From: Parachlamydiales bacterium
GTDB lineage: Bacteria; Chlamydiota; Chlamydiia; Chlamydiales; Rhabdochlamydiaceae
DNA: 64,000 bases
Direction: 5' to 3'
NCBI GenBank assembly: GCA_963705295.1
Contig: OY970065.1
Location: 192,001 to 256,000 of the forward strand
The notes under the pieces are model-generated. The model was not told the DNA's origin, ran no database searches, and saw only the letters and a list, made by a program, of their open reading frames with translations. The translations under genes and the position numbers were made by a program. The number at the start of each line of letters is the position of its first letter. The stretch's first letter is position 1. Shown piece by piece: positions 1 to 64,000 of this stretch.

Positions 1-3000
1 TTTAAGATGAATTCGATCTACGTGGTAGCAAAGGGGGCTGACAAGATTTTAGACCGGTATGAAAATCAAGAGTCGGAAGCCGCTAAACAGTTCATTCAAG
101 ATTTTAATGAACTACGGACGATTCTACAGAAAAATGGATTCACAGGCTATTCGGGCAGTGCTTATCCTGTTGCGCAAGAATTTAAATCCGATTTCATCTT
201 TGAGCACGAAGATTATTACCAAAACATTTTAAAAGCGACACGCGAAGAGTTTTCTGTCCATGGGACGAAGCGATTTGCCCTCTTGGAATTCTCCAATGTA
301 GAGCAGCGGATTTTGACAGAAAACAAAATCGGTGATCGGATACATGAAGACCTTCTCAAATGGCGCGACGACTATCGAGCCGCTCAGGTCAATCTCAAAG
401 GAACGACAAAATTTGATGTCCCTGCACCCACTAAAAATGTTCTTTGGGACAACTTAAAATTGAGTTTTTCCAAATATTTCCGTGGAGATGACCGAAAGAT
501 TATCCGTTGGGGACTCGATTTATCCGGAGGAAAAACCGTCCAAATCGAACTCCGGGATAGCAATAACCGTCAAGTGACAAACGAAGCCGATATTCGGCAA
601 GGGATTAATGAACTCTATAGCCGTGTGAATAAGATGGGTGTCTCGGAAGTGAGTATCCGTCAAGAAGGCAATACCATCGCACTCGATTTTCCAGGCTCTC
701 AATCGCTCTCGGCTTCTGAGCTCGTTAAAGCTTCTTCAATGTACTTTCACGTTGTGAATGAAAAATTCATGACAAATCCATCTTTAGCAGAAGCTACCCA
801 CCGATTTTTGCAAGATATCTGGAATGAAGCGGTCGTGACGAATCGAAAAGATATTGAAGAAATCCATGCGATTGCTTGGCGCCATCTCTATGGTGAATCT
901 GCAAATCCTGACAATGTTCAACCGCGTAGTGCCGCAGCTAAAACCCTTTATGAAAATGGACTACGTCTGGCAAATCCACAAGATCTTACCGCTAACTCTC
1001 TTCTCGATGAAACTTTTTCAAAAATTTCCCTTTATCGAGGAGATGATTTCACCGATTGGTATGGCCAAACCCATCCTCTCTTAATCGTCTTCCGGAATTA
1101 TGCACTCGAAGGAGCTAATCTCGATAACATCCGCGGCTCTTACGATCCATCCAAAGGCAACTTTTTAGCCTTTGGCATCCGAGGTTCGCAAACTTCGAAA
1201 GAGAAAATCCAATCAAATCCTCGGGACGATCTCCAAGCTTGGACCTCCAGATTTTCGAAGGAAAAAGTTGTCGGAACTCCTTTAGAATCGCTATCGAAAG
1301 GGCGCGGATGGCGCATGGCTGTCATCCTCAATGGTTCGGTCATCACAGCACCTACCCTCGACTCTGTTCTCCGTGACAGTGCCTCGATCACTGGAAGCTT
1401 TACACAACGAGAAATCAACCGATTAGAAGCCGATCTGAAGGCTGGATCCCTTAGCTTCACACCTCGCATTCTCTCGGAAAAAAATGTGAGCCCCGAGCTC
1501 GGTGGGCAAGAGAGATTCCATGGTATTGTTGCCACGATTTGTGCCTTGGTTTTAGCCATCCTCACCATGGTGGCCTACTACCGATTTGGGGGCGCCGTTG
1601 CTTCGTGCGCGGTTTTATTCAATCTACTCATCATGTGGGCAGCTCTTCAAAATTTGGGCGCCACATTGACCCTTGCTGGTATCGCCGGAATTATTTTAAC
1701 AGTGGCGATGGCCGTCGATGCCAATGTTCTCGTTTTCGAGAGGATCCGCGAGGAATTTGCATCATCGGGTCGAATTGCATCGGCTGTTCATGCGGGTTAT
1801 AGAAAAGCTTTGTCTGCGATTGTCGATTCTAATATCACCACACTCATTGCCGCCTTAATCTTGCTGCATTTTGACTCAGGACCTATCCGCGGTTTTGCTG
1901 TTACATTAATCATCGGTATTGTCTCTTCTCTTTTCACCGCCCTCTTTATGACACGGGTTTTCTTTACCTGGTGGTTCCAAAATCCAAAACATAAAGAGCT
2001 CAGAATGGCGAACTTCATCAAGAGCTCTCATTTCAATTTCTTGAAATTCACAAAACCGACCTTGCTGATTTCAGCCATCGTGATCTTGATAGGATCTTAT
2101 CTCCTGATTGTCCAACGGCAAACGATCATGGGAATGGATTTTACAGGAGGTTATGCTCTGACCGTTGAACTCCCTGTTTCGGCCAAAGATCAATATCGAT
2201 CCGAGGTTGAACATGCTTTGAATGCTCAAGGACTTTCGAATCAAGAATTTCAAATCCGTGAACTCCACCCTGCCAATCATGTACGGATCTTCCTCAGTCG
2301 GAGTTTAGAACAGAAAGGACAACCTTTCAGTCATCTCCCTCCTGTTACTGAATCGGCCGATTTGATGTACCCTTATGAGAGCAACCCAAAACTCGTTTGG
2401 GTCGTGGGCGCCCTCAAAGCTTTCAATATTCAACTATCACCCCCCGTATTGCAAGATCTCGATAAAAATTGGACAGCGATCAGCGGCCAAATGTCCGAAA
2501 CCATGCGGACACACGCAACGATCGGAATTGTGATCGCACTGCTCTGTATTTTGGGTTACATCACGATCCGATTCGAGTTTAAGTATGCGATCTCTGCAAC
2601 ACTCTGTTTAATCCACGATGTTATTTTCTGTATTGGAGTCATTGCTCTTTTACATTTCTTAGGAGTTCCCATTCAAATCGATCTCCATACCGTTGCAGCT
2701 CTCATGACCATTGTCGGATATTCTTTGAACGATACGATTATCGTTTTCGATAGAATCCGAGAAGATATGCGTCTGATGCGGAAAAGCAGTCTCACTGAAA
2801 TCATCAATCATGCTCTCAATGTGACCCTCAGCAGAACCTTAATGACATCGGGAATAACCTTACTTGTTCTGATACCTCTGATTGCACTGGGTGGAAGTAC
2901 CATCTTTGGATTTGCCCTTGTTATGGCCATCGGCGTTATCTTTGGAACCCTCTCTTCGCTCTTCATCGCAGCACCTTTAATGCAGTATTTTCACCAGCGT

Positions 3001-3042
3001 GAAGTGACAAGGCAGCAAAGAGTGGCGCTACATGAGCAGTAG
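1..3042 (+). CDS. secDF: Fused protein translocase subunit SecDF (5'-truncated; frame is open from base 1)
   Basis: SecD motifs WGLDLSGG, LKAGSL and AMAVDANVLVFERIREE; SecF motifs GMDFTGG and GYSLNDTIIVFDRIRE; many TM helices. Confidence 0.95.
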   Translation, partial: FKMNSIYVVAKGADKILDRYENQESEAAKQFIQDFNELRTILQKNGFTGYSGSAYPVAQEFKSDFIFEHEDYYQNILKATREEFSVHGTKRFALLEFSNVEQRILTENKIGDRIHEDLLKWRDDYRAAQVNLKGTTKFDVPAPTKNVLWDNLKLSFSKYFRGDDRKIIRWGLDLSGGKTVQIELRDSNNRQVTNEADIRQGINELYSRVNKMGVSEVSIRQEGNTIALDFPGSQSLSASELVKASSMYFHVVNEKFMTNPSLAEATHRFLQDIWNEAVVTNRKDIEEIHAIAWRHLYGESANPDNVQPRSAAAKTLYENGLRLANPQDLTANSLLDETFSKISLYRGDDFTDWYGQTHPLLIVFRNYALEGANLDNIRGSYDPSKGNFLAFGIRGSQTSKEKIQSNPRDDLQAWTSRFSKEKVVGTPLESLSKGRGWRMAVILNGSVITAPTLDSVLRDSASITGSFTQREINRLEADLKAGSLSFTPRILSEKNVSPELGGQERFHGIVATICALVLAILTMVAYYRFGGAVASCAVLFNLLIMWAALQNLGATLTLAGIAGIILTVAMAVDANVLVFERIREEFASSGRIASAVHAGYRKALSAIVDSNITTLIAALILLHFDSGPIRGFAVTLIIGIVSSLFTALFMTRVFFTWWFQNPKHKELRMANFIKSSHFNFLKFTKPTLLISAIVILIGSYLLIVQRQTIMGMDFTGGYALTVELPVSAKDQYRSEVEHALNAQGLSNQEFQIRELHPANHVRIFLSRSLEQKGQPFSHLPPVTESADLMYPYESNPKLVWVVGALKAFNIQLSPPVLQDLDKNWTAISGQMSETMRTHATIGIVIALLCILGYITIRFEFKYAISATLCLIHDVIFCIGVIALLHFLGVPIQIDLHTVAALMTIVGYSLNDTIIVFDRIREDMRLMRKSSLTEIINHALNVTLSRTLMTSGITLLVLIPLIALGGSTIFGFALVMAIGVIFGTLSSLFIAAPLMQYFHQREVTRQQRVALHEQ

Positions 3043-4771
3043 AAACAGACTCCATGAAAATCCTCTTTGGATTTTTCCCAAAGACGACCCTTCTTGGATC
3101 AAAAAAATAATTGATGAATTCAATATTCATCCCGTAACAGCTCAAATTCTCGCCTCGAGAAATTTTAAAAATCTCGAGGAAATTCACGATTATTTATATG
3201 CCAAACTTCCTGATCTTCACGATCCCGATCTTTTTCTCGATATGGACGTTGCAGTCAGCCGGGTTCTCAAAGCTTTAGCAAATAAAGAAAAAATCCTCGT
3301 TTACGGAGACAACGATGTCGATGGAATCACCGGAACCACACTTTTGACAGAATTTTTTGAATATCTCGGCCACCCCGTTTTGTCGTATATTTCCAACCGC
3401 ATAGCACTGAATCAGAGTTTGATGCTCGATGCCATTGATTATGCTTCCCATCATGGATGCACTCTTCTGATCACCGTCGATTGCGGAATCACGGCCGCTG
3501 TAGAAATTGAAGAAGCAGTTCGGCGCCACATCGACGTCATCGTCACCGATCATCACGAACCGACAGCAAGACTTCCTCACACAGTCGCGACCCTCAATCC
3601 TAAATTGCACAGCAGCACCTACCCGAATCGAGATATCACAGGAGTCGGTGTTGCCTTCAAACTCGCGCACGCTGTCACAAATCAGCTCATTGAGGATGGG
3701 AAACTCAGCCCCGCCAAAATTGATTTGAAACGGTATCTCGATCTCGTTGCGCTGGGAACCATTGCCGATATGGCAACTCTTCTCGGAGAAAATCGTATCC
3801 TGGTACGGTATGGCCTCAGGCAGCTGCGGAAAGGGAAGCGGATTGGTCTTGCAAAACTTTGCCTTCTTACCGAAGTCAAAATGAATGAAATTACCCCTTT
3901 GGATATCGCTTCAAAAGTTGCACCCCGTATCAACAGCTTAGGAAGGATTGCCGATCCGAATAAAGGAGTTAAAATTCTCCTATGCCGTGAACCCCACGCA
4001 GCAGAAGCCTTGGCCAAAGAACTCGAGCAACACAATCAAGAAAGACAAAAAATCGAAAGAAAAGATTCGGAAGATATCGACTCTTATATCGCTCACAACC
4101 CAGAGATCTTCAAAAATAAAGCCATCGTTCTCCATTCCCCTAAATGGCACCCTGGAATCATTCCTATCATTACAGCGCGGATTGCAAAACAATACAATCG
4201 TCCAACCCTCATCATTGCCATTGACGACGGCATCGGAAAAGGATCTCTTCGTACCATCACTGAGTTTCCCATTCTTCCAGCCCTAAAGGAGCAAGCCCAT
4301 CTCCTCCTCAATTTCGGCGGTCATGACTATGCGGCCGGACTCATGATCAAAGTCGAAAATATCGAAATCTTCAAAGAAAACTTCATCAAAACCGTCAACA
4401 CCCATCTCCAAGATCAAGACATCCGACCAAAACTCCAACTCGATGCCAAAATCTCTTTCGAGGATCTCACCTTTGATTTCATGGAATCGTTCAACCTCCT
4501 AGAGCCGTTCGGCACAGGAAATCACATCCCCATCCTCCATTGTGAAGTGAAACAGATTTGGCCCCCTAAAGTCGTCGGTAAACACCTCAAACTCTATCTC
4601 GAAAAAGGGCGCATGCTCGAAGGAATCGCCTTCGGCATGGCCGACCGCCGCTCCGAACTCTTAAAGAAAAATCTCTCCCTCAGCATCGCCTTCAGCCCCC
4701 ACATCAACAACTTCCTCAACAAATCGAGCATCCAGCTCCAAATCAAAGACTTTCAGATTATAAACGATTAG
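3032..4771 (+). CDS. recJ: Single-stranded DNA exonuclease RecJ
   Basis: DHH-family motifs YGDNDVDG, ITVDCG, VTDHH, DLVALGTIAD, FGGH, LEPFG. Confidence 0.95.
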   Translation: MSSRNRLHENPLWIFPKDDPSWIKKIIDEFNIHPVTAQILASRNFKNLEEIHDYLYAKLPDLHDPDLFLDMDVAVSRVLKALANKEKILVYGDNDVDGITGTTLLTEFFEYLGHPVLSYISNRIALNQSLMLDAIDYASHHGCTLLITVDCGITAAVEIEEAVRRHIDVIVTDHHEPTARLPHTVATLNPKLHSSTYPNRDITGVGVAFKLAHAVTNQLIEDGKLSPAKIDLKRYLDLVALGTIADMATLLGENRILVRYGLRQLRKGKRIGLAKLCLLTEVKMNEITPLDIASKVAPRINSLGRIADPNKGVKILLCREPHAAEALAKELEQHNQERQKIERKDSEDIDSYIAHNPEIFKNKAIVLHSPKWHPGIIPIITARIAKQYNRPTLIIAIDDGIGKGSLRTITEFPILPALKEQAHLLLNFGGHDYAAGLMIKVENIEIFKENFIKTVNTHLQDQDIRPKLQLDAKISFEDLTFDFMESFNLLEPFGTGNHIPILHCEVKQIWPPKVVGKHLKLYLEKGRMLEGIAFGMADRRSELLKKNLSLSIAFSPHINNFLNKSSIQLQIKDFQIIND

Positions 4772-4783
4772 ATTTCTATCTCC

Positions 4784-4828
4784 AAAAAAAAAGGGCAATG
4801 CCTTATTCCTAGTTTTAAGGCATTGCCC
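4784..4828 (-). terminator. Intrinsic terminator of euo, possibly bidirectional with recJ
   Basis: 13-bp perfect stem gggcaatgcctta/taaggcattgccc (4793-4805/4816-4828) next to an A9 run, which reads as a U tract on the minus strand. Confidence 0.75.
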
Positions 4829-4859
4829 CTCAAGCCGGGACTGGCTTAAAGTCTCAAGC

Positions 4860-5309
4860 TTAACCAGCTTGAGATTGAACGACTTTCTTCGTCAGGTAGT
4901 TTTCCTGATAAGACTTAATATCGTTGACGTGAATAACCCATGCAGCGCCTTTACGTGATGCCTTTAGCAAGCCAACACGAGTCGCGTAATAGATTTTCTG
5001 TGCAGGGACGCCCAACATCTGGGCAACTTGATTCACGGAATAGAAGCCTTTGTTATTGTCAAATAACAACTCCCCGTCGAAGATCGACTTCGTACGAGAA
5101 TATTTATGCTTGCGATATTCTTCTAAATCTTTAAGATCAATCGTCCAGCGAGTTGAATCTTTGAATGCCTTCAATTTCTTTTGCTTGATGGCAACATAGA
5201 TCGCTTGTCGCGTAACGTTGTTGATCCTAGCTGCTTCGGTGATGGAAACGACCCTTTTGCCGTTGGTTTCTTCAACCACAGGCATCTGGTTTTGAGAGCC
5301 GTTGAACAT
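4860..5309 (-). CDS. euo: Chlamydial transcriptional repressor EUO (two HTH modules)
   Basis: VSITEAA..VTRQAIYVAIKQKKLKA, KYSRTKS, FYSVNQVAQMLGVPAQKIYYATR..RKGAAWVI; adjacent to recJ; GGAGGA SD. Confidence 0.92.
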   Translation of the reverse strand: MFNGSQNQMPVVEETNGKRVVSITEAARINNVTRQAIYVAIKQKKLKAFKDSTRWTIDLKDLEEYRKHKYSRTKSIFDGELLFDNNKGFYSVNQVAQMLGVPAQKIYYATRVGLLKASRKGAAWVIHVNDIKSYQENYLTKKVVQSQAG

Positions 5310-5541
5310 ATAAATCCTCCGTTTGGGGTGCTTGAATTTTAGCGAGCACCGTTTTGTTTTTCAACTTTCGTTTTCTTGTTTGCAGCTTTTATTTATTAAA
5401 AGTTATTATGTTCTTAGTAGATTATTAATTATGACATAAAAAGGAATTGAAATCAAGTGCCGTCCAAAAATTTTTATGAGGAAATTAATTTCATTAGCTA
5501 TAAACCATTCATTTGCTATAACCTACGGATAGAGTGTAACT

Positions 5542-7461
5542 ATGAAGAAAACCATCCTTTTTCTCTTGAGTGTCGTCCTTTTTCCTTTAATACTCCTAGG
5601 AAAACCTCCCGAATTGACTCCTAAAGATACGCGCGTAAAAGTGGAAGAAATTCTGAAGGCGCATGCTACTTATCACACTCTGAATCAAGAACTAATAAAA
5701 AGATCTTTTGAAAATTTCCTGCATGAGATCGATCCATCCTTTTCTTATCTCCTTGAATCCGAAGTACTTAAGTGGACATCCCCCTCGGAAGAACTCCTTA
5801 CTCGAACTCTCGAGGCTTATAAAAAGGACGACTTCTCTATTTTCGAAGAAATTCACCAAGGAATTGTTAAAGCCATTGAAAGGCGGAGAGAATTAGAGAA
5901 AAATCTTGTCAATATACCTCCTCCTTCCGACGTCGATTCGATCGAATTCAAAGATATGACTTGGGCCAAAACAGTCAAAGAACTCGAAAATCGGATCATC
6001 AGAATCAAAGGACTCCAGCTGAAAACAGCCGAAAAGGTGTTAGATAAAGAGACCAAGGAGACCTTCTTACTCCGCCTCGATAAACGGCGCATCACGAAAG
6101 AAGATGAGCTCATGGCCCCCTCCCATCGGAAACAGCTCGTCCTTTCAAACGCCCTTAAAGCCATCAGTAGCGCGCTCGACTCTCAGACCGCCTATTTTAC
6201 CCCTTCTGAAGCGAATCAGTTCATGATCCAAGTCCAGCAACGGCTTTTTGGAATCGGAGCTCAGCTCCGCGATGATTTGAATGGATTTTCAGTCATCCGC
6301 ATTTTAGAAAATAGTCCCTTGAGCCAAAATAACAAAGTCCAAATTGGGGATAAGATCGTCGCTGTCAATCACGAACCTGTGATTGGGCTTGATATTACCG
6401 AAGCCGTTGAGCTCATTCGGGGACCCCAAGGCACCCCTGTCACCCTCACATTTTTGCGAAAAAAAGAGATAGAAGAGAAATTTGATCTCGAAATCGTCCG
6501 CGGTGAAATCGTCCTCAAGGATAGCCGACTTGAAAAAAGCTATGAGCCGTTCGGCAATGGAGCGATTGGAATTGTCAAACTCTACTCGTTTTACCAAGAT
6601 CCGACCTACTCTTCTTCTTCGGACCTTCTCGAAGCCATCCAACAGCTCCAAAAAGAACATGCCCTCAAAGGCGTCATCTTAGACCTCCGCAACAATGCAG
6701 GAGGACTTCTTCCTCAAGCCGTCTCTGTAGCTGGTCTGTTCATGAAAAAAGGGGTTGTGGTTTCAGTGAAAGATAATACCGGCTTTGTTCAAAAACTCCG
6801 GAATGTTGAATCTAAGACTGGCTGGGATGGTCCTCTCATCATTTTGACCAATAAAACCAGCGCGTCTGCCGCCGAAATTGTCGCGCAGACACTCCAAGAA
6901 TATGGACGCGCTCTTATTGTTGGAGATGAACAAACCTTTGGAAAAGGGACCTTTCAAACCTTTACCTTAGAGACATCTCACTATGGAAAAGTGAATCCGA
7001 AAGGTGAATTCAAAGTCACGCGAGGTCGTTACTACACCGTCTCTGGAAAAAGCCCTCAACTGGTCGGTGTTTCAGCCGATATCGTTGTCCCGAGCTTATT
7101 CTCTGACATGGAAATCGGGGAAAAATACTCCAAATATCCTCTAGAGACCGATCAAATTACCGCCAGCTTTGAGGACGATCTCTCAGACATTCCCATGCTC
7201 CACAGACAGCAGGTGGTCAAATACTATAAATCCGACCTTCAACCCATCGTCACCACCTACAAACCGTACCTTGAAACCCTCAAGAAAAACTCGTCCGAGC
7301 GACTCAAACTCAATCTCAATTTTCAAAATTTTCTCCAAGCCATTTCAAAAAAAGAATTTTCCAGCCTTCCCTCGTTCGGTCAAAACGACCTCCAGCTCCA
7401 AGAAGGCTTGAATGTGATGAAAGATCTCCTCCTCTTGCAACAACTGCAAAAAGCGGCTTAG
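5542..7461 (+). CDS. tsp: Tail-specific (C-terminal processing) S41 protease with PDZ domain
   Basis: Signal peptide; PDZ (LFGIG, LIRGPQGT); DLRNNAGG, SASAAEI, TFGKGT. Confidence 0.92.
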   Translation: MKKTILFLLSVVLFPLILLGKPPELTPKDTRVKVEEILKAHATYHTLNQELIKRSFENFLHEIDPSFSYLLESEVLKWTSPSEELLTRTLEAYKKDDFSIFEEIHQGIVKAIERRRELEKNLVNIPPPSDVDSIEFKDMTWAKTVKELENRIIRIKGLQLKTAEKVLDKETKETFLLRLDKRRITKEDELMAPSHRKQLVLSNALKAISSALDSQTAYFTPSEANQFMIQVQQRLFGIGAQLRDDLNGFSVIRILENSPLSQNNKVQIGDKIVAVNHEPVIGLDITEAVELIRGPQGTPVTLTFLRKKEIEEKFDLEIVRGEIVLKDSRLEKSYEPFGNGAIGIVKLYSFYQDPTYSSSSDLLEAIQQLQKEHALKGVILDLRNNAGGLLPQAVSVAGLFMKKGVVVSVKDNTGFVQKLRNVESKTGWDGPLIILTNKTSASAAEIVAQTLQEYGRALIVGDEQTFGKGTFQTFTLETSHYGKVNPKGEFKVTRGRYYTVSGKSPQLVGVSADIVVPSLFSDMEIGEKYSKYPLETDQITASFEDDLSDIPMLHRQQVVKYYKSDLQPIVTTYKPYLETLKKNSSERLKLNLNFQNFLQAISKKEFSSLPSFGQNDLQLQEGLNVMKDLLLLQQLQKAA

Positions 7462-8498
7462 CCCAGTTTTCGACTTTGATTTCTACAATCCTTCAGAAAT
7501 CGAACCGTCGGTGTTTCTTTCGGTTGACTCGAAAAAGTTTCAGCAGCAAACCATTTTACAGAATCTTCGTCTTTCCAAACAAAATACGGAATGGGATCCG
7601 AGTTTCTTGTTCTGTAAATTTCATCTGCCTCTTTCAAAAGTTCGTGTGATTCAACATAAGCCTTCCAAGTTCGAGTCAAGTCGGCAAAGGTCGGCTCCAG
7701 TTTTTTTAGGCAGGCTGCAAAAGAGAGAGCACACTTCCAGTCTGTGACAGTTTCACTTAAGGCGAGTCTATAGGTGCGCAATGCTTTTTTTAATTCTTCT
7801 CCCGGCCCAGCAACAGCTCTGCAAAATAAATAATGGGGAACAATTTGATATTCAAACCAACCAATTTGATATTTTGCACAAAGAAGCCGCTCTAAACGGC
7901 TAAAGGGCCAATCATGGACCGAAGCAAGATCTTCATTTTGACAAAGGGGAATCATTTGAAACTCCCTTGTCGGAATCCCAATGTCTTTAGCATCCAGTTG
8001 ATCTTCATTGGGTTTATTGAGCCGGTGGAAAGGCTGCAATAGAGCGCTATCAAAGAATACCCCGCGACTTCGAAGAAGCCGGTTTGTTCCATCAAAAAAA
8101 TCACTTTCCATGTCGGGAATGTCTTCCATCAAACCGATTTGTTCTTGAACTAAAACTTTGTGGCACCGGTTAGACAAAGCTCTTTCGAATGACGCCGCGT
8201 GAAGGATCGACTGCCGCTGTCCCCTTTCTTCTGCACTCCAACTAAAACGGGACTTTAAGAAAAAAACAACATACGCAAAAATCCCAGAGATTCTCGATAA
8301 AAACCCTCTTCTCATCTGATAAAAATACCTACCGTCCTCTGTCGCACGTGGATCAAAACCGAGATCGTAATACCGATGGATTTTCACAGGGCTCCAGTTG
8401 GGTGGAGGAGCCGGATAAGAAGGCCTGACACTCTCTTTCAATTGAGCAAAAAGGATTTTTCTCATTTCGACTTCAATGGCATGGATGCGAGGAGGCAT
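7458..8498 (-). CDS. Hypothetical protein (accessory, possible effector)
   Basis: 346-aa ORF filling the gap; no recognised motif. Confidence 0.65.
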   Translation of the reverse strand: MPPRIHAIEVEMRKILFAQLKESVRPSYPAPPPNWSPVKIHRYYDLGFDPRATEDGRYFYQMRRGFLSRISGIFAYVVFFLKSRFSWSAEERGQRQSILHAASFERALSNRCHKVLVQEQIGLMEDIPDMESDFFDGTNRLLRSRGVFFDSALLQPFHRLNKPNEDQLDAKDIGIPTREFQMIPLCQNEDLASVHDWPFSRLERLLCAKYQIGWFEYQIVPHYLFCRAVAGPGEELKKALRTYRLALSETVTDWKCALSFAACLKKLEPTFADLTRTWKAYVESHELLKEADEIYRTRNSDPIPYFVWKDEDSVKWFAAETFSSQPKETPTVRFLKDCRNQSRKLG

Positions 8499-8513
8499 AG
8501 GAACCTTAAGGTC

Positions 8514-8732
8514 CTATCTAGTGCGCAAATAAACATGTTCCCCATAATGAGGGTCACCTTCGGGTCTCTTCATCACTTCCCAAAGACGGCCAAAAATTTT
8601 ATTTGCAGTAGCCGGGTCCTCCTGTTTTACAAGCTCCATCATTTGAGCTGCTTCATCTTCTTTATTTGCATAAAGAGCATCCAGTGCCTGGTATAAATGT
8701 TCTATTGTCGTCTGTCGTACAGCCTGTGTCAT
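8514..8732 (-). CDS. Small hypothetical protein
   Basis: 72-aa ORF with GAGGAG SD; helical composition; co-oriented with 7458-8498. Confidence 0.6.
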   Translation of the reverse strand: MTQAVRQTTIEHLYQALDALYANKEDEAAQMMELVKQEDPATANKIFGRLWEVMKRPEGDPHYGEHVYLRTR

Positions 8733-8795
8733 AATCTCCTCAATTATAATGCAAATACTTTGCTGAAAATTTGAATTTTCGTTAAGTTATTTTAA

Positions 8796-9302
8796 ATGAT
8801 TACCTCAATTACAAATATTAGTTTAAAAGAATTTCCTAAATTTCTTCCAACTTCGATCAAAGCTATCGATTGGAGGGTCGCGACGTGTTTTGCCCTTGCC
8901 ATCGTCTCCATTATCCTTATTGCCACACGGTACACTCCCCCACAAACCCCAAAAATTATTCCCGATATTAAAAATATTACACCTAACGACTTGGATTTCA
9001 CGCCAGCGGAATTGGAAGAAAGGGGCGTGTTGCCAGGAAATACCGTCCAATGGACATTAAAAGATTTGATTGTCCAATTATTGACCTTCATCCGACTGGA
9101 AAATAGAAGAGAAATCACCTTCAATGGTTCTCACCAACCTCAAATCCTTCGGTTTCTAACCCTTGGACTTCCACCCAATATTTCTTTTGAAAAGGGGAGA
9201 CAAACCACCTGGGTCTACCGCATTCTCAAAGCTCTTCAAAATAAAAAAGTTGTTCATTCTTTCTTTTTAGACCAAACGAAAATACAATTATTGTTAAAAT
9301 AG
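8796..9302 (+). CDS. Paralogue A of a local family (N-terminal TM + one ~120-aa domain)
   Basis: IDWRV-TM leader; ITF, LGLP and WVYRILKALQNKKVV motifs shared with neighbours. Confidence 0.75.
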   Translation: MITSITNISLKEFPKFLPTSIKAIDWRVATCFALAIVSIILIATRYTPPQTPKIIPDIKNITPNDLDFTPAELEERGVLPGNTVQWTLKDLIVQLLTFIRLENRREITFNGSHQPQILRFLTLGLPPNISFEKGRQTTWVYRILKALQNKKVVHSFFLDQTKIQLLLK

Positions 9303-9323
9303 ATCGCATCAAAGGAGAAAAAA

Positions 9324-9764
9324 ATGTCGTCACAGATTCATTTTCTTTCAACCGGGACGGTTCATTCTGGATTGCCACGCTTAGCTATTCAAGATGCAAC
9401 TTATACCAAACTCGGATTCACTGAAGCTGAAAAAGATACAACTTGCACATTACCTAACTATATAACTCAGGGAACGGATACCTTTACGCTCAATGAAATT
9501 TGCGAACATCTTATTCTCCTCATCAAAAGCAGAGTTACAACTGGAGACAAAACAGAGATCACATTTGATGTACATAATCAGATGCACGTCTTCGATTATA
9601 TGACCTTCGGTCTTCCCCACAATTTAACCTACCAAGATGCGGGCGTTGAACAAAAAAAACAATCTTGGATCTGCCGAATTCTTCAAGCTCTAAAAGACAA
9701 AGGTTGTATCCGACAATTTGTCATCATGCCTTTTGGCGAGCGTAGGATTGTAATCACCCTTTAA
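9324..9764 (+). CDS. Paralogue B (one domain, no TM)
   Basis: AAGGAG SD; LGFTEAE, GDKTEITFD, FGLP, SWICRILQALKDKG. Confidence 0.8.
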   Translation: MSSQIHFLSTGTVHSGLPRLAIQDATYTKLGFTEAEKDTTCTLPNYITQGTDTFTLNEICEHLILLIKSRVTTGDKTEITFDVHNQMHVFDYMTFGLPHNLTYQDAGVEQKKQSWICRILQALKDKGCIRQFVIMPFGERRIVITL

Positions 9765-9783
9765 TAACAAAAAGGAAAAAAAT

Positions 9784-10719
9784 ATGTCACAGATTCTTTT
9801 ACTTTCTAATATTAACTTTAGAGCAATTCAAAGCTCTATCTCATCAACCTTGAAAAGAATCGATTGGAAAGTTGGAGCTGTTGCAACTCTTGCACTTGCG
9901 ACAGTCGCTTATCTTGCTCGTTCTTATCTTTTTTCAAAACCCTCTCTTGCAAGACCAACATTTAAATCTCTTGATAATATCGATGCCGAGAAACTTGGAT
10001 TTTCCAAGGAACAACGGACAAAGTTAAAATCGGTTGGGGGATTCATGACACTTTTCGATGGTAGCCCTGGTGAAGAGGTCACAACATCGTATACTTTTGA
10101 AATGGTTTGCAACCGGATCATCTATGAAATTCATTTCCCTGGAACAGAGAATGTCAGTTTTGAGGCGCCCCTTTCAAAAAAAAGTTGGCGTACTTTCAAC
10201 TTTATTGATTTCGGTATTCACCGCGATGTACCTTACGAACAAGCCTCGGATGTTGAAAGACGGGAAAGCTGGTTTTATATGACTCTTAAAGCACTCCGAG
10301 ATCAGGGTTATATTACATTTGTTATCAATCCTACTTCCATTGAAATCACACGGTGCCTGCCCCAACCGTATCAGCCACCAAAAACCCCTCTTCTATATCT
10401 GACCCCTCAAAAACTAGGGTTTGCCAATCATCAATTGAACCAGTCAGAAATTCTGCCGAATACAGATGGTACCCGATATACCTTTCGAGAACTATGCGAA
10501 GAAATTATTAATACTATCCGACTTGAATCTTTAGAAAACATCGTTATCCAGGAAAACTCGATTATTTTCGATTGTCGAAATTTTGGCTTATCCCCTGGTA
10601 GGCAAGTGCAAGTGCCTTGGGTTTATCAAATTCTGACGGCTCTAAAAAACAAAGGTTACATCACGACTTTTGACATGAATCGTACCAACATTGAAATCAC
10701 AAAAATACACCCTTCGTGA
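9784..10719 (+). CDS. Paralogue C (N-terminal TM + two domain copies)
   Basis: IDWKVGA-TM leader; KLGF...YTF...FG...W.Y..L.AL...GYIT pattern occurs twice. Confidence 0.8.
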   Translation: MSQILLLSNINFRAIQSSISSTLKRIDWKVGAVATLALATVAYLARSYLFSKPSLARPTFKSLDNIDAEKLGFSKEQRTKLKSVGGFMTLFDGSPGEEVTTSYTFEMVCNRIIYEIHFPGTENVSFEAPLSKKSWRTFNFIDFGIHRDVPYEQASDVERRESWFYMTLKALRDQGYITFVINPTSIEITRCLPQPYQPPKTPLLYLTPQKLGFANHQLNQSEILPNTDGTRYTFRELCEEIINTIRLESLENIVIQENSIIFDCRNFGLSPGRQVQVPWVYQILTALKNKGYITTFDMNRTNIEITKIHPS

Positions 10720-10740
10720 ATCAAATTTTTTGATTTTATT

Positions 10741-10787
10741 AACATGATCAATGTGATACGCCTGATATGCAAAATGTCGATCATGTT
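10741..10787. repeat. Short inverted repeat (9-bp arms)
   Basis: aacatgatc (10741-10749) / gatcatgtt (10779-10787). Confidence 0.55.
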
Positions 10788-10806
10788 GAGCACAACAACG
10801 GATATC

Positions 10807-10886
10807 AACGCAAAGACGCCAAGCCGCGAAGACGCAATTTTTATAAATCATTGACGATTTTCTTCGCGGCTTGGCGTCTTTGCGTT
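10807..10886. repeat. Perfect 26-bp inverted repeat (REP-like hairpin, 28-nt loop)
   Basis: aacgcaaagacgccaagccgcgaaga (10807-10832) is the exact reverse complement of 10861-10886; arms are built of 8-nt MCGCVAAG units. Confidence 0.9.
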
Positions 10887-11092
10887 ATTAACCCGAGGGT
10901 CAATAAATCTTCGTAACGGTTGAGTTTGGAAAAGAAGTCGCCCAATTCACCAATTTCCGTTTTAAGACACCCAGAATTTTTTTTATCAGGCGTATCAACC
11001 ATATCCTATGAATCATGTTTTTTATACGGTTTGCCTCAAGAGGCTCTGACGAAAACCCCAACTTACGACCAAGTTTTGAGTTTTCTGGGGTA
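10885..11092. repeat. Degenerate long palindromic element
   Basis: Starts ttattaacccga, the same as the 14407 element; tcgtaa (10911-16) pairs with ttacga (11063-68); inner cgtat...atacg stem. Confidence 0.5.
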
Positions 11093-11178
11093 GAATTATT
11101 TGAATTCAATGACTTAAACTTTCAATACAATAAAATGAGTTTATTATATAATGATTCTCCTCAATAAAGGAGAAAATA

Positions 11179-11772
11179 ATGTCACAGATTCATTTGCTTT
11201 CAAATATTAATTTTAGCCAACTCCCCCAGCTTTTTTCAGCAACAGTGAAAAGAATTGATTGGAAAGTTGGCGCATGTGTTGGCGTTGCCCTTGCTGCCCT
11301 TGCTTACCTAGCGATCCGAAATCGTCGGCCGACTCAGTCTACGGGAATATTTACCAATAGAATGGAACCTCGTTTAGAAACTCTTTTAGACATTAAGAAT
11401 GCAACTTATGCTAACCTTGGGTTCACTGAAGCGGAACAAGAAATCACTTGCACATTACCGAACTATTTAACTCATGATACGAATGATTTTACACTCAAGA
11501 ATATTTGTGAAGATTTAATACTGCTCATTAAGAATAGAATACAGACAGGTGATAAAACAGAGATAACTTTTGATACCCATAACCAAGGGGATCATCTCTT
11601 TGACCATATGAATTTCGGTCTCCCCAATAATTTAACTTATCAAGATGCAGGGGTTGTACAGAAAAAACAAAGTTGGAACCACCGAATCCTTCAAGCTCTG
11701 AAGGACAAAGGTTACATCCGACAGTTTATTATCATGCCCGACGGCGATCGTAAGATCGTTATTACCCTTTAA
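11179..11772 (+). CDS. Paralogue D (N-terminal TM + one domain)
   Basis: AAGGAG SD; leader resembles paralogue C; domain about 75% identical to paralogue B by hand alignment. Confidence 0.8.
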   Translation: MSQIHLLSNINFSQLPQLFSATVKRIDWKVGACVGVALAALAYLAIRNRRPTQSTGIFTNRMEPRLETLLDIKNATYANLGFTEAEQEITCTLPNYLTHDTNDFTLKNICEDLILLIKNRIQTGDKTEITFDTHNQGDHLFDHMNFGLPNNLTYQDAGVVQKKQSWNHRILQALKDKGYIRQFIIMPDGDRKIVITL

Positions 11773-11783
11773 GAATTCTTGAA

Positions 11784-11811
11784 ATCTATCTTCCTCTAGG
11801 GGAAGATAGAT
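11784..11811 (+). terminator. Hairpin between paralogue D and gltX (terminator or translational control)
   Basis: 11-bp perfect stem atctatcttcc/ggaagatagat; only a weak U tract; ends 6 nt before the gltX ATG. Confidence 0.4.
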
Positions 11812-11817
11812 ACTCTT

Positions 11818-13299
11818 ATGTCAGTACGCGTACGCATTGCACCCTCACCAACCGGCGATCCTCATGTGGGAACAGCTTATATGGCTGTTTTTAATTTGAT
11901 TTTTGCGAGGCATTTTGGTGGTAAATTTATTTTGAGGATCGAAGATACCGATCGGACGAGGTCTCGGCCGGAGTATGAAAAGAGTATTTTTGACGCGCTC
12001 CATTGGGCGGGGATAGGATGGGATGAGGGACCCGATATTGGGGGGCCTTTTGGACCTTACAGGCAATCGGAGAGGACGGAGATCTATCAAAAATATTGTC
12101 AGCAGCTTTTAGATAACGGGAAAGCTTACAAGTGTTTTGCGACGCCGGAAGAACTGGCCGAGATGCGGGAAATGAGTATTAAGATGGGGAAGAGGGTGGG
12201 CTATGATAGGCGGTATCGGAATTTGAGCCCTCAAGAGGTGGCGGAGAGAGAAAAAGCAGGGCAGCCGTATGTCATCCGTCTTAAAGTTCCACTGACAGGT
12301 GAATGTATTTTTGAAGATGGAATCAAAGGAAGGATCACGAGTCCGTGGGCCGATATCGATGACCAGATTCTTATGAAATCGGATCGATTTCCAACGTATC
12401 ATTTGGCCAATGTGGTCGATGACCATCTCATGGAGATTTCACATGTGATTCGGGGGGATGAATGGATCAGTTCGACTCCAAAACATATTTTACTCTACGA
12501 GAGTTTTGGATGGACCCCTCCGGTGTTCATGCACATGCCCCTTTTACTCGGCAAAGATGGAAAAAAACTATCGAAGAGACGGAATCCGACATCCATTTTC
12601 TACTACCGCGATAGTGGTTATCTCCCAGAAGCTTTTTTGAACTTTATGACGCTGATGGGCTACAGCATGCCGGGTGACCGGGAAATGTATTCGATGGAAG
12701 AGATCATCAAGGAATTTGATCCAAAGCGGATTGGCGTTTCGGGTGCTTTTTTCGATATCCATAAACTCGATTGGCTCAATCAACAATATTTGATTAAGAC
12801 CATTCCAGAAAACGAGCTCTGGGAAAAAATTAGGAACTGGGGATTCAACGATGCTTTCATGTCAAAGCTGATGCCGCTGGTCCACACACGGATCAAGACT
12901 TTTGCGGAATTCATGGAGCTGTGTTATTTCTTCTTCGTCAATCACCTTCCGTATACTCAAACCCTGTTCCCATCAGAAAAAGCAGCCTTCATCCTTCAAA
13001 CGATATTGTGGAGTCTCGACGAACAAGAAAATTGGGGACGATCTGGTATTGAAACGGCCTCAAAAGAAGTGGCTGAAGCTTTCGGAGTGCACCATAAAAA
13101 AGTCATTATCCCTCTTCTGTATGCAGCGATCACAGGCAAACATCAAGGGCCGCCTCTCTATGATTCTTTCGAACTTTTAGGGAAAGACCGGTGCCGTGCA
13201 CGGCTTTTAGGATCGATAGAATTTTTAGGCGGAATCTCGAATAAAAAAATGGATCTCCTCACCAAAGGCTGGAGTGCGAAGAACTGTAAAGAATTATAA
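11818..13299 (+). CDS. gltX: Glutamate--tRNA ligase
   Basis: [13 protein letters not shown] (HIGH), LRIEDTD, VIRGDEW, KLSKR (KMSKS). Confidence 0.96.
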
Positions 13300-13398
13300 T
13301 TCTGCTTCGTCTTCACTATGAGAAATGATATAAGGACTTTGATATCCCGTATCTGCACATCCAGCAAGACAAAGAAGTATGAAAAGTAACCAATACAT
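13294..13398 (-). CDS. Putative 34-aa lipoprotein (not in ORF track)
   Basis: Hand translation [34 protein letters not shown]; hydrophobic stretch plus LAGC lipobox; fills the gltX-cysJ gap. Confidence 0.5.
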
Positions 13399-13410
13399 GA
13401 TCTTTTTAAT

Positions 13411-14403
13411 ATGTCTACCACATTTCACCGTTTAAATCCATTCCCTGCAACTTTAAAAGACCGGTATCTCATGACAAAACCGGGCTCCACTAAAGAAACA
13501 TACCACATTGTCCTCGATTTAAAAGGGGCGGACTTCTCCTTTAAAGTCGGTGATTCCTTGGGAATCTATAGTGAAAATGATCCTCAGTTTGTAGAGACGA
13601 TTCTGGGCAATTTGGACCCTGAAACACGGATAGAACATCCTCGCTCCAAAGAAAAAATGTCTCTCAAAACTTTTTTATCGCAAAAAGTAAACTTATCTCG
13701 ACTGCAGCATCCCATTTCTTCTACAGAACAATTGATACAATCATTTGCTCCACTACTTCCCCGCTTTTATTCGATCGCTTCTTCTCCTCTTGTTCATCCC
13801 GATGAAGCCCACCTCACTGTCACGGTCTCTACGTATTATGAACAGGGTCAGCTCCGGTATGGGGTCGCCAGCCATTTCCTCTCTCATTTGGCACCCCTAG
13901 GTTCCAAAGTTCTCTGCTATGTCCAGCCCGCACCCCATTTCACCCTTCCAAGCGACGACTCGATCCCTCTCATCATGGTCGGTCCTGGCACGGGGATCGC
14001 TCCCTACCGGGGCTTTATGCAAGAGAGGGCCTTCCGAAAAGCCTCCGGCAAACATTGGTTATTTTTCGGTGAGAGACATGAAGATTTCGATTTTTATTAC
14101 CAGGAATTTTGGGAAACACTCGTGGACCAAAATCAATTGAAGCTCGATCTCGCCTTTTCTCGAGATCAGGAAGAAAAAATCTATGTGCAGCACAGGCTCT
14201 ATGAAAAAGGAGCCGAGATATGGTCATGGCTAGAAAACCAAGCTCTTTTCTATGTCTGCGGCGATGCCGATCCGATGGCGAAAGATGTCGAAGCCACAAT
14301 GGTCAAAATCTTTCAAGAGTGTGGACAACTCTCTTTAGATGATGCCCGAAAATATCTCAAAGAACTCCGAGTCACTAAACGTTATTTAACAGACGTTTAT
14401 TGA
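13411..14403 (+). CDS. cysJ: FNR-type flavoprotein, CysJ-like FAD/NADPH domain without the flavodoxin domain
   Basis: PRFYSIASSP, GVASHFL, MVGPGTGIAPYRGF, LFFGER, AFSRDQ, YVCGDA, RYLTDVY. Confidence 0.8.
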   Translation: MSTTFHRLNPFPATLKDRYLMTKPGSTKETYHIVLDLKGADFSFKVGDSLGIYSENDPQFVETILGNLDPETRIEHPRSKEKMSLKTFLSQKVNLSRLQHPISSTEQLIQSFAPLLPRFYSIASSPLVHPDEAHLTVTVSTYYEQGQLRYGVASHFLSHLAPLGSKVLCYVQPAPHFTLPSDDSIPLIMVGPGTGIAPYRGFMQERAFRKASGKHWLFFGERHEDFDFYYQEFWETLVDQNQLKLDLAFSRDQEEKIYVQHRLYEKGAEIWSWLENQALFYVCGDADPMAKDVEATMVKIFQECGQLSLDDARKYLKELRVTKRYLTDVY

Positions 14404-14406
14404 TAC

Positions 14407-14569
14407 TTATTAACCCGAACCAAAAAAGGTGACAAGATGCGCTGCGAGGCAAAGCCAGATTGATTCTCGCGAGGAATAACATTCTTGAATACGAAGGATT
14501 CCAAGCGAGAATCGATATGGCGAAGCCGCAGCAAGCAGATTGTCACCTTTTTTGGTCTCGGGTTAATAA
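14407..14569. repeat. ~160-bp palindromic element (MITE/RPE-like), copy 1
   Basis: ~29-bp terminal inverted repeats (14407-14435/14540-14569); nested internal stems; interior differs from the 48088 copy at 3 positions. Confidence 0.9.
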
Positions 14570-16798
14570 TACCTTCAAGAAATCGAGTCCAACGAAAAAT
14601 ACAACGACAAGGGCTAAAAGACTGAGTACACATTTCAGACTTAAAGGGGTCATGAGAATCCCCAACGTCGCCATCCAACTGATCACCACGATGTCGATCA
14701 CCGAACTAAAAATCATCCAATAACTAGGCATAGAGTGCCAAAAATAACCCCTTTCTCGGACTAAATAGACCGTGGCTTGTCCAGTAAAAACAAGTGTGAG
14801 AAATACGAGTGTTGGAATTTGCTGTGTCGAGAGATTTTTTTCACCCCAGAGGAGAACCGTGAAAGAAAAACCGAGTAGAACGGTACCAAAAAACAAACCA
14901 ATGGAGATCAATTTCCGAATATCCCACCGATCGGGTTTGATAGAAAACGAAACATTGTCCGTTGCAATCGACATGGTTACAAAATCATTGGCAAAAAGAA
15001 GCAAGACGATCAGTAAAGGAGTGATAATGAGATGTCCCATGAAGATGAGACCGAGTCCAAGAAGAATGGAAATGACAATCGTTTTGACAATTTTATTGAA
15101 GATATAGGTCAACATCCGTTGATAAATTTTTCGGCTCATCTTGATCGCTTCAAGGATATCTCGGAGGCCTGGATTTGTTAAAACAATACTGGCCGAAGCT
15201 TTGGCGACATCCGTTGCATTACTGACGGCAATGCCAACTTCTGCTTTCTTTAAAGCGGGCGCATCATTGACCCCATCCCCGGTCATGCCGCAAACACGAC
15301 CTTCTTTTTGTAGAAGGGTGATCAGGTGAATTTTATCGTCTGGAAAAACGTCGGCGATGACATTGTATTCTAAAATTTCTTTTCCGGACTTTTTGAGAAG
15401 GTCTTCGCGGGAAATGACACGGGGGTTCATTCCTACCTGGGATGCGATGGCTGCTGCGGTGCCAGGTGAATCGCCTGTTAACATGACAATCTGGATTCCT
15501 AAATTTTGGATTTCCTCTAGGGCCTTACTCGAGTCTTCTCGGGGAGGGTCTTGCAGTCCAATGAGTCCAACAGGCTGTCCTTCTGCTGTAACAGCAATGA
15601 CTCTTACTCCTCTGGATGATAGTGTCTCCTCTTTCACAAGGGTGTGAGGCGCTCCTTTCTTGACATGCCACTCTTTACCTTCGAAATTGAAAATCGCTTC
15701 TGAGTACTTGTTTTCAGGATCGAATGGAATGAACTCTTTTTTTTCTACTGCTGAAAACCGAGATTCTACTTGACTCGCTGCTTTAATGATGGCGAGATCG
15801 ATCGGATCTTGTGTCGCTTGTTCACAAGCCATGCGACCCAAAACCAAAACATCTCCTTGAGAAAAGGGGGCAAAAGGGACGATATCAACAACCTCTAATC
15901 GATTTTGGGTGATGGTTCCTGTTTTATCGATGCATAAGACTGTCATCGTCGCAGCTTCTTCAATGGCAGGCAGCCTTCGAACTAAAACTCCGTGTTTAGC
16001 AAGCTCGATGGAACCCAAGGCGGTGGCCAAGGTGTAGGTAGCAGGAAGTGCAACCGGAACCGATGCAATGAGAAGAAGTAGCGAAAAGGGAAGAATCTCT
16101 GTTAAGGGAAGTCTAATCGAGACCGAAAACACCAAAACTCCACCGATCAAAATGAGATCGAAAATGATCAAATATTTGATGATTTGAAATAATATTTTCT
16201 GCAGATGGCTTGGTGCCTCGGCTTTTTCAACAAGTTCTGCTGTATGACCAAAATAGGTACTTTTCCCCGTCCTCGTTACTTTTGCAAAAGCTTCTCCTCG
16301 CTTCACAGTGGAGCCGGCATACCCCTCTTTACCTGCACCCATTTCTAGAGGAACTGATTCACCGGTTAGAGCCGATGGATCGACCAAAATATTCCCTTCG
16401 AATATCTCGACATCAGCTGGAATGACATCTCCCATCCGAATTCTAATGATATCGCCTGGAACAAGATTTTTCGCTGGAACGAGTTGCCAAGTATCATCTC
16501 TCAAGACACGTGACTGAATGGTGAGTTTTTCTTTAAGCAAAAAAAAGGCCCGATTTGCTCGACTTTCTTGAAAAAAACTTAAAAAGGCATTGAACAGAAG
16601 AAGAGCCCCGATTACGGAAGCTTCGACCCATTTTTTTAAGGCCAGTTCCAATAAAATCGTCAGCTCGAGCATCCATGGAACCGGATCCCAAAATTTTTTT
16701 AAAAAAAGAAAGAAGGGATGGATCTTCTCCTCAGGGATTGTGTTAGGTCCGAATTTTTTTAATCTTTCTGCTGCCTCGCTTGATGTCAATCCTTGCAT
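14543..16798 (-). CDS. P-type ATPase of the plasma-membrane proton-efflux (P3A) type
   Basis: LTGES, PVALPA, DKTGTITQN, KGAP, MLTGD, GMTGDGVNDAPALKKA; IYQRM and ANDF motifs typical of H+-ATPases. Confidence 0.85.
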   Translation of the reverse strand: MQGLTSSEAAERLKKFGPNTIPEEKIHPFFLFLKKFWDPVPWMLELTILLELALKKWVEASVIGALLLFNAFLSFFQESRANRAFFLLKEKLTIQSRVLRDDTWQLVPAKNLVPGDIIRIRMGDVIPADVEIFEGNILVDPSALTGESVPLEMGAGKEGYAGSTVKRGEAFAKVTRTGKSTYFGHTAELVEKAEAPSHLQKILFQIIKYLIIFDLILIGGVLVFSVSIRLPLTEILPFSLLLLIASVPVALPATYTLATALGSIELAKHGVLVRRLPAIEEAATMTVLCIDKTGTITQNRLEVVDIVPFAPFSQGDVLVLGRMACEQATQDPIDLAIIKAASQVESRFSAVEKKEFIPFDPENKYSEAIFNFEGKEWHVKKGAPHTLVKEETLSSRGVRVIAVTAEGQPVGLIGLQDPPREDSSKALEEIQNLGIQIVMLTGDSPGTAAAIASQVGMNPRVISREDLLKKSGKEILEYNVIADVFPDDKIHLITLLQKEGRVCGMTGDGVNDAPALKKAEVGIAVSNATDVAKASASIVLTNPGLRDILEAIKMSRKIYQRMLTYIFNKIVKTIVISILLGLGLIFMGHLIITPLLIVLLLFANDFVTMSIATDNVSFSIKPDRWDIRKLISIGLFFGTVLLGFSFTVLLWGEKNLSTQQIPTLVFLTLVFTGQATVYLVRERGYFWHSMPSYWMIFSSVIDIVVISWMATLGILMTPLSLKCVLSLLALVVVFFVGLDFLKVLLTRDQKR

Positions 16799-16826
16799 TT
16801 TTGAATACTTAGCATAAGATAGTTTT

Positions 16827-18119
16827 ATGCATGAAGAAGAAGTCGAAACAATTCGAAAACAACTCGTTTCTTTACCTACACAAGTCAGTCTAAAAAATCG
16901 TTCTCATCCTTCGAACACAACCAGGTCGTCTGCTTACAAAGATCAGACACTCAATATCAATTCTCTGAATAAAATTCTTGCGATAGATCCGGTCAAACAG
17001 ACGGTTTTGGTCGAGCCCAGAGTCACGATGGAACAACTCATGCGTGCAACGTTAAAACACGGGTTCGTCATTCCTATCGTCCCAGAATTCAAAGGGATTA
17101 CTGTGGGCGGAGCCGTTATGGGAGCGGGGATTGAAAGTAGTTCCCACCGGTTTGGACTCTTCAGTGATACGTGTGTGGCTTATGAAATTCTCCTCGGAGA
17201 TGGGACTGTCGTCCATGCATCACCCGAGACGCATGATGATCTTTTTTATGGTATTGCAGGATCGTACGGATCTCTCGGTGTTCTTCTGTCTATAAAGATC
17301 AAACTCATCCCGGCTAAACCGTGGATTAAACTCTATTATCGAAGAGCGAGCTCCGCTCAGGAAATTCTCTCTTCTAAGGCCGATTTTATCGAGGGGTTTA
17401 TCTTTTCACAAGGTCATATCACAGTGGTTGAGGGGTATTTTTCTGATGAAGACGATGCCCCTATTTTAAACTTAAAGCCTTGGAATCCATGGTTTTATCA
17501 ACACGTCAAAAAGGCTTTGCACGAAGAAAAAATTTCTACTTTTGACTATCTTTTTCGGCACGACCGAGGAGCTTTTTGGATGGGAGCTTATGCTAATTTG
17601 AAAAGGTCCTATAAACTTTTGCAGAAAGACCCCCATTTTTTGTTCCGCCTACTCTGGGGATGGAAAATGACAAGCAGAAATCTTTACTCGAGATTGCATG
17701 CAGGTGCAGAAGATTGGGTATCGGGCCAATTTGTGATTCAAGATTGCTCTATTCCATCGACAGAAATTGATCCATTTCTCGATAAAATCATCCGTGAGAT
17801 TGCCATTTTCCCTTTATGGCTTTGTCCTGCGAAGACAACACAAAAGCCTCAAATTTTTTCCCCTCACTTTCTCCCCGGTAAAGATCTCATCAATGTCGGT
17901 GTTTACGGAGTTTCACCAAAAGATAAAGCCGCTCCGGTCTTGGTCCGCCAGCTCGAACAATGGACCACCGCATCGGAGGGAAGAAAAATGTTATACGGAT
18001 ATTCGTATTACACAAACGATGAGTTTTGGAGAATCTATCCAAAGGACGATTACGAACAGCTGCGCCGAATCTACCATGCTGATCGATGGTTGCATATAAC
18101 TACAAAGATCTTGCAATGA
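16827..18119 (+). CDS. FAD-binding oxidoreductase, Delta24-sterol reductase (DHCR24)-like
   Basis: VEPRVTMEQL, VPEFKGITVGG..GIESSSHRFGLF, GSYGSLG, YLFRHDRGAFWMG, IFPLWLCP, LYGYSYYT..EFW. Confidence 0.8.
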   Translation: MHEEEVETIRKQLVSLPTQVSLKNRSHPSNTTRSSAYKDQTLNINSLNKILAIDPVKQTVLVEPRVTMEQLMRATLKHGFVIPIVPEFKGITVGGAVMGAGIESSSHRFGLFSDTCVAYEILLGDGTVVHASPETHDDLFYGIAGSYGSLGVLLSIKIKLIPAKPWIKLYYRRASSAQEILSSKADFIEGFIFSQGHITVVEGYFSDEDDAPILNLKPWNPWFYQHVKKALHEEKISTFDYLFRHDRGAFWMGAYANLKRSYKLLQKDPHFLFRLLWGWKMTSRNLYSRLHAGAEDWVSGQFVIQDCSIPSTEIDPFLDKIIREIAIFPLWLCPAKTTQKPQIFSPHFLPGKDLINVGVYGVSPKDKAAPVLVRQLEQWTTASEGRKMLYGYSYYTNDEFWRIYPKDDYEQLRRIYHADRWLHITTKILQ

Positions 18120-19099
18120 CACTCCATTTTGCCAATACAAACTTCGAAAAAGAACTCATGGGAGATATCCGTCCCGAATCCGACCAGGCCATTTTATTCC
18201 TTCAATTTCTTCCCATTCTTTATGCAGATGAAAATGATGGAATCGGTGTTACACATGCTCCTTACCCTTCTTTTTCACATCCTAAATGGCATTTGCTGGA
18301 CGATCCCGATTGGCCTTATGAAAAAATAGAATCGTGGGCACCGTCCCAGCAGATCGCAGGATGGGCTCAAGCACGAAACTTAAAATATACGATCCCTCCG
18401 TGGGAAATTGTTAAGCGGGTGAGCAGCAAAGCGTTTGCATTTTCTGAAACCCCGCAGCTACCTGGAAGTGCACTCCTTTATTCCTGGGGGGAACTGGATG
18501 CATGGATAGATTCTCTAAGTGGTCCTAAGGTGTTGAAAAAATGTTACGGAGTTGCTGGGAAAGGACATTTATTTTTGCCGGCCCATCCGAACCATTTGAA
18601 GAAATTTGCAGAAAAAGAATTCGGAGCAAACCGGCCACTGATTGGTCAGCCTTGGGTCGACCGGAAGCTCGACTTTAGCACGCAGTGGTATATCCATGAG
18701 CGGGAGATCGAATTTTTAGGCACGACTCTCTGCATCAACAACAGGCGGGGTGGTTATATCGGAAACACGGTGGGGATGGGGCCGCCTAATAAATTTCTGG
18801 AAGAGCATAAAGAACATGCACTGGGTATTTTGAAAAAAATGTCCCTCCTTGGATTTTTTGGAAATGTTGGTATCGATGCGATGATTTGGGGAGACGACCT
18901 TTTGCACCCGATTGTTGAAGTGAATGCACGGAAGACCATGGGATGGGTTGCGCTCGAATTTTTAAAACATCATTCCACAAAACGAACAATTACTTTAAGC
19001 TTTGGGGCGCAAAGTGAAAAAGACAATCTTCTTCCGAGTGGAGTCGTCCGTAGTGATGGATCTGTTCTCCATTTTCCGAAGAACTTGATTGCGAATTAA
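18116..19099 (+). CDS. ATP-grasp-fold protein of unknown function
   Basis: VLK..YGVAGKG, QPWV, DFSTQW, GNVGIDAM, VEVNARKTMG; ATGA overlap with the upstream gene favours start 18116. Confidence 0.65.
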   Translation: MTLHFANTNFEKELMGDIRPESDQAILFLQFLPILYADENDGIGVTHAPYPSFSHPKWHLLDDPDWPYEKIESWAPSQQIAGWAQARNLKYTIPPWEIVKRVSSKAFAFSETPQLPGSALLYSWGELDAWIDSLSGPKVLKKCYGVAGKGHLFLPAHPNHLKKFAEKEFGANRPLIGQPWVDRKLDFSTQWYIHEREIEFLGTTLCINNRRGGYIGNTVGMGPPNKFLEEHKEHALGILKKMSLLGFFGNVGIDAMIWGDDLLHPIVEVNARKTMGWVALEFLKHHSTKRTITLSFGAQSEKDNLLPSGVVRSDGSVLHFPKNLIAN

Positions 19100-19124
19100 T
19101 ACATAATCTAGCTAAGAATTCAGT

Positions 19125-20483
19125 ATGGATATCATCAAAATCAAAGGTGGAAAACCTCTCGAAGGGAGCGTCCGAGCTGTCGGCGCAAAAAACTCTGTCA
19201 CGAAACTGCTCGTTGCATCCCTTCTCTCGGATAAACGGTGCGTGTTTTTCAATGTTCCGAACATCCTCGATGTCGAAATCACCGTCGATCTGTGCAGGGA
19301 AATCGGCAGCACGATCCATTGGGATAAAAAAGAGGGTGTGATCGAAATCGTCACCAAAGAACTGAAGACCACCTACATTCCGCAACGTTTTTCTGGATCG
19401 AATCGGATTCCGATTTTGATGATCGGAGCTTTGCTGGGAAGAACCGATGAAGACATCATTGTTCCGACAGCAGGTGGGTGCAATATTGGAAGACGGCCGA
19501 TCGATTTCCATATTTCTTCGATGGAAAAACTCGGTGCGACCATCGAGTTTCGTCAGATGAAAAAAGAGGGGGCTTATTTTGCCAGAGCCCATCAAGGTCT
19601 CCGTGGCACGGTCATTGAACTTCCTTACCCTTCGGTAGGTGCAACAGAAAATTCGATCTTAGCATCGTGCCGAGCTAAAGGTGGAACCGTCATTAAAAAT
19701 GCCGCCATTGAGCCCGAAATCATCGACCTCGTTTTATTCCTGCAACAACTCGGAGTCGCCATCAGTGTCGACACCGATCGGACCATTCGGATTCAACCAG
19801 CCCAAGAATTTTACGAAGTAGAGCACACCGTCATCACCGACCGGATCGAAGCTGCATCTCTCGGCATGGCGGCCATCAGCACCAAAGGGCGTGTCTTTGT
19901 CGAAGGTGCCCAACATCCTCACATGATCGCCTTCCTCAACAAACTCCGTGAACTCGGAGCCGGTTTTCACATCCGAAACAATGGAATCGAATTTTTCTAC
20001 CGTGGTCCTCTCAAAGGAGGCATCCTCCTTGAAACCGATGTCCATCCCGGATTTCTGACCGATTGGCAACAACCGTTCGTTGCCCTCCTCACCCAAGCAG
20101 AAGGACATTCGATCGTCCATGAGACTGTCTATGAAAATCGATTTGGTTACACCGAAGTGCTCAAAGAAATGGGTGCCGACATCCAACTCTTCACCCAATG
20201 TCTCGGAAACCACGCATGCCGCTTCCGCTCACAAAACTACTCCCATAGTCTTGTCGTCAAAGGACCCACACCCCTCTCATCCCGCGATATCACCATCCCC
20301 GATCTCCGTGCCGGCTTTGCCTACGTGATCGCCGCCCTCATGGCCCCTGAAACCAGCGCCATCTCCGGCGCTCACTTCCTCGACCGCGGCTACGAAAACC
20401 TCGTCGAAAAACTCGGCACTCTTGGCGCCGACATCACAAGAGAATCGGCCCCCTCGAAAAAGGCACCATCATATTCTAGATAA
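19125..20483 (+). CDS. murA: UDP-N-acetylglucosamine 1-carboxyvinyltransferase
   Basis: GAKNS, GGCNIGRRPIDFH, SVGATEN, DRIEA, HPGFLTDWQ, VYENRF, DLRAG, LDRGYE. Confidence 0.96.
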   Translation: MDIIKIKGGKPLEGSVRAVGAKNSVTKLLVASLLSDKRCVFFNVPNILDVEITVDLCREIGSTIHWDKKEGVIEIVTKELKTTYIPQRFSGSNRIPILMIGALLGRTDEDIIVPTAGGCNIGRRPIDFHISSMEKLGATIEFRQMKKEGAYFARAHQGLRGTVIELPYPSVGATENSILASCRAKGGTVIKNAAIEPEIIDLVLFLQQLGVAISVDTDRTIRIQPAQEFYEVEHTVITDRIEAASLGMAAISTKGRVFVEGAQHPHMIAFLNKLRELGAGFHIRNNGIEFFYRGPLKGGILLETDVHPGFLTDWQQPFVALLTQAEGHSIVHETVYENRFGYTEVLKEMGADIQLFTQCLGNHACRFRSQNYSHSLVVKGPTPLSSRDITIPDLRAGFAYVIAALMAPETSAISGAHFLDRGYENLVEKLGTLGADITRESAPSKKAPSYSR

Positions 20484-21326
20484 ATTTAGTGCTCTTCTCA
20501 ATAAATGAGCACTCCCACCTTTTGCTAATTGCTGAGGAGTTTCGCCAACAACATTGACAACTCGAGGATTTGCACCATAACCGAGCAATAAAGCGACCTC
20601 ACGATCTAGACCATACATGGCTGCACAAGAGAGGGGTGTATTGCCCTTGCCATTTCTCGCTTCAATATCGGCCCCTTTACTTACTAATAAAGAGACTTTA
20701 TCAGCTGACTCAAAAACAGCCGTGTGTAAAAGGGTTTTATAAGAAGTTACACCATCGATTCTGTAGGGAATGGGCATATCGACATTGACACCCCTTTGCA
20801 AGAATTGTCTTAGAGAAATTAAATCAGTCTTATCCACATCTTCATACGAGTAAAATCGACCATTAAAATCATGAAATACAATTGGTAGATTTTCCTTTTT
20901 CAATTCATGAGGACCAATGGGGACAAATCTCTCTGCTCGGATAAGCCAAACATTCCTGCAAGGCCAAACTTCTTTTAACGCATCACATTCGGCAACATCC
21001 AAATGCTTCACAGTCTCAGGAAGAACCAACTTAACGATGTTTTTACAACGATCCAATATAAGACTCTGAACTCTTAAAACATGGACATAGGTGCCTGAAA
21101 AAGAATCCGACTCAGTGATCTTAAGAACACGCAGCCCTTGCATCTGTGCAAGGAATCGCATAAAAAGTCGTTCTACTTCCAAGATCCTTTCAGGTGAAAA
21201 TTGATCTTCTATCCCAGCTACCCGAAGTCTCGGAAGGGATAAGACTTCGATCCATTGAAAATCCAATTTTCTCAATTGTTCATAGACTTGTGCGCATGTT
21301 GAATCAGCAAATGTGACTGATGCCAT
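20469..21326 (-). CDS. LRR-like plus C-terminal ankyrin-repeat protein (putative effector)
   Basis: LRVLKITE, VQSLILDRC and VKHLDVAEC LRR-like strands; TLLHTAV, GADIEARN..GNTPL, GANP..GETP ankyrin motifs; GGAGG SD. Confidence 0.75.
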   Translation of the reverse strand: MASVTFADSTCAQVYEQLRKLDFQWIEVLSLPRLRVAGIEDQFSPERILEVERLFMRFLAQMQGLRVLKITESDSFSGTYVHVLRVQSLILDRCKNIVKLVLPETVKHLDVAECDALKEVWPCRNVWLIRAERFVPIGPHELKKENLPIVFHDFNGRFYSYEDVDKTDLISLRQFLQRGVNVDMPIPYRIDGVTSYKTLLHTAVFESADKVSLLVSKGADIEARNGKGNTPLSCAAMYGLDREVALLLGYGANPRVVNVVGETPQQLAKGGSAHLLRRALNLSRI

Positions 21327-21456
21327 CTTAAACCTCCAAAAATTTCAGAAGAACATAATCCCACCTTCCAAAACCCACAACTAAAATAGAAAATAATCCA
21401 TAGTAAAAAATTTCTAAGGGTTGGTGTATTTTCTATAGAATCTGTAAAATAGATCG

Positions 21457-22419
21457 ATGATTTTATGGAGACAGATTCAACGTCAAAATTTTAATTGCTG
21501 GAAAAAACTTGCTGAGTTTTTAGAACTGGGTGATGATTCTAAGATTCTGAAAAAGAGTCGCTTTCCTTTGAATTTGCCGGTAAGGCTTGCTCAGAAGATA
21601 GAAAAAAAGAATTTTGATGATCCTATTCTGAGGCAATTTCTTCCCTTGGAGGAGGAACGGAAGTCTCTGCCGGGGTATTTAAAAGATCCGGTGGGCGACT
21701 GCAAGGTCCAAAAAACATCCAAACTTCTGCAGAAATACCATGGAAGAGCTTTGCTGATTTGTACGAGTAGCTGTGCGATGCATTGTCGGTTCTGTTTTCG
21801 GCAAAATTACGATTACGAGACCGATCAGGGATTCGAAACAGAAATCAAAATGATTGCTGAGGATCGTTCTCTGACGGAGATTATTTTAAGTGGGGGTGAT
21901 CCGTTGTCACTCTCCGATCTTGTTTTGGAAGAGCTGTTGAGTCAATTGGAGAAAATTCCTCACGTGAAAAGAATTCGAATCCATACCCGTTTTCCGATGG
22001 GGATTCCGGAGAGAATCGATCCCTCTTTTTTATCACTTCTTCAGAATAGACGAGTGCAAGTTGTTTTTGTTGTTCATATTAATCATCCTGCTGAGCTCGA
22101 TGAAGATATTTTGAGAGGGTTGAAAAAGATTCAGTGTTTAGGGATTCCTGTTCTCAATCAAGGTGTTCTACTCAGAGGAATCAATGACACTGTTTCTGTT
22201 TTAAAAGAGCTGTGTGAAACGTTGGTGAATCATGGAATTTTACCCTACTATTTACACCAGCTGGATCGTGTGGAAGGGGCTGCCCATTTTGAAGTGGAAG
22301 AAGAGCGCGGTCGAGAGCTGATTGCTGGTTTGACAGAGGTTTTATCAGGATATGCGGTTCCTAAGTATGTTCGGGAAGAAGCGGGCTGTTCATCTAAAAC
22401 CGCTTTACATTTTGTCTAA
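21457..22419 (+). CDS. epmB: KamA/EpmB-family radical SAM lysine 2,3-aminomutase
   Basis: CAMHCRFCFR, ILSGGDPL, RIHTR, HINHP, NQGVLLRGIND, PYYLHQLD. Confidence 0.85.
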   Translation: MILWRQIQRQNFNCWKKLAEFLELGDDSKILKKSRFPLNLPVRLAQKIEKKNFDDPILRQFLPLEEERKSLPGYLKDPVGDCKVQKTSKLLQKYHGRALLICTSSCAMHCRFCFRQNYDYETDQGFETEIKMIAEDRSLTEIILSGGDPLSLSDLVLEELLSQLEKIPHVKRIRIHTRFPMGIPERIDPSFLSLLQNRRVQVVFVVHINHPAELDEDILRGLKKIQCLGIPVLNQGVLLRGINDTVSVLKELCETLVNHGILPYYLHQLDRVEGAAHFEVEEERGRELIAGLTEVLSGYAVPKYVREEAGCSSKTALHFV

Positions 22420-24126
22420 TGTTTTCAAGCCTAAGATTTCGAGGCCTTGGTGAAGAACCCGTCCCGCGGCTTCGCAGAGAAGAAGGCGACTTTGTTCTTG
22501 CGGCGATCCTTCGACGCGGCAATCGCGGAAAAATGCATGAAACTTTTCTGCAAGATTGTAGAGATATTCGGCTAGGCGGTGGGGTAGGAGATCTTGAGCG
22601 ACCGAGTCGAGGGTTTCTCCAAATTGTCTCAAATGGATGGCAAGATCGATTTCGGTGGGATGTTCGAGTTGGATCGGTGCATGGAGATTGGGGGCTTTAC
22701 CAACTTTTCGCTTGATACTTTGGATACGGACATACGCATAAAGAAGAAAAGCGGCGGTATTTCCTTCGAAACGGAGCATCCGCTCATAACTAAAGATGTA
22801 ATCTTTGTTCCGGTGCGAGGAGAGGTCGGCATATTTAACGGCGTCGATTCCTAAAATTTGTCCCATGTGATCGAGTTCTTGCGGGGAAAGATCGGGAATT
22901 CTTTCTTGGAGAATTTTTTTCGCATGATCGATCGCTTCATAGAGAAGATCAATGAGTTTTTCGGTTTCTCCAGAGCGGGTTTTAAACTTTTTACCATCGG
23001 ATCCGAGAACCACGCCAAAAGTGACGTGGTCGACGCGGACTTTTGTTGAATCGACATAGCCGGCTTTTTCTGCGGCTTTAAAAAGCATCTGGAAATGAAG
23101 GCTTTGCCCAGCATCGGTCACATAGATGATCCGGTCGGCTTGATCTTCTTCGATTCTGTACCGAAGAGCCGCCATGTCGGTCGTATCGTAGTTGTAACCG
23201 CCGTCAGATTTTTGGATGATGATGGGTAGGGGTTTCCCATCGCGTCCCTCAAAACCATCGAGGTAGATACATTTGGCTCCCTCTGAAATCGTGATCATTC
23301 CCCGTTTTTCAAGATCGGCCACGACAATCGGAAGATACGGATTATAAAACGACTCGCCTCGTTCGGTGATTTTAACATCGAGGAGATCGTAGATCTCCTG
23401 AAAAGCTTTCCGAGAGATGTCGCAGATCATTTTCCAAGCAGCGAGCGACGGTTCATCTCCGCCTTGGAGTTTGACAACTTGAAACTGAGCCTCTTTTTTG
23501 AATTCGGGATCTTCATCGAACAGTTTTTTGGAAGCGCGGTACCACTCCATGAGAGTAGGGAGATCGGTTTTTTTCTTCCCTTCTAACACCTCTGGAACAT
23601 ATTTCCTCATATAAGCAATGAGCATGCCGAACTGCGTTCCCCAATCACCGATGTGGTTGAGCCTGAGAACATCGTGACCTAAAAATTCGAAGAGGCGGGC
23701 AATACAATCCCCGATGATGGTTGATCGGAGATGTCCAACGTGGAGCTCCTTGGCAATATTGGGAGAAGAAAACTCTACGATCACGCGTTGCTTTGGATGA
23801 GGGAGAGGGACACCGAGATGGGGATCGAGAACCATTTGGTTGATTTCGGCGGCAATAAATTCGGGATTTAGAAAGATATTAATGAAGCCAGGTCCAGCGA
23901 TTTCGAGTTTGGAGATGGCAGGCGTTGGTTTCCAAGCTTGGATGATTTTTTGGGCGACTTCGCGCGGAGATGTTTTCAGTTCTTTAGCGAGCTTCAGGGC
24001 ATTGTTGCATTGATAATGCCCAAATTGCGGCTGTGTGGATGGAGTAATTTCTGGAGGGATGTCATAGCCCATCGCTGTTTTGAGAGCATCTGCAGCCTGT
24101 TTCTCCAAGATTTGGAGCAGGTTCAT
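22405..24126 (-). CDS. argS: Arginine--tRNA ligase
   Basis: EFSSPNIAKELHVGHLRS, NHIGDWGTQFGMLI, KSDGG, KFKTRSG, YAYVRIQSI. Confidence 0.96.
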   Translation of the reverse strand: MNLLQILEKQAADALKTAMGYDIPPEITPSTQPQFGHYQCNNALKLAKELKTSPREVAQKIIQAWKPTPAISKLEIAGPGFINIFLNPEFIAAEINQMVLDPHLGVPLPHPKQRVIVEFSSPNIAKELHVGHLRSTIIGDCIARLFEFLGHDVLRLNHIGDWGTQFGMLIAYMRKYVPEVLEGKKKTDLPTLMEWYRASKKLFDEDPEFKKEAQFQVVKLQGGDEPSLAAWKMICDISRKAFQEIYDLLDVKITERGESFYNPYLPIVVADLEKRGMITISEGAKCIYLDGFEGRDGKPLPIIIQKSDGGYNYDTTDMAALRYRIEEDQADRIIYVTDAGQSLHFQMLFKAAEKAGYVDSTKVRVDHVTFGVVLGSDGKKFKTRSGETEKLIDLLYEAIDHAKKILQERIPDLSPQELDHMGQILGIDAVKYADLSSHRNKDYIFSYERMLRFEGNTAAFLLYAYVRIQSIKRKVGKAPNLHAPIQLEHPTEIDLAIHLRQFGETLDSVAQDLLPHRLAEYLYNLAEKFHAFFRDCRVEGSPQEQSRLLLCEAAGRVLHQGLEILGLKTLDKM

Positions 24127-25239
24127 TTAATGCCTGCGTTCAAAATGGTGGTAGCGGGGTGGCGTCGAACGTTTGCCAATTCCAAATTTGATCCGGTAGT
24201 CTCCTAAGGCAATGGCGGCTTCGTGTGTCGAACAGTTTTTTTGCTCAGCGGTCTCAAAAAGGCGGAGCAAATGGTGATAGACTTGATCGACTTTTTTCCG
24301 AGACAACGAAGGATTATATCCTGCTTCTTCGAGCTCAAAGCTCACATTGATGAGTCCACCTGAATTGATCACGAAATCAGGTGCATAGAGAATGCCCCTT
24401 TGCTTCAAATGCACTGCATCTTCATCGGATAAAAGTTGATTATTAGCGCACCCGGCGACAGCACGGCAACGAAGACCGGGGATCGTTTCAGGATTAATAA
24501 TCCCTCCCAGAGCACAGGGTGCTAAAACGTCGCACGATTCTGCAAGGACATTTTCGGCCGGACAAGCGGTGGCGTGGTATTTTTTAGCGATCGTTTGTGT
24601 CTTTTCCCAATCGATATCGCTGACGATCAGTTTGGCTCCGTGCCAGAAGAGGAAATCGGCGAGGATGGAACCGACACTGCCGAGTCCTTGAATCGCAATG
24701 GTTTTCCCTTCAACATCAGGAGATCCGTCCATTTCTTGCAGCACAGCTTGAATTCCACGGAAAGTTCCCCAGGCTGTGAAATAAGACGGATTTCCACTAC
24801 TTTTTTCATGAGAAAGTCCCACAACATACGGAGTATGGTGCCCAATTAAAGTAACGTCTTGAATGGTACAGCCTGAATCTTCTGCGCATGTATAAAGCCC
24901 TTCTAATCGGTGGACGGCTGTAGCAAAGGCGATGATCATCTCTTTTGTTTTTTTATTGGGATGACACATGATGACGCTTTTTGCTCCGCCAAATCCTGTC
25001 TCCGCAAGTGCCGATTTATAAGTCATCCCTTTTGCAAGACGCTTCGCATCGGTCAGGGCCGCTTCGAAGGAAGGATACGGATAAATGCGGGTTCCGCCCA
25101 ATGTAGGCCCCAAGGCAGAATTATGGATACAAATGATCGCCTTCAGCCCCGTCCTTTCATCGGTAACAACAACAACTTTTTCGTATCCCTCTATAGGGAT
25201 TTCTTTTAAAACCAACGACTCTTCTACAGCTCTTTTCAT
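24127..25239 (-). CDS. ldh: Leucine (Glu/Leu/Phe/Val) dehydrogenase
   Basis: LGPTLGGTR, GMTYK, GGAKSV, IQGLGSVG, PCALGG, YAPDFVINSGG; start probably 25239. Confidence 0.9.
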   Translation of the reverse strand: MKRAVEESLVLKEIPIEGYEKVVVVTDERTGLKAIICIHNSALGPTLGGTRIYPYPSFEAALTDAKRLAKGMTYKSALAETGFGGAKSVIMCHPNKKTKEMIIAFATAVHRLEGLYTCAEDSGCTIQDVTLIGHHTPYVVGLSHEKSSGNPSYFTAWGTFRGIQAVLQEMDGSPDVEGKTIAIQGLGSVGSILADFLFWHGAKLIVSDIDWEKTQTIAKKYHATACPAENVLAESCDVLAPCALGGIINPETIPGLRCRAVAGCANNQLLSDEDAVHLKQRGILYAPDFVINSGGLINVSFELEEAGYNPSLSRKKVDQVYHHLLRLFETAEQKNCSTHEAAIALGDYRIKFGIGKRSTPPRYHHFERRH

Positions 25240-25330
25240 AGTTCTACTAAAATAACACAAAAAATAAGTAGAAAACAAGATCTATTGCGCAATAACTCTA
25301 GTTGGGGTATCCTGATTGATCAACTAAAAT

Positions 25331-26071
25331 TTGGACGTGATCATGACAAGTATTGTCATTACTGATAATTTAAAAGATGAGATATTAAAATTTTTAAAAC
25401 GAACGAAAAAAGCCGATCTCATCACGACCTATCTCTACTTTTTAGAAAAAAAATTTAATATTAAACCGGTCCTTTTTGCCCGGGAAAAGACGATCTATCA
25501 AAGCCAAGAAGATCTTATCCAACGGCTTGAGAAAGAAGGGAAGCTTTGGCGAGAAACCGAAATTAAAATTCAGGTCGGCCAGCAGAGCGTCAACGATCAA
25601 ACTAAAAAAATCTATATTTGCCCTTTTACAGGGAAAGTTTTTGGCGACAATACCCATCCGAACCCTCAAGATGCGATCTATGACTGGGTTTCAAAATGTC
25701 CCGAAAATACCGAAAGAGCGGGTGGACTGCGGGTCAAAAGATTTTTTGTCTCTGAAGATCCCGAGGTCATTAAAAATTATATTATCAAGCGGAAAGAGCC
25801 GATTACAAAGATCGTTTTTTCTTCGGTTGTCACGGGTAAACTCTTCAATTCTAAGCAGGCAGTCATTGAAGATTTTATCAAAAATCAACTCAAACCATTG
25901 GAACTTGTTGAGGTGCCCAACCAAAACAGGTACCAGATTGAAGAAAATTTCTTAAATTTCATTCAAACACAGCTCGAAGAAAGCAGAATATCCGCTTTTG
26001 TTGAGGCTGCATCCAAAATCGGGGAGCTCTCTTCCTATTTAGACGAATGGCTCGAAGAAGCCGAAGGTTAA
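25331..26071 (+). CDS. Conserved chlamydial protein (DUF2709-like)
   Basis: IYICPFTGKVFGDNTHPNPQDAIYDWVSKCP; position upstream of tsaE-dnaQ as in Chlamydia; start uncertain (25331/25337/25343). Confidence 0.75.
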   Translation: MDVIMTSIVITDNLKDEILKFLKRTKKADLITTYLYFLEKKFNIKPVLFAREKTIYQSQEDLIQRLEKEGKLWRETEIKIQVGQQSVNDQTKKIYICPFTGKVFGDNTHPNPQDAIYDWVSKCPENTERAGGLRVKRFFVSEDPEVIKNYIIKRKEPITKIVFSSVVTGKLFNSKQAVIEDFIKNQLKPLELVEVPNQNRYQIEENFLNFIQTQLEESRISAFVEAASKIGELSSYLDEWLEEAEG

Positions 26072-26463
26072 TCACCTCTTCCAGCGAAGAAACGCTGCAG
26101 GCGGGAAGAGAATTTGCTGCCACTTTGCAAGGAGATGAAACCATCGCTTTTTTCGGAGAATTAGGAAGTGGGAAAACGACATTCCTCAAAGGTTTGATTA
26201 GCAGCCTAGCGGGTTGCTCTCCCGATTCTGTAACAAGCCCAACATTCACTTACCTCCATATTTATGGAGACATCTACCATTTCGATCTCTACCGACTTTC
26301 TTCTGCGGATGAATTCAGAAAAGCTGGATTTTCAGAATATCTGGAGCAAGGGATTTGCTGTATCGAATGGGCCGAGCGGATTGCCGATGCTCTTCCTATA
26401 AAGACAATCCGGGTAACCTTAAAATATAAAAGTCAAAATCAAAGAGAAATCGTCATTTTATGA
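26047..26463 (+). CDS. tsaE: tRNA threonylcarbamoyladenosine biosynthesis ATPase TsaE
   Basis: GELGSGKTTF, VTSPTF, HFDLYRL, IEWAE. Confidence 0.93.
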   Translation: MARRSRRLITSSSEETLQAGREFAATLQGDETIAFFGELGSGKTTFLKGLISSLAGCSPDSVTSPTFTYLHIYGDIYHFDLYRLSSADEFRKAGFSEYLEQGICCIEWAERIADALPIKTIRVTLKYKSQNQREIVIL

Positions 26464-27014
26464 AAGCTGAATTTCTTCTATCAACGCTGGATGAAGTCCC
26501 TCTTTTCAAAGATAAAAATGGAAAAGTGATGCCAGAAATCGCTTTCGTGGGCCGTTCGAATGTGGGAAAATCGTCCCTCATCAATCACCTCTTAAATCGA
26601 AAAAAACTAGCTAAGGTTTCGGCAAAACCGGGGAAGACCCAAACGATCAACTATTTCAATGTCGATGATCGGCTGATTCTCGTTGATTTACCCGGATACG
26701 GTTATGCCGCCAGGGGGCATGAGATGCAGCTCAAATGGAGCGCCGCCATCGATCATTATCTTGAAAATAGATCGTCCTTGGTTCTCCTTGTTCTCTTAAT
26801 CGATTCCAGACGGACCCCCTCCGATGAAGATCTAGCGTTGATGGAGTGGTCAAAACACCATAAAAAACCTCTTTTACTCATATTCACAAAATCCGATACA
26901 CTTGAGAAAAAAAATAAAGTGACAAATGGTCTGCTTTACTCGATCAAAGATTCAAATTCTCGAGCCGTTCTTATAAAAACCTTAAACAAATTCATCGATG
27001 GGTCATTTAAATAA
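26460..27014 (+). CDS. engB: Ribosome biogenesis GTPase EngB/YsxC
   Basis: EIAFVGRSNVGKSSLIN, PGKTQ, DLPGYG, TKSD. Confidence 0.92.
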   Translation: MKAEFLLSTLDEVPLFKDKNGKVMPEIAFVGRSNVGKSSLINHLLNRKKLAKVSAKPGKTQTINYFNVDDRLILVDLPGYGYAARGHEMQLKWSAAIDHYLENRSSLVLLVLLIDSRRTPSDEDLALMEWSKHHKKPLLLIFTKSDTLEKKNKVTNGLLYSIKDSNSRAVLIKTLNKFIDGSFK

Positions 27015-27747
27015 CGAAGTTTTTATCTGTCTCGACTGCGAAACAACAGGACTCGATGCAAAAAAAGATCGGATCATTGAAGTTGCAGTCACCAAGTTTA
27101 CATTCACTGAAACTTTAGAGAGTTTTGAAACATTGATCGACCCCGAATGTGAAATATCGGAAGCTTCGACTGCCATCCATCACATCTCCCAGTCGATGGT
27201 TCAAGGAAAGCCGAAAATTCATGAAGTCTTGCCTCAAATTTCACAAATGCTCGACCAACATCTGATTATCGGGCACGGAATCCGTTTAGATTTAAGCTTC
27301 CTTGGAGAGTCGGCAAAAAGATCTCAATTTCCGTATCCATTTGATGCGCTGATAACCATTGACACACTCCGGCTGGCAAGGCTCTATGGAGAAAGTCCCG
27401 TCAACTCTCTTGAAAAACTCCGTGAACATTTTAATATCGAGCCTGAAGGAGCCCACCGAGCGATGAGTGATGTGATTGTCAACATCAGTGTTTTCAAATA
27501 CCTCTCTCAAAGTTTCAAAACTTCCGAGCAAATATTAGACCGTTTAAAAAAACCGATTCTTCTCAGAACGATGCCTCTTGGGAAATATAAAGGTCGTTAC
27601 TTCCACGAAATCCCGATCGATTATCTCCAATGGGCCTCTAGGGGCGATTTTGATATGGACCTTCTCTTCTCCGTAAGAACCGAAATTCAAAAACGGAAAA
27701 AAGGAGAACGGTTCATGGAAGCAACAAATCCTTTTTCACAATTATGA
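26998..27747 (+). CDS. dnaQ: DEDDh 3'-5' exonuclease (DnaQ-like) with C-terminal MPLGKYKG domain
   Basis: LDCETTGL, IDTLRLAR, HRAMSDV. Confidence 0.8.
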   Translation: MGHLNNEVFICLDCETTGLDAKKDRIIEVAVTKFTFTETLESFETLIDPECEISEASTAIHHISQSMVQGKPKIHEVLPQISQMLDQHLIIGHGIRLDLSFLGESAKRSQFPYPFDALITIDTLRLARLYGESPVNSLEKLREHFNIEPEGAHRAMSDVIVNISVFKYLSQSFKTSEQILDRLKKPILLRTMPLGKYKGRYFHEIPIDYLQWASRGDFDMDLLFSVRTEIQKRKKGERFMEATNPFSQL

Positions 27748-27768
27748 TTTCTTGTTAAAGTTCTGCTC

Positions 27769-28974
27769 ATGGCTAAATTAACCATTGAAGATCTTCCTTT
27801 GACAGGAAAAAAAGTTGTAATTCGGGTCGATTTTAATGTTCCTCTCAATAAAGATGGATCGATTGCCGATGACACCCGCATCCGTGAATCGATCCCGACA
27901 ATCGATTATGCCCTTAAAAAAGGTGCCGCGGTCATCTTGATGAGTCACATGGGACGTCCTAAATCCAAAAATGACGTCAAATTGTCCCTCGGAATTTGCG
28001 CCAAAAAACTATCGCAACTGATTGCGGCGCCTGTTTTATTTGTACCTGATTCCGTTGGGAAAGAGGTCGAGAAGATGGCCGGAGAGCTCAAAGGGGGACA
28101 AGTTCTTCTTTTAGAAAATCTCCGATTTTATCCTGCAGAAGAAGATCCTTCCAAAGATCCGAATTTTGCCAAAGAGCTTTCCAAACTCGGTGATTTTTAT
28201 GTGAATGATGCTTTTGCAACAGCCCACCGAGCCCATTCCTCTACAGCCACTATCGCACACTACTTTCCCGGAAAAGCAGCGATGGGTTTTCTCATGAAAA
28301 AAGAGATCGCCCATTTAGAGCCACTCTTGAAAAACCCCAAACCTCCCTTCTTTGTGCTCATCGGCGGAGCTAAAATTTCGTCCAAAATCGGTGTTTTGAA
28401 ATCGGTCTTAAAAAAAGTCGATGCTCTCTACATTGGCGGAGGGATGGCTTACACCTTCTTCAAAGCCCAAGGAATTCCTATTGGAGATTCCATTGTTGAA
28501 GACAGCTCTATTCCTGATGCTTTAGAACTTCTCTCAGAATGCAAGAAAAGAGATATTCCCCTCTTTCTCCCGGTCGATGTCGTGGTAGCAGATAGTTTCA
28601 AAAATGATGCCAAGGCTCAGGTCGTCTCGATGATGGCGAATGGGATTCCTCCTGGATGGCAGGGGATGGATATTGGTCCTGAAACCATAGCGGCTTGGAG
28701 TAGTGATTTCAAATTAGCTTCCACTTTTTTTTGGAATGGACCGGTCGGAGTATTTGAATTTCCCGAATTTTCCAGGGGAACCCATGAAATGGCAAAAGCC
28801 ATCTCTTCCATCCATGGAACAACCGTCGTCGGTGGAGGCGATTCTGTCGCAGCCATTCAACAACTGAACCTCGGTTCAAAATTCACCCATGTCTCCACAG
28901 GCGGCGGCGCTTCCTTAGAATACCTCGAATTGGGTCATCTTCCAGGTATTGACGCTCTTTCCGAAAAAAATTAA
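27769..28974 (+). CDS. pgk: Phosphoglycerate kinase
   Basis: RVDFNVP, SHMGRP, LENLRF, WNGPVGVFE, GGGDS, STGGGASLE. Confidence 0.97.
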   Translation: MAKLTIEDLPLTGKKVVIRVDFNVPLNKDGSIADDTRIRESIPTIDYALKKGAAVILMSHMGRPKSKNDVKLSLGICAKKLSQLIAAPVLFVPDSVGKEVEKMAGELKGGQVLLLENLRFYPAEEDPSKDPNFAKELSKLGDFYVNDAFATAHRAHSSTATIAHYFPGKAAMGFLMKKEIAHLEPLLKNPKPPFFVLIGGAKISSKIGVLKSVLKKVDALYIGGGMAYTFFKAQGIPIGDSIVEDSSIPDALELLSECKKRDIPLFLPVDVVVADSFKNDAKAQVVSMMANGIPPGWQGMDIGPETIAAWSSDFKLASTFFWNGPVGVFEFPEFSRGTHEMAKAISSIHGTTVVGGGDSVAAIQQLNLGSKFTHVSTGGGASLEYLELGHLPGIDALSEKN

Positions 28975-29000
28975 AATTTTAATTTCCCTAGGGAAAGAGA

Positions 29001-29029
29001 TTGTTTATAAAGGCAGCTCACTCTATAAT
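29001..29029 (+). promoter_or_regulatory. Putative sigma66 (sigma70-type) promoter of the first NTT gene
   Basis: TTGTTT-N17-TATAAT; 14-bp palindrome tttccctagggaaa just upstream (28983-28996). Confidence 0.5.
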
Positions 29030-29051
29030 GAAATCGATCAACCTGGAGCGC

Positions 29052-30593
29052 ATGAGCAATAAGGCATTTGGCGCGTTTCGTGCCTTTCTTTGGCCTGTCT
29101 ACAGAGATGAATATCGAAAATTCATCCCGATGTTAATCATTTCTTTTTTAATATGTTTTAATTATTACCTTCTTCGCATCGCAAAAGACGCTATGCTCAT
29201 TACGGCCCCAGAATCGGGAGCCGAGGCGATTCCTTTCATCAAAGTTTGGGCTATTTTGCCGACGGCTTTCTTGATGACCTTTATTTTCACTCGGTTTTCG
29301 AATTGGATGACACGGCGGACCATTTTTTATGCCATGATTTGGTTCTATATTGCTTATTTTGTGGTCTTTACACTTTTTCTGTATCCGAATCGAGATTTTC
29401 TCCATCCTCACGCTTTTGCGGACTCGTTAGAAGCTTTTTTACCAAAAGGATGTCGAGGATTTGTAGCTTTGATTCGAAATTGGACCTTTACATCGTTTTA
29501 CGTGATGTCGGAAATGTGGAGCACCATGATCATGACAGTCCTTTTTTGGGGGTTTGCCAACGACGTCACCTCTGTAAAAGACGCAAAAAGGTTTTATGGT
29601 CTTTTTGGTGTAGGGACAAATCTTTCGGGCGTATTTGCAGGTCTTATTGCCGCGAGCCTATCAACCCATATTTTTAATCCTTCTCTCCCCTTTGGAAAAA
29701 CGGCGTGGGATCAATCGGTCACTTTCATGAATTTGATCGTGATCGGGACAAGTCTCGCCTGTATGGGACTTTATTGGTGGCTGAACCGCAGGGGGTTGGG
29801 ATATACCGATGAAATTTTAAAAGCCCACCGGGAAGCACCTGTAAAAATGGGCATGCGTAAAAACTTTGCTTACCTTGCCAAATCAAAATATCTTCTCTGT
29901 ATTGCGATTCTTGTCATCACGTTCAATATCGTCATTAACTTAGCCGAAGTTGTGTGGAAGGATCAGGTTAAAAATCTCTACCCCAATCCTGCAGAATTTA
30001 ATGCGTATATGGCGGGTGTTAATTTCTGGATCGCTATCATTGCCGCTTTTATATCGTTATTTATCTCAGGGAATGTCATCAGAGCCTTGGGATGGACTAA
30101 AAGTGCTTTGATTTCGCCTATTTTGACCTTTGTAACCGGGGTTCTCTTCTTCGCAGCTTTGATGATTCCTAAAGAAACACTGCTTGGTATTTGTGTAGCC
30201 CTTGGGACATCACCCATCGCACTGGCTGTCTTCCTAGGATCGCTCCAAAATTGCATTGTAAGAGGGACAAAATACAGCCTTGTCGATTCGACGAAGGAAC
30301 TTGCCTTTGTCCCTCTAAGTCAAGAATCGAAACTAAAAGGAAAAGCTGCCATTGACGGCGTTGGATCACGTCTTGGAAAATCAGGAGGATCTTTACTGTA
30401 TCAATTCCTTCTCATTTCGTTCGGTTCCATCGTCGGAAGTATCCCCGTCGTCGCTCTGCTCTTGCTGGGTTCCATTGGTGCATGGATACTAGCCGTTAAG
30501 GCGCTCGGGAAAAAATTCCATAACCTCACGTCTGAACAACAAGCCCTTTCCGAAGAACCCCAAGCCACCAAACCCGCCCTAACAGAAGCTTAA
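29052..30593 (+). CDS. Nucleotide transporter (NTT/TLC ATP/ADP translocase family)
   Basis: SGAEAIPFIKVW, FWGFAN, AKRFY, KGKAAIDGVGSRLGKSGG; start 29052 chosen because it lies downstream of the promoter and has GGAG. Confidence 0.92.
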   Translation: MSNKAFGAFRAFLWPVYRDEYRKFIPMLIISFLICFNYYLLRIAKDAMLITAPESGAEAIPFIKVWAILPTAFLMTFIFTRFSNWMTRRTIFYAMIWFYIAYFVVFTLFLYPNRDFLHPHAFADSLEAFLPKGCRGFVALIRNWTFTSFYVMSEMWSTMIMTVLFWGFANDVTSVKDAKRFYGLFGVGTNLSGVFAGLIAASLSTHIFNPSLPFGKTAWDQSVTFMNLIVIGTSLACMGLYWWLNRRGLGYTDEILKAHREAPVKMGMRKNFAYLAKSKYLLCIAILVITFNIVINLAEVVWKDQVKNLYPNPAEFNAYMAGVNFWIAIIAAFISLFISGNVIRALGWTKSALISPILTFVTGVLFFAALMIPKETLLGICVALGTSPIALAVFLGSLQNCIVRGTKYSLVDSTKELAFVPLSQESKLKGKAAIDGVGSRLGKSGGSLLYQFLLISFGSIVGSIPVVALLLLGSIGAWILAVKALGKKFHNLTSEQQALSEEPQATKPALTEA

Positions 30594-30604
30594 ATCTTAA
30601 CTCT

Positions 30605-30937
30605 TTAGGCTGCGTCGCGGCTGAGTTGATCGATATCTTTTAAAGCTTTTTGAAGTCTTTTGTCATCCACCTTCTCAATCGCATCGAAATCGTTGACGAT
30701 ATTCCGAATATCTTGGGTCACTTTGGATGGAACTTTCTGTTCATTTGGATAAAGTTTTTTCAAGTAATTTTCAATGTAGACCTTACAATTAGTAAACGCA
30801 GCTGCATACGCCGCGATAAACTTTAATTTACCCTGCTCATCTTGTGTATTATTCCACTGTTTCCATTGCTTAATCATCTCTTGAACCGCGGTTCTTGCTG
30901 CGGCAAGATTAGCCTCGATATACTTATTTGTAGACAT
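30605..30937 (-). CDS. Hypothetical helical protein
   Basis: 110-aa ORF with GGGGAG SD. Confidence 0.65.
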   Translation of the reverse strand: MSTNKYIEANLAAARTAVQEMIKQWKQWNNTQDEQGKLKFIAAYAAAFTNCKVYIENYLKKLYPNEQKVPSKVTQDIRNIVNDFDAIEKVDDKRLQKALKDIDQLSRDAA

Positions 30938-30979
30938 AACTCCCCCTAAAGATTATATTAATAGTAATACTTTAATTTA

Positions 30980-31417
30980 TCAAACAATTAAATTTGCGAA
31001 AATAAAACCTATTATAAATACTAAGGCTGAGAGTAATAGGATTGATTTTCGGGTCATTTGCGTAAAAACAGCCCAGGCAGCTGCAAGCATCACAAGATCA
31101 ACAGCCAGGGTCACCCCCCTAGGGAAAACAACGACACCCAGGCACGAACAGGGGACCCCAAAGATCGTGCTATAAAAAGAGTAACCCCCCCAAGCGGACA
31201 AAACCAAGATAATCAATCCCCAAACCTTCCAATTTCTTGAAAAGAATAAGAGAATGAGGCCAAGGAGAATCTCTGAAATTCCTATAGTTAGGTAGAAACC
31301 GTTTTGATCCGGCAAAGGATAGATCATCTTTATAAGGGCTGCAACAAACAAAATAGTAGCAATTATTACAGAAATTGAAATTCTAATTCGGGGAACACCA
31401 AAGATGGTTCTATTCAT
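30980..31417 (-). CDS. MauE/DoxX-like membrane protein
   Basis: Several TM helices, AALIK, EILLG and PCSCLG (compare the CGCFG motif of MauE); start 31417 avoids overlap with dedA. Confidence 0.6.
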   Translation of the reverse strand: MNRTIFGVPRIRISISVIIATILFVAALIKMIYPLPDQNGFYLTIGISEILLGLILLFFSRNWKVWGLIILVLSAWGGYSFYSTIFGVPCSCLGVVVFPRGVTLAVDLVMLAAAWAVFTQMTRKSILLLSALVFIIGFIFANLIV

Positions 31418-31495
31418 AACTTCATTTTTGCAGATTAATTTTTTTAAAAAAATTATTATTTTCTTTTTTTTAAAGATTGGGAGTAAACTGGAGGG

Positions 31496-32119
31496 ATGGA
31501 AGCTTTGATAGAATGGGTGTTGAAACACGCGCAGCATGCTCATTGGTATGTATTTGGAGCTATTTTGCTAGCCGGCTTCAATATTCCGATCAGTGCCGAC
31601 ATCCTCATCGTATGTGCCAGCTTTCTTGCGGCTAGCGTGATACCCGAGCATTTATGGCACCTCTATTTTGCCGTTTTTTTCGGGTGTTACTTCTCGGCTT
31701 GGATTGCTTATTGGTTCGGTCGTTTATTGGGGAAGAAGTTTTATCAATTCAAATGGTTCTCGAGGTTTTTCCCCCCTCAGAAATTGGATAAAATTCAGCA
31801 ATTTTATAGCAGGCATGGACTTTTGACCCTTCTTTTAGGAAGATTTATCCCTTTTGGCGTCCGCAATTGCATTTTTATGTCGAGTGGTATGAGTCGGTTT
31901 TCCTTTCTCAAATTTGCGATCTGGGACTTTTTCGCCTGCTCAATGTGGACGGGAATTTCGTTTTACACTTTTTTGACTTTGGGGCATCATTATCAAGAGC
32001 TTTTCTCTCACTTGAAAGTCATTAATATTTTGATTTTCCTGGGTTTCGGTTTGGCTGTAATTGGATTTATTTGGTATAAGCATAGGAAAAAAGCATCTAT
32101 AAAAAATACAAATGTTTAA
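31496..32119 (+). CDS. dedA: DedA-family membrane protein
   Basis: AYWFGR, GRFIPFGVR, SGMSR motifs. Confidence 0.85.
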   Translation: MEALIEWVLKHAQHAHWYVFGAILLAGFNIPISADILIVCASFLAASVIPEHLWHLYFAVFFGCYFSAWIAYWFGRLLGKKFYQFKWFSRFFPPQKLDKIQQFYSRHGLLTLLLGRFIPFGVRNCIFMSSGMSRFSFLKFAIWDFFACSMWTGISFYTFLTLGHHYQELFSHLKVINILIFLGFGLAVIGFIWYKHRKKASIKNTNV

Positions 32120-32615
32120 TCTTTCTAATAGTTTATCACTTCTACGAGCTCCTTTGGCCCTTCTCTTTTTATTTGAGAATACCACGGTGCGGCTCATTGC
32201 TATCTTTTTAGCCATGTTAACCGATAGTGTCGATGGGTATCTTGCTCGAAGATCCCGCACGGCAACCCGCTTTGGTGCCGTCTTGGATCCGGCCATGGAC
32301 AAATTTTTTGTCGTCTTTTGTCTCTGTGTCCTCCTTTCAGAAAACCGGCTAGAACTTGGGCAAGGTTTGATGATGATTTCCAGAGATTTTGCCCTCTGCC
32401 TCTTTGGGTTGTATCTCAGCCTTTCTGGGCTTTGGCAGAGTTACCAGTTCCGAGCGATTCGCTGGGGAAAAATCACCACGGCTCTTCAGTTTCTTGTCCT
32501 GATCGCCGTCACCTTAGGCTATCAACTGCCATGGCATCTCTATTCCCTCTTTGTTCTCTTTGCACTCCTTGCTTTGATAGAGCTGTTTAAATTTAAGAAA
32601 TCTGCCTTAACGTAG
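32112..32615 (+). CDS. pgsA: CDP-alcohol phosphatidyltransferase (PgsA-like)
   Basis: TDSVDGYLARR....FGAVLDPAMDK signature. Confidence 0.85.
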   Translation: MFNLSNSLSLLRAPLALLFLFENTTVRLIAIFLAMLTDSVDGYLARRSRTATRFGAVLDPAMDKFFVVFCLCVLLSENRLELGQGLMMISRDFALCLFGLYLSLSGLWQSYQFRAIRWGKITTALQFLVLIAVTLGYQLPWHLYSLFVLFALLALIELFKFKKSALT

Positions 32616-33579
32616 GAAGGGCTAAGGGGATATCCATTGCCTGCAGCTCTGTTTGGATGGCAAGGAGAAGATCTTGTTGAAACCGATTGAATAAGGTCAA
32701 ATCGAGGATATTTGAAAACGCTTCAATCTCGATTTCGCAGGCATAATCTCCAAACGAATGTAAATAGACGTGGATCGGATATTCAGCATCAACCCCTGGA
32801 AACCGACTAATCAACTCTCGAATTTTCTTAACGACATCGGAGATTTTTCCCACTTCGCTTAAGGGAATTCTTATCTTCTGTTTAATACGGCGCCTCGTGA
32901 TGCGAGAGATATTCGTAACGAGCATCGTTGAAAAAAAGTTATTGGGGAGATAAACAGCCCTCTTTTCCGTGTCTCGGATCGAGGTTCGAAACCACCCTAT
33001 TTCCTCTATGATGCCTTCGAGATTTTTCTCGGGAAGATGGATCTGGTCGCCTTTCACAAAGGGACGGGTAATATGGAGCATGATTCCACTACAGAAGTTC
33101 GCCATGACGTCTTTTCCTGCAAAACCGAGTGATGCCGCCCCAATACTACCAAAAGCAAGAAGGGGTGCCGTATTGACACCGAAGATTTGCATGATGATCA
33201 AGGCCGTAATCACTCCCATCGCTAAGGTCACGAGCCGCCCAATCATCTGGACCGTCGTGATATCGACCTTTTTGGTCTGAAGATTTTTTTCGATCTCGGT
33301 TTTCCAACGGAAAAACAACCATAAAAAAGCCCCTATTACAACCGTCTTTCTCAGTGCACTCAAGTAGTTTAGAATGATGGATAGTCCCCATCGATGACCG
33401 AGAAGATCGACAAAATAAAGAAAGCCGAGCGCCCAAATCAGGGATGTCAGCGGAGGCATACAGATCTTTCCAATGCGTGATTGGGTATGTGTTATGATTT
33501 TTTTTAACCCATATTGAAGGGCCCCTAAAACCCCGAATCCGACTAGAGCTTCTATCCACCAGAGAAAATTTGAATCCAT
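32593..33579 (-). CDS. mscS: Small-conductance mechanosensitive channel (MscS family)
   Basis: LGFAGKDVMANF..G, RPFVKGD, GIIEEIGWFRT, LPNN; start probably 33579. Confidence 0.85.
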   Translation of the reverse strand: MDSNFLWWIEALVGFGVLGALQYGLKKIITHTQSRIGKICMPPLTSLIWALGFLYFVDLLGHRWGLSIILNYLSALRKTVVIGAFLWLFFRWKTEIEKNLQTKKVDITTVQMIGRLVTLAMGVITALIIMQIFGVNTAPLLAFGSIGAASLGFAGKDVMANFCSGIMLHITRPFVKGDQIHLPEKNLEGIIEEIGWFRTSIRDTEKRAVYLPNNFFSTMLVTNISRITRRRIKQKIRIPLSEVGKISDVVKKIRELISRFPGVDAEYPIHVYLHSFGDYACEIEIEAFSNILDLTLFNRFQQDLLLAIQTELQAMDIPLALPTLRQIS

Positions 33580-33633
33580 AACATATATGATACCCGAAAT
33601 TGTGGTAGAATTCAAAAGACAATAAAACTTAAT

Positions 33634-34665
33634 ATGATTATTTTAGGAGACATGATGAATTTTACGCGTGAGTCGATTTTTGTCGGGGCTTTACGTTCTT
33701 TTTGTGTGTCGATCGGTGTGATTTTGGGATTAGCCATTGGGGTAGGGATCGTCGTTTTAGGTGTTTCTTTCATTGTTGGGCCGCAATATCTTCCTCCGAA
33801 ATCTCAGCCCATCATCATGCCAGATGCCCATGGGGAAAGAACGGTCCTTCCTGGAAATGCACCGGCTATTTTAAGAATCGATTTTCATGGTGTCATCGGT
33901 ATGGGCGATCTAACAGCCGATAAAATAAGAAATATTCTTTTGGATTCGAGAGAAGATCTTCTTAAAGGGAATCGAGTGAAGGGTGTCCTTCTCCATATGA
34001 ATACCCCTGGGGGTGCTTCGGATGATTCGGATGAAATCTACCGGGCTCTTCTCGATTACAAAGCGAAATATAATGTCCCTATTTATGTCTATGTCGATGG
34101 ACTTTGTGCTTCGGGGGGAATGTACATCTCTTGTGCTGCGGATAAAATCTATGCGAGCCCATCGAGTGTGATTGGATCGGTTGGTGTGATCATGGGACCA
34201 ACTTTCAATTTTTCTGAAGCCATGTCAAAATTTGGAGTAGGCGCTCTTACCATTACGGAAGGTAAAGATAAAGATACTCTAAACCCCTTTAGACCGTGGA
34301 AACCCGATGAAGATGCGTCCATCAGGCCCATCATCGTGGCCCTTTATGACCGATTTGTTTCGATTGTTGCTTCAGCACGGCCACTACTCACTCGGGAAAA
34401 GTTGGTGAATGAATATGGAGCGCATGTCTTCATTGCAAAACAGGCTGAAGAACTTGGGTACATCGATAAAGCCTGTGTCGATTATACCCGAACACTCCAA
34501 GCTCTTACTCTAGAAGCAAAAATTGGAGAGAAAGAAAAATACCAAGTGGTTCAACTGGTTCCACCTCACCCCTTCTTCACTGGATTGACCCAATCGATAG
34601 CCCCTCAAAAACTCCTTCAACCCCTAGCTCTAAGCGGAAAATTACTTTATTTATACCAGCCCTAA
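33634..34665 (+). CDS. sohB: S49 peptidase (SppA/SohB-like)
   Basis: MNTPGG, CASGGMYIS, IGSVGV, GKDKD. Confidence 0.8.
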   Translation: MIILGDMMNFTRESIFVGALRSFCVSIGVILGLAIGVGIVVLGVSFIVGPQYLPPKSQPIIMPDAHGERTVLPGNAPAILRIDFHGVIGMGDLTADKIRNILLDSREDLLKGNRVKGVLLHMNTPGGASDDSDEIYRALLDYKAKYNVPIYVYVDGLCASGGMYISCAADKIYASPSSVIGSVGVIMGPTFNFSEAMSKFGVGALTITEGKDKDTLNPFRPWKPDEDASIRPIIVALYDRFVSIVASARPLLTREKLVNEYGAHVFIAKQAEELGYIDKACVDYTRTLQALTLEAKIGEKEKYQVVQLVPPHPFFTGLTQSIAPQKLLQPLALSGKLLYLYQP

Positions 34666-34672
34666 ATAATCT

Positions 34673-37327
34673 GTGAAAGAACTCTACATTGTCGATGCTG
34701 TGAATTTTCTATTCCGGTCGTATTATGCGATTGGCCCTATGACCAACCAAAAAGGAGAGTCGACCAATGCTCTTTTTGGATTCATTCGGACGATATACAA
34801 ATTAATTGCCGATTTTTCTCCCGATTTTCTCGTTGCCGTTTTTGATGGACCCGAAAGCAAAGCAAAACGGACGGAAATGTACGCCGATTACAAAATCCAT
34901 CGAAAAGAGATGCCTGAAGATCTTTATACACAACTTGGAAGAGCTCTTTATTGGTGTGAAATCGCTGGAATACCGTTTTTATCAATTCCAGGTGTCGAGG
35001 CCGATGATACGATTGGGAGTATCGCCAAGTGGGTAGAAAAGCAAGGGATCAAGGTTTTTATCTGCAGTAGTGATAAAGATCTCTGCCAACTGGTCGATGA
35101 CCATATTTTCATGATTCAACCTCATAAGGAAAATCTCCTGGTCGATCAGAATAAGGTGAAAGAGATTTATGGAGTGACTCCAGAGCAAATCGTCGATTAT
35201 TTGGCGATTGTGGGCGATGCCTCGGATAATATTCCTGGCTTGGAAGGATTTGGACCTAAAACAGCCGCTGCTCTCCTGCAAGAATTTGGCACTTTAGATA
35301 CTATTTTGGCGAATCCGGATAAGATCCCAGGTGCGAAAAAGCAAGAAGTTGTCCGTCGGGATAAAGAAATTGCTCTCTTGAGTCGAAGATTGGCTCAGCT
35401 AGACCTCAACGTCGCCTTTCCTGAAGATGAGACTTTTTTCCATCTTAAAGCGCCTGATCTTGAAAAAGTAAAAGAGTTTTACATTGAGATGAACTTCATG
35501 TCTCTTCTCAAACAGTTAGAAATCCCAGCCGCTGCACCGAAAGTTGAACCTGAGGTGCCTGAAAAAATCGATTATCAACTGATCAACGATCTCGAATCGC
35601 TCGATCAACTCATGAAAACCGTGCGCGCACAAAAGGAGGTTTGTCTCGATGTCGAAACAACCGATCTTCATCCGATGCTGGCAAAACTTGTTGGAATTGG
35701 GTTTTCTATAGAGTCAGGCGCAGCCTGGTATCTCCCTTTAAATGGAGCCATTCCCCGAGAGATCATTCTGGAAAAGCTCCGGCACTTGCTGATGCACGGC
35801 TCGTATTATGGACATAATATCAAATATGACATCCATGTTCTTATGAACGAAGATCTTCCAGAGCCTTCCATTGCTTTTGATACAATTCTCGCGTCCTACC
35901 TTTTAAATCCTCACAAACCCAAACATGGACTCGACCACGTAGTTTTAGAAAGATTTTTCAAGGTAAAAATTCCGATCGAAGATCTCATTGGAAAAGGAAA
36001 AAAACAAATCTCAATGCAAGATGTCCCTTTACCTCAGATAACAGAATATTGTTGTCAAGATGTCGATTATACCGTTCGACTTAAAGATGTTTTTGAGAAA
36101 GAACTGAAAGAGCAACACTTAATGTCGATTTTAAAAGAGATCGAACTTCCCTTAGTTCCCGTTCTCATAGCCATGGAAAGGCGGGGAATTTTCGTCGATC
36201 TAGAATTTTTGAAAAAAATGTCCGAAGAACTTGCCCATGAAATTGCAAAAATCGAAAAAGAAATCTACGCCTTGGCTGGGGAACATTTTAATATCAACTC
36301 TCCCAAACAACTGAGTCAGATTCTCTTCGAAAAAATGGGAATCCATCCACCGAAGAAAATTGCAACAGGGTTTTCTACGAGTGCAGACGTCTTGGAAAAA
36401 CTGCAAGATGAAGCTCCTATTGTCAGAAACATTTTAGAGTACAGGACGCTGGAAAAACTCCGCTCCACCTATGTCGATGCATTTCCTCATGAAATTCATC
36501 CAAAGACCCACCGGATCCACACAACTTTCAATCAATCGGTGACAGCCACAGGAAGACTCTCGTGCCAAGATCCGAATCTACAAAATATTCCGATTCGGTC
36601 TCCCATGGGAAGAAAAATTCGACAAGCCTTTAAACCGCAAGAAAAAGATTTTAGTTTTTTAGCGGCCGATTATTCGCAAATTGAACTTCGACTTCTTGCA
36701 CATCTAAGTGAAGATCCGATTCTCATCAAAGCTTTCAACGAAGGGGAAGACATCCACGCGTTCACTGCTTCTCTGGTCTTTGATGTTCCTCTCAATGAGG
36801 TCACGGATGAAATGCGGCATAAAGCAAAAGCTGTCAATTTTGGAATTCTCTATGGACAACAAGCTTTTGGACTCTCTCAAGGGTTGAATATTGATTACAG
36901 GGAAGCTGCCACTTTTATCGAAAAATATTTTCAAAGATACAAGCGAGTCAAGGAATTTCTTGAATTTTGCAAAGAGAGTGTCCGAAAAACGGGGCGTGCT
37001 GTGACGATGACGGGAAGACAGCGACCCATCCCGGATATTGTCTCCAAAAATCCGATACTCCGTGCTGCAGCCGAAAGGCTTGCGATCAATACCCCCCTGC
37101 AAGGCACTGCAGCAGATCTGATCAAAATTGCAATGATTCAGATCCACCCCGCGTGCTTTCCGGCTTATCTGCTCTTGCAGATTCACGACGAACTTCTTTT
37201 TGAAGGTCCTGATGCGTATATGGGACAGCTTTCAACTAAAGTTAAGAGTATGATGGAAAACGTCATGCAACTCAAAGTCCCCCTCGAAGTCGACATTTCC
37301 ATTGGAAAAAATTGGGGAGAATGTTAA
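34673..37327 (+). CDS. polA: DNA polymerase I
   Basis: EADD and GDASDNIPG (5' nuclease); DVETT (3' exonuclease); ADYSQIELR, AKAVNFGILYG, QIHDEL. Confidence 0.97.
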   Translation: MKELYIVDAVNFLFRSYYAIGPMTNQKGESTNALFGFIRTIYKLIADFSPDFLVAVFDGPESKAKRTEMYADYKIHRKEMPEDLYTQLGRALYWCEIAGIPFLSIPGVEADDTIGSIAKWVEKQGIKVFICSSDKDLCQLVDDHIFMIQPHKENLLVDQNKVKEIYGVTPEQIVDYLAIVGDASDNIPGLEGFGPKTAAALLQEFGTLDTILANPDKIPGAKKQEVVRRDKEIALLSRRLAQLDLNVAFPEDETFFHLKAPDLEKVKEFYIEMNFMSLLKQLEIPAAAPKVEPEVPEKIDYQLINDLESLDQLMKTVRAQKEVCLDVETTDLHPMLAKLVGIGFSIESGAAWYLPLNGAIPREIILEKLRHLLMHGSYYGHNIKYDIHVLMNEDLPEPSIAFDTILASYLLNPHKPKHGLDHVVLERFFKVKIPIEDLIGKGKKQISMQDVPLPQITEYCCQDVDYTVRLKDVFEKELKEQHLMSILKEIELPLVPVLIAMERRGIFVDLEFLKKMSEELAHEIAKIEKEIYALAGEHFNINSPKQLSQILFEKMGIHPPKKIATGFSTSADVLEKLQDEAPIVRNILEYRTLEKLRSTYVDAFPHEIHPKTHRIHTTFNQSVTATGRLSCQDPNLQNIPIRSPMGRKIRQAFKPQEKDFSFLAADYSQIELRLLAHLSEDPILIKAFNEGEDIHAFTASLVFDVPLNEVTDEMRHKAKAVNFGILYGQQAFGLSQGLNIDYREAATFIEKYFQRYKRVKEFLEFCKESVRKTGRAVTMTGRQRPIPDIVSKNPILRAAAERLAINTPLQGTAADLIKIAMIQIHPACFPAYLLLQIHDELLFEGPDAYMGQLSTKVKSMMENVMQLKVPLEVDISIGKNWGEC

Positions 37328-37905
37328 GTTTGAGAAAAATAGCTATAACAGGCGGTCTTGCAGCTGGCAAATCGACCGTGTGCCGTATTCTCCAAGAAGA
37401 GTATAGTGCTTTTGTCATTGATGCCGATAAAATTGTACATCAATTGTTATCTCCTCATACGGAAGTCGGACAAAAGGTTATCCATCTTCTAGGTCATGAA
37501 ATTGTAGCCGGAAATCAAATCGATAGGAAAAAAATTTCAAATATTGTGTTTTCAGATCCCAAAAAATTAGATGCTTTAGAATCCATTTTACACCCTGCTG
37601 TTAGAGAGGAAATCGAACGCGAGTTCAACCAGGTGAAGTCAAAACCATCTTACCGGTTTTTTGTCGCTGAAATTCCTCTTCTTTACGAGGCCAAAATGGA
37701 ACATGAGTTTGATACCGTGATAGCCGTGATTGCAGATGAGAGGTACGCCTCTCCTGACGATTTTGAAAAGCGGCTGTCTCGGCAATTACCATCCCATACA
37801 AAGGCCCAGAAAGCCGACTTTGTGATTCAGAATAATGGAGATTTAACCAGTTTAAGATCAGCGATCCAATCTATCGTGGATCAGTTGCAAAAGGAGAATC
37901 AATGA
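37321..37905 (+). CDS. coaE: Dephospho-CoA kinase
   Basis: [28 protein letters not shown]. Confidence 0.92.
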
Positions 37906-39233
37906 ACCCAGAAGACACGACTTCCATGACATCGGAACAACCTACCCGAGGACCCGAACAAGAGCCAGTACCTGGCCAAATTACAAAAATTGCCGATCTC
38001 CAGCGGATGAACGTTGATCAACTCAATGTTATCGCAAGAGATATGGGTCTGAAACATCTCGGATCTCTCCCAAAATCTCAACTTGTTTTTGAAATCGTTA
38101 AAGCCAAGGCCGAACATCCCACGGAAATTTTAGTAGGAGAAGGTGTTTTAGAAGTCCTTCCTGATGGTTTTGGATTTCTCCGCTCGCCTAACTATAACTA
38201 TCTCCCCTCTGCCGAGGATATCTATGTTTCCCCTGCTCAAATCCGTCGGTTTGATCTCAAGAAAGGAGACACCGTTTATGGGACGATCCGATCACCCAAA
38301 GAGAAAGAAAAATATTTTGCGCTACTGAAAGTCGATAAAATTAATGGACGGCCTCCCGAAGAAGCCAGAGAAAGGATCTTATTTGAAAACCTGACTCCCC
38401 TTTATCCCGACAAACGTCTTGTAATGGAGACATCGAAGGAAAAACTCACGACCCGTATCATGGATCTCATTGCTCCTATCGGAAAAGGGCAGCGTGGTCT
38501 GATCGTGGCTCCTCCTCGCTCGGGGAAAACCGTCATCTTGCAGAGCATTGCCAATGCGATCACGACAAATAATCCTGACGTCGTTCTCATCGTGCTTCTG
38601 ATCGATGAACGTCCTGAAGAAGTCACCGACATGAGCCGTAGCGTTAAAGGCGAGGTGATCTCTTCAACCTTTGACGAACCTCCTGAAAGACACGTTCAAA
38701 TCGCTGAGATGGCCATTGAAAAAGCACGCCGCCTTGTCGAGTACCACCATGACGTTGTTATTCTGCTCGATTCTTTAACCCGTCTCGCCCGTGCTTACAA
38801 TACGGTGCAACCTCACTCAGGAAAAATCTTAACAGGTGGTGTCGATGCCAATGCCCTTCACAAACCGAAGCGCTTTTTTGGAGCAGCTCGCAATGTGGAA
38901 GAAGGTGGATCCCTCACGATCATTGCAACGGCGCTCATTGAAACGGGCTCTCGCATGGACGAGGTCATCTTTGAAGAGTTTAAAGGAACGGGCAACATGG
39001 AACTCGTCCTTGACAGACGTCTCGCAGATCGGCGTATTTATCCTCCTATCGATCCGATCAAGAGTGGAACCCGCAAAGAAGAATTGCTTTTCCATCCTGA
39101 GGAGCTCGAAAAAATTCACCTCATGCGTGGAGGGCTGGGCGATCTTTCGCCTCTCGATGCGATTCCTTTATTAAGCGGAAGAATCAAAAAAACAAACAAT
39201 AATATCGAATTTTTACTCTCATTAAAGGATTAG
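37902..39233 (+). CDS. rho: Transcription termination factor Rho
   Basis: [44 protein letters not shown]. Confidence 0.97.
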
Positions 39234-39269
39234 GTTTCTTTTAAATCTTATTCTTTATACCATGATAGT

Positions 39270-40853
39270 GTGATAAGATATTTGACTTTGATTTTACTGG
39301 TGTTTGTTTCGTGCACGGAAAAAAAACCTCCTAAACGATCTCATACCTTGCGTATGAATATTGCGCGGGAGCCACTCACCATGGACCCTCGGCAAGGTGG
39401 TGAACTGATCAGTTCGACGCTTCATTTTATTGCCTTCGAAGGACTCACACGTTTCAATCCGGATGGTTCGCTAACACCTGCGCAAGCAGAGTCGGTTGAA
39501 ATATCCGATGATAGAAAAACGTATCTTTTCCACCTTCGGAATACAAAATGGTCGGATGGATCTCCTGTGACTGCTCATGATTTTGAAAGAGCCTGGAAAG
39601 CCATTCTCTCACCGAATTTTTCTGCTCCGAATGCTCACCTCCTTTATCCGATCAAAAATAGTGAAAAAGCAAAAAAGGGTGAGGTTGCTCTTGATCAAAT
39701 CGGTGTCTATGTCAAAGACGATAAAACGTTGATCGTAGAACTCGAAAATCCGACACCTTATTTCCTTGATCTCGTTTCTTTCTGTGTCTTTTTCCCCATT
39801 CACAGCAAAATCGATCTCGAAGATCCTCATTGGATGCATGAAGCGGGGAATCATTTTATTTCAAACGGACCCTTTACTCTGAAATCATGGAAACATCACA
39901 ACGAAATGATTTTCGAGAAAAATCGTTATTATTGGGAATCACGCCAGATCCACTTGGATCAGATCCATGTCAGCATGGTTTCTAACGAATCGACAGCTTT
40001 GAACATGTTTGAAAATGGAGAGCTCGATCTCATGGGTCTCGGTATTTCCCCTCTTCCCAATGACGTCATTCTGGAATACTACCGTAAAGGTTATCTCAAA
40101 ACACAAGCGTCCCCCGGAACGTCCGTCGTTTGTTTTAATGTGACGAAATTTCCTTTTCACAATAAAAACATCCGTAAAGCTTTTGCCTTTGCCATTCATC
40201 GAGAAGAAATCATAGAAAATATCACACAACTCGGCGAAGAGGTCGCTACGAATATTATTTCACCCAGGCTTACCGATAAAATCATTTCTTATTTCAAAGA
40301 TAATGATGTCGTGCGAGCACGTGACTATTTTCAAAAAGGGTTAAAAGAATTGGGAATTGAACCGTCTGAATTTCCTTCTTTAACCTATTATTATTCTTTA
40401 GGAGATCTCAGTCATAAACTGGCCCAAGTCTTGCAACAACAGTGGCATGTTGCACTCGGTATCAAAGTCAATTTGCAGCACACAGAACATAAAGTTTTAC
40501 TCGACAGATTGAAAAACCACAATTATGAATTGGCACAATCGTTTTGGGTCGCTCAGTATAACGATCCTATGAGTATTTTGGAGCGGTTCAAATACAAAAA
40601 TAATGCCAAGAATTATCCCGGATGGGAAGATCCAGCGTATATCAACCTTCTTCTGAAAGCCGACAAAGAACAATCCCCCGAATTGAGAAATAAAACTCTC
40701 CTCGAGGCCGAGGCTCTATTCATGGAAGAAATGCCGCTGGCTCCTCTTTACCATTGGAGAACAGGTTTCATGATTAAAGATTACTTAAGTTATCAAGATT
40801 TCCCAAGAAATGGTTTTTTAGAACTAACCCGCATCTCTTTTCGAAGTGAGTAA
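39270..40853 (+). CDS. oppA: Peptide ABC transporter substrate-binding lipoprotein (OppA family)
   Basis: Lipobox-like FVSC; KWSDGSPVTAHDF, SNGPF, NIRKAF. Confidence 0.88.
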   Translation: MIRYLTLILLVFVSCTEKKPPKRSHTLRMNIAREPLTMDPRQGGELISSTLHFIAFEGLTRFNPDGSLTPAQAESVEISDDRKTYLFHLRNTKWSDGSPVTAHDFERAWKAILSPNFSAPNAHLLYPIKNSEKAKKGEVALDQIGVYVKDDKTLIVELENPTPYFLDLVSFCVFFPIHSKIDLEDPHWMHEAGNHFISNGPFTLKSWKHHNEMIFEKNRYYWESRQIHLDQIHVSMVSNESTALNMFENGELDLMGLGISPLPNDVILEYYRKGYLKTQASPGTSVVCFNVTKFPFHNKNIRKAFAFAIHREEIIENITQLGEEVATNIISPRLTDKIISYFKDNDVVRARDYFQKGLKELGIEPSEFPSLTYYYSLGDLSHKLAQVLQQQWHVALGIKVNLQHTEHKVLLDRLKNHNYELAQSFWVAQYNDPMSILERFKYKNNAKNYPGWEDPAYINLLLKADKEQSPELRNKTLLEAEALFMEEMPLAPLYHWRTGFMIKDYLSYQDFPRNGFLELTRISFRSE

Positions 40854-41468
40854 TTGGACGACTTCCTGGTCGGATGTTTGAGCAAAATCGAAATAAAATT
40901 GACCGACTGCTCCGAAACGTTCCGGTGCAAAAAGACAAACCGTCTCATCGACATCTTTTGAAATCCGTTTCAGTGTATCGGGTGGTGCGACAGGGACCGC
41001 TAAAACAATTTTTCCAGCACCTTTTTGACGGAGAGCATGGATGGCAGCTTTGATGCTCGCACCTGTTGCAATCCCATCATCGACGAGCAAAACCGTTTTT
41101 CCTTTCACTTCGACTCTTTTGTGCCCCTTTCGATAGAGAGCAAGCCGCTGCTCAGCTACCCTTTTTTCCCTTTCAACCTCTTGTTTGATATACTGCGCAT
41201 GAATTCCTAATTGCTCGATGATATCGTCATTAAAAATTCCGAACCCCTCCTCATCGATAGCACCGATCGCCAGTTCTTCATTGTCAGGAGCCCCAACTTT
41301 GCGGATCACCATCACATCTAAAGGCAAATGCAACGCGCCGGCAACAGCATGGGCTACGACGACACCTCCACGGGCAAGACCCAGGACAACACTCTTGGGA
41401 TCGTTTTTATATTTTTCCAGCTTTGTCGCGAGTTGAACTCCCGCATCGTCTCTATTTTTGAAGAGCAT
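40824..41468 (-). CDS. Type I phosphoribosyltransferase-family protein
   Basis: FKNRDDAG, LARGGV, RKVGAP.NEELAIGA, LLVDDGIATG, AVGQFY..F.QTSD. Confidence 0.85.
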   Translation of the reverse strand: MLFKNRDDAGVQLATKLEKYKNDPKSVVLGLARGGVVVAHAVAGALHLPLDVMVIRKVGAPDNEELAIGAIDEEGFGIFNDDIIEQLGIHAQYIKQEVEREKRVAEQRLALYRKGHKRVEVKGKTVLLVDDGIATGASIKAAIHALRQKGAGKIVLAVPVAPPDTLKRISKDVDETVCLFAPERFGAVGQFYFDFAQTSDQEVVQLLTSKRDAG

Positions 41469-41886
41469 CGTGGATATCGTGATCCCGAATCAAAAGTTTT
41501 TCATTAACACGAACTGGTTTAAGATACGCACGCAGTGCTTCATCAAAAAATATGTGACTACACCGATCGCCGCAGGTGAATAAATCGACGAAACAAGCCC
41601 CATATTCTGGGTACGTGTGAATACTCGCATGGCTTTCCGATAACATGATTACCATCGTCAAGCCGTGACCTGGAAAAACGTGCGCCTTATAATCCAAAAT
41701 TTGCGCCCCGCTTCTTCTCACAGCCTCTAGCATCACCTCTTGCAGCTTTTCTTCATTTTCAATACTGCCGGGATCACAAGCTAAATAACTCGCCAGAAAG
41801 TGTTTTCCCCTAAATTCATGATTCTCCTCACCAAATCCAGATATCAGATAGAAGGTAAAAACAAGCAAATAAATGACATTTCTCAT
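41452..41886 (-). CDS. speD: Pyruvoyl-dependent S-adenosylmethionine decarboxylase-family proenzyme with signal-peptide-like N-terminus
   Basis: GKH, F..HGLT, LSESHASIHTYPE self-cleavage motif, DLFTCG. Confidence 0.8.
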   Translation of the reverse strand: MRNVIYLLVFTFYLISGFGEENHEFRGKHFLASYLACDPGSIENEEKLQEVMLEAVRRSGAQILDYKAHVFPGHGLTMVIMLSESHASIHTYPEYGACFVDLFTCGDRCSHIFFDEALRAYLKPVRVNEKLLIRDHDIHDALQK

Positions 41887-41937
41887 AGGTCGGGGTATAA
41901 TACGCGACTTCGTATTTTTCGAAAACCACTAAAATCG

Positions 41938-41966
41938 TTGATTAATTCCACTTAAGACGATAATAT
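41938..41966 (+). promoter_or_regulatory. Putative sigma66 promoter of tRNA-Ser
   Basis: TTGATT-N17-TAATAT, 17 nt before the tRNA. Confidence 0.45.
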
Positions 41967-41983
41967 TATCTCTTTTTATCCAT

Positions 41984-42073
41984 GGAAAGATGGCTGAGCG
42001 GCCGAAGGCACGTCCCTGCTAAGGACGCGTACTCCCCAAAGGAGTACCGTGGGTTCAAATCCCACTCTTTCCG
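41984..42073 (+). tRNA. tRNA-Ser(GCT)
   Basis: Acceptor GGAAAGA/TCTTTCC + G discriminator; anticodon arm cgtcc-ctGCTaa-ggacg; long variable arm gtactcc/ggagtac; GGTTCAAATCC T-arm; CCA not encoded. Confidence 0.95.
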
Positions 42074-42083
42074 ATCGTCTGCA

Positions 42084-45000
42084 CTACCTCTTTTGTTGTA
42101 AGTTTAGAGAGAGTTTGGCGTCAATGTCGGGCAGGAGGGGACTTTTTTGAACGAGGGCCTCCTTCCGTGCCGCTTCAAAATATTTTTCCGCTTCTTGAAA
42201 TTTATGGAGGATGGCTCCGAGCTCACCTACTTTAATAAAAATTTCGATATTTTTGGGATCAAACTCGGCGGCTTTTTTCAAATATTGGTAAGCTTTTTCA
42301 GGGTCTTCTTTTAGAACAAAAGATCCAAGTCCAAAATAAGCATCCGAACACGTCGGTTCTATTTCTATCGCTTTCGTTAAATATTCCTCTGCTTTTTTCA
42401 AGTTCCCACGCTTGACCTCAACCCCTCCAAGTCCTACGTAATTACGGCCGTTTGGAGGTAGCAATTGCAGAGCTTTTAAATAATGCCCTTCGGCTTCATC
42501 AATTTTTCCTCGGTGGAAAGCGACATTTCCAAGTCCAGTGAAGGCATAGCTGTTATAACGATTCAACTCGAGAGACCTTTTATAATGGGTTTCAGCTCCG
42601 TCAGGATCTTGTTCAAAATCTACATCTCCAAATCCCGAGTGGGCGTACGGGTTGTTGGGATCTTTTTTCATAGCAAATATGAAAAATTTATTCGCTGCGT
42701 CTAATTCTTTTCGCTTGAGAGCTATGACTCCTAAACTTGCCCACGCAGGGGAGTTATCAAGATCTAGTGCTATAGATTCCCTGTAGAATTTTTCGGCTTG
42801 TTCTAGATTACCTTGTAGTAAGGAAGCTAATCCTAAACATAGATAGACGTATGGATTCTTTGGACCCTGTGTTAATTCTTCTTGAAGATACCTATCCGCT
42901 TCAGCAAATTTAAATTGACAGGCTAAAACTTCTCCTAATCCAAGCCGGATGAGCCTCATCTGTTCACGATTATTTTTCGGACACTTTTGCAGGGCTATTT
43001 CATGGTATCGCTGAGCTTCTTGAAGTTTTCCAAGGAAATATGCACAGGTGCCAAGACCGAGCTCGGCGCTACCATCTTCTGGGTTTAACTTGAATGCAGC
43101 TTCATAATAGTGCCGAGCTTCTTCTACTTTGTACTGAGCGATAGCAACCTTACCGAGACAAATTAAGAAACTGCTATAGTGTGGATGGGTTGCATGGACT
43201 GTTTTAAGTAGTTTTTCTGCTTCGGTATACTTTTTCTTCATGAGTAATTCGCGTGCTGCTACTAAAGTCTTAAGGGGATTGGAATCCATCTGTGTAGCGG
43301 CCTGCAAAGTCACTTTAAAGGAATGTGATGCACCTTTTGAAGCAAGGAAGTTTTCGATTTCCTTTTTTCTAAGAAAGACTGCCAGATCGAACGGTGTGTA
43401 TCCTTCCTTATCTACTTTATGAATGTCGGTTCTTAGGTCGCAGCAAATCCGCTGGACGATGGGAAGCCGTCCTTGACTCACTGAGTAGTGAAGAATGGTC
43501 CTTTCGGAGGGGCCATAAACTTCATTCGGATCAGTTCCAGCAGACAGTAAAACATCTACGGCAGGGAGATGTCCGGCACCAACGGCAAATGAAAGAGGGG
43601 GAAGTTGGTCGATGTCTTTGGGGTTTTTGATAACGGTTTTTTCTTGAAGGAGACGGTTTAGCATATCGACTCTTCCGAGCACTGCAGCGGTATGAAGAGG
43701 TGTCGACCTCGTAACTCCAGAGGGTGCATTGCAATTTGCTCCTGCACGAAGGAGGGCATCGCAGCTTTCGATGTCTCGACTAGCCGCAATACCCAGCGGT
43801 GTAAGAAGTTCTAGCGTCCGTTGTTCCAGATCGATTCCTGGAATCTTGCATACCATTTGAACAAGTTTAACGTGGTTTTTATCAATGCCGATATGCAATG
43901 CGGTGAGTTTGTACGGTCCGTTGGTATCATCGACTTTAGCGCCTGCTCTGAGTAATTCCTCAGCAGCCTCCACATGACCCCCGGATGCTGCAGCAAAGAG
44001 GGGTGTTAAATCGGTTTGAGTCGGGTCGTATATGATTCCAACAGCTTTAAACTCAGCCTTCACCTGTTCGATATTTTTGGGGCTTCCTAAAGGGTGAAAA
44101 AGACTTAAAGGTGTTTTTACCTTTTGATTGACATCGACCCCAGCAACCGTGCAGAGCCATGCTATAACCTTTGAATGACCAAGGCCGGCTGCCAGATGGA
44201 GAAGAGGAACTTTATCTTTTCCACATCTTGTATGAACATCTGCTCCGGCAGCAGCGAGTATTTGTGCACTATCCACACAACCTCTTGAAACAGCAGCACC
44301 TAAAGGTGTGTAAAGGTGTTTATTCCGTTTATCGATCTCAATTCCAGACCTATTCACCAACAATTCAGTGATCGGGTTGCTTCCTTTGATGGCTGCTAAG
44401 TGGAGGACTGTATCTTGGTCAACACCATTTTCTAAATTGACATCAGCGCCAGCATCTAAAAGGAGTTTAGCTGTTTCGATCTGCCCTGCCAAAAGGGCTT
44501 CAAAAAGAGGTGTATAACCTTTTCTATTCTTTCCATCGAGATCACGCACCGTTATACAGAGGTGCCGAAGAACAGAAGCTTCTCCGAGTTTAGCGGCTTC
44601 ATGAAGAGCCGTTGAACCGTCAGGGCCATTTTCCAGCAGAATATTTGGATACGTAAACAACAAGAGTGCTGAAACGACATCCCGTCTTCGATTCCGAATG
44701 GCGAGAAAAAGAGGGGTAAAACCGTCCAGGTTTTTCTGATTGACGTTAGCAATTCTGCAGAGCATATAGACAATTTCAGCATGTCCGGCTTCTGCTGCGG
44801 CATGGAGGGCGGTTTCTCCATTTGTTCCATTCATCTCATCTATAGAGGCTCCAGCCTCAATTAAAGCATTAACGAGCGGGATAAGGCCCATTTTAGAAGC
44901 AAGATAGAGGGGCGCATGATCGGATCCATTTTTGAGGTTCACCAGTTTTTCGAGTTTAGCTTTCTCCCATTTCAATTTATCCAAAAGAAAAAGAGCCATT

Positions 45001-45203
45001 TCGATATTCCCAGAATTCAAACAAAGGTGGAGGCAAGATTCTTTTCCATCGGTTAGGACGAGGGGATTTGCCCCTCCTGCAAGCATTTTACCTACAAGCT
45101 CTTCATCGCCCTCTTTAATACCCTTATGAAGATCGGTCATTCCTCCTGTTCTTTTCTGATGATACACTTTAGAACTACTACTAATCGGTTGTATAGATGT
45201 CAT
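42084..45203 (-). CDS. Ankyrin-repeat (about 17) plus TPR-repeat protein, putative type III effector
   Basis: Repeated TPL/TALH ankyrin motifs in the N-terminal ~620 aa; A..YY..A...P TPR motifs C-terminally; Ser-rich N-terminus. Confidence 0.88.
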   Translation of the reverse strand: MTSIQPISSSSKVYHQKRTGGMTDLHKGIKEGDEELVGKMLAGGANPLVLTDGKESCLHLCLNSGNIEMALFLLDKLKWEKAKLEKLVNLKNGSDHAPLYLASKMGLIPLVNALIEAGASIDEMNGTNGETALHAAAEAGHAEIVYMLCRIANVNQKNLDGFTPLFLAIRNRRRDVVSALLLFTYPNILLENGPDGSTALHEAAKLGEASVLRHLCITVRDLDGKNRKGYTPLFEALLAGQIETAKLLLDAGADVNLENGVDQDTVLHLAAIKGSNPITELLVNRSGIEIDKRNKHLYTPLGAAVSRGCVDSAQILAAAGADVHTRCGKDKVPLLHLAAGLGHSKVIAWLCTVAGVDVNQKVKTPLSLFHPLGSPKNIEQVKAEFKAVGIIYDPTQTDLTPLFAAASGGHVEAAEELLRAGAKVDDTNGPYKLTALHIGIDKNHVKLVQMVCKIPGIDLEQRTLELLTPLGIAASRDIESCDALLRAGANCNAPSGVTRSTPLHTAAVLGRVDMLNRLLQEKTVIKNPKDIDQLPPLSFAVGAGHLPAVDVLLSAGTDPNEVYGPSERTILHYSVSQGRLPIVQRICCDLRTDIHKVDKEGYTPFDLAVFLRKKEIENFLASKGASHSFKVTLQAATQMDSNPLKTLVAARELLMKKKYTEAEKLLKTVHATHPHYSSFLICLGKVAIAQYKVEEARHYYEAAFKLNPEDGSAELGLGTCAYFLGKLQEAQRYHEIALQKCPKNNREQMRLIRLGLGEVLACQFKFAEADRYLQEELTQGPKNPYVYLCLGLASLLQGNLEQAEKFYRESIALDLDNSPAWASLGVIALKRKELDAANKFFIFAMKKDPNNPYAHSGFGDVDFEQDPDGAETHYKRSLELNRYNSYAFTGLGNVAFHRGKIDEAEGHYLKALQLLPPNGRNYVGLGGVEVKRGNLKKAEEYLTKAIEIEPTCSDAYFGLGSFVLKEDPEKAYQYLKKAAEFDPKNIEIFIKVGELGAILHKFQEAEKYFEAARKEALVQKSPLLPDIDAKLSLNLQQKR

Positions 45204-45346
45204 GAAGATATTATAACAGATCCATTACTTAAAAATAATAAATAGTATTATTTATAAGCCTTTGAGGAAGAATTATTTAAATAGGTTGTGCCGCTCTTTT
45301 CTATTCCCTCTTCCTTTTTACGATGCCATAAGATAATTTAGCGGGT

Positions 45347-48085
45347 ATGGCTGAGTCACCCTCGAGTAAAATCCCGCCCAATTCTAAAGAGTCAGAGATG
45401 ATTGTGTTGGGATGCATGCTGACATCCATTGGGAGTTTGAATATTGCAGCCGATCAGCTGGAGGAAAAAGACTTTTATTTCGCTGAGCACAAAATTATTT
45501 TCGAAGTGTTGAAAGGGTGTTTTTTACAGGATAAACCGGCTGATGTTCATCTCGTGGCAGAAGAGCTTAAGAGAATGAATAAACTCAAAGCCGTTGGCGG
45601 AGTTGCCTATTTGACAACTCTTGCTCAGTATGCCGGAACAGCCGCTCATATTGAAGAATATACGGAGCTTGTTCGGAACAAATCTCTTTTAAGAAAAATG
45701 ATCCATGCCGCGCAAGAAGTCGAAAGGCATGCGTTTGACGATCCTGATGACGTTCAAATCACACTCGATGGTGCGCAGCAAAAATTCTTTCAAATCAGCC
45801 AAGCTGCCAATACTCTGAGTGGCATCCCGATTAAAGATTTGATTTCCGGTGCGAAGTCGGCTTCCCGATTGCCTTACTTGAAAGAACTGCAAGAAAAGCA
45901 AGAGAAGTATCAAGCCAGAGGACCAGGCGACTTAGGTATTACGGGAATTCCAACCCATTTCTTTGAGCTTGATAAACTGTTAAACGGATTTTCCCGTTCC
46001 AACCTCATGATTCTGGGAGCTAGGCCTGCGATGGGAAAAACGGCGCTTGCCTTGAACATTGCTGAAAATATCTGCTTCAAAAACAATTACCCTGTCGGAA
46101 TTTTTTCTTTGGAAATGACAGCAGAGCAGCTCCTCCACCGGATCATCTGCTCACAAGCCGCCGTCGAATCGGATAAAATCCAAACCGGCTCCATCAATGG
46201 GATTGAATACCAACGTGTCGTTTCGACTGTTCATAACATGCAAAAACACACCATGGTCATCGACGATCAACCCGGGCTCAAAATCACCGATCTGCGCGCT
46301 CGCGCACGCCGGATGAAAGAAGCACATGGCATCGAATTTCTCGTCATCGATTACCTCCAACTTCTCTCAGGCTCAGGAACCTTCAAAAGCCAAGAAAACC
46401 GGCAAATCGAAATTTCAGAAATTTCTCGCCTCCTAAAAACCTTAGCACGGGAACTCAATATTCCCATCCTTTGCCTCTCCCAACTTTCCCGCAAAGTCGA
46501 AGAACGATCCGACCACCGCCCGATGATGAGCGACCTGAGAGAATCAGGTTGTCTAACAGGCGACGCCCAAATAAAAGACGCAGAAACGGGCAAAATCTAT
46601 ACGATTAAAGAACTTGCCCAGCGCCGCAATCAAACACCCATTCTAGTTTATGGTATCGATAAAGATCTCAAATTAGGAAAACACCGGATGGTGAAAGCTT
46701 TTTATTCGGGCAGAAAAATTGTCTACGAACTTAAAACCCGTACTGGCAGAAGTATCAAAGCCAGCAGTAATCATCCTTTTCTAAAACTCGAAGGGTGGGC
46801 ACCTTTAGATACACTGCGTATCGGCGATAGAATTGCCCTTCCACGTGGTGGCAATTACAGTTCTCGACTGAAGTCTCAACATATTTCAGATGAGGGACTC
46901 TCATTATTAGCACATCTTTTAGGAGATGGATGCATTTTACCCAATCAACCTTATCATTATACGAGTGCGGATGAAATCAATATTGAGACTGTCGCGCAAA
47001 ATGCAAAACATTTATTCAAAATTCAATCGAGGATTGTAAGACAAAAAAACTGGTACCACGTTTATTTTCCAAGCCCTTATCGAATGGCTCGGGGAACTTA
47101 CCATCCTATAACTCTATGGTTTAATAAACTTGGAATTGAGCGAGTTCGTTCTTATGAGAAGCGCATTCCTTCCTTAGTTTTCGAATGTAATCATGATCAA
47201 ATTGCATTATTTCTAAGACATCTTTGGGCTACAGATGGTAATATTAGTAAGAAAGTTCTTAAGGGTCGAAAATCTTCCGCATCTATCTATTATGCTTCTT
47301 CGAGCAAAAAATTGTGTGACCAGACTCAACATTTATTATTGACTTTGGGAATACAAAGTACTTTATCAACAGTTCCCTCTTCGAAGGGATATCGATCAAT
47401 GTATCATTTGCATGTTCAAGGATCAACACAACAAGAATCTTTTCTCCGCACTGTCGGCTGCGCTGGCAAAAGAGGTGCCATCATTCCACTCCTTCTTGAT
47501 CAAATTAAACAAATCGAACCTCATCTAAATTATGATGTGATTCCAAAAGAAGCTTGGCAAACCGTCGTAACAACAGCTAAAAATGATTTCAATTTAAGTT
47601 GGCGAGAGGTCTGCAAAGGCATCAACACTTCCTACTGCGGATCGACATTATTTAAAGCAGGTATATCACGACAAAGAATGAAAACATTACATCAAACATT
47701 GCCATCAAAAGAACTCCTTTCTTTGGCAAATTCGGATGTTTATTGGGATGAAATTATTTCTATTACAGAATTAGGAGAAGAAGATGTCTATGATGCCACG
47801 GTTGAAAATGTTCACAATTTTGTAGCGAATGATATTCTTGTTCACAATAGCCTGGAGCAAGATAGCGACCAAGTGATGTTTTTACTAAGGCGGGAGTATT
47901 ATGATCCGTATGACAAGCCGGGGACGGCAGAGCTGATTGTGGCGAAGAATAGGCATGGTGGAGTGGGGAGTATTCATTTGGCTTTTAGGAAGGAAATTGC
48001 GCAATTTGCTAACTATTCACCTCTCAAGAGTGGTAATATGCCTGATAATGAGGAGGCGTTCTCGTCGTTTTCACCGGGATTGTAA
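45347..48085 (+). CDS. dnaB: Replicative DNA helicase DnaB with an intein (912-aa precursor, 479-aa spliced)
   Basis: GARPAMGKT, FSLEM, VIDYLQL, LSQLSR, DLRESG|...|SLEQDSD, VAKNRHG. Confidence 0.96.
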   Translation: MAESPSSKIPPNSKESEMIVLGCMLTSIGSLNIAADQLEEKDFYFAEHKIIFEVLKGCFLQDKPADVHLVAEELKRMNKLKAVGGVAYLTTLAQYAGTAAHIEEYTELVRNKSLLRKMIHAAQEVERHAFDDPDDVQITLDGAQQKFFQISQAANTLSGIPIKDLISGAKSASRLPYLKELQEKQEKYQARGPGDLGITGIPTHFFELDKLLNGFSRSNLMILGARPAMGKTALALNIAENICFKNNYPVGIFSLEMTAEQLLHRIICSQAAVESDKIQTGSINGIEYQRVVSTVHNMQKHTMVIDDQPGLKITDLRARARRMKEAHGIEFLVIDYLQLLSGSGTFKSQENRQIEISEISRLLKTLARELNIPILCLSQLSRKVEERSDHRPMMSDLRESGCLTGDAQIKDAETGKIYTIKELAQRRNQTPILVYGIDKDLKLGKHRMVKAFYSGRKIVYELKTRTGRSIKASSNHPFLKLEGWAPLDTLRIGDRIALPRGGNYSSRLKSQHISDEGLSLLAHLLGDGCILPNQPYHYTSADEINIETVAQNAKHLFKIQSRIVRQKNWYHVYFPSPYRMARGTYHPITLWFNKLGIERVRSYEKRIPSLVFECNHDQIALFLRHLWATDGNISKKVLKGRKSSASIYYASSSKKLCDQTQHLLLTLGIQSTLSTVPSSKGYRSMYHLHVQGSTQQESFLRTVGCAGKRGAIIPLLLDQIKQIEPHLNYDVIPKEAWQTVVTTAKNDFNLSWREVCKGINTSYCGSTLFKAGISRQRMKTLHQTLPSKELLSLANSDVYWDEIISITELGEEDVYDATVENVHNFVANDILVHNSLEQDSDQVMFLLRREYYDPYDKPGTAELIVAKNRHGGVGSIHLAFRKEIAQFANYSPLKSGNMPDNEEAFSSFSPGL
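46550..47848 (+). mobile_element. 433-aa intein with LAGLIDADG homing endonuclease
   Basis: Block A CLTGD, block B ASSNHPF, LAGLIDADG blocks LLAHLLGDG and FLRHLWATDG, block F VYDATV, block G VHN/S; interrupts RESG/SLEQD. Confidence 0.95.
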
Positions 48086-48087
48086 TT

Positions 48088-48247
48088 ATTAACGGGGGTC
48101 ATAAAAAGGTGACAAGATGCGCCGCGAGGCAAAGCCAGATTGATTCTCGCGAGGAATAACATTCTTGAATACGAAGGATTCCGAGCGAGAATCGATATGG
48201 CGAAGCCGCAGCAAGCAGGTTGTCACCTTTTTATGGCCCCCGTTAAT
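48088..48247. repeat. ~160-bp palindromic element, copy 2
   Basis: 28-bp terminal inverted repeats with one T/G mismatch (48088-48115/48220-48247); interior near-identical to the 14407 copy. Confidence 0.9.
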
Positions 48248-48271
48248 TATAATTTGAGTTTTCTATTCACC

Positions 48272-48300
48272 TTGGAAATATATCAGCAAATCGTTATAAT
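48272..48300 (+). promoter_or_regulatory. Putative sigma66 promoter of the second NTT gene
   Basis: TTGGAA-N17-TATAAT. Confidence 0.55.
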
Positions 48301-48341
48301 TTTGTCTCCTAGGGAGATAGAAAGGGGCAGGAATTTTCTCT

Positions 48342-49910
48342 ATGACAACAAACAGTTCTCAGGAATTCGGTCGGTTCCGTTCCTGGTTCTGTCCTGTGCA
48401 CAAGAGTGAATTAAAGATATTTCTACCACTTCTTTTAATATTCTTCTTCATTTGCTTTAATTATAATATTTTAAGAGCAGCAAAAGATTCCCTTGTCGTC
48501 ACGGCACCTTCTTCTGGGGCTGAAGTTATTCCTTTCATGAAAGTGTGGGTCATTCTTCCCATGGCTTTGCTCATGACGATTTTGTTCACGCGCCTTGCCA
48601 ATCGGTACACGACTGAAAAAGTTTTTTACATCATGATGAGCATCTTTCTGGGATTTTTTACGATTTTTGCTTTTATTCTCTTTCCTTTGAGAGACTCGCT
48701 GCATCCGAATGGATTGGCCGATCAGCTGGAGGGTTATTTCCCTCTGGGCCTTAAGGGGCTTATTGCGCTGGTGAGAAACTGGACCTACACCCTGTTTTAC
48801 GTGATGGCGGAGATGTGGAGTACCATGATCATGACGGTCCTCTTTTGGGGTTTTGCCAATGAAATTTTAAATGTAAAGACGGCCAAACGGTTTTATGTTC
48901 TGATCTTGATTGGAGGGAATTTATCGGCGATTTGTGCAGGGGGTATCGCAACTTTTATTTCACGTGTTGCAGGTGATTGGTCGCAAATGAATTCGGGAGA
49001 TCCATGGCAATATTCCCTCGTCTTTTTAAGTTGTATTGTCATCGCGGGTGGTGTGGTCGTTTTAGGGATTTTCCGATGGCTACATAAAAATATTTTGCAA
49101 AACCCCCAACACAGTCGACAAACTTTATTTAATACCGACAAATCCGATGTGAAGATGAGTCTCCGTAAAAACTTTAAATATTTGGCGAGTTCCAAATATC
49201 TTCTTTGCATCGCAACGATTGTTCTGACATATAATATCTGCATCAACCTCACAGAAGTCACATGGAAGGATCAACTGCTCCACCTCCTTCCACAACCGAA
49301 TGATTTCAATGGGTATATGGGTAAAGTGACGATGTGGGTTGGAATCGTCGCCACTGTCATCGCCATTATCACGAGTGTGATCATTCGAAAATTCTCTTGG
49401 ACCTTTAATGCGATTATTCCTCCTGTCCTCCTTCTCATTACTGGCATTGGATTTTTCTCCTTCCTCCTTCTCAAAAATCTTCCGATAGGGATTGCCTTGG
49501 CGAGTTTCTTTGGAAGCACTCCCCATGTCCTGGGCGTTCTTTTCGGTTCTTTCCAGCAATGTATTTCACGCGCTTCTAAATATACGATTTTCGATGCAAC
49601 GAAAGAGCTGGCTTTCATTCCCCTCAACCGAGAATCGAAACTGAAAGGAAAAGCTGCTATCGATGGGGTTGGCTCCCGTTTAGGAAAATCTGGAAGCGCT
49701 CTTGCCTATCAGGCTCTCTTGATGTGCTTTGGGACGGTTTCTGCAACAATCCCCTACGTTGCATTCATCCTGTTATTCGTCATTGGCGCATGGATTGTAG
49801 CTGTCTGCTTCTTAGGGAAAAGGTTTCAATCTCTTGTTGCACAAAACGAAACCACTGAAACACAAGAAGCCGCTGTTTCTGAAGAGAAAAGCCAGGAAGT
49901 TAGAATTTAG
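48342..49910 (+). CDS. Nucleotide transporter (NTT/TLC family), second paralogue
   Basis: SGAEVIPFMKVW, FWGFANEI, AKRFY, KGKAAIDGVGSRLGKSG. Confidence 0.92.
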   Translation: MTTNSSQEFGRFRSWFCPVHKSELKIFLPLLLIFFFICFNYNILRAAKDSLVVTAPSSGAEVIPFMKVWVILPMALLMTILFTRLANRYTTEKVFYIMMSIFLGFFTIFAFILFPLRDSLHPNGLADQLEGYFPLGLKGLIALVRNWTYTLFYVMAEMWSTMIMTVLFWGFANEILNVKTAKRFYVLILIGGNLSAICAGGIATFISRVAGDWSQMNSGDPWQYSLVFLSCIVIAGGVVVLGIFRWLHKNILQNPQHSRQTLFNTDKSDVKMSLRKNFKYLASSKYLLCIATIVLTYNICINLTEVTWKDQLLHLLPQPNDFNGYMGKVTMWVGIVATVIAIITSVIIRKFSWTFNAIIPPVLLLITGIGFFSFLLLKNLPIGIALASFFGSTPHVLGVLFGSFQQCISRASKYTIFDATKELAFIPLNRESKLKGKAAIDGVGSRLGKSGSALAYQALLMCFGTVSATIPYVAFILLFVIGAWIVAVCFLGKRFQSLVAQNETTETQEAAVSEEKSQEVRI

Positions 49911-49927
49911 ATATTTAAAAGGAAAAT

Positions 49928-50017
49928 ATGTCATCAGTTAAGAAAAAAAGAAAATATAAAATGGCAAAACATAAGCGCAAAAAACGGCGCCGACGTGACC
50001 GCCATAAGAACCAATAA
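49928..50017 (+). CDS. 29-aa basic protein, AURKAIP1/COX24 (bS22/mS38-like) ribosomal protein (not in ORF track)
   Basis: Hand translation MSSVKKKRKYKMAKHKRKKRRRRDRHKNQ matches the SV.KKR..KM.KHK pattern; AAGGA SD. Confidence 0.8.
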   Translation: MSSVKKKRKYKMAKHKRKKRRRRDRHKNQ

Positions 50018-50044
50018 GTCTTTGCGAGAAACTCTCGCATTATT

Positions 50045-51862
50045 ATGTGGACCTTCCCTGAAGAATTTGATGTTATTGTCGTAGGTGCCGGCCATGCTGG
50101 CTGTGAGGCAGCGCACGCTGCTGCCCGGATGGGTTGTAAAACCCTCCTTCTGACAATGAATCTCGATACGATCGGCAAGATGAGCTGCAATCCTGCCATA
50201 GGCGGAACTGCTAAAGGACACATTGTGCGCGAAATTGACGCACTCGGCGGCATCATGGGAAAAGTCACCGATGGGACTGCCATTCAATACCGGATGCTCA
50301 ATAGCTCAAAAGGTCCAGCCGTTTGGTCGCCGAGGGCACAAAGCGACAAACTGGCCTATCAAACGGCGATGAAAAAGCGGCTTGAAGGAGTCGATAATTT
50401 ATTCATCCATCAAGGAACAACGGAAGATCTCATTGTTGAAGGAGAGACGATCGTCGGTGTTGAAACCGTTGAAGGGATTGCTTACCGAGGCAAATCGGTC
50501 ATTCTCTCTTCGGGCACATTCATGCGAGGGATGATCCATATTGGACCTGTTACATTTTCGGGTGGAAGGGCAGGAGATAAACCGGCTGTTGGCCTCTCAG
50601 CGAGTCTTGAAAAATTCGGTTTTAAATTAGGAAGACTGAAAACAGGAACCCCTCCTCGGGTCAATCGAAGGAGTATCGATGTTTCTCAAATGGAACTCCA
50701 ATGGGGAGATGCCGGTGTCCGGTTTTCATACGACGAGCCAGAAGGGCCCGGTCTTCCAGAGCTGCCTTGTTATATCACCTACACTTCAGAAGAGACTAAA
50801 AAAGTTGTCTTGCAGCACCTCCATCTTTCTCCGATGTACTCGGGGAAAATCCAAAGCGTGGGACCTCGATACTGTCCTTCGATTGAAGATAAATTTGTCC
50901 GTTTTGCCGATAAAGACCGGCATCAGATTTTTATCGAACCCGAAGGGCATCAAACCGATGAGCTTTACATCAATGGGATTTCAACATCGCTCCCTTTTGA
51001 TGTTCAGCTGAAGATGATCCAAACCATTCCAGGTCTTCAAACTGCAGAAATTATGAGACCTGCATACGCTATCGAATACGATTACATCACGAGCGGACAA
51101 CTTCTTTCAACCCTCGAGAGTAAAAATATTGAAGGCCTTTTTCTTGCTGGTCAAATCAATGGGACGACTGGTTATGAAGAAGCGGCTGGGCAAGGACTCA
51201 TTGCAGGAATCAATGCCGCACTCAAAGTTCAAGGAAAACCGCCTTTCTTCCTGAAGCGATCGGATGCTTATATTGGTGTCATGATCGATGAACTCAATAC
51301 AAAAGAGCTCGAAGAACCGTATCGAATGTTCACAAGCCGCGCAGAACACCGACTTCTTCTCCGTCAAGATAATGCCGACCTCCGCCTGAGGGGTTTTGGT
51401 TACCAACTCGGACTCATCGATCAAAAAAGATATGATCGATTGCGGGAGAAAGAAAAAGCCATTGAAGAACAAATGCAATTTCTTTCAAAAAAATTCATCT
51501 CTCTCGAGGGAAAAAGTATCAGCCTAGCTCAACTTTTGTCCAGACCCGAAATTTCTTATGACGACTTAGTCCGAGACTTTGGATCTAAAGATCATGGGAA
51601 AGAGATCAACTCCCAAGTCGAACTGAGTATCAAATACGCAGGGTATATCGAAAGGCAATACCAAGAAGTGGCTAAACTCGATGGAATCGAAAAAATTTCT
51701 ATACCTCCTTCTTACGATTATTCACGTGTCGTAGGACTCAGTCGGGAAGCTCAAGAAAAATTCAACAAAATACAGCCCCATAATCTAGGTCAAGCATCGA
51801 GAATCTCTGGCATCACTCCAGCCGATATTCAAGTGGTCATGGTTGCTCTTCGAAAAAAATGA
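50045..51862 (+). CDS. mnmG: tRNA uridine-5-carboxymethylaminomethyl synthesis enzyme MnmG/GidA
   Basis: [52 protein letters not shown]. Confidence 0.97.
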
Positions 51863-52527
51863 ACTTTTCTCTCCTCTCTTTAAAAAACTATCCGATTTAT
51901 GACCAGCTCCTCCTAGAGGAAGAGCTTCTCAGAAATGATCACAGAAATTTGTGTCTGATCAATGTAGGATCACCACCAGCAATCGTGATGGGAATCTCGG
52001 GTAAAGCAGACCAACTCATCCATCTAGACAACGTTACTATTCCTATTATCCGTCGCTTTAGTGGAGGTGGGACCGTCGTGGTCGATGAAAATACCGTTTT
52101 TGTCACTTTCATCTGCAATAAAGCTGACCATCCGTTCCCTGCCTATCCTGAACCAATCCTCCGCTTTGCAGAAACGATTCTTGCACCCACCATCCCAGGG
52201 CTCATTTTGCGCGAAAATGACTTCGTCATAGGTGAAAAAAAATGTGGCGGAAATGCTCTTTATATTAAGAAAGATCGGTGGCTTCTCCACACATCGTTCC
52301 TTTGGGATTATCACCCCGCACATATGGATCTTCTCAAGCACCCACCCAAAACTCCCACCTATCGACAAGGACGAACCCACGAACACTTCCTCTGCCGCCT
52401 TTCTGATCGGATTGAACATCAAGACAAGTGGATACAGAATTTAAAGAAAATTGGTTCCGAATTAGAAGAGATTTCAAGAATTACTTTGAATCAGTATGGC
52501 ACGTCGATCGTCTTCCATCCATCTTAA
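51859..52527 (+). CDS. lplA: Lipoate-protein ligase family protein
   Basis: [29 protein letters not shown]. Confidence 0.85.
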
Positions 52528-52999
52528 AACGTATTTCCATCACCGCAAATAAGTTTTCTTCCCGTGCCCTTAGATCTTTTTCGGAAGCCGCAATTGTTGT
52601 TTCAAGCCCCGCTAATTCTTGTTCCATTTCTTTTAATGATTGTTCATTTTCTGCAACATCACCATCCAAGATAATGAGTCTGTTCATTAGAGTACTCAAT
52701 CCATCTTTTAATGAAACAGCTGCAACAGCTTCTCCAATGATTCTCAAACGGCGAGTGATTTCGACAATATCGAGTTGGGAAAGATTTTCTGCAGTAGGTT
52801 GTGTAAATAATTTAGCTAAAAGTTCAGTATGATTTTTCTGATATCCTGCATAAATCGCTTGAAGCCTTTCCACTTCAGTCTTTCGTTCATCTATTTGGTC
52901 TGCATTGACCTGAACCGCTTCAGCTTGCTGTCCAATTACCGCATCGTAAGGGTTTTGTCTTGTATCAAGAGACGCAAACCATGTTGCAATGTGGGCCAC
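52481..52999 (-). CDS. Coiled-coil hypothetical protein
   Basis: GTG start with AGGAG SD; heptad-rich sequence. Confidence 0.6.
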   Translation of the reverse strand: MAHIATWFASLDTRQNPYDAVIGQQAEAVQVNADQIDERKTEVERLQAIYAGYQKNHTELLAKLFTQPTAENLSQLDIVEITRRLRIIGEAVAAVSLKDGLSTLMNRLIILDGDVAENEQSLKEMEQELAGLETTIAASEKDLRAREENLFAVMEIRFKMDGRRSTCHTDSK

Positions 53000-53792
53000 T
53001 TGCTACTCCTGTTGCTTTAACTCTGAATTTAAAAGATTTAATATCTTCTAGCAGTTGTCCGTACTGATCCTTCTCAACTCTTGCAATGTGCTTTATTCTC
53101 TTCTGAAGAGCAGCTAGCCTTATGCTCTCATTTTTAACTTTTTCGCGCATTTTTCCGATCTGTGTTTTTAAATCCTCAACTTTAGATTGTTGCTTTTCAA
53201 TTTTCTGGAATGTTTCTGCTGCATCAAGGAGATTTAGTTTTTCAAAACCTTCTGTTTTACTTAAAAAAATCGATACATATGCAAGGGCATCTTTTGCTTG
53301 TTGGATCGTAACTTGCTGCTTTCTATATTCTTCCCCAAGTTGCACAGCAGCGGGAAGTGTTTGTGTATACTCTGCATGGGCTTGCCGGATCTGTTGCAAA
53401 ATAGGATCTAAAACTTTCACCAAATTTTCTAAATGCCCGATCGCTGGTCGAATGGTTGTCTCGAACTTTTGTTGCTCTGCAACGAGTTGTCCTAATTCTT
53501 CAACTTTCTCACCTGATGCAGAGAGAAAATTAGACGACCATCCAAAAAAGTAACTGAGAACTCCAAATGCGGCAAATGAAGCCGCAGGAGCCAGGGTTGC
53601 AGAAGCCGCCGTATATGATATAAAACCAAGACCCACTCGCTGAGCTAAACTTTCTGTCTGGAATGCAGAAGATGACGGAAGTTGCGCAAGTCTAGCCGCT
53701 AATTTCGCATAAGCACGACTTCTTACGAAATGGTGTCCATGTCGATGGACTTGCCTGGCAAGAGCTCTTGAAGGACCGTTGATTGCACTCAT
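52965..53792 (-). CDS. Inc-like protein (long hydrophobic segment plus coiled coil)
   Basis: VGLGFISYTAASATLAPAASFAAFGVLSYFFGW followed by heptads; ATGA overlap and GGGGAG SD favour start 53792. Confidence 0.65.
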   Translation of the reverse strand: MSAINGPSRALARQVHRHGHHFVRSRAYAKLAARLAQLPSSSAFQTESLAQRVGLGFISYTAASATLAPAASFAAFGVLSYFFGWSSNFLSASGEKVEELGQLVAEQQKFETTIRPAIGHLENLVKVLDPILQQIRQAHAEYTQTLPAAVQLGEEYRKQQVTIQQAKDALAYVSIFLSKTEGFEKLNLLDAAETFQKIEKQQSKVEDLKTQIGKMREKVKNESIRLAALQKRIKHIARVEKDQYGQLLEDIKSFKFRVKATGVASGPHCNMVCVS

Positions 53793-54616
53793 ACTATTGC
53801 TCCCCATTGGTTTGTTAGGCTTTCAATAGCCCGTCGTAAAATTGCAATTTGATCTGCTTTGACACCTTCTTGAGTAGTGAGAGTTTCCTGAGTTGTCTGT
53901 AGTTGTAGTCTCAAAGCTGTGAAATCGGTAATTAATCCTCTTTGCAACTGCTGTAATCGGGTATGTTCGTCATGGAGACGTCCGACTTTACTCTCCAAGT
54001 TCCGAACAAAGGACAATCTCTGCTGAAATGCTTCATCACTTGACATCGATTGTGCTATCAGAAGAACCGATTCGAGTTGAGTTTTCAGATGATCAAAGTC
54101 GGTTTGTACACTGCTTCTTAAAGGTTCGACTACTGCGTTAAAAGCGTGTTGGGCTGCGGCAGCGGCAGGAACTTGTTGGCTTAAGGAATCAAATTGGGCC
54201 CTCAGTTCTGTTACTAGTCGGGAGATTTCTTCATTGTTTCTTTTGAGTTCACTATTGTGGGTCTGAAGTGTTTCGTAAAGGTTTGCAAGTTTATTGTAAG
54301 TTGACCAAAAATTATATCTATTGGAAAGAAGACAAAACACGACATAAACATTGACCCAGTGAGGATTAACAAAGTTGTAATAACTATTACCCAGGATCAC
54401 GCAAGCAACCAGGGGATCCTTGAGGTCGACCCAGCTCATCACCCGGATGGAAGGGCCCCATGCGGCAAACAGAGCCACGGATGCAAGGCCAAAACCAATC
54501 ACAGCTATTCTACCCCAAACGGCCGCGACTAAAATGGCAACTCCTGTAAATCCTACCGCTGGTTTCCAGTAGGGTTGAATCGTGTGGAGATGGTCTTTTA
54601 TGTTAGAGAGATACAT
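53789..54616 (-). CDS. Inc-like protein (bilobed hydrophobic domain plus coiled coil)
   Basis: AVGFTGVAILVAAVWGRIAVIGFGLASVALFAAWG then a long Q/L-rich coiled coil. Confidence 0.7.
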   Translation of the reverse strand: MYLSNIKDHLHTIQPYWKPAVGFTGVAILVAAVWGRIAVIGFGLASVALFAAWGPSIRVMSWVDLKDPLVACVILGNSYYNFVNPHWVNVYVVFCLLSNRYNFWSTYNKLANLYETLQTHNSELKRNNEEISRLVTELRAQFDSLSQQVPAAAAAQHAFNAVVEPLRSSVQTDFDHLKTQLESVLLIAQSMSSDEAFQQRLSFVRNLESKVGRLHDEHTRLQQLQRGLITDFTALRLQLQTTQETLTTQEGVKADQIAILRRAIESLTNQWGAIV

Positions 54617-54670
54617 GTTAAAATCTTCTATATAAAGTTATAAAATTTTGACTTATTACTAGCAAGGAAA

Positions 54671-55444
54671 TTAGTCGATGTACGCGTCGGGAAGACTGAT
54701 CCGATTATGGATGGCTTGTTTGACGACTTCCCGCTCCATCACGGCGATCGATTCGGTGAGGGGAATTTTTTTGGGACAGACTTGGGCGCAATTTTGCGCA
54801 TCGCCGCAGTCAGAGACACCGCCATCTTCCATGAGAACGCGGAGCCGCTCCGGCCCTTGCATTTTTCCTGTGGGATGGGTGTTGAAAAGGCGGACTTGAG
54901 AAATCGCTGCAGGACCAATGAACTTAGACCGTTTGTTGACCTGGGGGCATGCTTCGACACAACAGCCGCAGGTCATGCAGGTGGAAAGCACGTAACGGAC
55001 TTCTTGGACTTTCGGATCTTGTTTAGGCCCAAAACCCCGTTCATAAGAGCCGTCGATTTCAATCCAGGCGCTGAGTTTTTTTAAATGATCAAACATCGTA
55101 TCCCGATTCACGATGAGATCTCGGACGAGGGGAAATTTTGTGAAAGGGGCGACCGTGATGATCCGACTTTTTGACTGCTCCAGAAGTTCAGGAACGAGCG
55201 CGGTACATGCTTGCCGGGGTTTTCCATTGATCAGCATCGAACACGAGCCGCAGACTTCTTCTAAACACCCCTGCTCCCAAACAATGGGTTCGACTTTTTC
55301 CCCTTTTCGATTGATAGGAGATTTTTGAATATCCATGAAAGCGCAGATGAGATTGTAAAACGGCTTTACAGTGAGCTCGAATTCTTCCCAATACTGCTTT
55401 TCAGGTGTGCCACGGTAGATTTTTAAAATAAAAGTTTCGGTCAT
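54671..55444 (-). CDS. sdhB: Succinate dehydrogenase iron-sulfur subunit
   Basis: CLEEVCGSC, CMTCGCCVEACP, CGDAQNCAQVCP. Confidence 0.95.
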   Translation of the reverse strand: MTETFILKIYRGTPEKQYWEEFELTVKPFYNLICAFMDIQKSPINRKGEKVEPIVWEQGCLEEVCGSCSMLINGKPRQACTALVPELLEQSKSRIITVAPFTKFPLVRDLIVNRDTMFDHLKKLSAWIEIDGSYERGFGPKQDPKVQEVRYVLSTCMTCGCCVEACPQVNKRSKFIGPAAISQVRLFNTHPTGKMQGPERLRVLMEDGGVSDCGDAQNCAQVCPKKIPLTESIAVMEREVVKQAIHNRISLPDAYID

Positions 55445-57327
55445 AAGGGTAAGGGGATATTGGGTGGAACGTTTTCTAAGGTTGGTTTAATTTTCTTTGC
55501 ATGAACATAGTCACGCGGAATCGGTTTTAAATATCTTATATCGACTTTCTTAAAGGAGATTTCGGGTTCATCCTTCCTGTAGGTAGCAATCGTGGTCTTG
55601 AGCCAATTTTCATCATCCCGATGGGGAAATTCCGTTTTAAAATGGGCTCCTCTCGACTCGTCGCGAACCAGCGCACTTTTGGTCATAGCTAAGGCCAGTT
55701 CTAACATGCTCTTGAATTGATTAGCAAATGTGTAGGTTTGATTGAGGAGAGAGCCCCGATCATCTAAAGAAATTTGTTTGTATTTTTCACGGAGCTCTTT
55801 GAGTTTATCGATCGTTTTTTGGAGATCTTTGTTGTTCCGTTTAACCGTCACATTGCGAACCATCCAATCGGCTAGTTCGTCGTGCAATCGGTGAATATTT
55901 TCAGGTCCGCTGCGGGTCAAGAGGTCGTGTTTAAACGCTTCTTCTTGAGCCAAAGCTTCCGAATAGATGTGAGAGGGTAGGTCGGCGTACGTTGCCGTTA
56001 ATGTCTCTTGATACCGGGGAACTTCCATCCCAACGACCAATCCTCCAAAAATGCAGGAGAGAAGAGAATTAGCTCCGAGCCGATTCGCTCCATGGTATAG
56101 GAAATCGGATTCTCCAACATTGAAAAGGCCGGGGATATTGGTCATCTGACGAAACCGTTTGCTCCGGTCGGGATCATCGAATGCGGGCCAATCGATCCAA
56201 GCGCCTCCCATCGAATAATGAACGGCGGGGAAAATCTTCATCGGAACTTTTCGAGGATCTTCTCCTGTGAATTTTTGATAAATTTCGAGAACAGACTCAA
56301 CCTTGTGGAGGGTTTTTTCAGGGAGATGGGTCATATCTAAATAGACTTGCATCTGTCCATCAACGCCGAGGCCTAGTTCACAAACACGGAGAATTTCTCT
56401 CGCAGCTACGTCGCGCGCGACGAGATTTCCGTAGCCGGGGTAGAGTTCTTCTAGAAAATACCATGCCTCTCCTGTCTTTCCACACGGGATTTCTTTTCCA
56501 TCTGGAGCCGTAATGGTTTTTGAAGAATCGCCCAGCACCCAAATCCTACCACCTTCACCCCGCGTCGATTCTGAAATGAGCCGGAGCTTATCTTCCCCAG
56601 GGATGGCGGTCGGATGAATTTGAATAAATTCTCCATTGGCATATTCCATTCCCTGCATAAAAAGACGGCCATTGGCGGCGCCGGTGCAAAACGTTGAGTT
56701 GGTCGATTTTTTGAAAATAAGTCCAGGGCCTCCAGAAGCAACAACAACGGTATCGGCTTTCATCACATCGAGTTTCATGTTGATGAGATCCATATACACA
56801 ATACCCCGTGCAATCCCACTTTCATCCATCACCAGTCTCATGAACTCGTGATTTTCAAATTTTTCGACAAGGCCTTGCACTTCGAAGCGGCGGACTTGTT
56901 CATCGAGAGCATACAGCAGTTGTTGACCGGTTGATGCACCGCAAAAGGCAGTACGGTTATAAAGGGTCCCACCAAAGCGGCGGACATCGAGATTTCCTTC
57001 TAAAGTTCGATTAAAAGGGCAACCCATCCGATCCATGAGACGGATGATGCCAGGAGCCGAGAGGCACATCTCTAAGACGGGAGGTTGATCGGCTAGAAAA
57101 TCTCCTCCCTTGATCGTATCATACGCATGGATGTACGGAGAATCGTCTTCTCCTTTAAGATTCATCGCAGCGTTGATTCCACCTTGGGCACAGACGGAAT
57201 GGGACCGTTTTACTTTCGTGACAGAAACCAATTTGATGCGGCATCCATTTTCGGCAAGGCGCATGGCAGCGGCAAGTCCAGCAAGACCACCCCCAACAAC
57301 TATGACTTCTTTCGTTTTGTTTTTCAT
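55441..57327 (-). CDS. sdhA: Succinate dehydrogenase flavoprotein subunit
   Basis: VVGGGLAG, RSHSVCAQGGIN, QIHPT, HYSMGG, HGANRLGANSL; true start 57327 (ATGA overlap with sdhC). Confidence 0.95.
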   Translation of the reverse strand: MKNKTKEVIVVGGGLAGLAAAMRLAENGCRIKLVSVTKVKRSHSVCAQGGINAAMNLKGEDDSPYIHAYDTIKGGDFLADQPPVLEMCLSAPGIIRLMDRMGCPFNRTLEGNLDVRRFGGTLYNRTAFCGASTGQQLLYALDEQVRRFEVQGLVEKFENHEFMRLVMDESGIARGIVYMDLINMKLDVMKADTVVVASGGPGLIFKKSTNSTFCTGAANGRLFMQGMEYANGEFIQIHPTAIPGEDKLRLISESTRGEGGRIWVLGDSSKTITAPDGKEIPCGKTGEAWYFLEELYPGYGNLVARDVAAREILRVCELGLGVDGQMQVYLDMTHLPEKTLHKVESVLEIYQKFTGEDPRKVPMKIFPAVHYSMGGAWIDWPAFDDPDRSKRFRQMTNIPGLFNVGESDFLYHGANRLGANSLLSCIFGGLVVGMEVPRYQETLTATYADLPSHIYSEALAQEEAFKHDLLTRSGPENIHRLHDELADWMVRNVTVKRNNKDLQKTIDKLKELREKYKQISLDDRGSLLNQTYTFANQFKSMLELALAMTKSALVRDESRGAHFKTEFPHRDDENWLKTTIATYRKDEPEISFKKVDIRYLKPIPRDYVHAKKIKPTLENVPPNIPLPL

Positions 57328-58313
57328 GTTCTTAAGTTTAGAAAGTAAGTTCCCCAAACAGCGGCAAGACCCAGGAATGCAATGAGTGCCATCAGACCCC
57401 ATGCATATTTGAGAAGTCTTTGTTGTGCAGCCACACGGAGCACAATACCCCAAGAGATGCAAAAAGTCCAAAGTCCATTAAATCCATGGAAGCATGCTGC
57501 CAAGACAAAAATGGTATAAAGGGCAACATAGATCGGATGTTTAAAAGTATCACGGACCGTCAGCAGGGAAGCCGTTGCAAAATCTTTAGAAACGGCAACA
57601 ACCTCATTCGAGCCGATTTTTTGTTTTTCTAACGCTTCTACCCATTTCAGTTTTTCCACGTACGCCTGAGCTGAAGTTAAGATCATTTGCTGCTGCGGAT
57701 CATACACAGAAGAATTGGGTAGAGATTTTGCAAGAGCGACCAAAGCCTGTTCATTTTTTCTTGAGTCGATCTCTATCCTCTCATTTAAAATTTGATCGGA
57801 AGTATAAAGCTGTACGCCGAGCCTAGACGCAACGGTATAAACTCCTTTATCAATTGTCACTGGAACGAAATAATACGAAAGAGCGCCTTGATTTAAAGAA
57901 TCGGGATAGTCGATGAATCGGAATTTGATCACATGGAGAATAATCCCAACGAGAAGAATCCACGATGTGATCCTCTGCCATGTATAAGCCCGGTTGCGGC
58001 CATATTCACTTAAATTGGGTTCGGTTCCGTCGGTCTTCGAAGAGTTAAATTTGGATGTCAATAAGTACTTGATTCCCCAAATCATATGAATTCCGATGGG
58101 CACACCGAGCAAAACGATTTCAATCACCTGTAAATAAGGAAGATTGTGGATCGAGTTGACCATACTGACAAACCCTTGCGCATTATCGCCGAGTAAAAGG
58201 GCCGCCTGGGAATTTGTAAATAAATGCTCCATCAAGAATAAAACAATCCACAGTCCCATTAAGGAATGAAGCCTTCGCCAAACGAATGCTCTGGGAAGCG
58301 TTGCTGAAGTCAT
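57324..58313 (-). CDS. sdhC: Succinate dehydrogenase cytochrome b558 subunit (Bacillus-type)
   Basis: RRLHSLMG, EHL, IH, WQRIT, FHGFNGLWTF heme-ligand motifs. Confidence 0.9.
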   Translation of the reverse strand: MTSATLPRAFVWRRLHSLMGLWIVLFLMEHLFTNSQAALLLGDNAQGFVSMVNSIHNLPYLQVIEIVLLGVPIGIHMIWGIKYLLTSKFNSSKTDGTEPNLSEYGRNRAYTWQRITSWILLVGIILHVIKFRFIDYPDSLNQGALSYYFVPVTIDKGVYTVASRLGVQLYTSDQILNERIEIDSRKNEQALVALAKSLPNSSVYDPQQQMILTSAQAYVEKLKWVEALEKQKIGSNEVVAVSKDFATASLLTVRDTFKHPIYVALYTIFVLAACFHGFNGLWTFCISWGIVLRVAAQQRLLKYAWGLMALIAFLGLAAVWGTYFLNLRT

Positions 58314-58364
58314 AACTGTTCATTAAACACCCAAAACAAGTTTTGGAAAAGAAAAAAAAGTATC

Positions 58365-59111
58365 CTAAACTCTAAAAAACTGAGCTGCATTTTGAGTGGT
58401 TGCCTCGGCAAACCTCTCCAGAGAAACACCTTTAATATGAGCCATGACTGAGGCTGTTTCTTCGATGTAGCTCGGTTCATTTTTTTTACCCCGCTTTGAT
58501 TCAGGAGCCAGATAAGGCGTATCTGTTTCAATCAAAAGACGGTCGAGCGGAACATACGCAGCAATGTCTCTCAATTCGTCTGATTTTTTAAAAGTGACGA
58601 TCCCACTAAAGGAAATGAGCCATCCTCTTTCGAGACATTTTTTAGCCTCCCCAAGGCTGCCTGTAAAGCAATGTAAAACAGCCGGTAACGCTCGATAATG
58701 GAGATCGGCAAGTGCGAAAAGATCTTCAAAAGCATCACGACAATGAAAAATAATGGGAAGCTTCGCAGAAGTAGCCAATTCAAAATACCGTGTCAGGAAT
58801 TCTCTTTGCATTGCAGGTGGGGAATGTTGATAATGGTAGTCAAGACCCGTTTCCCCAATGGCTACTAGCTGAGAACTCTTTTCTTTAACAATAGGGAAAA
58901 ACTCCTCGCCCTCTTTTTCGACATCGTGCGGCGTTGTCGCAGCGGCATTGTAAATCCACGGATATTTTTCTGTTAGCTTAAGCCCTCTTTCAAGTTCGAG
59001 GGTGTTGGTACAAATATTGACAATCGCCTTAACTTGTTTTTGCCTAGCCCTTTGGATCAACTCTTCCACATTTTCTAGAGAAGACAGATGAGCATGAGAA
59101 TCGAAGTACAT
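58365..59111 (-). CDS. tatD: TatD-family nuclease
   Basis: DSHAHL, IGETGLDY, HCR, LHCF, ETDTPYL. Confidence 0.93.
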   Translation of the reverse strand: MYFDSHAHLSSLENVEELIQRARQKQVKAIVNICTNTLELERGLKLTEKYPWIYNAAATTPHDVEKEGEEFFPIVKEKSSQLVAIGETGLDYHYQHSPPAMQREFLTRYFELATSAKLPIIFHCRDAFEDLFALADLHYRALPAVLHCFTGSLGEAKKCLERGWLISFSGIVTFKKSDELRDIAAYVPLDRLLIETDTPYLAPESKRGKKNEPSYIEETASVMAHIKGVSLERFAEATTQNAAQFFRV

Positions 59112-59174
59112 GGTAGAAATCCTTATCTAATAGATGATAAATATCAAGTCTCAGTAGAATGATATTTTCCCGAG

Positions 59175-59888
59175 GTGGTTATGATTATCGGTTCACTCAA
59201 TGCATTTTCCATTGCGTACACGCAATCCGATTTTTTCGGTAAGCTGATCATTTTGTCGTTGATTGGATTATCGATGGTTTGTTGGATTGTGCTGCTGTAT
59301 AAAACATGGATTCTGAGAAAAGTCGCCAGGTTTTCTTTAGAATTCCAAAGCGTAATTGCGCAAAATAAAGACTCGCTTCTCTCCTTTGATCCTGGGGTTT
59401 CCCAAAAAATCAATCCTTTTGGGGCAATTTTTCAAACCTTGAAGCAGAAAACGATCGAGATTTTAAATAAGAACCATTATTTCACTAAAAAAAATGTTTA
59501 TCTCACTCCTGCCGACTTAGAACTCTTGGAATCTCATGTGACAACGACAATTTCTGCACAAAATAAAATGCTTGAAAAACACCTCTATCTTTTATCGACG
59601 ATTGTGACCTTGGCACCCTTTATGGGATTGCTCGGGACAGTGTGGGGTATTTTGGTCACTTTTTCGGGGCTTCATGAGGGGGGTACAGCGCTCAGTTCCA
59701 ATAGCTCCATCTTAGGAGGAATCTCAACGGCTTTGGCAACGACCGTTATGGGACTTGTGATCGCCATTCCAGCCTTGATTGCGTATAATTATTTGAGAAG
59801 CGCGCTGCGCACTTATACATCTGACATGGATGACTTTTTAACCCTGCTCCTTTCCAACATCGAACTGCAATATCGAAAAGTAGAATGA
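59175..59888 (+). CDS. tolQ: TolQ/ExbB proton-channel protein
   Basis: LAPFMGLLGTVWGI, ALATTVMGLVIAIPA. Confidence 0.88.
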   Translation: MVMIIGSLNAFSIAYTQSDFFGKLIILSLIGLSMVCWIVLLYKTWILRKVARFSLEFQSVIAQNKDSLLSFDPGVSQKINPFGAIFQTLKQKTIEILNKNHYFTKKNVYLTPADLELLESHVTTTISAQNKMLEKHLYLLSTIVTLAPFMGLLGTVWGILVTFSGLHEGGTALSSNSSILGGISTALATTVMGLVIAIPALIAYNYLRSALRTYTSDMDDFLTLLLSNIELQYRKVE

Positions 59889-60298
59889 AGAAAAGAAATT
59901 TTGATTCTCATTTTGAAGAAGCCACTATCAATCTGACCCCGCTGATTGATGTTGTTTTCGTTGTTCTCATTATTTTTATTATCATTGCTCCGATGCTAGA
60001 ACTCGATCGAGTCGAACTGGCTCAGGCAGCACCGATTGAAAATAAACAAGCGGCAGGCACTGAAAATGCCACCTTAGTCATCCATGTTCATCATGATAAT
60101 ACGATCTGGTTTAATCGAAGATCCGTTACACCGGAGCAGTTAACATCGCTTTTGAAAGAGGTTAAGAAAAGGGAGCCGCATCGCATCCCGCAACTCTTCC
60201 AAGACAAGCGGGCGTGTTTCGGAACGTATCAAAGTGTGAAAAATGCAGTGGAAGTTGCAGGTTTTGAACAACTCGATGTGATCCTAAAACCAAGTTGA
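59885..60298 (+). CDS. tolR: TolR/ExbD protein
   Basis: INLTPLIDVVFVVLIIFII. Confidence 0.88.
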   Translation: MKKRNFDSHFEEATINLTPLIDVVFVVLIIFIIIAPMLELDRVELAQAAPIENKQAAGTENATLVIHVHHDNTIWFNRRSVTPEQLTSLLKEVKKREPHRIPQLFQDKRACFGTYQSVKNAVEVAGFEQLDVILKPS

Positions 60299-60300
60299 GT

Positions 60301-60921
60301 ATGTTAAAGAAAATTATTCTCCTTGTTACAGCCCTTCATTTGACTCTATTGACACTCCTTTTATTTTCACCACCCAAGAAAATAACCCATAGAAATAAAC
60401 ATGTTGTGGTGCATATGGTTGCATCGAAACCTCCTCCAACTGTTGTTGTGAAAAAAGCCCCTGCTGCAGTTCCTGCCAAAAAGGTTGCACCGACGCGAAC
60501 CCCGGTGATTCAGAAAAAAACTGCCATTGTCGAAAAAGACAAACCGAAAAAGAAGGTTATAAAAGAGATTAACGAAGGCCTCGCCAAAATTGAGCATAAA
60601 GTATATTCTATGCCCCGATCGAAATTGGATGTTCCGCAGATCCAAAGTTCTCCGCCTGTTGAACCGTTTGAAACCGGTTGGAGTTCTCAGGAAGAAACTT
60701 TAATGTCTTTTCTGCATGCATCTCTGAATTTGCCCGAATTCGGAGAGGTTAAAATTCAACTGACGATCAAAAAAGATGGAAGTGTAAGTCAGATGGTTGT
60801 CTTGCAGGCTGAAAGTCAAAAAAATAAAGCTTACTTGCAAGAGTATCTTCCTCACTTGCAATTTCCTTTGATACTTGATAAAGAAAAAACCTTTATATTG
60901 ACATTTTGCAATGAAATTTAA
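60301..60921 (+). CDS. TolA-like protein
   Basis: N-terminal TM with His, Lys/Pro-rich linker, LP..GEV C-domain; lies between tolR and tolB. Confidence 0.65.
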   Translation: MLKKIILLVTALHLTLLTLLLFSPPKKITHRNKHVVVHMVASKPPPTVVVKKAPAAVPAKKVAPTRTPVIQKKTAIVEKDKPKKKVIKEINEGLAKIEHKVYSMPRSKLDVPQIQSSPPVEPFETGWSSQEETLMSFLHASLNLPEFGEVKIQLTIKKDGSVSQMVVLQAESQKNKAYLQEYLPHLQFPLILDKEKTFILTFCNEI

Positions 60922-62230
60922 ACTGATCCTTTTTTTCTTCTTTTTGACGGCTTTAAGAGCTGAAACGCCTGAAGAGATCCGTATTTATCTGAGTACGACA
61001 AGTCCATTAGAGCCATTGTATCTTGGAAAATTTCAATGCTCTGACAATTCGCTTACGGATGGATATTTATCACAACTTGAATCGGTTCTTCTCTTCGACC
61101 TTAATCACAACGGATCGACCAAAGTGGCACCTTTCAATGAACAGCGAGAAAAAATGACCTTACATGGTACCAACTGGAAAAACTCCGGTCTTCTCTACGT
61201 GATCCAAGGGAAAATTTTGGAGAAAAAATTATCGACCTTGATTTTCTCTGTCCAGTCGGGATCTTTAAAACAATTCCCAGAGATCGTTTTATCAGGAGAT
61301 CTTTCAAAAGACAGAAAACTCATCCATCGACTGGCTGATGGCATTTATAAAACTCTCTATGGTCGTGAAGGCGTTGCGAGCACACAAATTTTATATTCCT
61401 CGAAACAAAAAACTCAAAATAAATGGATCTCTGAAATTTGGGTTTGCGATTGGGATGGGGGTAACGACCAACAATTGACATCGGATGGAAGTTATTGTGT
61501 GAATCCTGTAGCCATACCTTCGTCACAAAAATATGGAAACGATTATTTTCTTTATGTTTCCTATAAAATGGGGCAGCCAAAAATATTTATTTCATCTAAA
61601 AAAGGGGGTGGCAAACGGTTGATCGACCTCAAAGGAAATCAACTGTTGCCCGCCATTTCACCACAAAGAGATAAAATTGCCTTTATTTGTGATGCCTCTG
61701 GAAGAACAGATCTGTTTCTTCAAGAGTTTCACCCTGATAAATCTTTTGCAAAAAAACCGGTTCAACTTTTTTCGTATCCTAGTTCGACCCAAGCTTCACC
61801 GACGTTTAGCCCAGATGGAACAAAACTGGCTTTTGTTTCTGATAAAGATGGGTCTCCGAGGATTTATTTGATTTCAGCAACTTTCACGTCCAAAAGACCC
61901 GAACCGACTTTAATATCGAAACAAAATCACGAAAATTCATGCCCTTCATGGTCTCCCGATGGAAAGAAATTAGCTTATAGTGCTAAAACAAAGGGAATAC
62001 GGCAAATTTGGATTTACGACTTTGAAACCAAAGAAGAATGGCAACTGACCGATGGTAAAGGAAATAAGGAAAATCCTTCTTGGGCACCCGATAGTAGAAA
62101 TCTCGTGTTCAATTCCACCGATGGTCAAATTTCAGATCTTTATATTGTGAATCTCAATCAAGGAGAAGCCATAAAGATTTCTGGAGGAGCCGGAATAAAA
62201 CATTATCCCTCTTGGTCTGGGGGACGTTAA
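60911..62230 (+). CDS. tolB: Tol-Pal beta-propeller protein TolB
   Basis: Signal peptide; PD40 repeats PTFSPDG, PSWSPDG, PSWAPD. Confidence 0.92.
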   Translation: MKFKLILFFFFLTALRAETPEEIRIYLSTTSPLEPLYLGKFQCSDNSLTDGYLSQLESVLLFDLNHNGSTKVAPFNEQREKMTLHGTNWKNSGLLYVIQGKILEKKLSTLIFSVQSGSLKQFPEIVLSGDLSKDRKLIHRLADGIYKTLYGREGVASTQILYSSKQKTQNKWISEIWVCDWDGGNDQQLTSDGSYCVNPVAIPSSQKYGNDYFLYVSYKMGQPKIFISSKKGGGKRLIDLKGNQLLPAISPQRDKIAFICDASGRTDLFLQEFHPDKSFAKKPVQLFSYPSSTQASPTFSPDGTKLAFVSDKDGSPRIYLISATFTSKRPEPTLISKQNHENSCPSWSPDGKKLAYSAKTKGIRQIWIYDFETKEEWQLTDGKGNKENPSWAPDSRNLVFNSTDGQISDLYIVNLNQGEAIKISGGAGIKHYPSWSGGR

Positions 62231-62244
62231 AAAAAGGAAAGTAT

Positions 62245-62907
62245 ATGAAAAGAGTGAACATCGTCCGTATTTCTCTGTGGAGCCTCTCTGCACTGCTTGT
62301 TTGCGGATGTCAATCAAAATCAGGCAATATTTGGGATGATAATCAAACGGGGGCCAAATACAAATATGGCGATAATTCCTCCTCTCTTTGGGAGAACAAA
62401 GAAGGAGAAGAGGTTTCGGGTCCCATTGAAGAAGATTTCGTTCCTCTCAATGATGAAGACCTAAAAATGCAATTTGCAGAAGCTGGCATTGCACAGCCGA
62501 GCCATGAATTAGGAGAAGGTGGAGTCCCTGGAGCAGATCAATTCGAAACCCCAACGGGCGAGCTTGCGACCGTTTTCCATCCCGTCTTCTTTAATACAGA
62601 TCAACATACGCTCAGCAATAAAGATTATATCCAAGGTGTCCGCAAAATGGCTGCCTATCTTAAAGCACATCCAAAAACATTTGTCATCGTCGAAGGACAT
62701 TGCGATGAAAGAGGACCTGAAGCTTATAATCAATCCCTCGGATCCAGAAGAGCTAACTACGTCCGTTCTCTCCTTGTCAAAGAAGGGGCAAGTCCCGACC
62801 AATTGCATACAATCTCGTATGGGAAAGAAAGGCCTTTTGATCAAGGTCATGGACCGGATGCTTGGTCTCAAAATAGACGAGCACACTTTAGGGTAACGAC
62901 GAAGTGA
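62245..62907 (+). CDS. pal: Peptidoglycan-associated lipoprotein Pal (OmpA-like domain)
   Basis: Lipobox VCGC; EGHCDERG..YN..LG.RRA, SYGKERP, NRR. Confidence 0.92.
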   Translation: MKRVNIVRISLWSLSALLVCGCQSKSGNIWDDNQTGAKYKYGDNSSSLWENKEGEEVSGPIEEDFVPLNDEDLKMQFAEAGIAQPSHELGEGGVPGADQFETPTGELATVFHPVFFNTDQHTLSNKDYIQGVRKMAAYLKAHPKTFVIVEGHCDERGPEAYNQSLGSRRANYVRSLLVKEGASPDQLHTISYGKERPFDQGHGPDAWSQNRRAHFRVTTK

Positions 62908-63431
62908 GAATAAAATTAAAGTATCTTCTATGCACCCTCATCCTAGGAGGGTGCACTTCATCGATGACGGCTGGAATGCAACATGATCATTTTTTTGAGG
63001 AAGTTAAAACAGAAATAGCTGATCTGCGGCATGCCTTGCATGCCACCGATGTCGAAGTGAAACTCTTAGAAGAGAAATTAGAAAAAAGAGACACCACTTC
63101 TCTGCAGCAAAAAATCGGATTCTTGGAAAAAACCATCGAAAAGATGCATGTCGATCTTCGATCGCTGATGGCTTATGCAAGCCAGACCACAGCCTCCCTT
63201 TCCCAATATCGAGACCATATTGCAGAGATTGACAAAAGACTCGAAGAAATTGTTAAACTCCGTCTCGCCTTGAATCAAGTATCGGCTGAAACCTACCAGG
63301 TCAAGCCAGGTGATTCTCTAGAAAAAATTGCCCGGAAATTTCAAGTCTCAACTGAAGCCCTTAAACGAGAAAATCGTCTGAGTTCCGACAAAATTATCGT
63401 CGGCCAAGAACTCGCGATTCCAGCTCATTGA
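62904..63431 (+). CDS. Coiled-coil plus LysM lipoprotein
   Basis: Lipobox LGGC; coiled coil; YQVKPGDSLEKIARKF...I.VGQEL.IP. Confidence 0.85.
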   Translation: MRIKLKYLLCTLILGGCTSSMTAGMQHDHFFEEVKTEIADLRHALHATDVEVKLLEEKLEKRDTTSLQQKIGFLEKTIEKMHVDLRSLMAYASQTTASLSQYRDHIAEIDKRLEEIVKLRLALNQVSAETYQVKPGDSLEKIARKFQVSTEALKRENRLSSDKIIVGQELAIPAH

Positions 63432-64000
63432 TGAATAGATATATTGGAATTTTCGACTCAGGGTTCGGTGGTCTGACTGTCATGAAGGCCATCCGCAACC
63501 TTCTTCCCCATGAAAATATTTTATATTTTGGAGATACCGCAAGACTCCCTTATGGCACTAAGAGTCGGGAAACCATTCTGAATTATGCCATGGAAAATGC
63601 CGCTTTTCTCGTAGAACAAGGCGTGAAAGTTTTGGTCGTTGCCTGTAACACAGCGTGTTGTTTTGCTCTCGAGGATCTCCAGAAAAAGTTCGACGTCCCC
63701 GTGATAGGAGTGACAACACCCACGATTGCAAAAGTTGCCAGCTCATCGCGCGGATCGATTGCCATTTTAGGTACCCGTGGAACGATTCTCTCAGAAACGT
63801 ATCAAACCGGTATTTTGCAGAGACTTCCCTTAGCAAAAATCATCTCTATACCTTGCCAACTCCTTGTTCCTCTTGTTGAAGAAGGTTATATCGATCATCT
63901 CATCACCCAAATGGCTATAGAGGAATATCTTGAACCTTTGAAATACTCTGAAATTGATACCCTTATTCTCGGCTGCACCCATTTTCCACTCCTGCAGCAT
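63431..64000 (+). CDS. murI: Glutamate racemase (3'-truncated; not in ORF track)
   Basis: Hand translation MNRYIGIFDSGFGGLTV..YFGDTARLPYG..VACNTA..ILGCTHFP; frame open to the window end. Confidence 0.93.
   Translation, partial: MNRYIGIFDSGFGGLTVMKAIRNLLPHENILYFGDTARLPYGTKSRETILNYAMENAAFLVEQGVKVLVVACNTACCFALEDLQKKFDVPVIGVTTPTIAKVASSSRGSIAILGTRGTILSETYQTGILQRLPLAKIISIPCQLLVPLVEEGYIDHLITQMAIEEYLEPLKYSEIDTLILGCTHFPLLQH

What the first reader, a model, noticed from the sequence alone, without database searches (positions are those of the whole stretch)
7200..12260. Accessory patches have C-rich left flanks and G-rich right flanks (candidate hypervariable slots)
Seen (hand counts, + strand): the tsp end left of the 7.5-11.8 kb patch has 40 C/15 G (7201-7320) and the gltX start right of it has 44 G/22 C (11941-12060). 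The murA end left of the LRR-ankyrin gene has 53 C/25 G (20281-20400) and epmB right of it has 43 G/17 C (22261-22380). The lplA end left of the Inc-like trio has 39 C/19 G (52321-52440). The dnaB start right of the ankyrin-TPR gene is moderately G-rich (45481-45600: 32 G/19 C). The polarity matches that around the intein. No integrase, transposase or att duplication is visible. Inference: these are fixed slots whose cargo is exchanged repeatedly by recombination through the flanking core genes, with mutagenic strand-biased synthesis. This could be an undescribed effector-cassette exchange process.
Basis: partly seen in the sequence, partly recalled or inferred. Interest (0 to 1): 0.75.

Follow-up and report, generated by a model that had tools for sequence, protein, structure and literature searches.

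The report
Genome-wide G-to-C gradient along operons
The C-rich and G-rich edges seen around accessory genes are real, but they are the local face of a genome-wide pattern in which coding DNA runs from G-rich at the start of each transcription unit to C-rich at its end, a pattern that is strong in this chlamydia-like genome and weak or absent in close relatives.

Summary
All six hand counts are exact. The polarity is real, but it is not special to accessory patches. In this 2.13-Mb genome the third-codon-position GC skew falls from about +0.1 at gene and operon starts to about -0.3 at their ends: 77% of 1284 genes have a negative slope, t = -26.8.

The skew resets at every gene junction except tight operon junctions. 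That includes 367 junctions with gaps of 21-300 nt, too small to hold cargo.

Two things survive:
- The four slots do hold different genes in congeneric species.
- The polarity is about twice as strong next to AT-rich genes.

It also resets inside one ORF, at the dnaB intein.

The gradient is strong in this genome and in one genome of another family, which was predicted from its dnaB alone. It is weak in two congeners and not significant in four other genomes.

My preferred cause is a strand-asymmetric mutation process tied to transcription-unit boundaries (p about 0.45). Rho-related selection is the main rival. I found no evidence for recombinational cassette exchange with mutagenic synthesis. 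I found no paper describing this pattern.

The parts
5542..7461 (+). tsp (tail-specific protease), a single-gene unit. Its last 240 nt have G-C = -43; the C-rich run is 7138-7409.
   Evidence: Pfam Peptidase_S41 2.9e-40, TSP_NTD, PDZ; GC3 skew -0.32; 9th percentile of 829 unit ends; run coordinates
7458..8498 (-). Accessory ORF (346 aa), convergent with tsp. No family match.
   Evidence: 0 Pfam and 0 NCBIfam families; GC3 0.38; no tblastn hit at E<1e-5 in the syntenic regions of 5 congeners
8796..11772 (+). Tandem array of four paralogous accessory genes (8796-9302, 9324-9764, 9784-10719, 11179-11772). Each has a hydrophobic N-terminal segment.
   Evidence: Alignment A1, 22-34% identity to the first sequence, 14 invariant columns; DNA repeats D1-D5; family found in 3 of 31 genomes searched, at other loci in G004 and G006
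10800..10893 (.). Inverted repeat with 33-nt arms (91% complementary) in the gap inside the array
   Evidence: the repeat finder I1
11784..11811 (+). Palindrome with 14-nt arms (12-13 pairs) between the last cargo gene and the gltX start. Possible terminator or unit boundary.
   Evidence: I14
11818..13299 (+). gltX. G-rich start (first 240 nt G-C = +26; run 11863-12313) and whole-gene GC3 skew +0.20.
   Evidence: Pfam tRNA-synt_1c 2.2e-108. Orthologues: G005 +0.44; G004, G006, G016, G007 -0.29 to -0.08
19125..20483 (+). murA, last gene of its unit. Its last 240 nt have G-C = -48.
   Evidence: Pfam EPSP_synthase 2.2e-62; 7th percentile of unit ends. Orthologue ends: -29 where cargo follows (G016); -10, -8, -17, -4 where epmB follows at 53-91 bp
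20469..21326 (-). Accessory ankyrin-repeat gene. Not found in the syntenic regions of the 5 congeners.
   Evidence: Pfam Ank 2.1e-09; GC3 0.31
21457..22419 (+). G-rich throughout (GC3 skew +0.42); its 3' end is an outlier at +27.
   Evidence: Pfam Radical_SAM 3.2e-09; 99th percentile of unit ends
37902..39233 (+). rho (transcription termination factor), present in this window
   Evidence: PF07497 match at G000:230139-230360, 1.2e-34
41983..42074 (+). tRNA-Ser(gct), directly beside the ankyrin-TPR accessory gene
   Evidence: ARAGORN
42084..45203 (-). Accessory ankyrin-TPR gene (1039 aa)
   Evidence: Pfam Ank_2 2.4e-75, TPR_2 2.5e-31; only a 22%-identity partial hit in one congener
45347..48085 (+). 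dnaB carrying an intein. The N-extein (45347-46549) runs from G-C +19 (first 240 nt) to -29 (last 240 nt). The intein is 46550-47848. The C-extein (47849-48082) has pos3 G33/C7.
   Evidence: Pfam DnaB_C, Intein_splicing, LAGLIDADG_3. Intein-less orthologues have C-extein pos3 G/C of 16/13, 15/26, 7/28, 12/20
50045..52527 (+). gidA-lplA unit. The lplA end is C-rich (last 240 nt G-C = -29).
   Evidence: Pfam GIDA, LplA-B_cat
52481..54616 (-). Only weak coiled-coil-type matches.
   Evidence: 53789-54616 has 27-29% identity homologues in the same slot of G004 and G006

Best explanation
The flank skews are the local expression of a genome-wide gradient anchored to transcription units (TUs). On the coding strand, synonymous sites run from slightly G+T-rich at the start of each TU to strongly C+A-rich at its end. 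On the + strand this gives a sawtooth: negative skew to the left and positive skew to the right of every TU boundary, whatever the gene orientation. Accessory genes sit between TUs, so they are flanked by TU ends and TU starts. Inserting cargo into an operon creates a new end and a new start.

Shown here: the gradient itself; its reset at junctions without cargo; its roughly doubled amplitude beside AT-rich DNA; its reset at an in-frame intein; and its variation between lineages.

Inferred (p about 0.45): the cause is a strand-asymmetric mutation process, namely deamination of transiently single-stranded DNA. The exposed strand would switch along the TU. Sense transcription would expose the coding strand near the start. 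Untranslated antisense or read-through transcripts entering from the downstream boundary would expose the other strand near the end. AT-rich inserts would act as extra sources of such transcription.

The first layer (a TU-polar gradient, not a cargo-specific process) I hold at about 0.85. The confidence figure given for this explanation is for both layers together.
For: Gradient:
- GC3 skew falls monotonically by gene decile, from +0.09 to -0.24.
- At 4-fold sites C rises 0.235 to 0.350, G falls 0.223 to 0.161, and T falls 0.312 to 0.276.
- 77% of 1284 genes have a negative slope, t = -26.8.

TU scale:
- No reset at 367 co-directional junctions with gap <= 20 nt (+0.75, n.s.).
- Resets of +14.7, +22.8 and +14.7 per 240 nt at gaps of 21-100 (n=131), 101-300 (n=67) and >300 nt (n=78).
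- In multi-gene TUs, position in the TU (z = -10.8) outweighs position in the gene (z = -7.5).
- The ribosomal-protein operon runs from +0.29 down to about -0.3 in its later genes (most negative -0.39).

All four junction orientations show the upward jump. Abutting convergent ends do so in 91% of 120 cases.

Nucleotide-level pressure, not tRNA-specific selection:
- Every codon family shifts the same way.
- Val and Gly fall; His and Gln rise.

Same axis as the replication asymmetry:
- G and T change together. The AT3-to-GC3 skew change ratio is about 0.25 along genes, against about 0.17 between leading and lagging strands.
- T falls toward TU ends, whereas Rho targets in B. subtilis need high T (PMC12407708, abstract).

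Intein:
- In G000 the C-extein has pos3 G33/C7/T27/A11, following an N-extein end with G8/C32/T12/A28.
- Four intein-less orthologues keep G about equal to or below C (G/C 16/13, 15/26, 7/28, 12/20).
- The same jump occurs in 2 of 11 other intein-bearing dnaB genes.
- One of those two genomes, tested afterwards, has the genome-wide gradient (t = -5.8 on 200 kb, -8.7 on 600 kb). A genome without the jump does not.

Relatives:
- murA ends are -48 and -29 where cargo follows, and -10, -8, -17, -4 where epmB follows directly.

Pipeline controls:
- Four genomes give slopes not significantly different from zero with the same script.
Against: - The gradient is a tendency, not a rule. Only 17 of 26 C-rich and 7 of 12 G-rich extreme runs in the window fit the simple TU model. 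The epmB 3' end is G-rich (99th percentile).
- TUs were inferred only from gene spacing, using my own ORF caller. No transcript data could be obtained.
- Non-coding flanks show skew near zero. A purely transcription-linked mutational process would be expected to mark transcribed 3' UTRs, unless these are very short or hairpin-constrained.
- The G-to-C exchange is larger than the T-to-A exchange. Deamination alone does not obviously predict this.
- Divergent junctions show only a weak start effect (+7; about 0 in G259).
- The promoter-like match at the intein's 3' end (47811-47838) is within chance expectation: 9 found against 6.4 +/- 2.5.
- No gene-content difference among those tested explains why only some lineages have the gradient.
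Confidence: 0.5

Rival explanations
1. The same TU-polar gradient, but maintained by selection on RNA composition through the termination factor Rho. C-rich, G-poor 3' coding ends would serve as Rho loading regions in a genome with tiny intergenic spacers and few hairpin terminators. G-rich 5' parts would avoid premature termination.
For: - rho is present.
- Canonical hairpin+T terminators follow only 2-12% of TU ends in all six genomes examined.
- The shift is at nucleotide level in all codon families.
- Abutting convergent ends are the most consistently polar class, 91% upward.
Against: - Congeners with the same rho and the same scarcity of terminators lack the gradient.
- T falls toward TU ends, while Rho targets need high T (PMC12407708).
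- The unconstrained 3' non-coding flank, the easiest place to put a rut site, has skew about 0.
- The gradient spans whole TUs, not the last 100-300 nt.
- The dnaB N-extein end is as C-rich as a TU end, although termination there would destroy an essential mRNA.
Confidence: 0.2
2. Translation-linked codon selection. Preferred codons (C-ending) would become more frequent along the message because errors late in synthesis cost more. This would be position-dependent codon bias of the kind described in E. coli.
For: - A gene-level component exists besides the TU-level one (z = -7.5).
- The skew is confined to coding DNA.
- Position-dependent codon usage is documented (PMC4069614, abstract and passages read).
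Against: - No reset at start codons inside operons.
- All codon families shift alike regardless of decoding, and amino-acid composition shifts too.
- Ribosomal-protein genes are not enriched in C-ending codons (C/(C+T) mostly 0.30-0.51, typically about 0.4, against a genome median of 0.42).
- The reset after the intein occurs within one continuous ORF.
- The gradient is absent in close relatives.
Confidence: 0.08
3. The slots are fixed sites where cargo is repeatedly exchanged by homologous recombination through the flanking core genes. Outward, strand-biased, error-prone DNA synthesis would leave origin-like polarity in the flanks.
For: - Cargo differs among congeners at all four slots.
- Polarity is about twice as strong beside low-GC3 genes (same direction in G259, p = 0.027).
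- At murA/epmB the polarity is present with cargo and weak without it.
- The jump at the dnaB intein, a homing element, is not an obvious TU boundary.
- The polarity has the same sign as at a replication origin.
Against: - The same polarity occurs at 367 junctions with gaps of 21-300 nt (jump +14.0) and at 120 abutting convergent ends. Neither can hold cargo.
- It extends over whole TUs and along a 12-kb ribosomal operon.
- The C-extein differs from intein-less orthologues at so many synonymous sites (pos3 G33/C7 against about 15/26) that one or a few repair events could not produce it.
- Amino-acid divergence of slot-proximal flanks is not raised in G000 (near/rest ratios 0.87, 1.02, 0.83, 0.97 against 0.79, 1.05, 0.88, 0.96 among the other species).
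- Ordinary mobility signs exist: a transposase in a relative's slot, a tRNA next to one patch, and tandem duplication within the cargo.
Confidence: 0.05

Closest known systems
Replication-associated strand asymmetry (GC / keto skew switching sign at oriC)
   Same: Same compositional axis: G with T against C with A. Same sign of switch: negative to positive on the + strand. This genome shows the classical chromosome-wide version, with the cumulative skew minimum near 310 kb and the maximum near 1340 kb. Leading-strand genes have GC3 skew -0.025 and lagging-strand genes -0.166.
   Different: Here the switch recurs at about a thousand inferred transcription-unit boundaries. Its amplitude (about 0.35 in GC3 skew) is larger than the replication effect (0.14). 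It is seen in coding DNA only.
Transcription-associated mutational strand asymmetry (excess G+T on the non-template strand; bacterial and mammalian literature, recalled, apart from PMC2031905 and PMC2927911, seen only in search listings)
   Same: G+T excess on the coding strand near transcription starts. Uniform across codon families.
   Different: Known bacterial descriptions are of a gene-wide offset. They do not describe a gradient that reverses sign toward the 3' end, resets only at unit boundaries and at an intein, and differs between congeneric species.
Position-dependent codon usage bias (PMC4069614; abstract and passages read)
   Same: Codon frequencies change with distance from the start codon.
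   Different: That work models a per-gene decay from the 5' end in E. coli, tied to mRNA structure and expression. Here the main variable is position in the transcription unit, there is a strong 3'-end effect, and amino-acid usage shifts as well.
Rho-dependent terminator composition (high C-to-G skew; PMC12407708, abstract and method passages read)
   Same: TU ends reach C-to-G skews of 0.34-0.45 in 120-nt windows.
   Different: T falls rather than rises. The signal spans kilobases. It is missing from the non-coding flank and from relatives that have rho.
Genomic islands and variable inter-operon slots in environmental chlamydiae
   Same: Lineage-specific, AT-rich genes for ankyrin, TPR and membrane proteins lie between conserved operons. 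One is next to a tRNA, and a transposase sits in a relative's slot.
   Different: No integrase or flanking direct repeats at the 7.5-11.8 kb patch. The cargo there is a locally duplicated paralogue family.

Membership tests
Integrative genomic island | Integrase or transposase within or beside the patch | tested here: not met
   No Pfam or NCBIfam recombinase in 7458-11772, 20469-21326, 42084-45203 or 52481-54616. A DDE transposase does lie in the G016 murA-epmB slot.
Integrative genomic island | Flanking direct (att-like) repeats | tested here: not met
   Only weak 19-nt matches (74-84%) near 7075, 8358 and 12349, with no pair bracketing 7461/11818.
Integrative genomic island | Insertion next to a tRNA gene | tested here: inconclusive
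   tRNA-Ser 41983-42074 abuts the ankyrin-TPR gene. It is the only tRNA found in the window, so there is none at the other three slots.
Integrative genomic island | Presence/absence polymorphism among relatives | tested here: met
   Slot sizes and contents differ among 5 congeners.
Replication-type strand asymmetry | G and T enriched together on one strand, with a sign switch at a defined point | tested here: met
   GC3 and TA3 skews fall together along genes. There is an upward jump at unit boundaries in all four orientations.
Replication-type strand asymmetry | Caused by DNA synthesis starting at the switch point | not testable with these tools
   No replication or repair-synthesis data. About 1000 switch points make it unlikely (inference).
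Rho-dependent terminator (rut) region | C-rich, G-poor RNA upstream of the transcript end | tested here: met
   Mean G-C of the last 240 nt of 829 unit ends is -11.5. tsp, murA and lplA are -43, -48 and -29.
Rho-dependent terminator (rut) region | High T (U) content together with the C excess (B. subtilis criterion, PMC12407708) | tested here: not met
   T at position 3 falls from 0.324 to 0.288 toward gene ends. The tsp window has T 22 of 120.
Rho-dependent terminator (rut) region | Transcripts end there in a Rho-dependent way | not testable with these tools
   No RNA runs were listed.
Position-dependent codon usage bias (per-gene 5' decay) | Pattern restarts at every start codon | tested here: not met
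   No reset at 367 co-directional junctions with gap <= 20 nt.

The most novel reading that the evidence does not exclude
Some environmental chlamydiae carry a boundary-anchored, strand-asymmetric mutational process, and close relatives lack it. It is probably deamination of DNA exposed by untranslated, antisense or read-through transcription, possibly through R-loops. It writes a G+T to C+A sawtooth over every transcription unit. It is amplified next to AT-rich inserts and resets even at an intein inside an ORF. If so, base composition alone would map transcription-unit boundaries and flag and roughly date insertions in uncultured genomes. The on/off distribution among congeners would offer a natural experiment for finding the responsible factor.
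Probability: 0.3. Interest if true: 0.75.

Novelty: new variant of a known kind. Interest (0 to 1): 0.55.

Why it matters
For the finding as written, the proposed effector-cassette exchange process is not needed. These accessory patches are ordinary variable inter-operon slots.

What is worth keeping is the underlying pattern. It is a synonymous-site gradient of about 0.35 in GC skew, larger than the replication skew. It is tied to inferred transcription units and varies between congeneric species. It was recovered in a second chlamydial family by a prediction made from a single gene.

If mutational, it is a rare case where a transcription-linked mutation bias can be seen switching on and off between close relatives.

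It also matters practically:
- It will distort codon-usage, horizontal-transfer and selection tests that assume uniform composition within genes.
- It could be used to infer operon boundaries and insertion history in uncultured intracellular bacteria.

Tried and rejected
- **Chance or cherry-picking alone.** Rejected. The picks were post hoc, but the polarity holds over 143 patches and all junction classes.
- **Artefact of my ORF caller.** Rejected. Four genomes run through the same script give slopes that are not significant.
- **Amino-acid composition as the cause.** Rejected. The effect is at 4-fold sites, and position 2 is flat.
- **Replication strand alone.** Rejected. The gradient is present in both leading and lagging genes.
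- **Distance from the start only, or from the end only.** These fit far worse than relative position or a two-ended decay, and the last two fit equally well, so the shape is not resolved.
- **Intrinsic terminators.** Terminator-like sites are rare (2-12% of unit ends) in all six genomes. They do not separate genomes with the gradient from those without it.
- **Gene content.** Rho and UDG are present in all 5 genomes tested. The RNase HI family was not found in any of 9. The RNase HII family is present twice in all 9. Mfd is present in all 9, split in G259 and interrupted in G035. None of this tracks the gradient.
- **Co-conversion of the dnaB C-extein from an intein donor.** Not supported. Position-3 identity to 11 other intein-bearing alleles is only 0.31-0.49. 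It is not excluded, because the true donor may be unsampled.
- **Promoter at the intein's 3' end.** One 9-of-12 match at 47811-47838, within chance expectation.
- **Public reads for SNP density and expression.** None was listed; no RNA holder listed.
- **Literature.** Five answered full-text searches turned up no description of a transcription-unit-scale GC-skew gradient in bacteria. This covers open-access papers and bioRxiv only. Supplements were not examined.

Full report
**Setting.** The window is bases 192001-256000 of a single-contig 2,131,910-bp genome with 43.8% G+C. Cumulative GC skew has its minimum near 310 kb and its maximum near 1340 kb, so the + strand of the window is the C-rich lagging strand. 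'epmB' is supported only as a radical-SAM protein. The accessory ORFs have either no family or only ankyrin/TPR repeats.

**Observation.** All six hand counts are exact. Five lie in the 0.7-2.9% tails of all 120-nt windows of the genome; the dnaB one lies only at 9.7%. They were picked post hoc. The window holds 26 C-rich and 12 G-rich runs of similar strength. The skew is concentrated at codon position 3: the murA window has 31 C and 2 G there. It characterises whole genes. The epmB window lies at the far end of that gene, not next to the accessory gene.

**What it is.**
- I called 1643 ORFs with a codon-usage score.
- On the coding strand, GC3 skew falls steadily from +0.09 in the first decile of genes to -0.24 in the last. 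At 4-fold sites C rises from 0.235 to 0.350, while G and T fall.
- 77% of 1284 genes of at least 200 aa have a negative slope (t = -26.8). The pattern holds for leading and lagging genes alike.
- The gradient does not restart at start codons inside operons. At 367 co-directional junctions with gaps of 20 nt or less the change is +0.75 per 240 nt (n.s.). At gaps of 21-100, 101-300 and over 300 nt it is +14.7, +22.8 and +14.7.
- Units inferred from spacing show start values near +0.1 and end values near -0.28 in every length class.
- In multi-gene units, position in the unit (z = -10.8) outweighs position in the gene (z = -7.5). A two-ended decay with a length scale of 0.5-1 kb fits as well as relative position.
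- The 12-kb ribosomal-protein operon runs from +0.29 down to about -0.3 in its later genes, with -0.39 the most negative.
- Because a gradient through zero on the coding strand is symmetric under reverse complement, the + strand shows negative skew left and positive skew right of every unit boundary in all four gene orientations. Abutting convergent ends are the most consistent class (n = 120, 91% upward).

**How the slots compare.**
- The slot flanks are strong but not outlying members of the genome-wide distributions. They lie at the 7th-18th percentile of 829 unit ends and the 83rd-92nd percentile of 828 unit starts.
- There is a real extra effect. Low-GC3 patches flanked by GC3 >= 0.40 genes (n = 143) show a jump of +31.6, against +12.3 at 145 junctions with no room for cargo (p = 7e-8).
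- There is a dose-response with the neighbour's GC3. Unit ends go from about -13 to between -24 and -31. Unit starts go from +2 to +5 up to +17 to +21. The regression t values are 4.0 and -3.0, and the effect also holds within the convergent and divergent classes.
- Inside the window, the simple model explains only 17 of 26 C-rich and 7 of 12 G-rich extreme runs.

**Relatives.**
- Eighteen congeneric species were sampled, and synteny with five of them is conserved.
- Cargo varies. The tsp-gltX slot holds four paralogues plus one ORF here, a Fic protein and a GH130 enzyme in G004, a 963-aa methyltransferase-domain protein in G006, and nothing in G016 and G007.
- The murA-epmB slot holds an ankyrin gene here, a transposase with two ORFs in G016, and nothing in four others.
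- The murA end is -48 and -29 where cargo follows, and -10, -8, -17, -4 where epmB follows at 53-91 bp. The epmB start is +23 and +7 against -29, -17, -13, -4.
- Slot-proximal amino-acid divergence is not raised in this genome.

**The intein.**
- dnaB's N-extein shows the usual gradient, from +19 to -29 per 240 nt. The intein is AT-rich and nearly unskewed.
- The 78-codon C-extein has pos3 G33/C7/T27/A11. The intein-less orthologues in four congeners have G/C of 16/13, 15/26, 7/28 and 12/20. So the skew resets inside one ORF at an insertion.
- Intein homologues occur in 44 of 301 genomes of the order. Of 11 other full-length intein-bearing dnaB loci, two show the same jump. Both are from one genus of another family.
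- I predicted that this lineage would carry the genome-wide gradient. It does: slope -0.106 with t = -5.8 on 200 kb, and -0.083 with t = -8.7 on 600 kb. A genome without the jump gives +0.02.
- In G259 the junction classes and the neighbour effect replicate in direction: ends -22.1 against -12.5, p = 0.027.

**Lineage variation.** The per-gene slope is -0.10 to -0.19 in four 200-kb samples of this genome. It is -0.05 in G016 and G005. In G004, G006 and G007 it is -0.008, -0.007 and +0.019, none significant. These near-zero results also serve as negative controls for the pipeline.

**Mechanism.**
- All codon families shift alike (NNC up, NNG and NNT down). Val and Gly decline, and His and Gln rise. 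So the pressure acts on nucleotides, not through particular tRNAs.
- Ribosomal-protein genes are not enriched in C-ending codons.
- G changes together with T, and C with A. This is the axis of the replication asymmetry in the same genome, with a similar AT-to-GC ratio. It points to exposure of single-stranded DNA.
- T falling toward unit ends, the kilobase span, the unskewed non-coding flank, and relatives with rho but no gradient all argue against selected Rho loading sites. Even so, the C-to-G skews reached are in the range that matters for Rho in B. subtilis (PMC12407708, abstract and method passages).
- The unskewed non-coding flanks are also awkward for a purely mutational account.
- My preferred model is that the exposed strand switches along the unit. 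Sense transcription would expose one strand early. Untranslated antisense or read-through transcription from the downstream boundary or from AT-rich inserts would expose the other strand late. This is inference and has not been shown.
- No tested gene family tracks the gradient.

**Known or new.**
- Position-dependent codon usage is known (PMC4069614, abstract and passages). Strand asymmetries from replication and transcription are known (PMC2031905 seen in listing only; otherwise recalled).
- Five answered full-text searches gave no description of a transcription-unit-scale skew gradient that resets at unit boundaries and differs between congeners. Subscription journals and supplements were not covered.

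**Verdict.** The cassette-exchange interpretation is not supported. The underlying genome-wide gradient is a new variant of known compositional asymmetries and deserves follow-up.

Noticed in passing
window 45347-48085 (dnaB); intein 46550-47848: GC3 skew resets inside one ORF at the intein. The N-extein end has pos3 G8/C32 and the C-extein has G33/C7. Four intein-less orthologues keep G about equal to or below C (16/13, 15/26, 7/28, 12/20). Two of 11 other intein-bearing dnaB genes (L078, L079) show the same jump.
   Followed up: partly
whole genome G000; G259 (L085-L094, L105-L124); G004-G007, G016, G035: The intragenic/operon GC3-skew gradient is strong in G000 and G259 (a different family), weak in G005 and G016, and not significant in G004, G006, G007 and G035. 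It therefore varies between lineages.
   Followed up: partly
window 41983-42074: tRNA-Ser(gct) directly abuts the 1039-aa ankyrin-TPR accessory gene.
   Followed up: no
window 8796-11772: The 'cargo' is a tandem array of four paralogous genes with conserved start regions and C-terminal modules (one gene carries the module twice). The family was found in only 3 of 31 genomes searched, and at other loci in G004 and G006.
   Followed up: partly
window 10800-10893: Inverted repeat with 33-nt arms (91% complementary, 28-nt loop) in a 460-nt gap inside the array. It may belong to the mobile hairpin repeats noted elsewhere in this genome by earlier reports.
   Followed up: no
window 21457-22419: The radical-SAM gene is G-rich over its whole length (GC3 skew +0.42). 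Its 3' end is at the 99th percentile of unit ends and overlaps the argS end by 15 nt. The simple gradient does not explain this.
   Followed up: partly
L019 12315-13487 (G016, murA-epmB slot): A DDE transposase (PF01609, 7.2e-14) occupies the slot that holds the ankyrin gene in this genome.
   Followed up: no
G259:C1:2324737-2327402; G035:C1:22974-25590: mfd is split into two ORFs in G259 and interrupted by stop codons in G035. It is intact in the other seven genomes searched.
   Followed up: no
G000:C1:144432-156491 (outside the window): The ribosomal-protein operon shows the gradient over 12 kb: GC3 skew is +0.29 in the first gene and about -0.3 in the later genes (most negative -0.39).
   Followed up: yes
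nine genomes (G000, G004-G007, G016, G035, G259, G275): The RNase HI family (PF00075) was not found in any of the nine. Each has two RNase HII-family genes.
   Followed up: no
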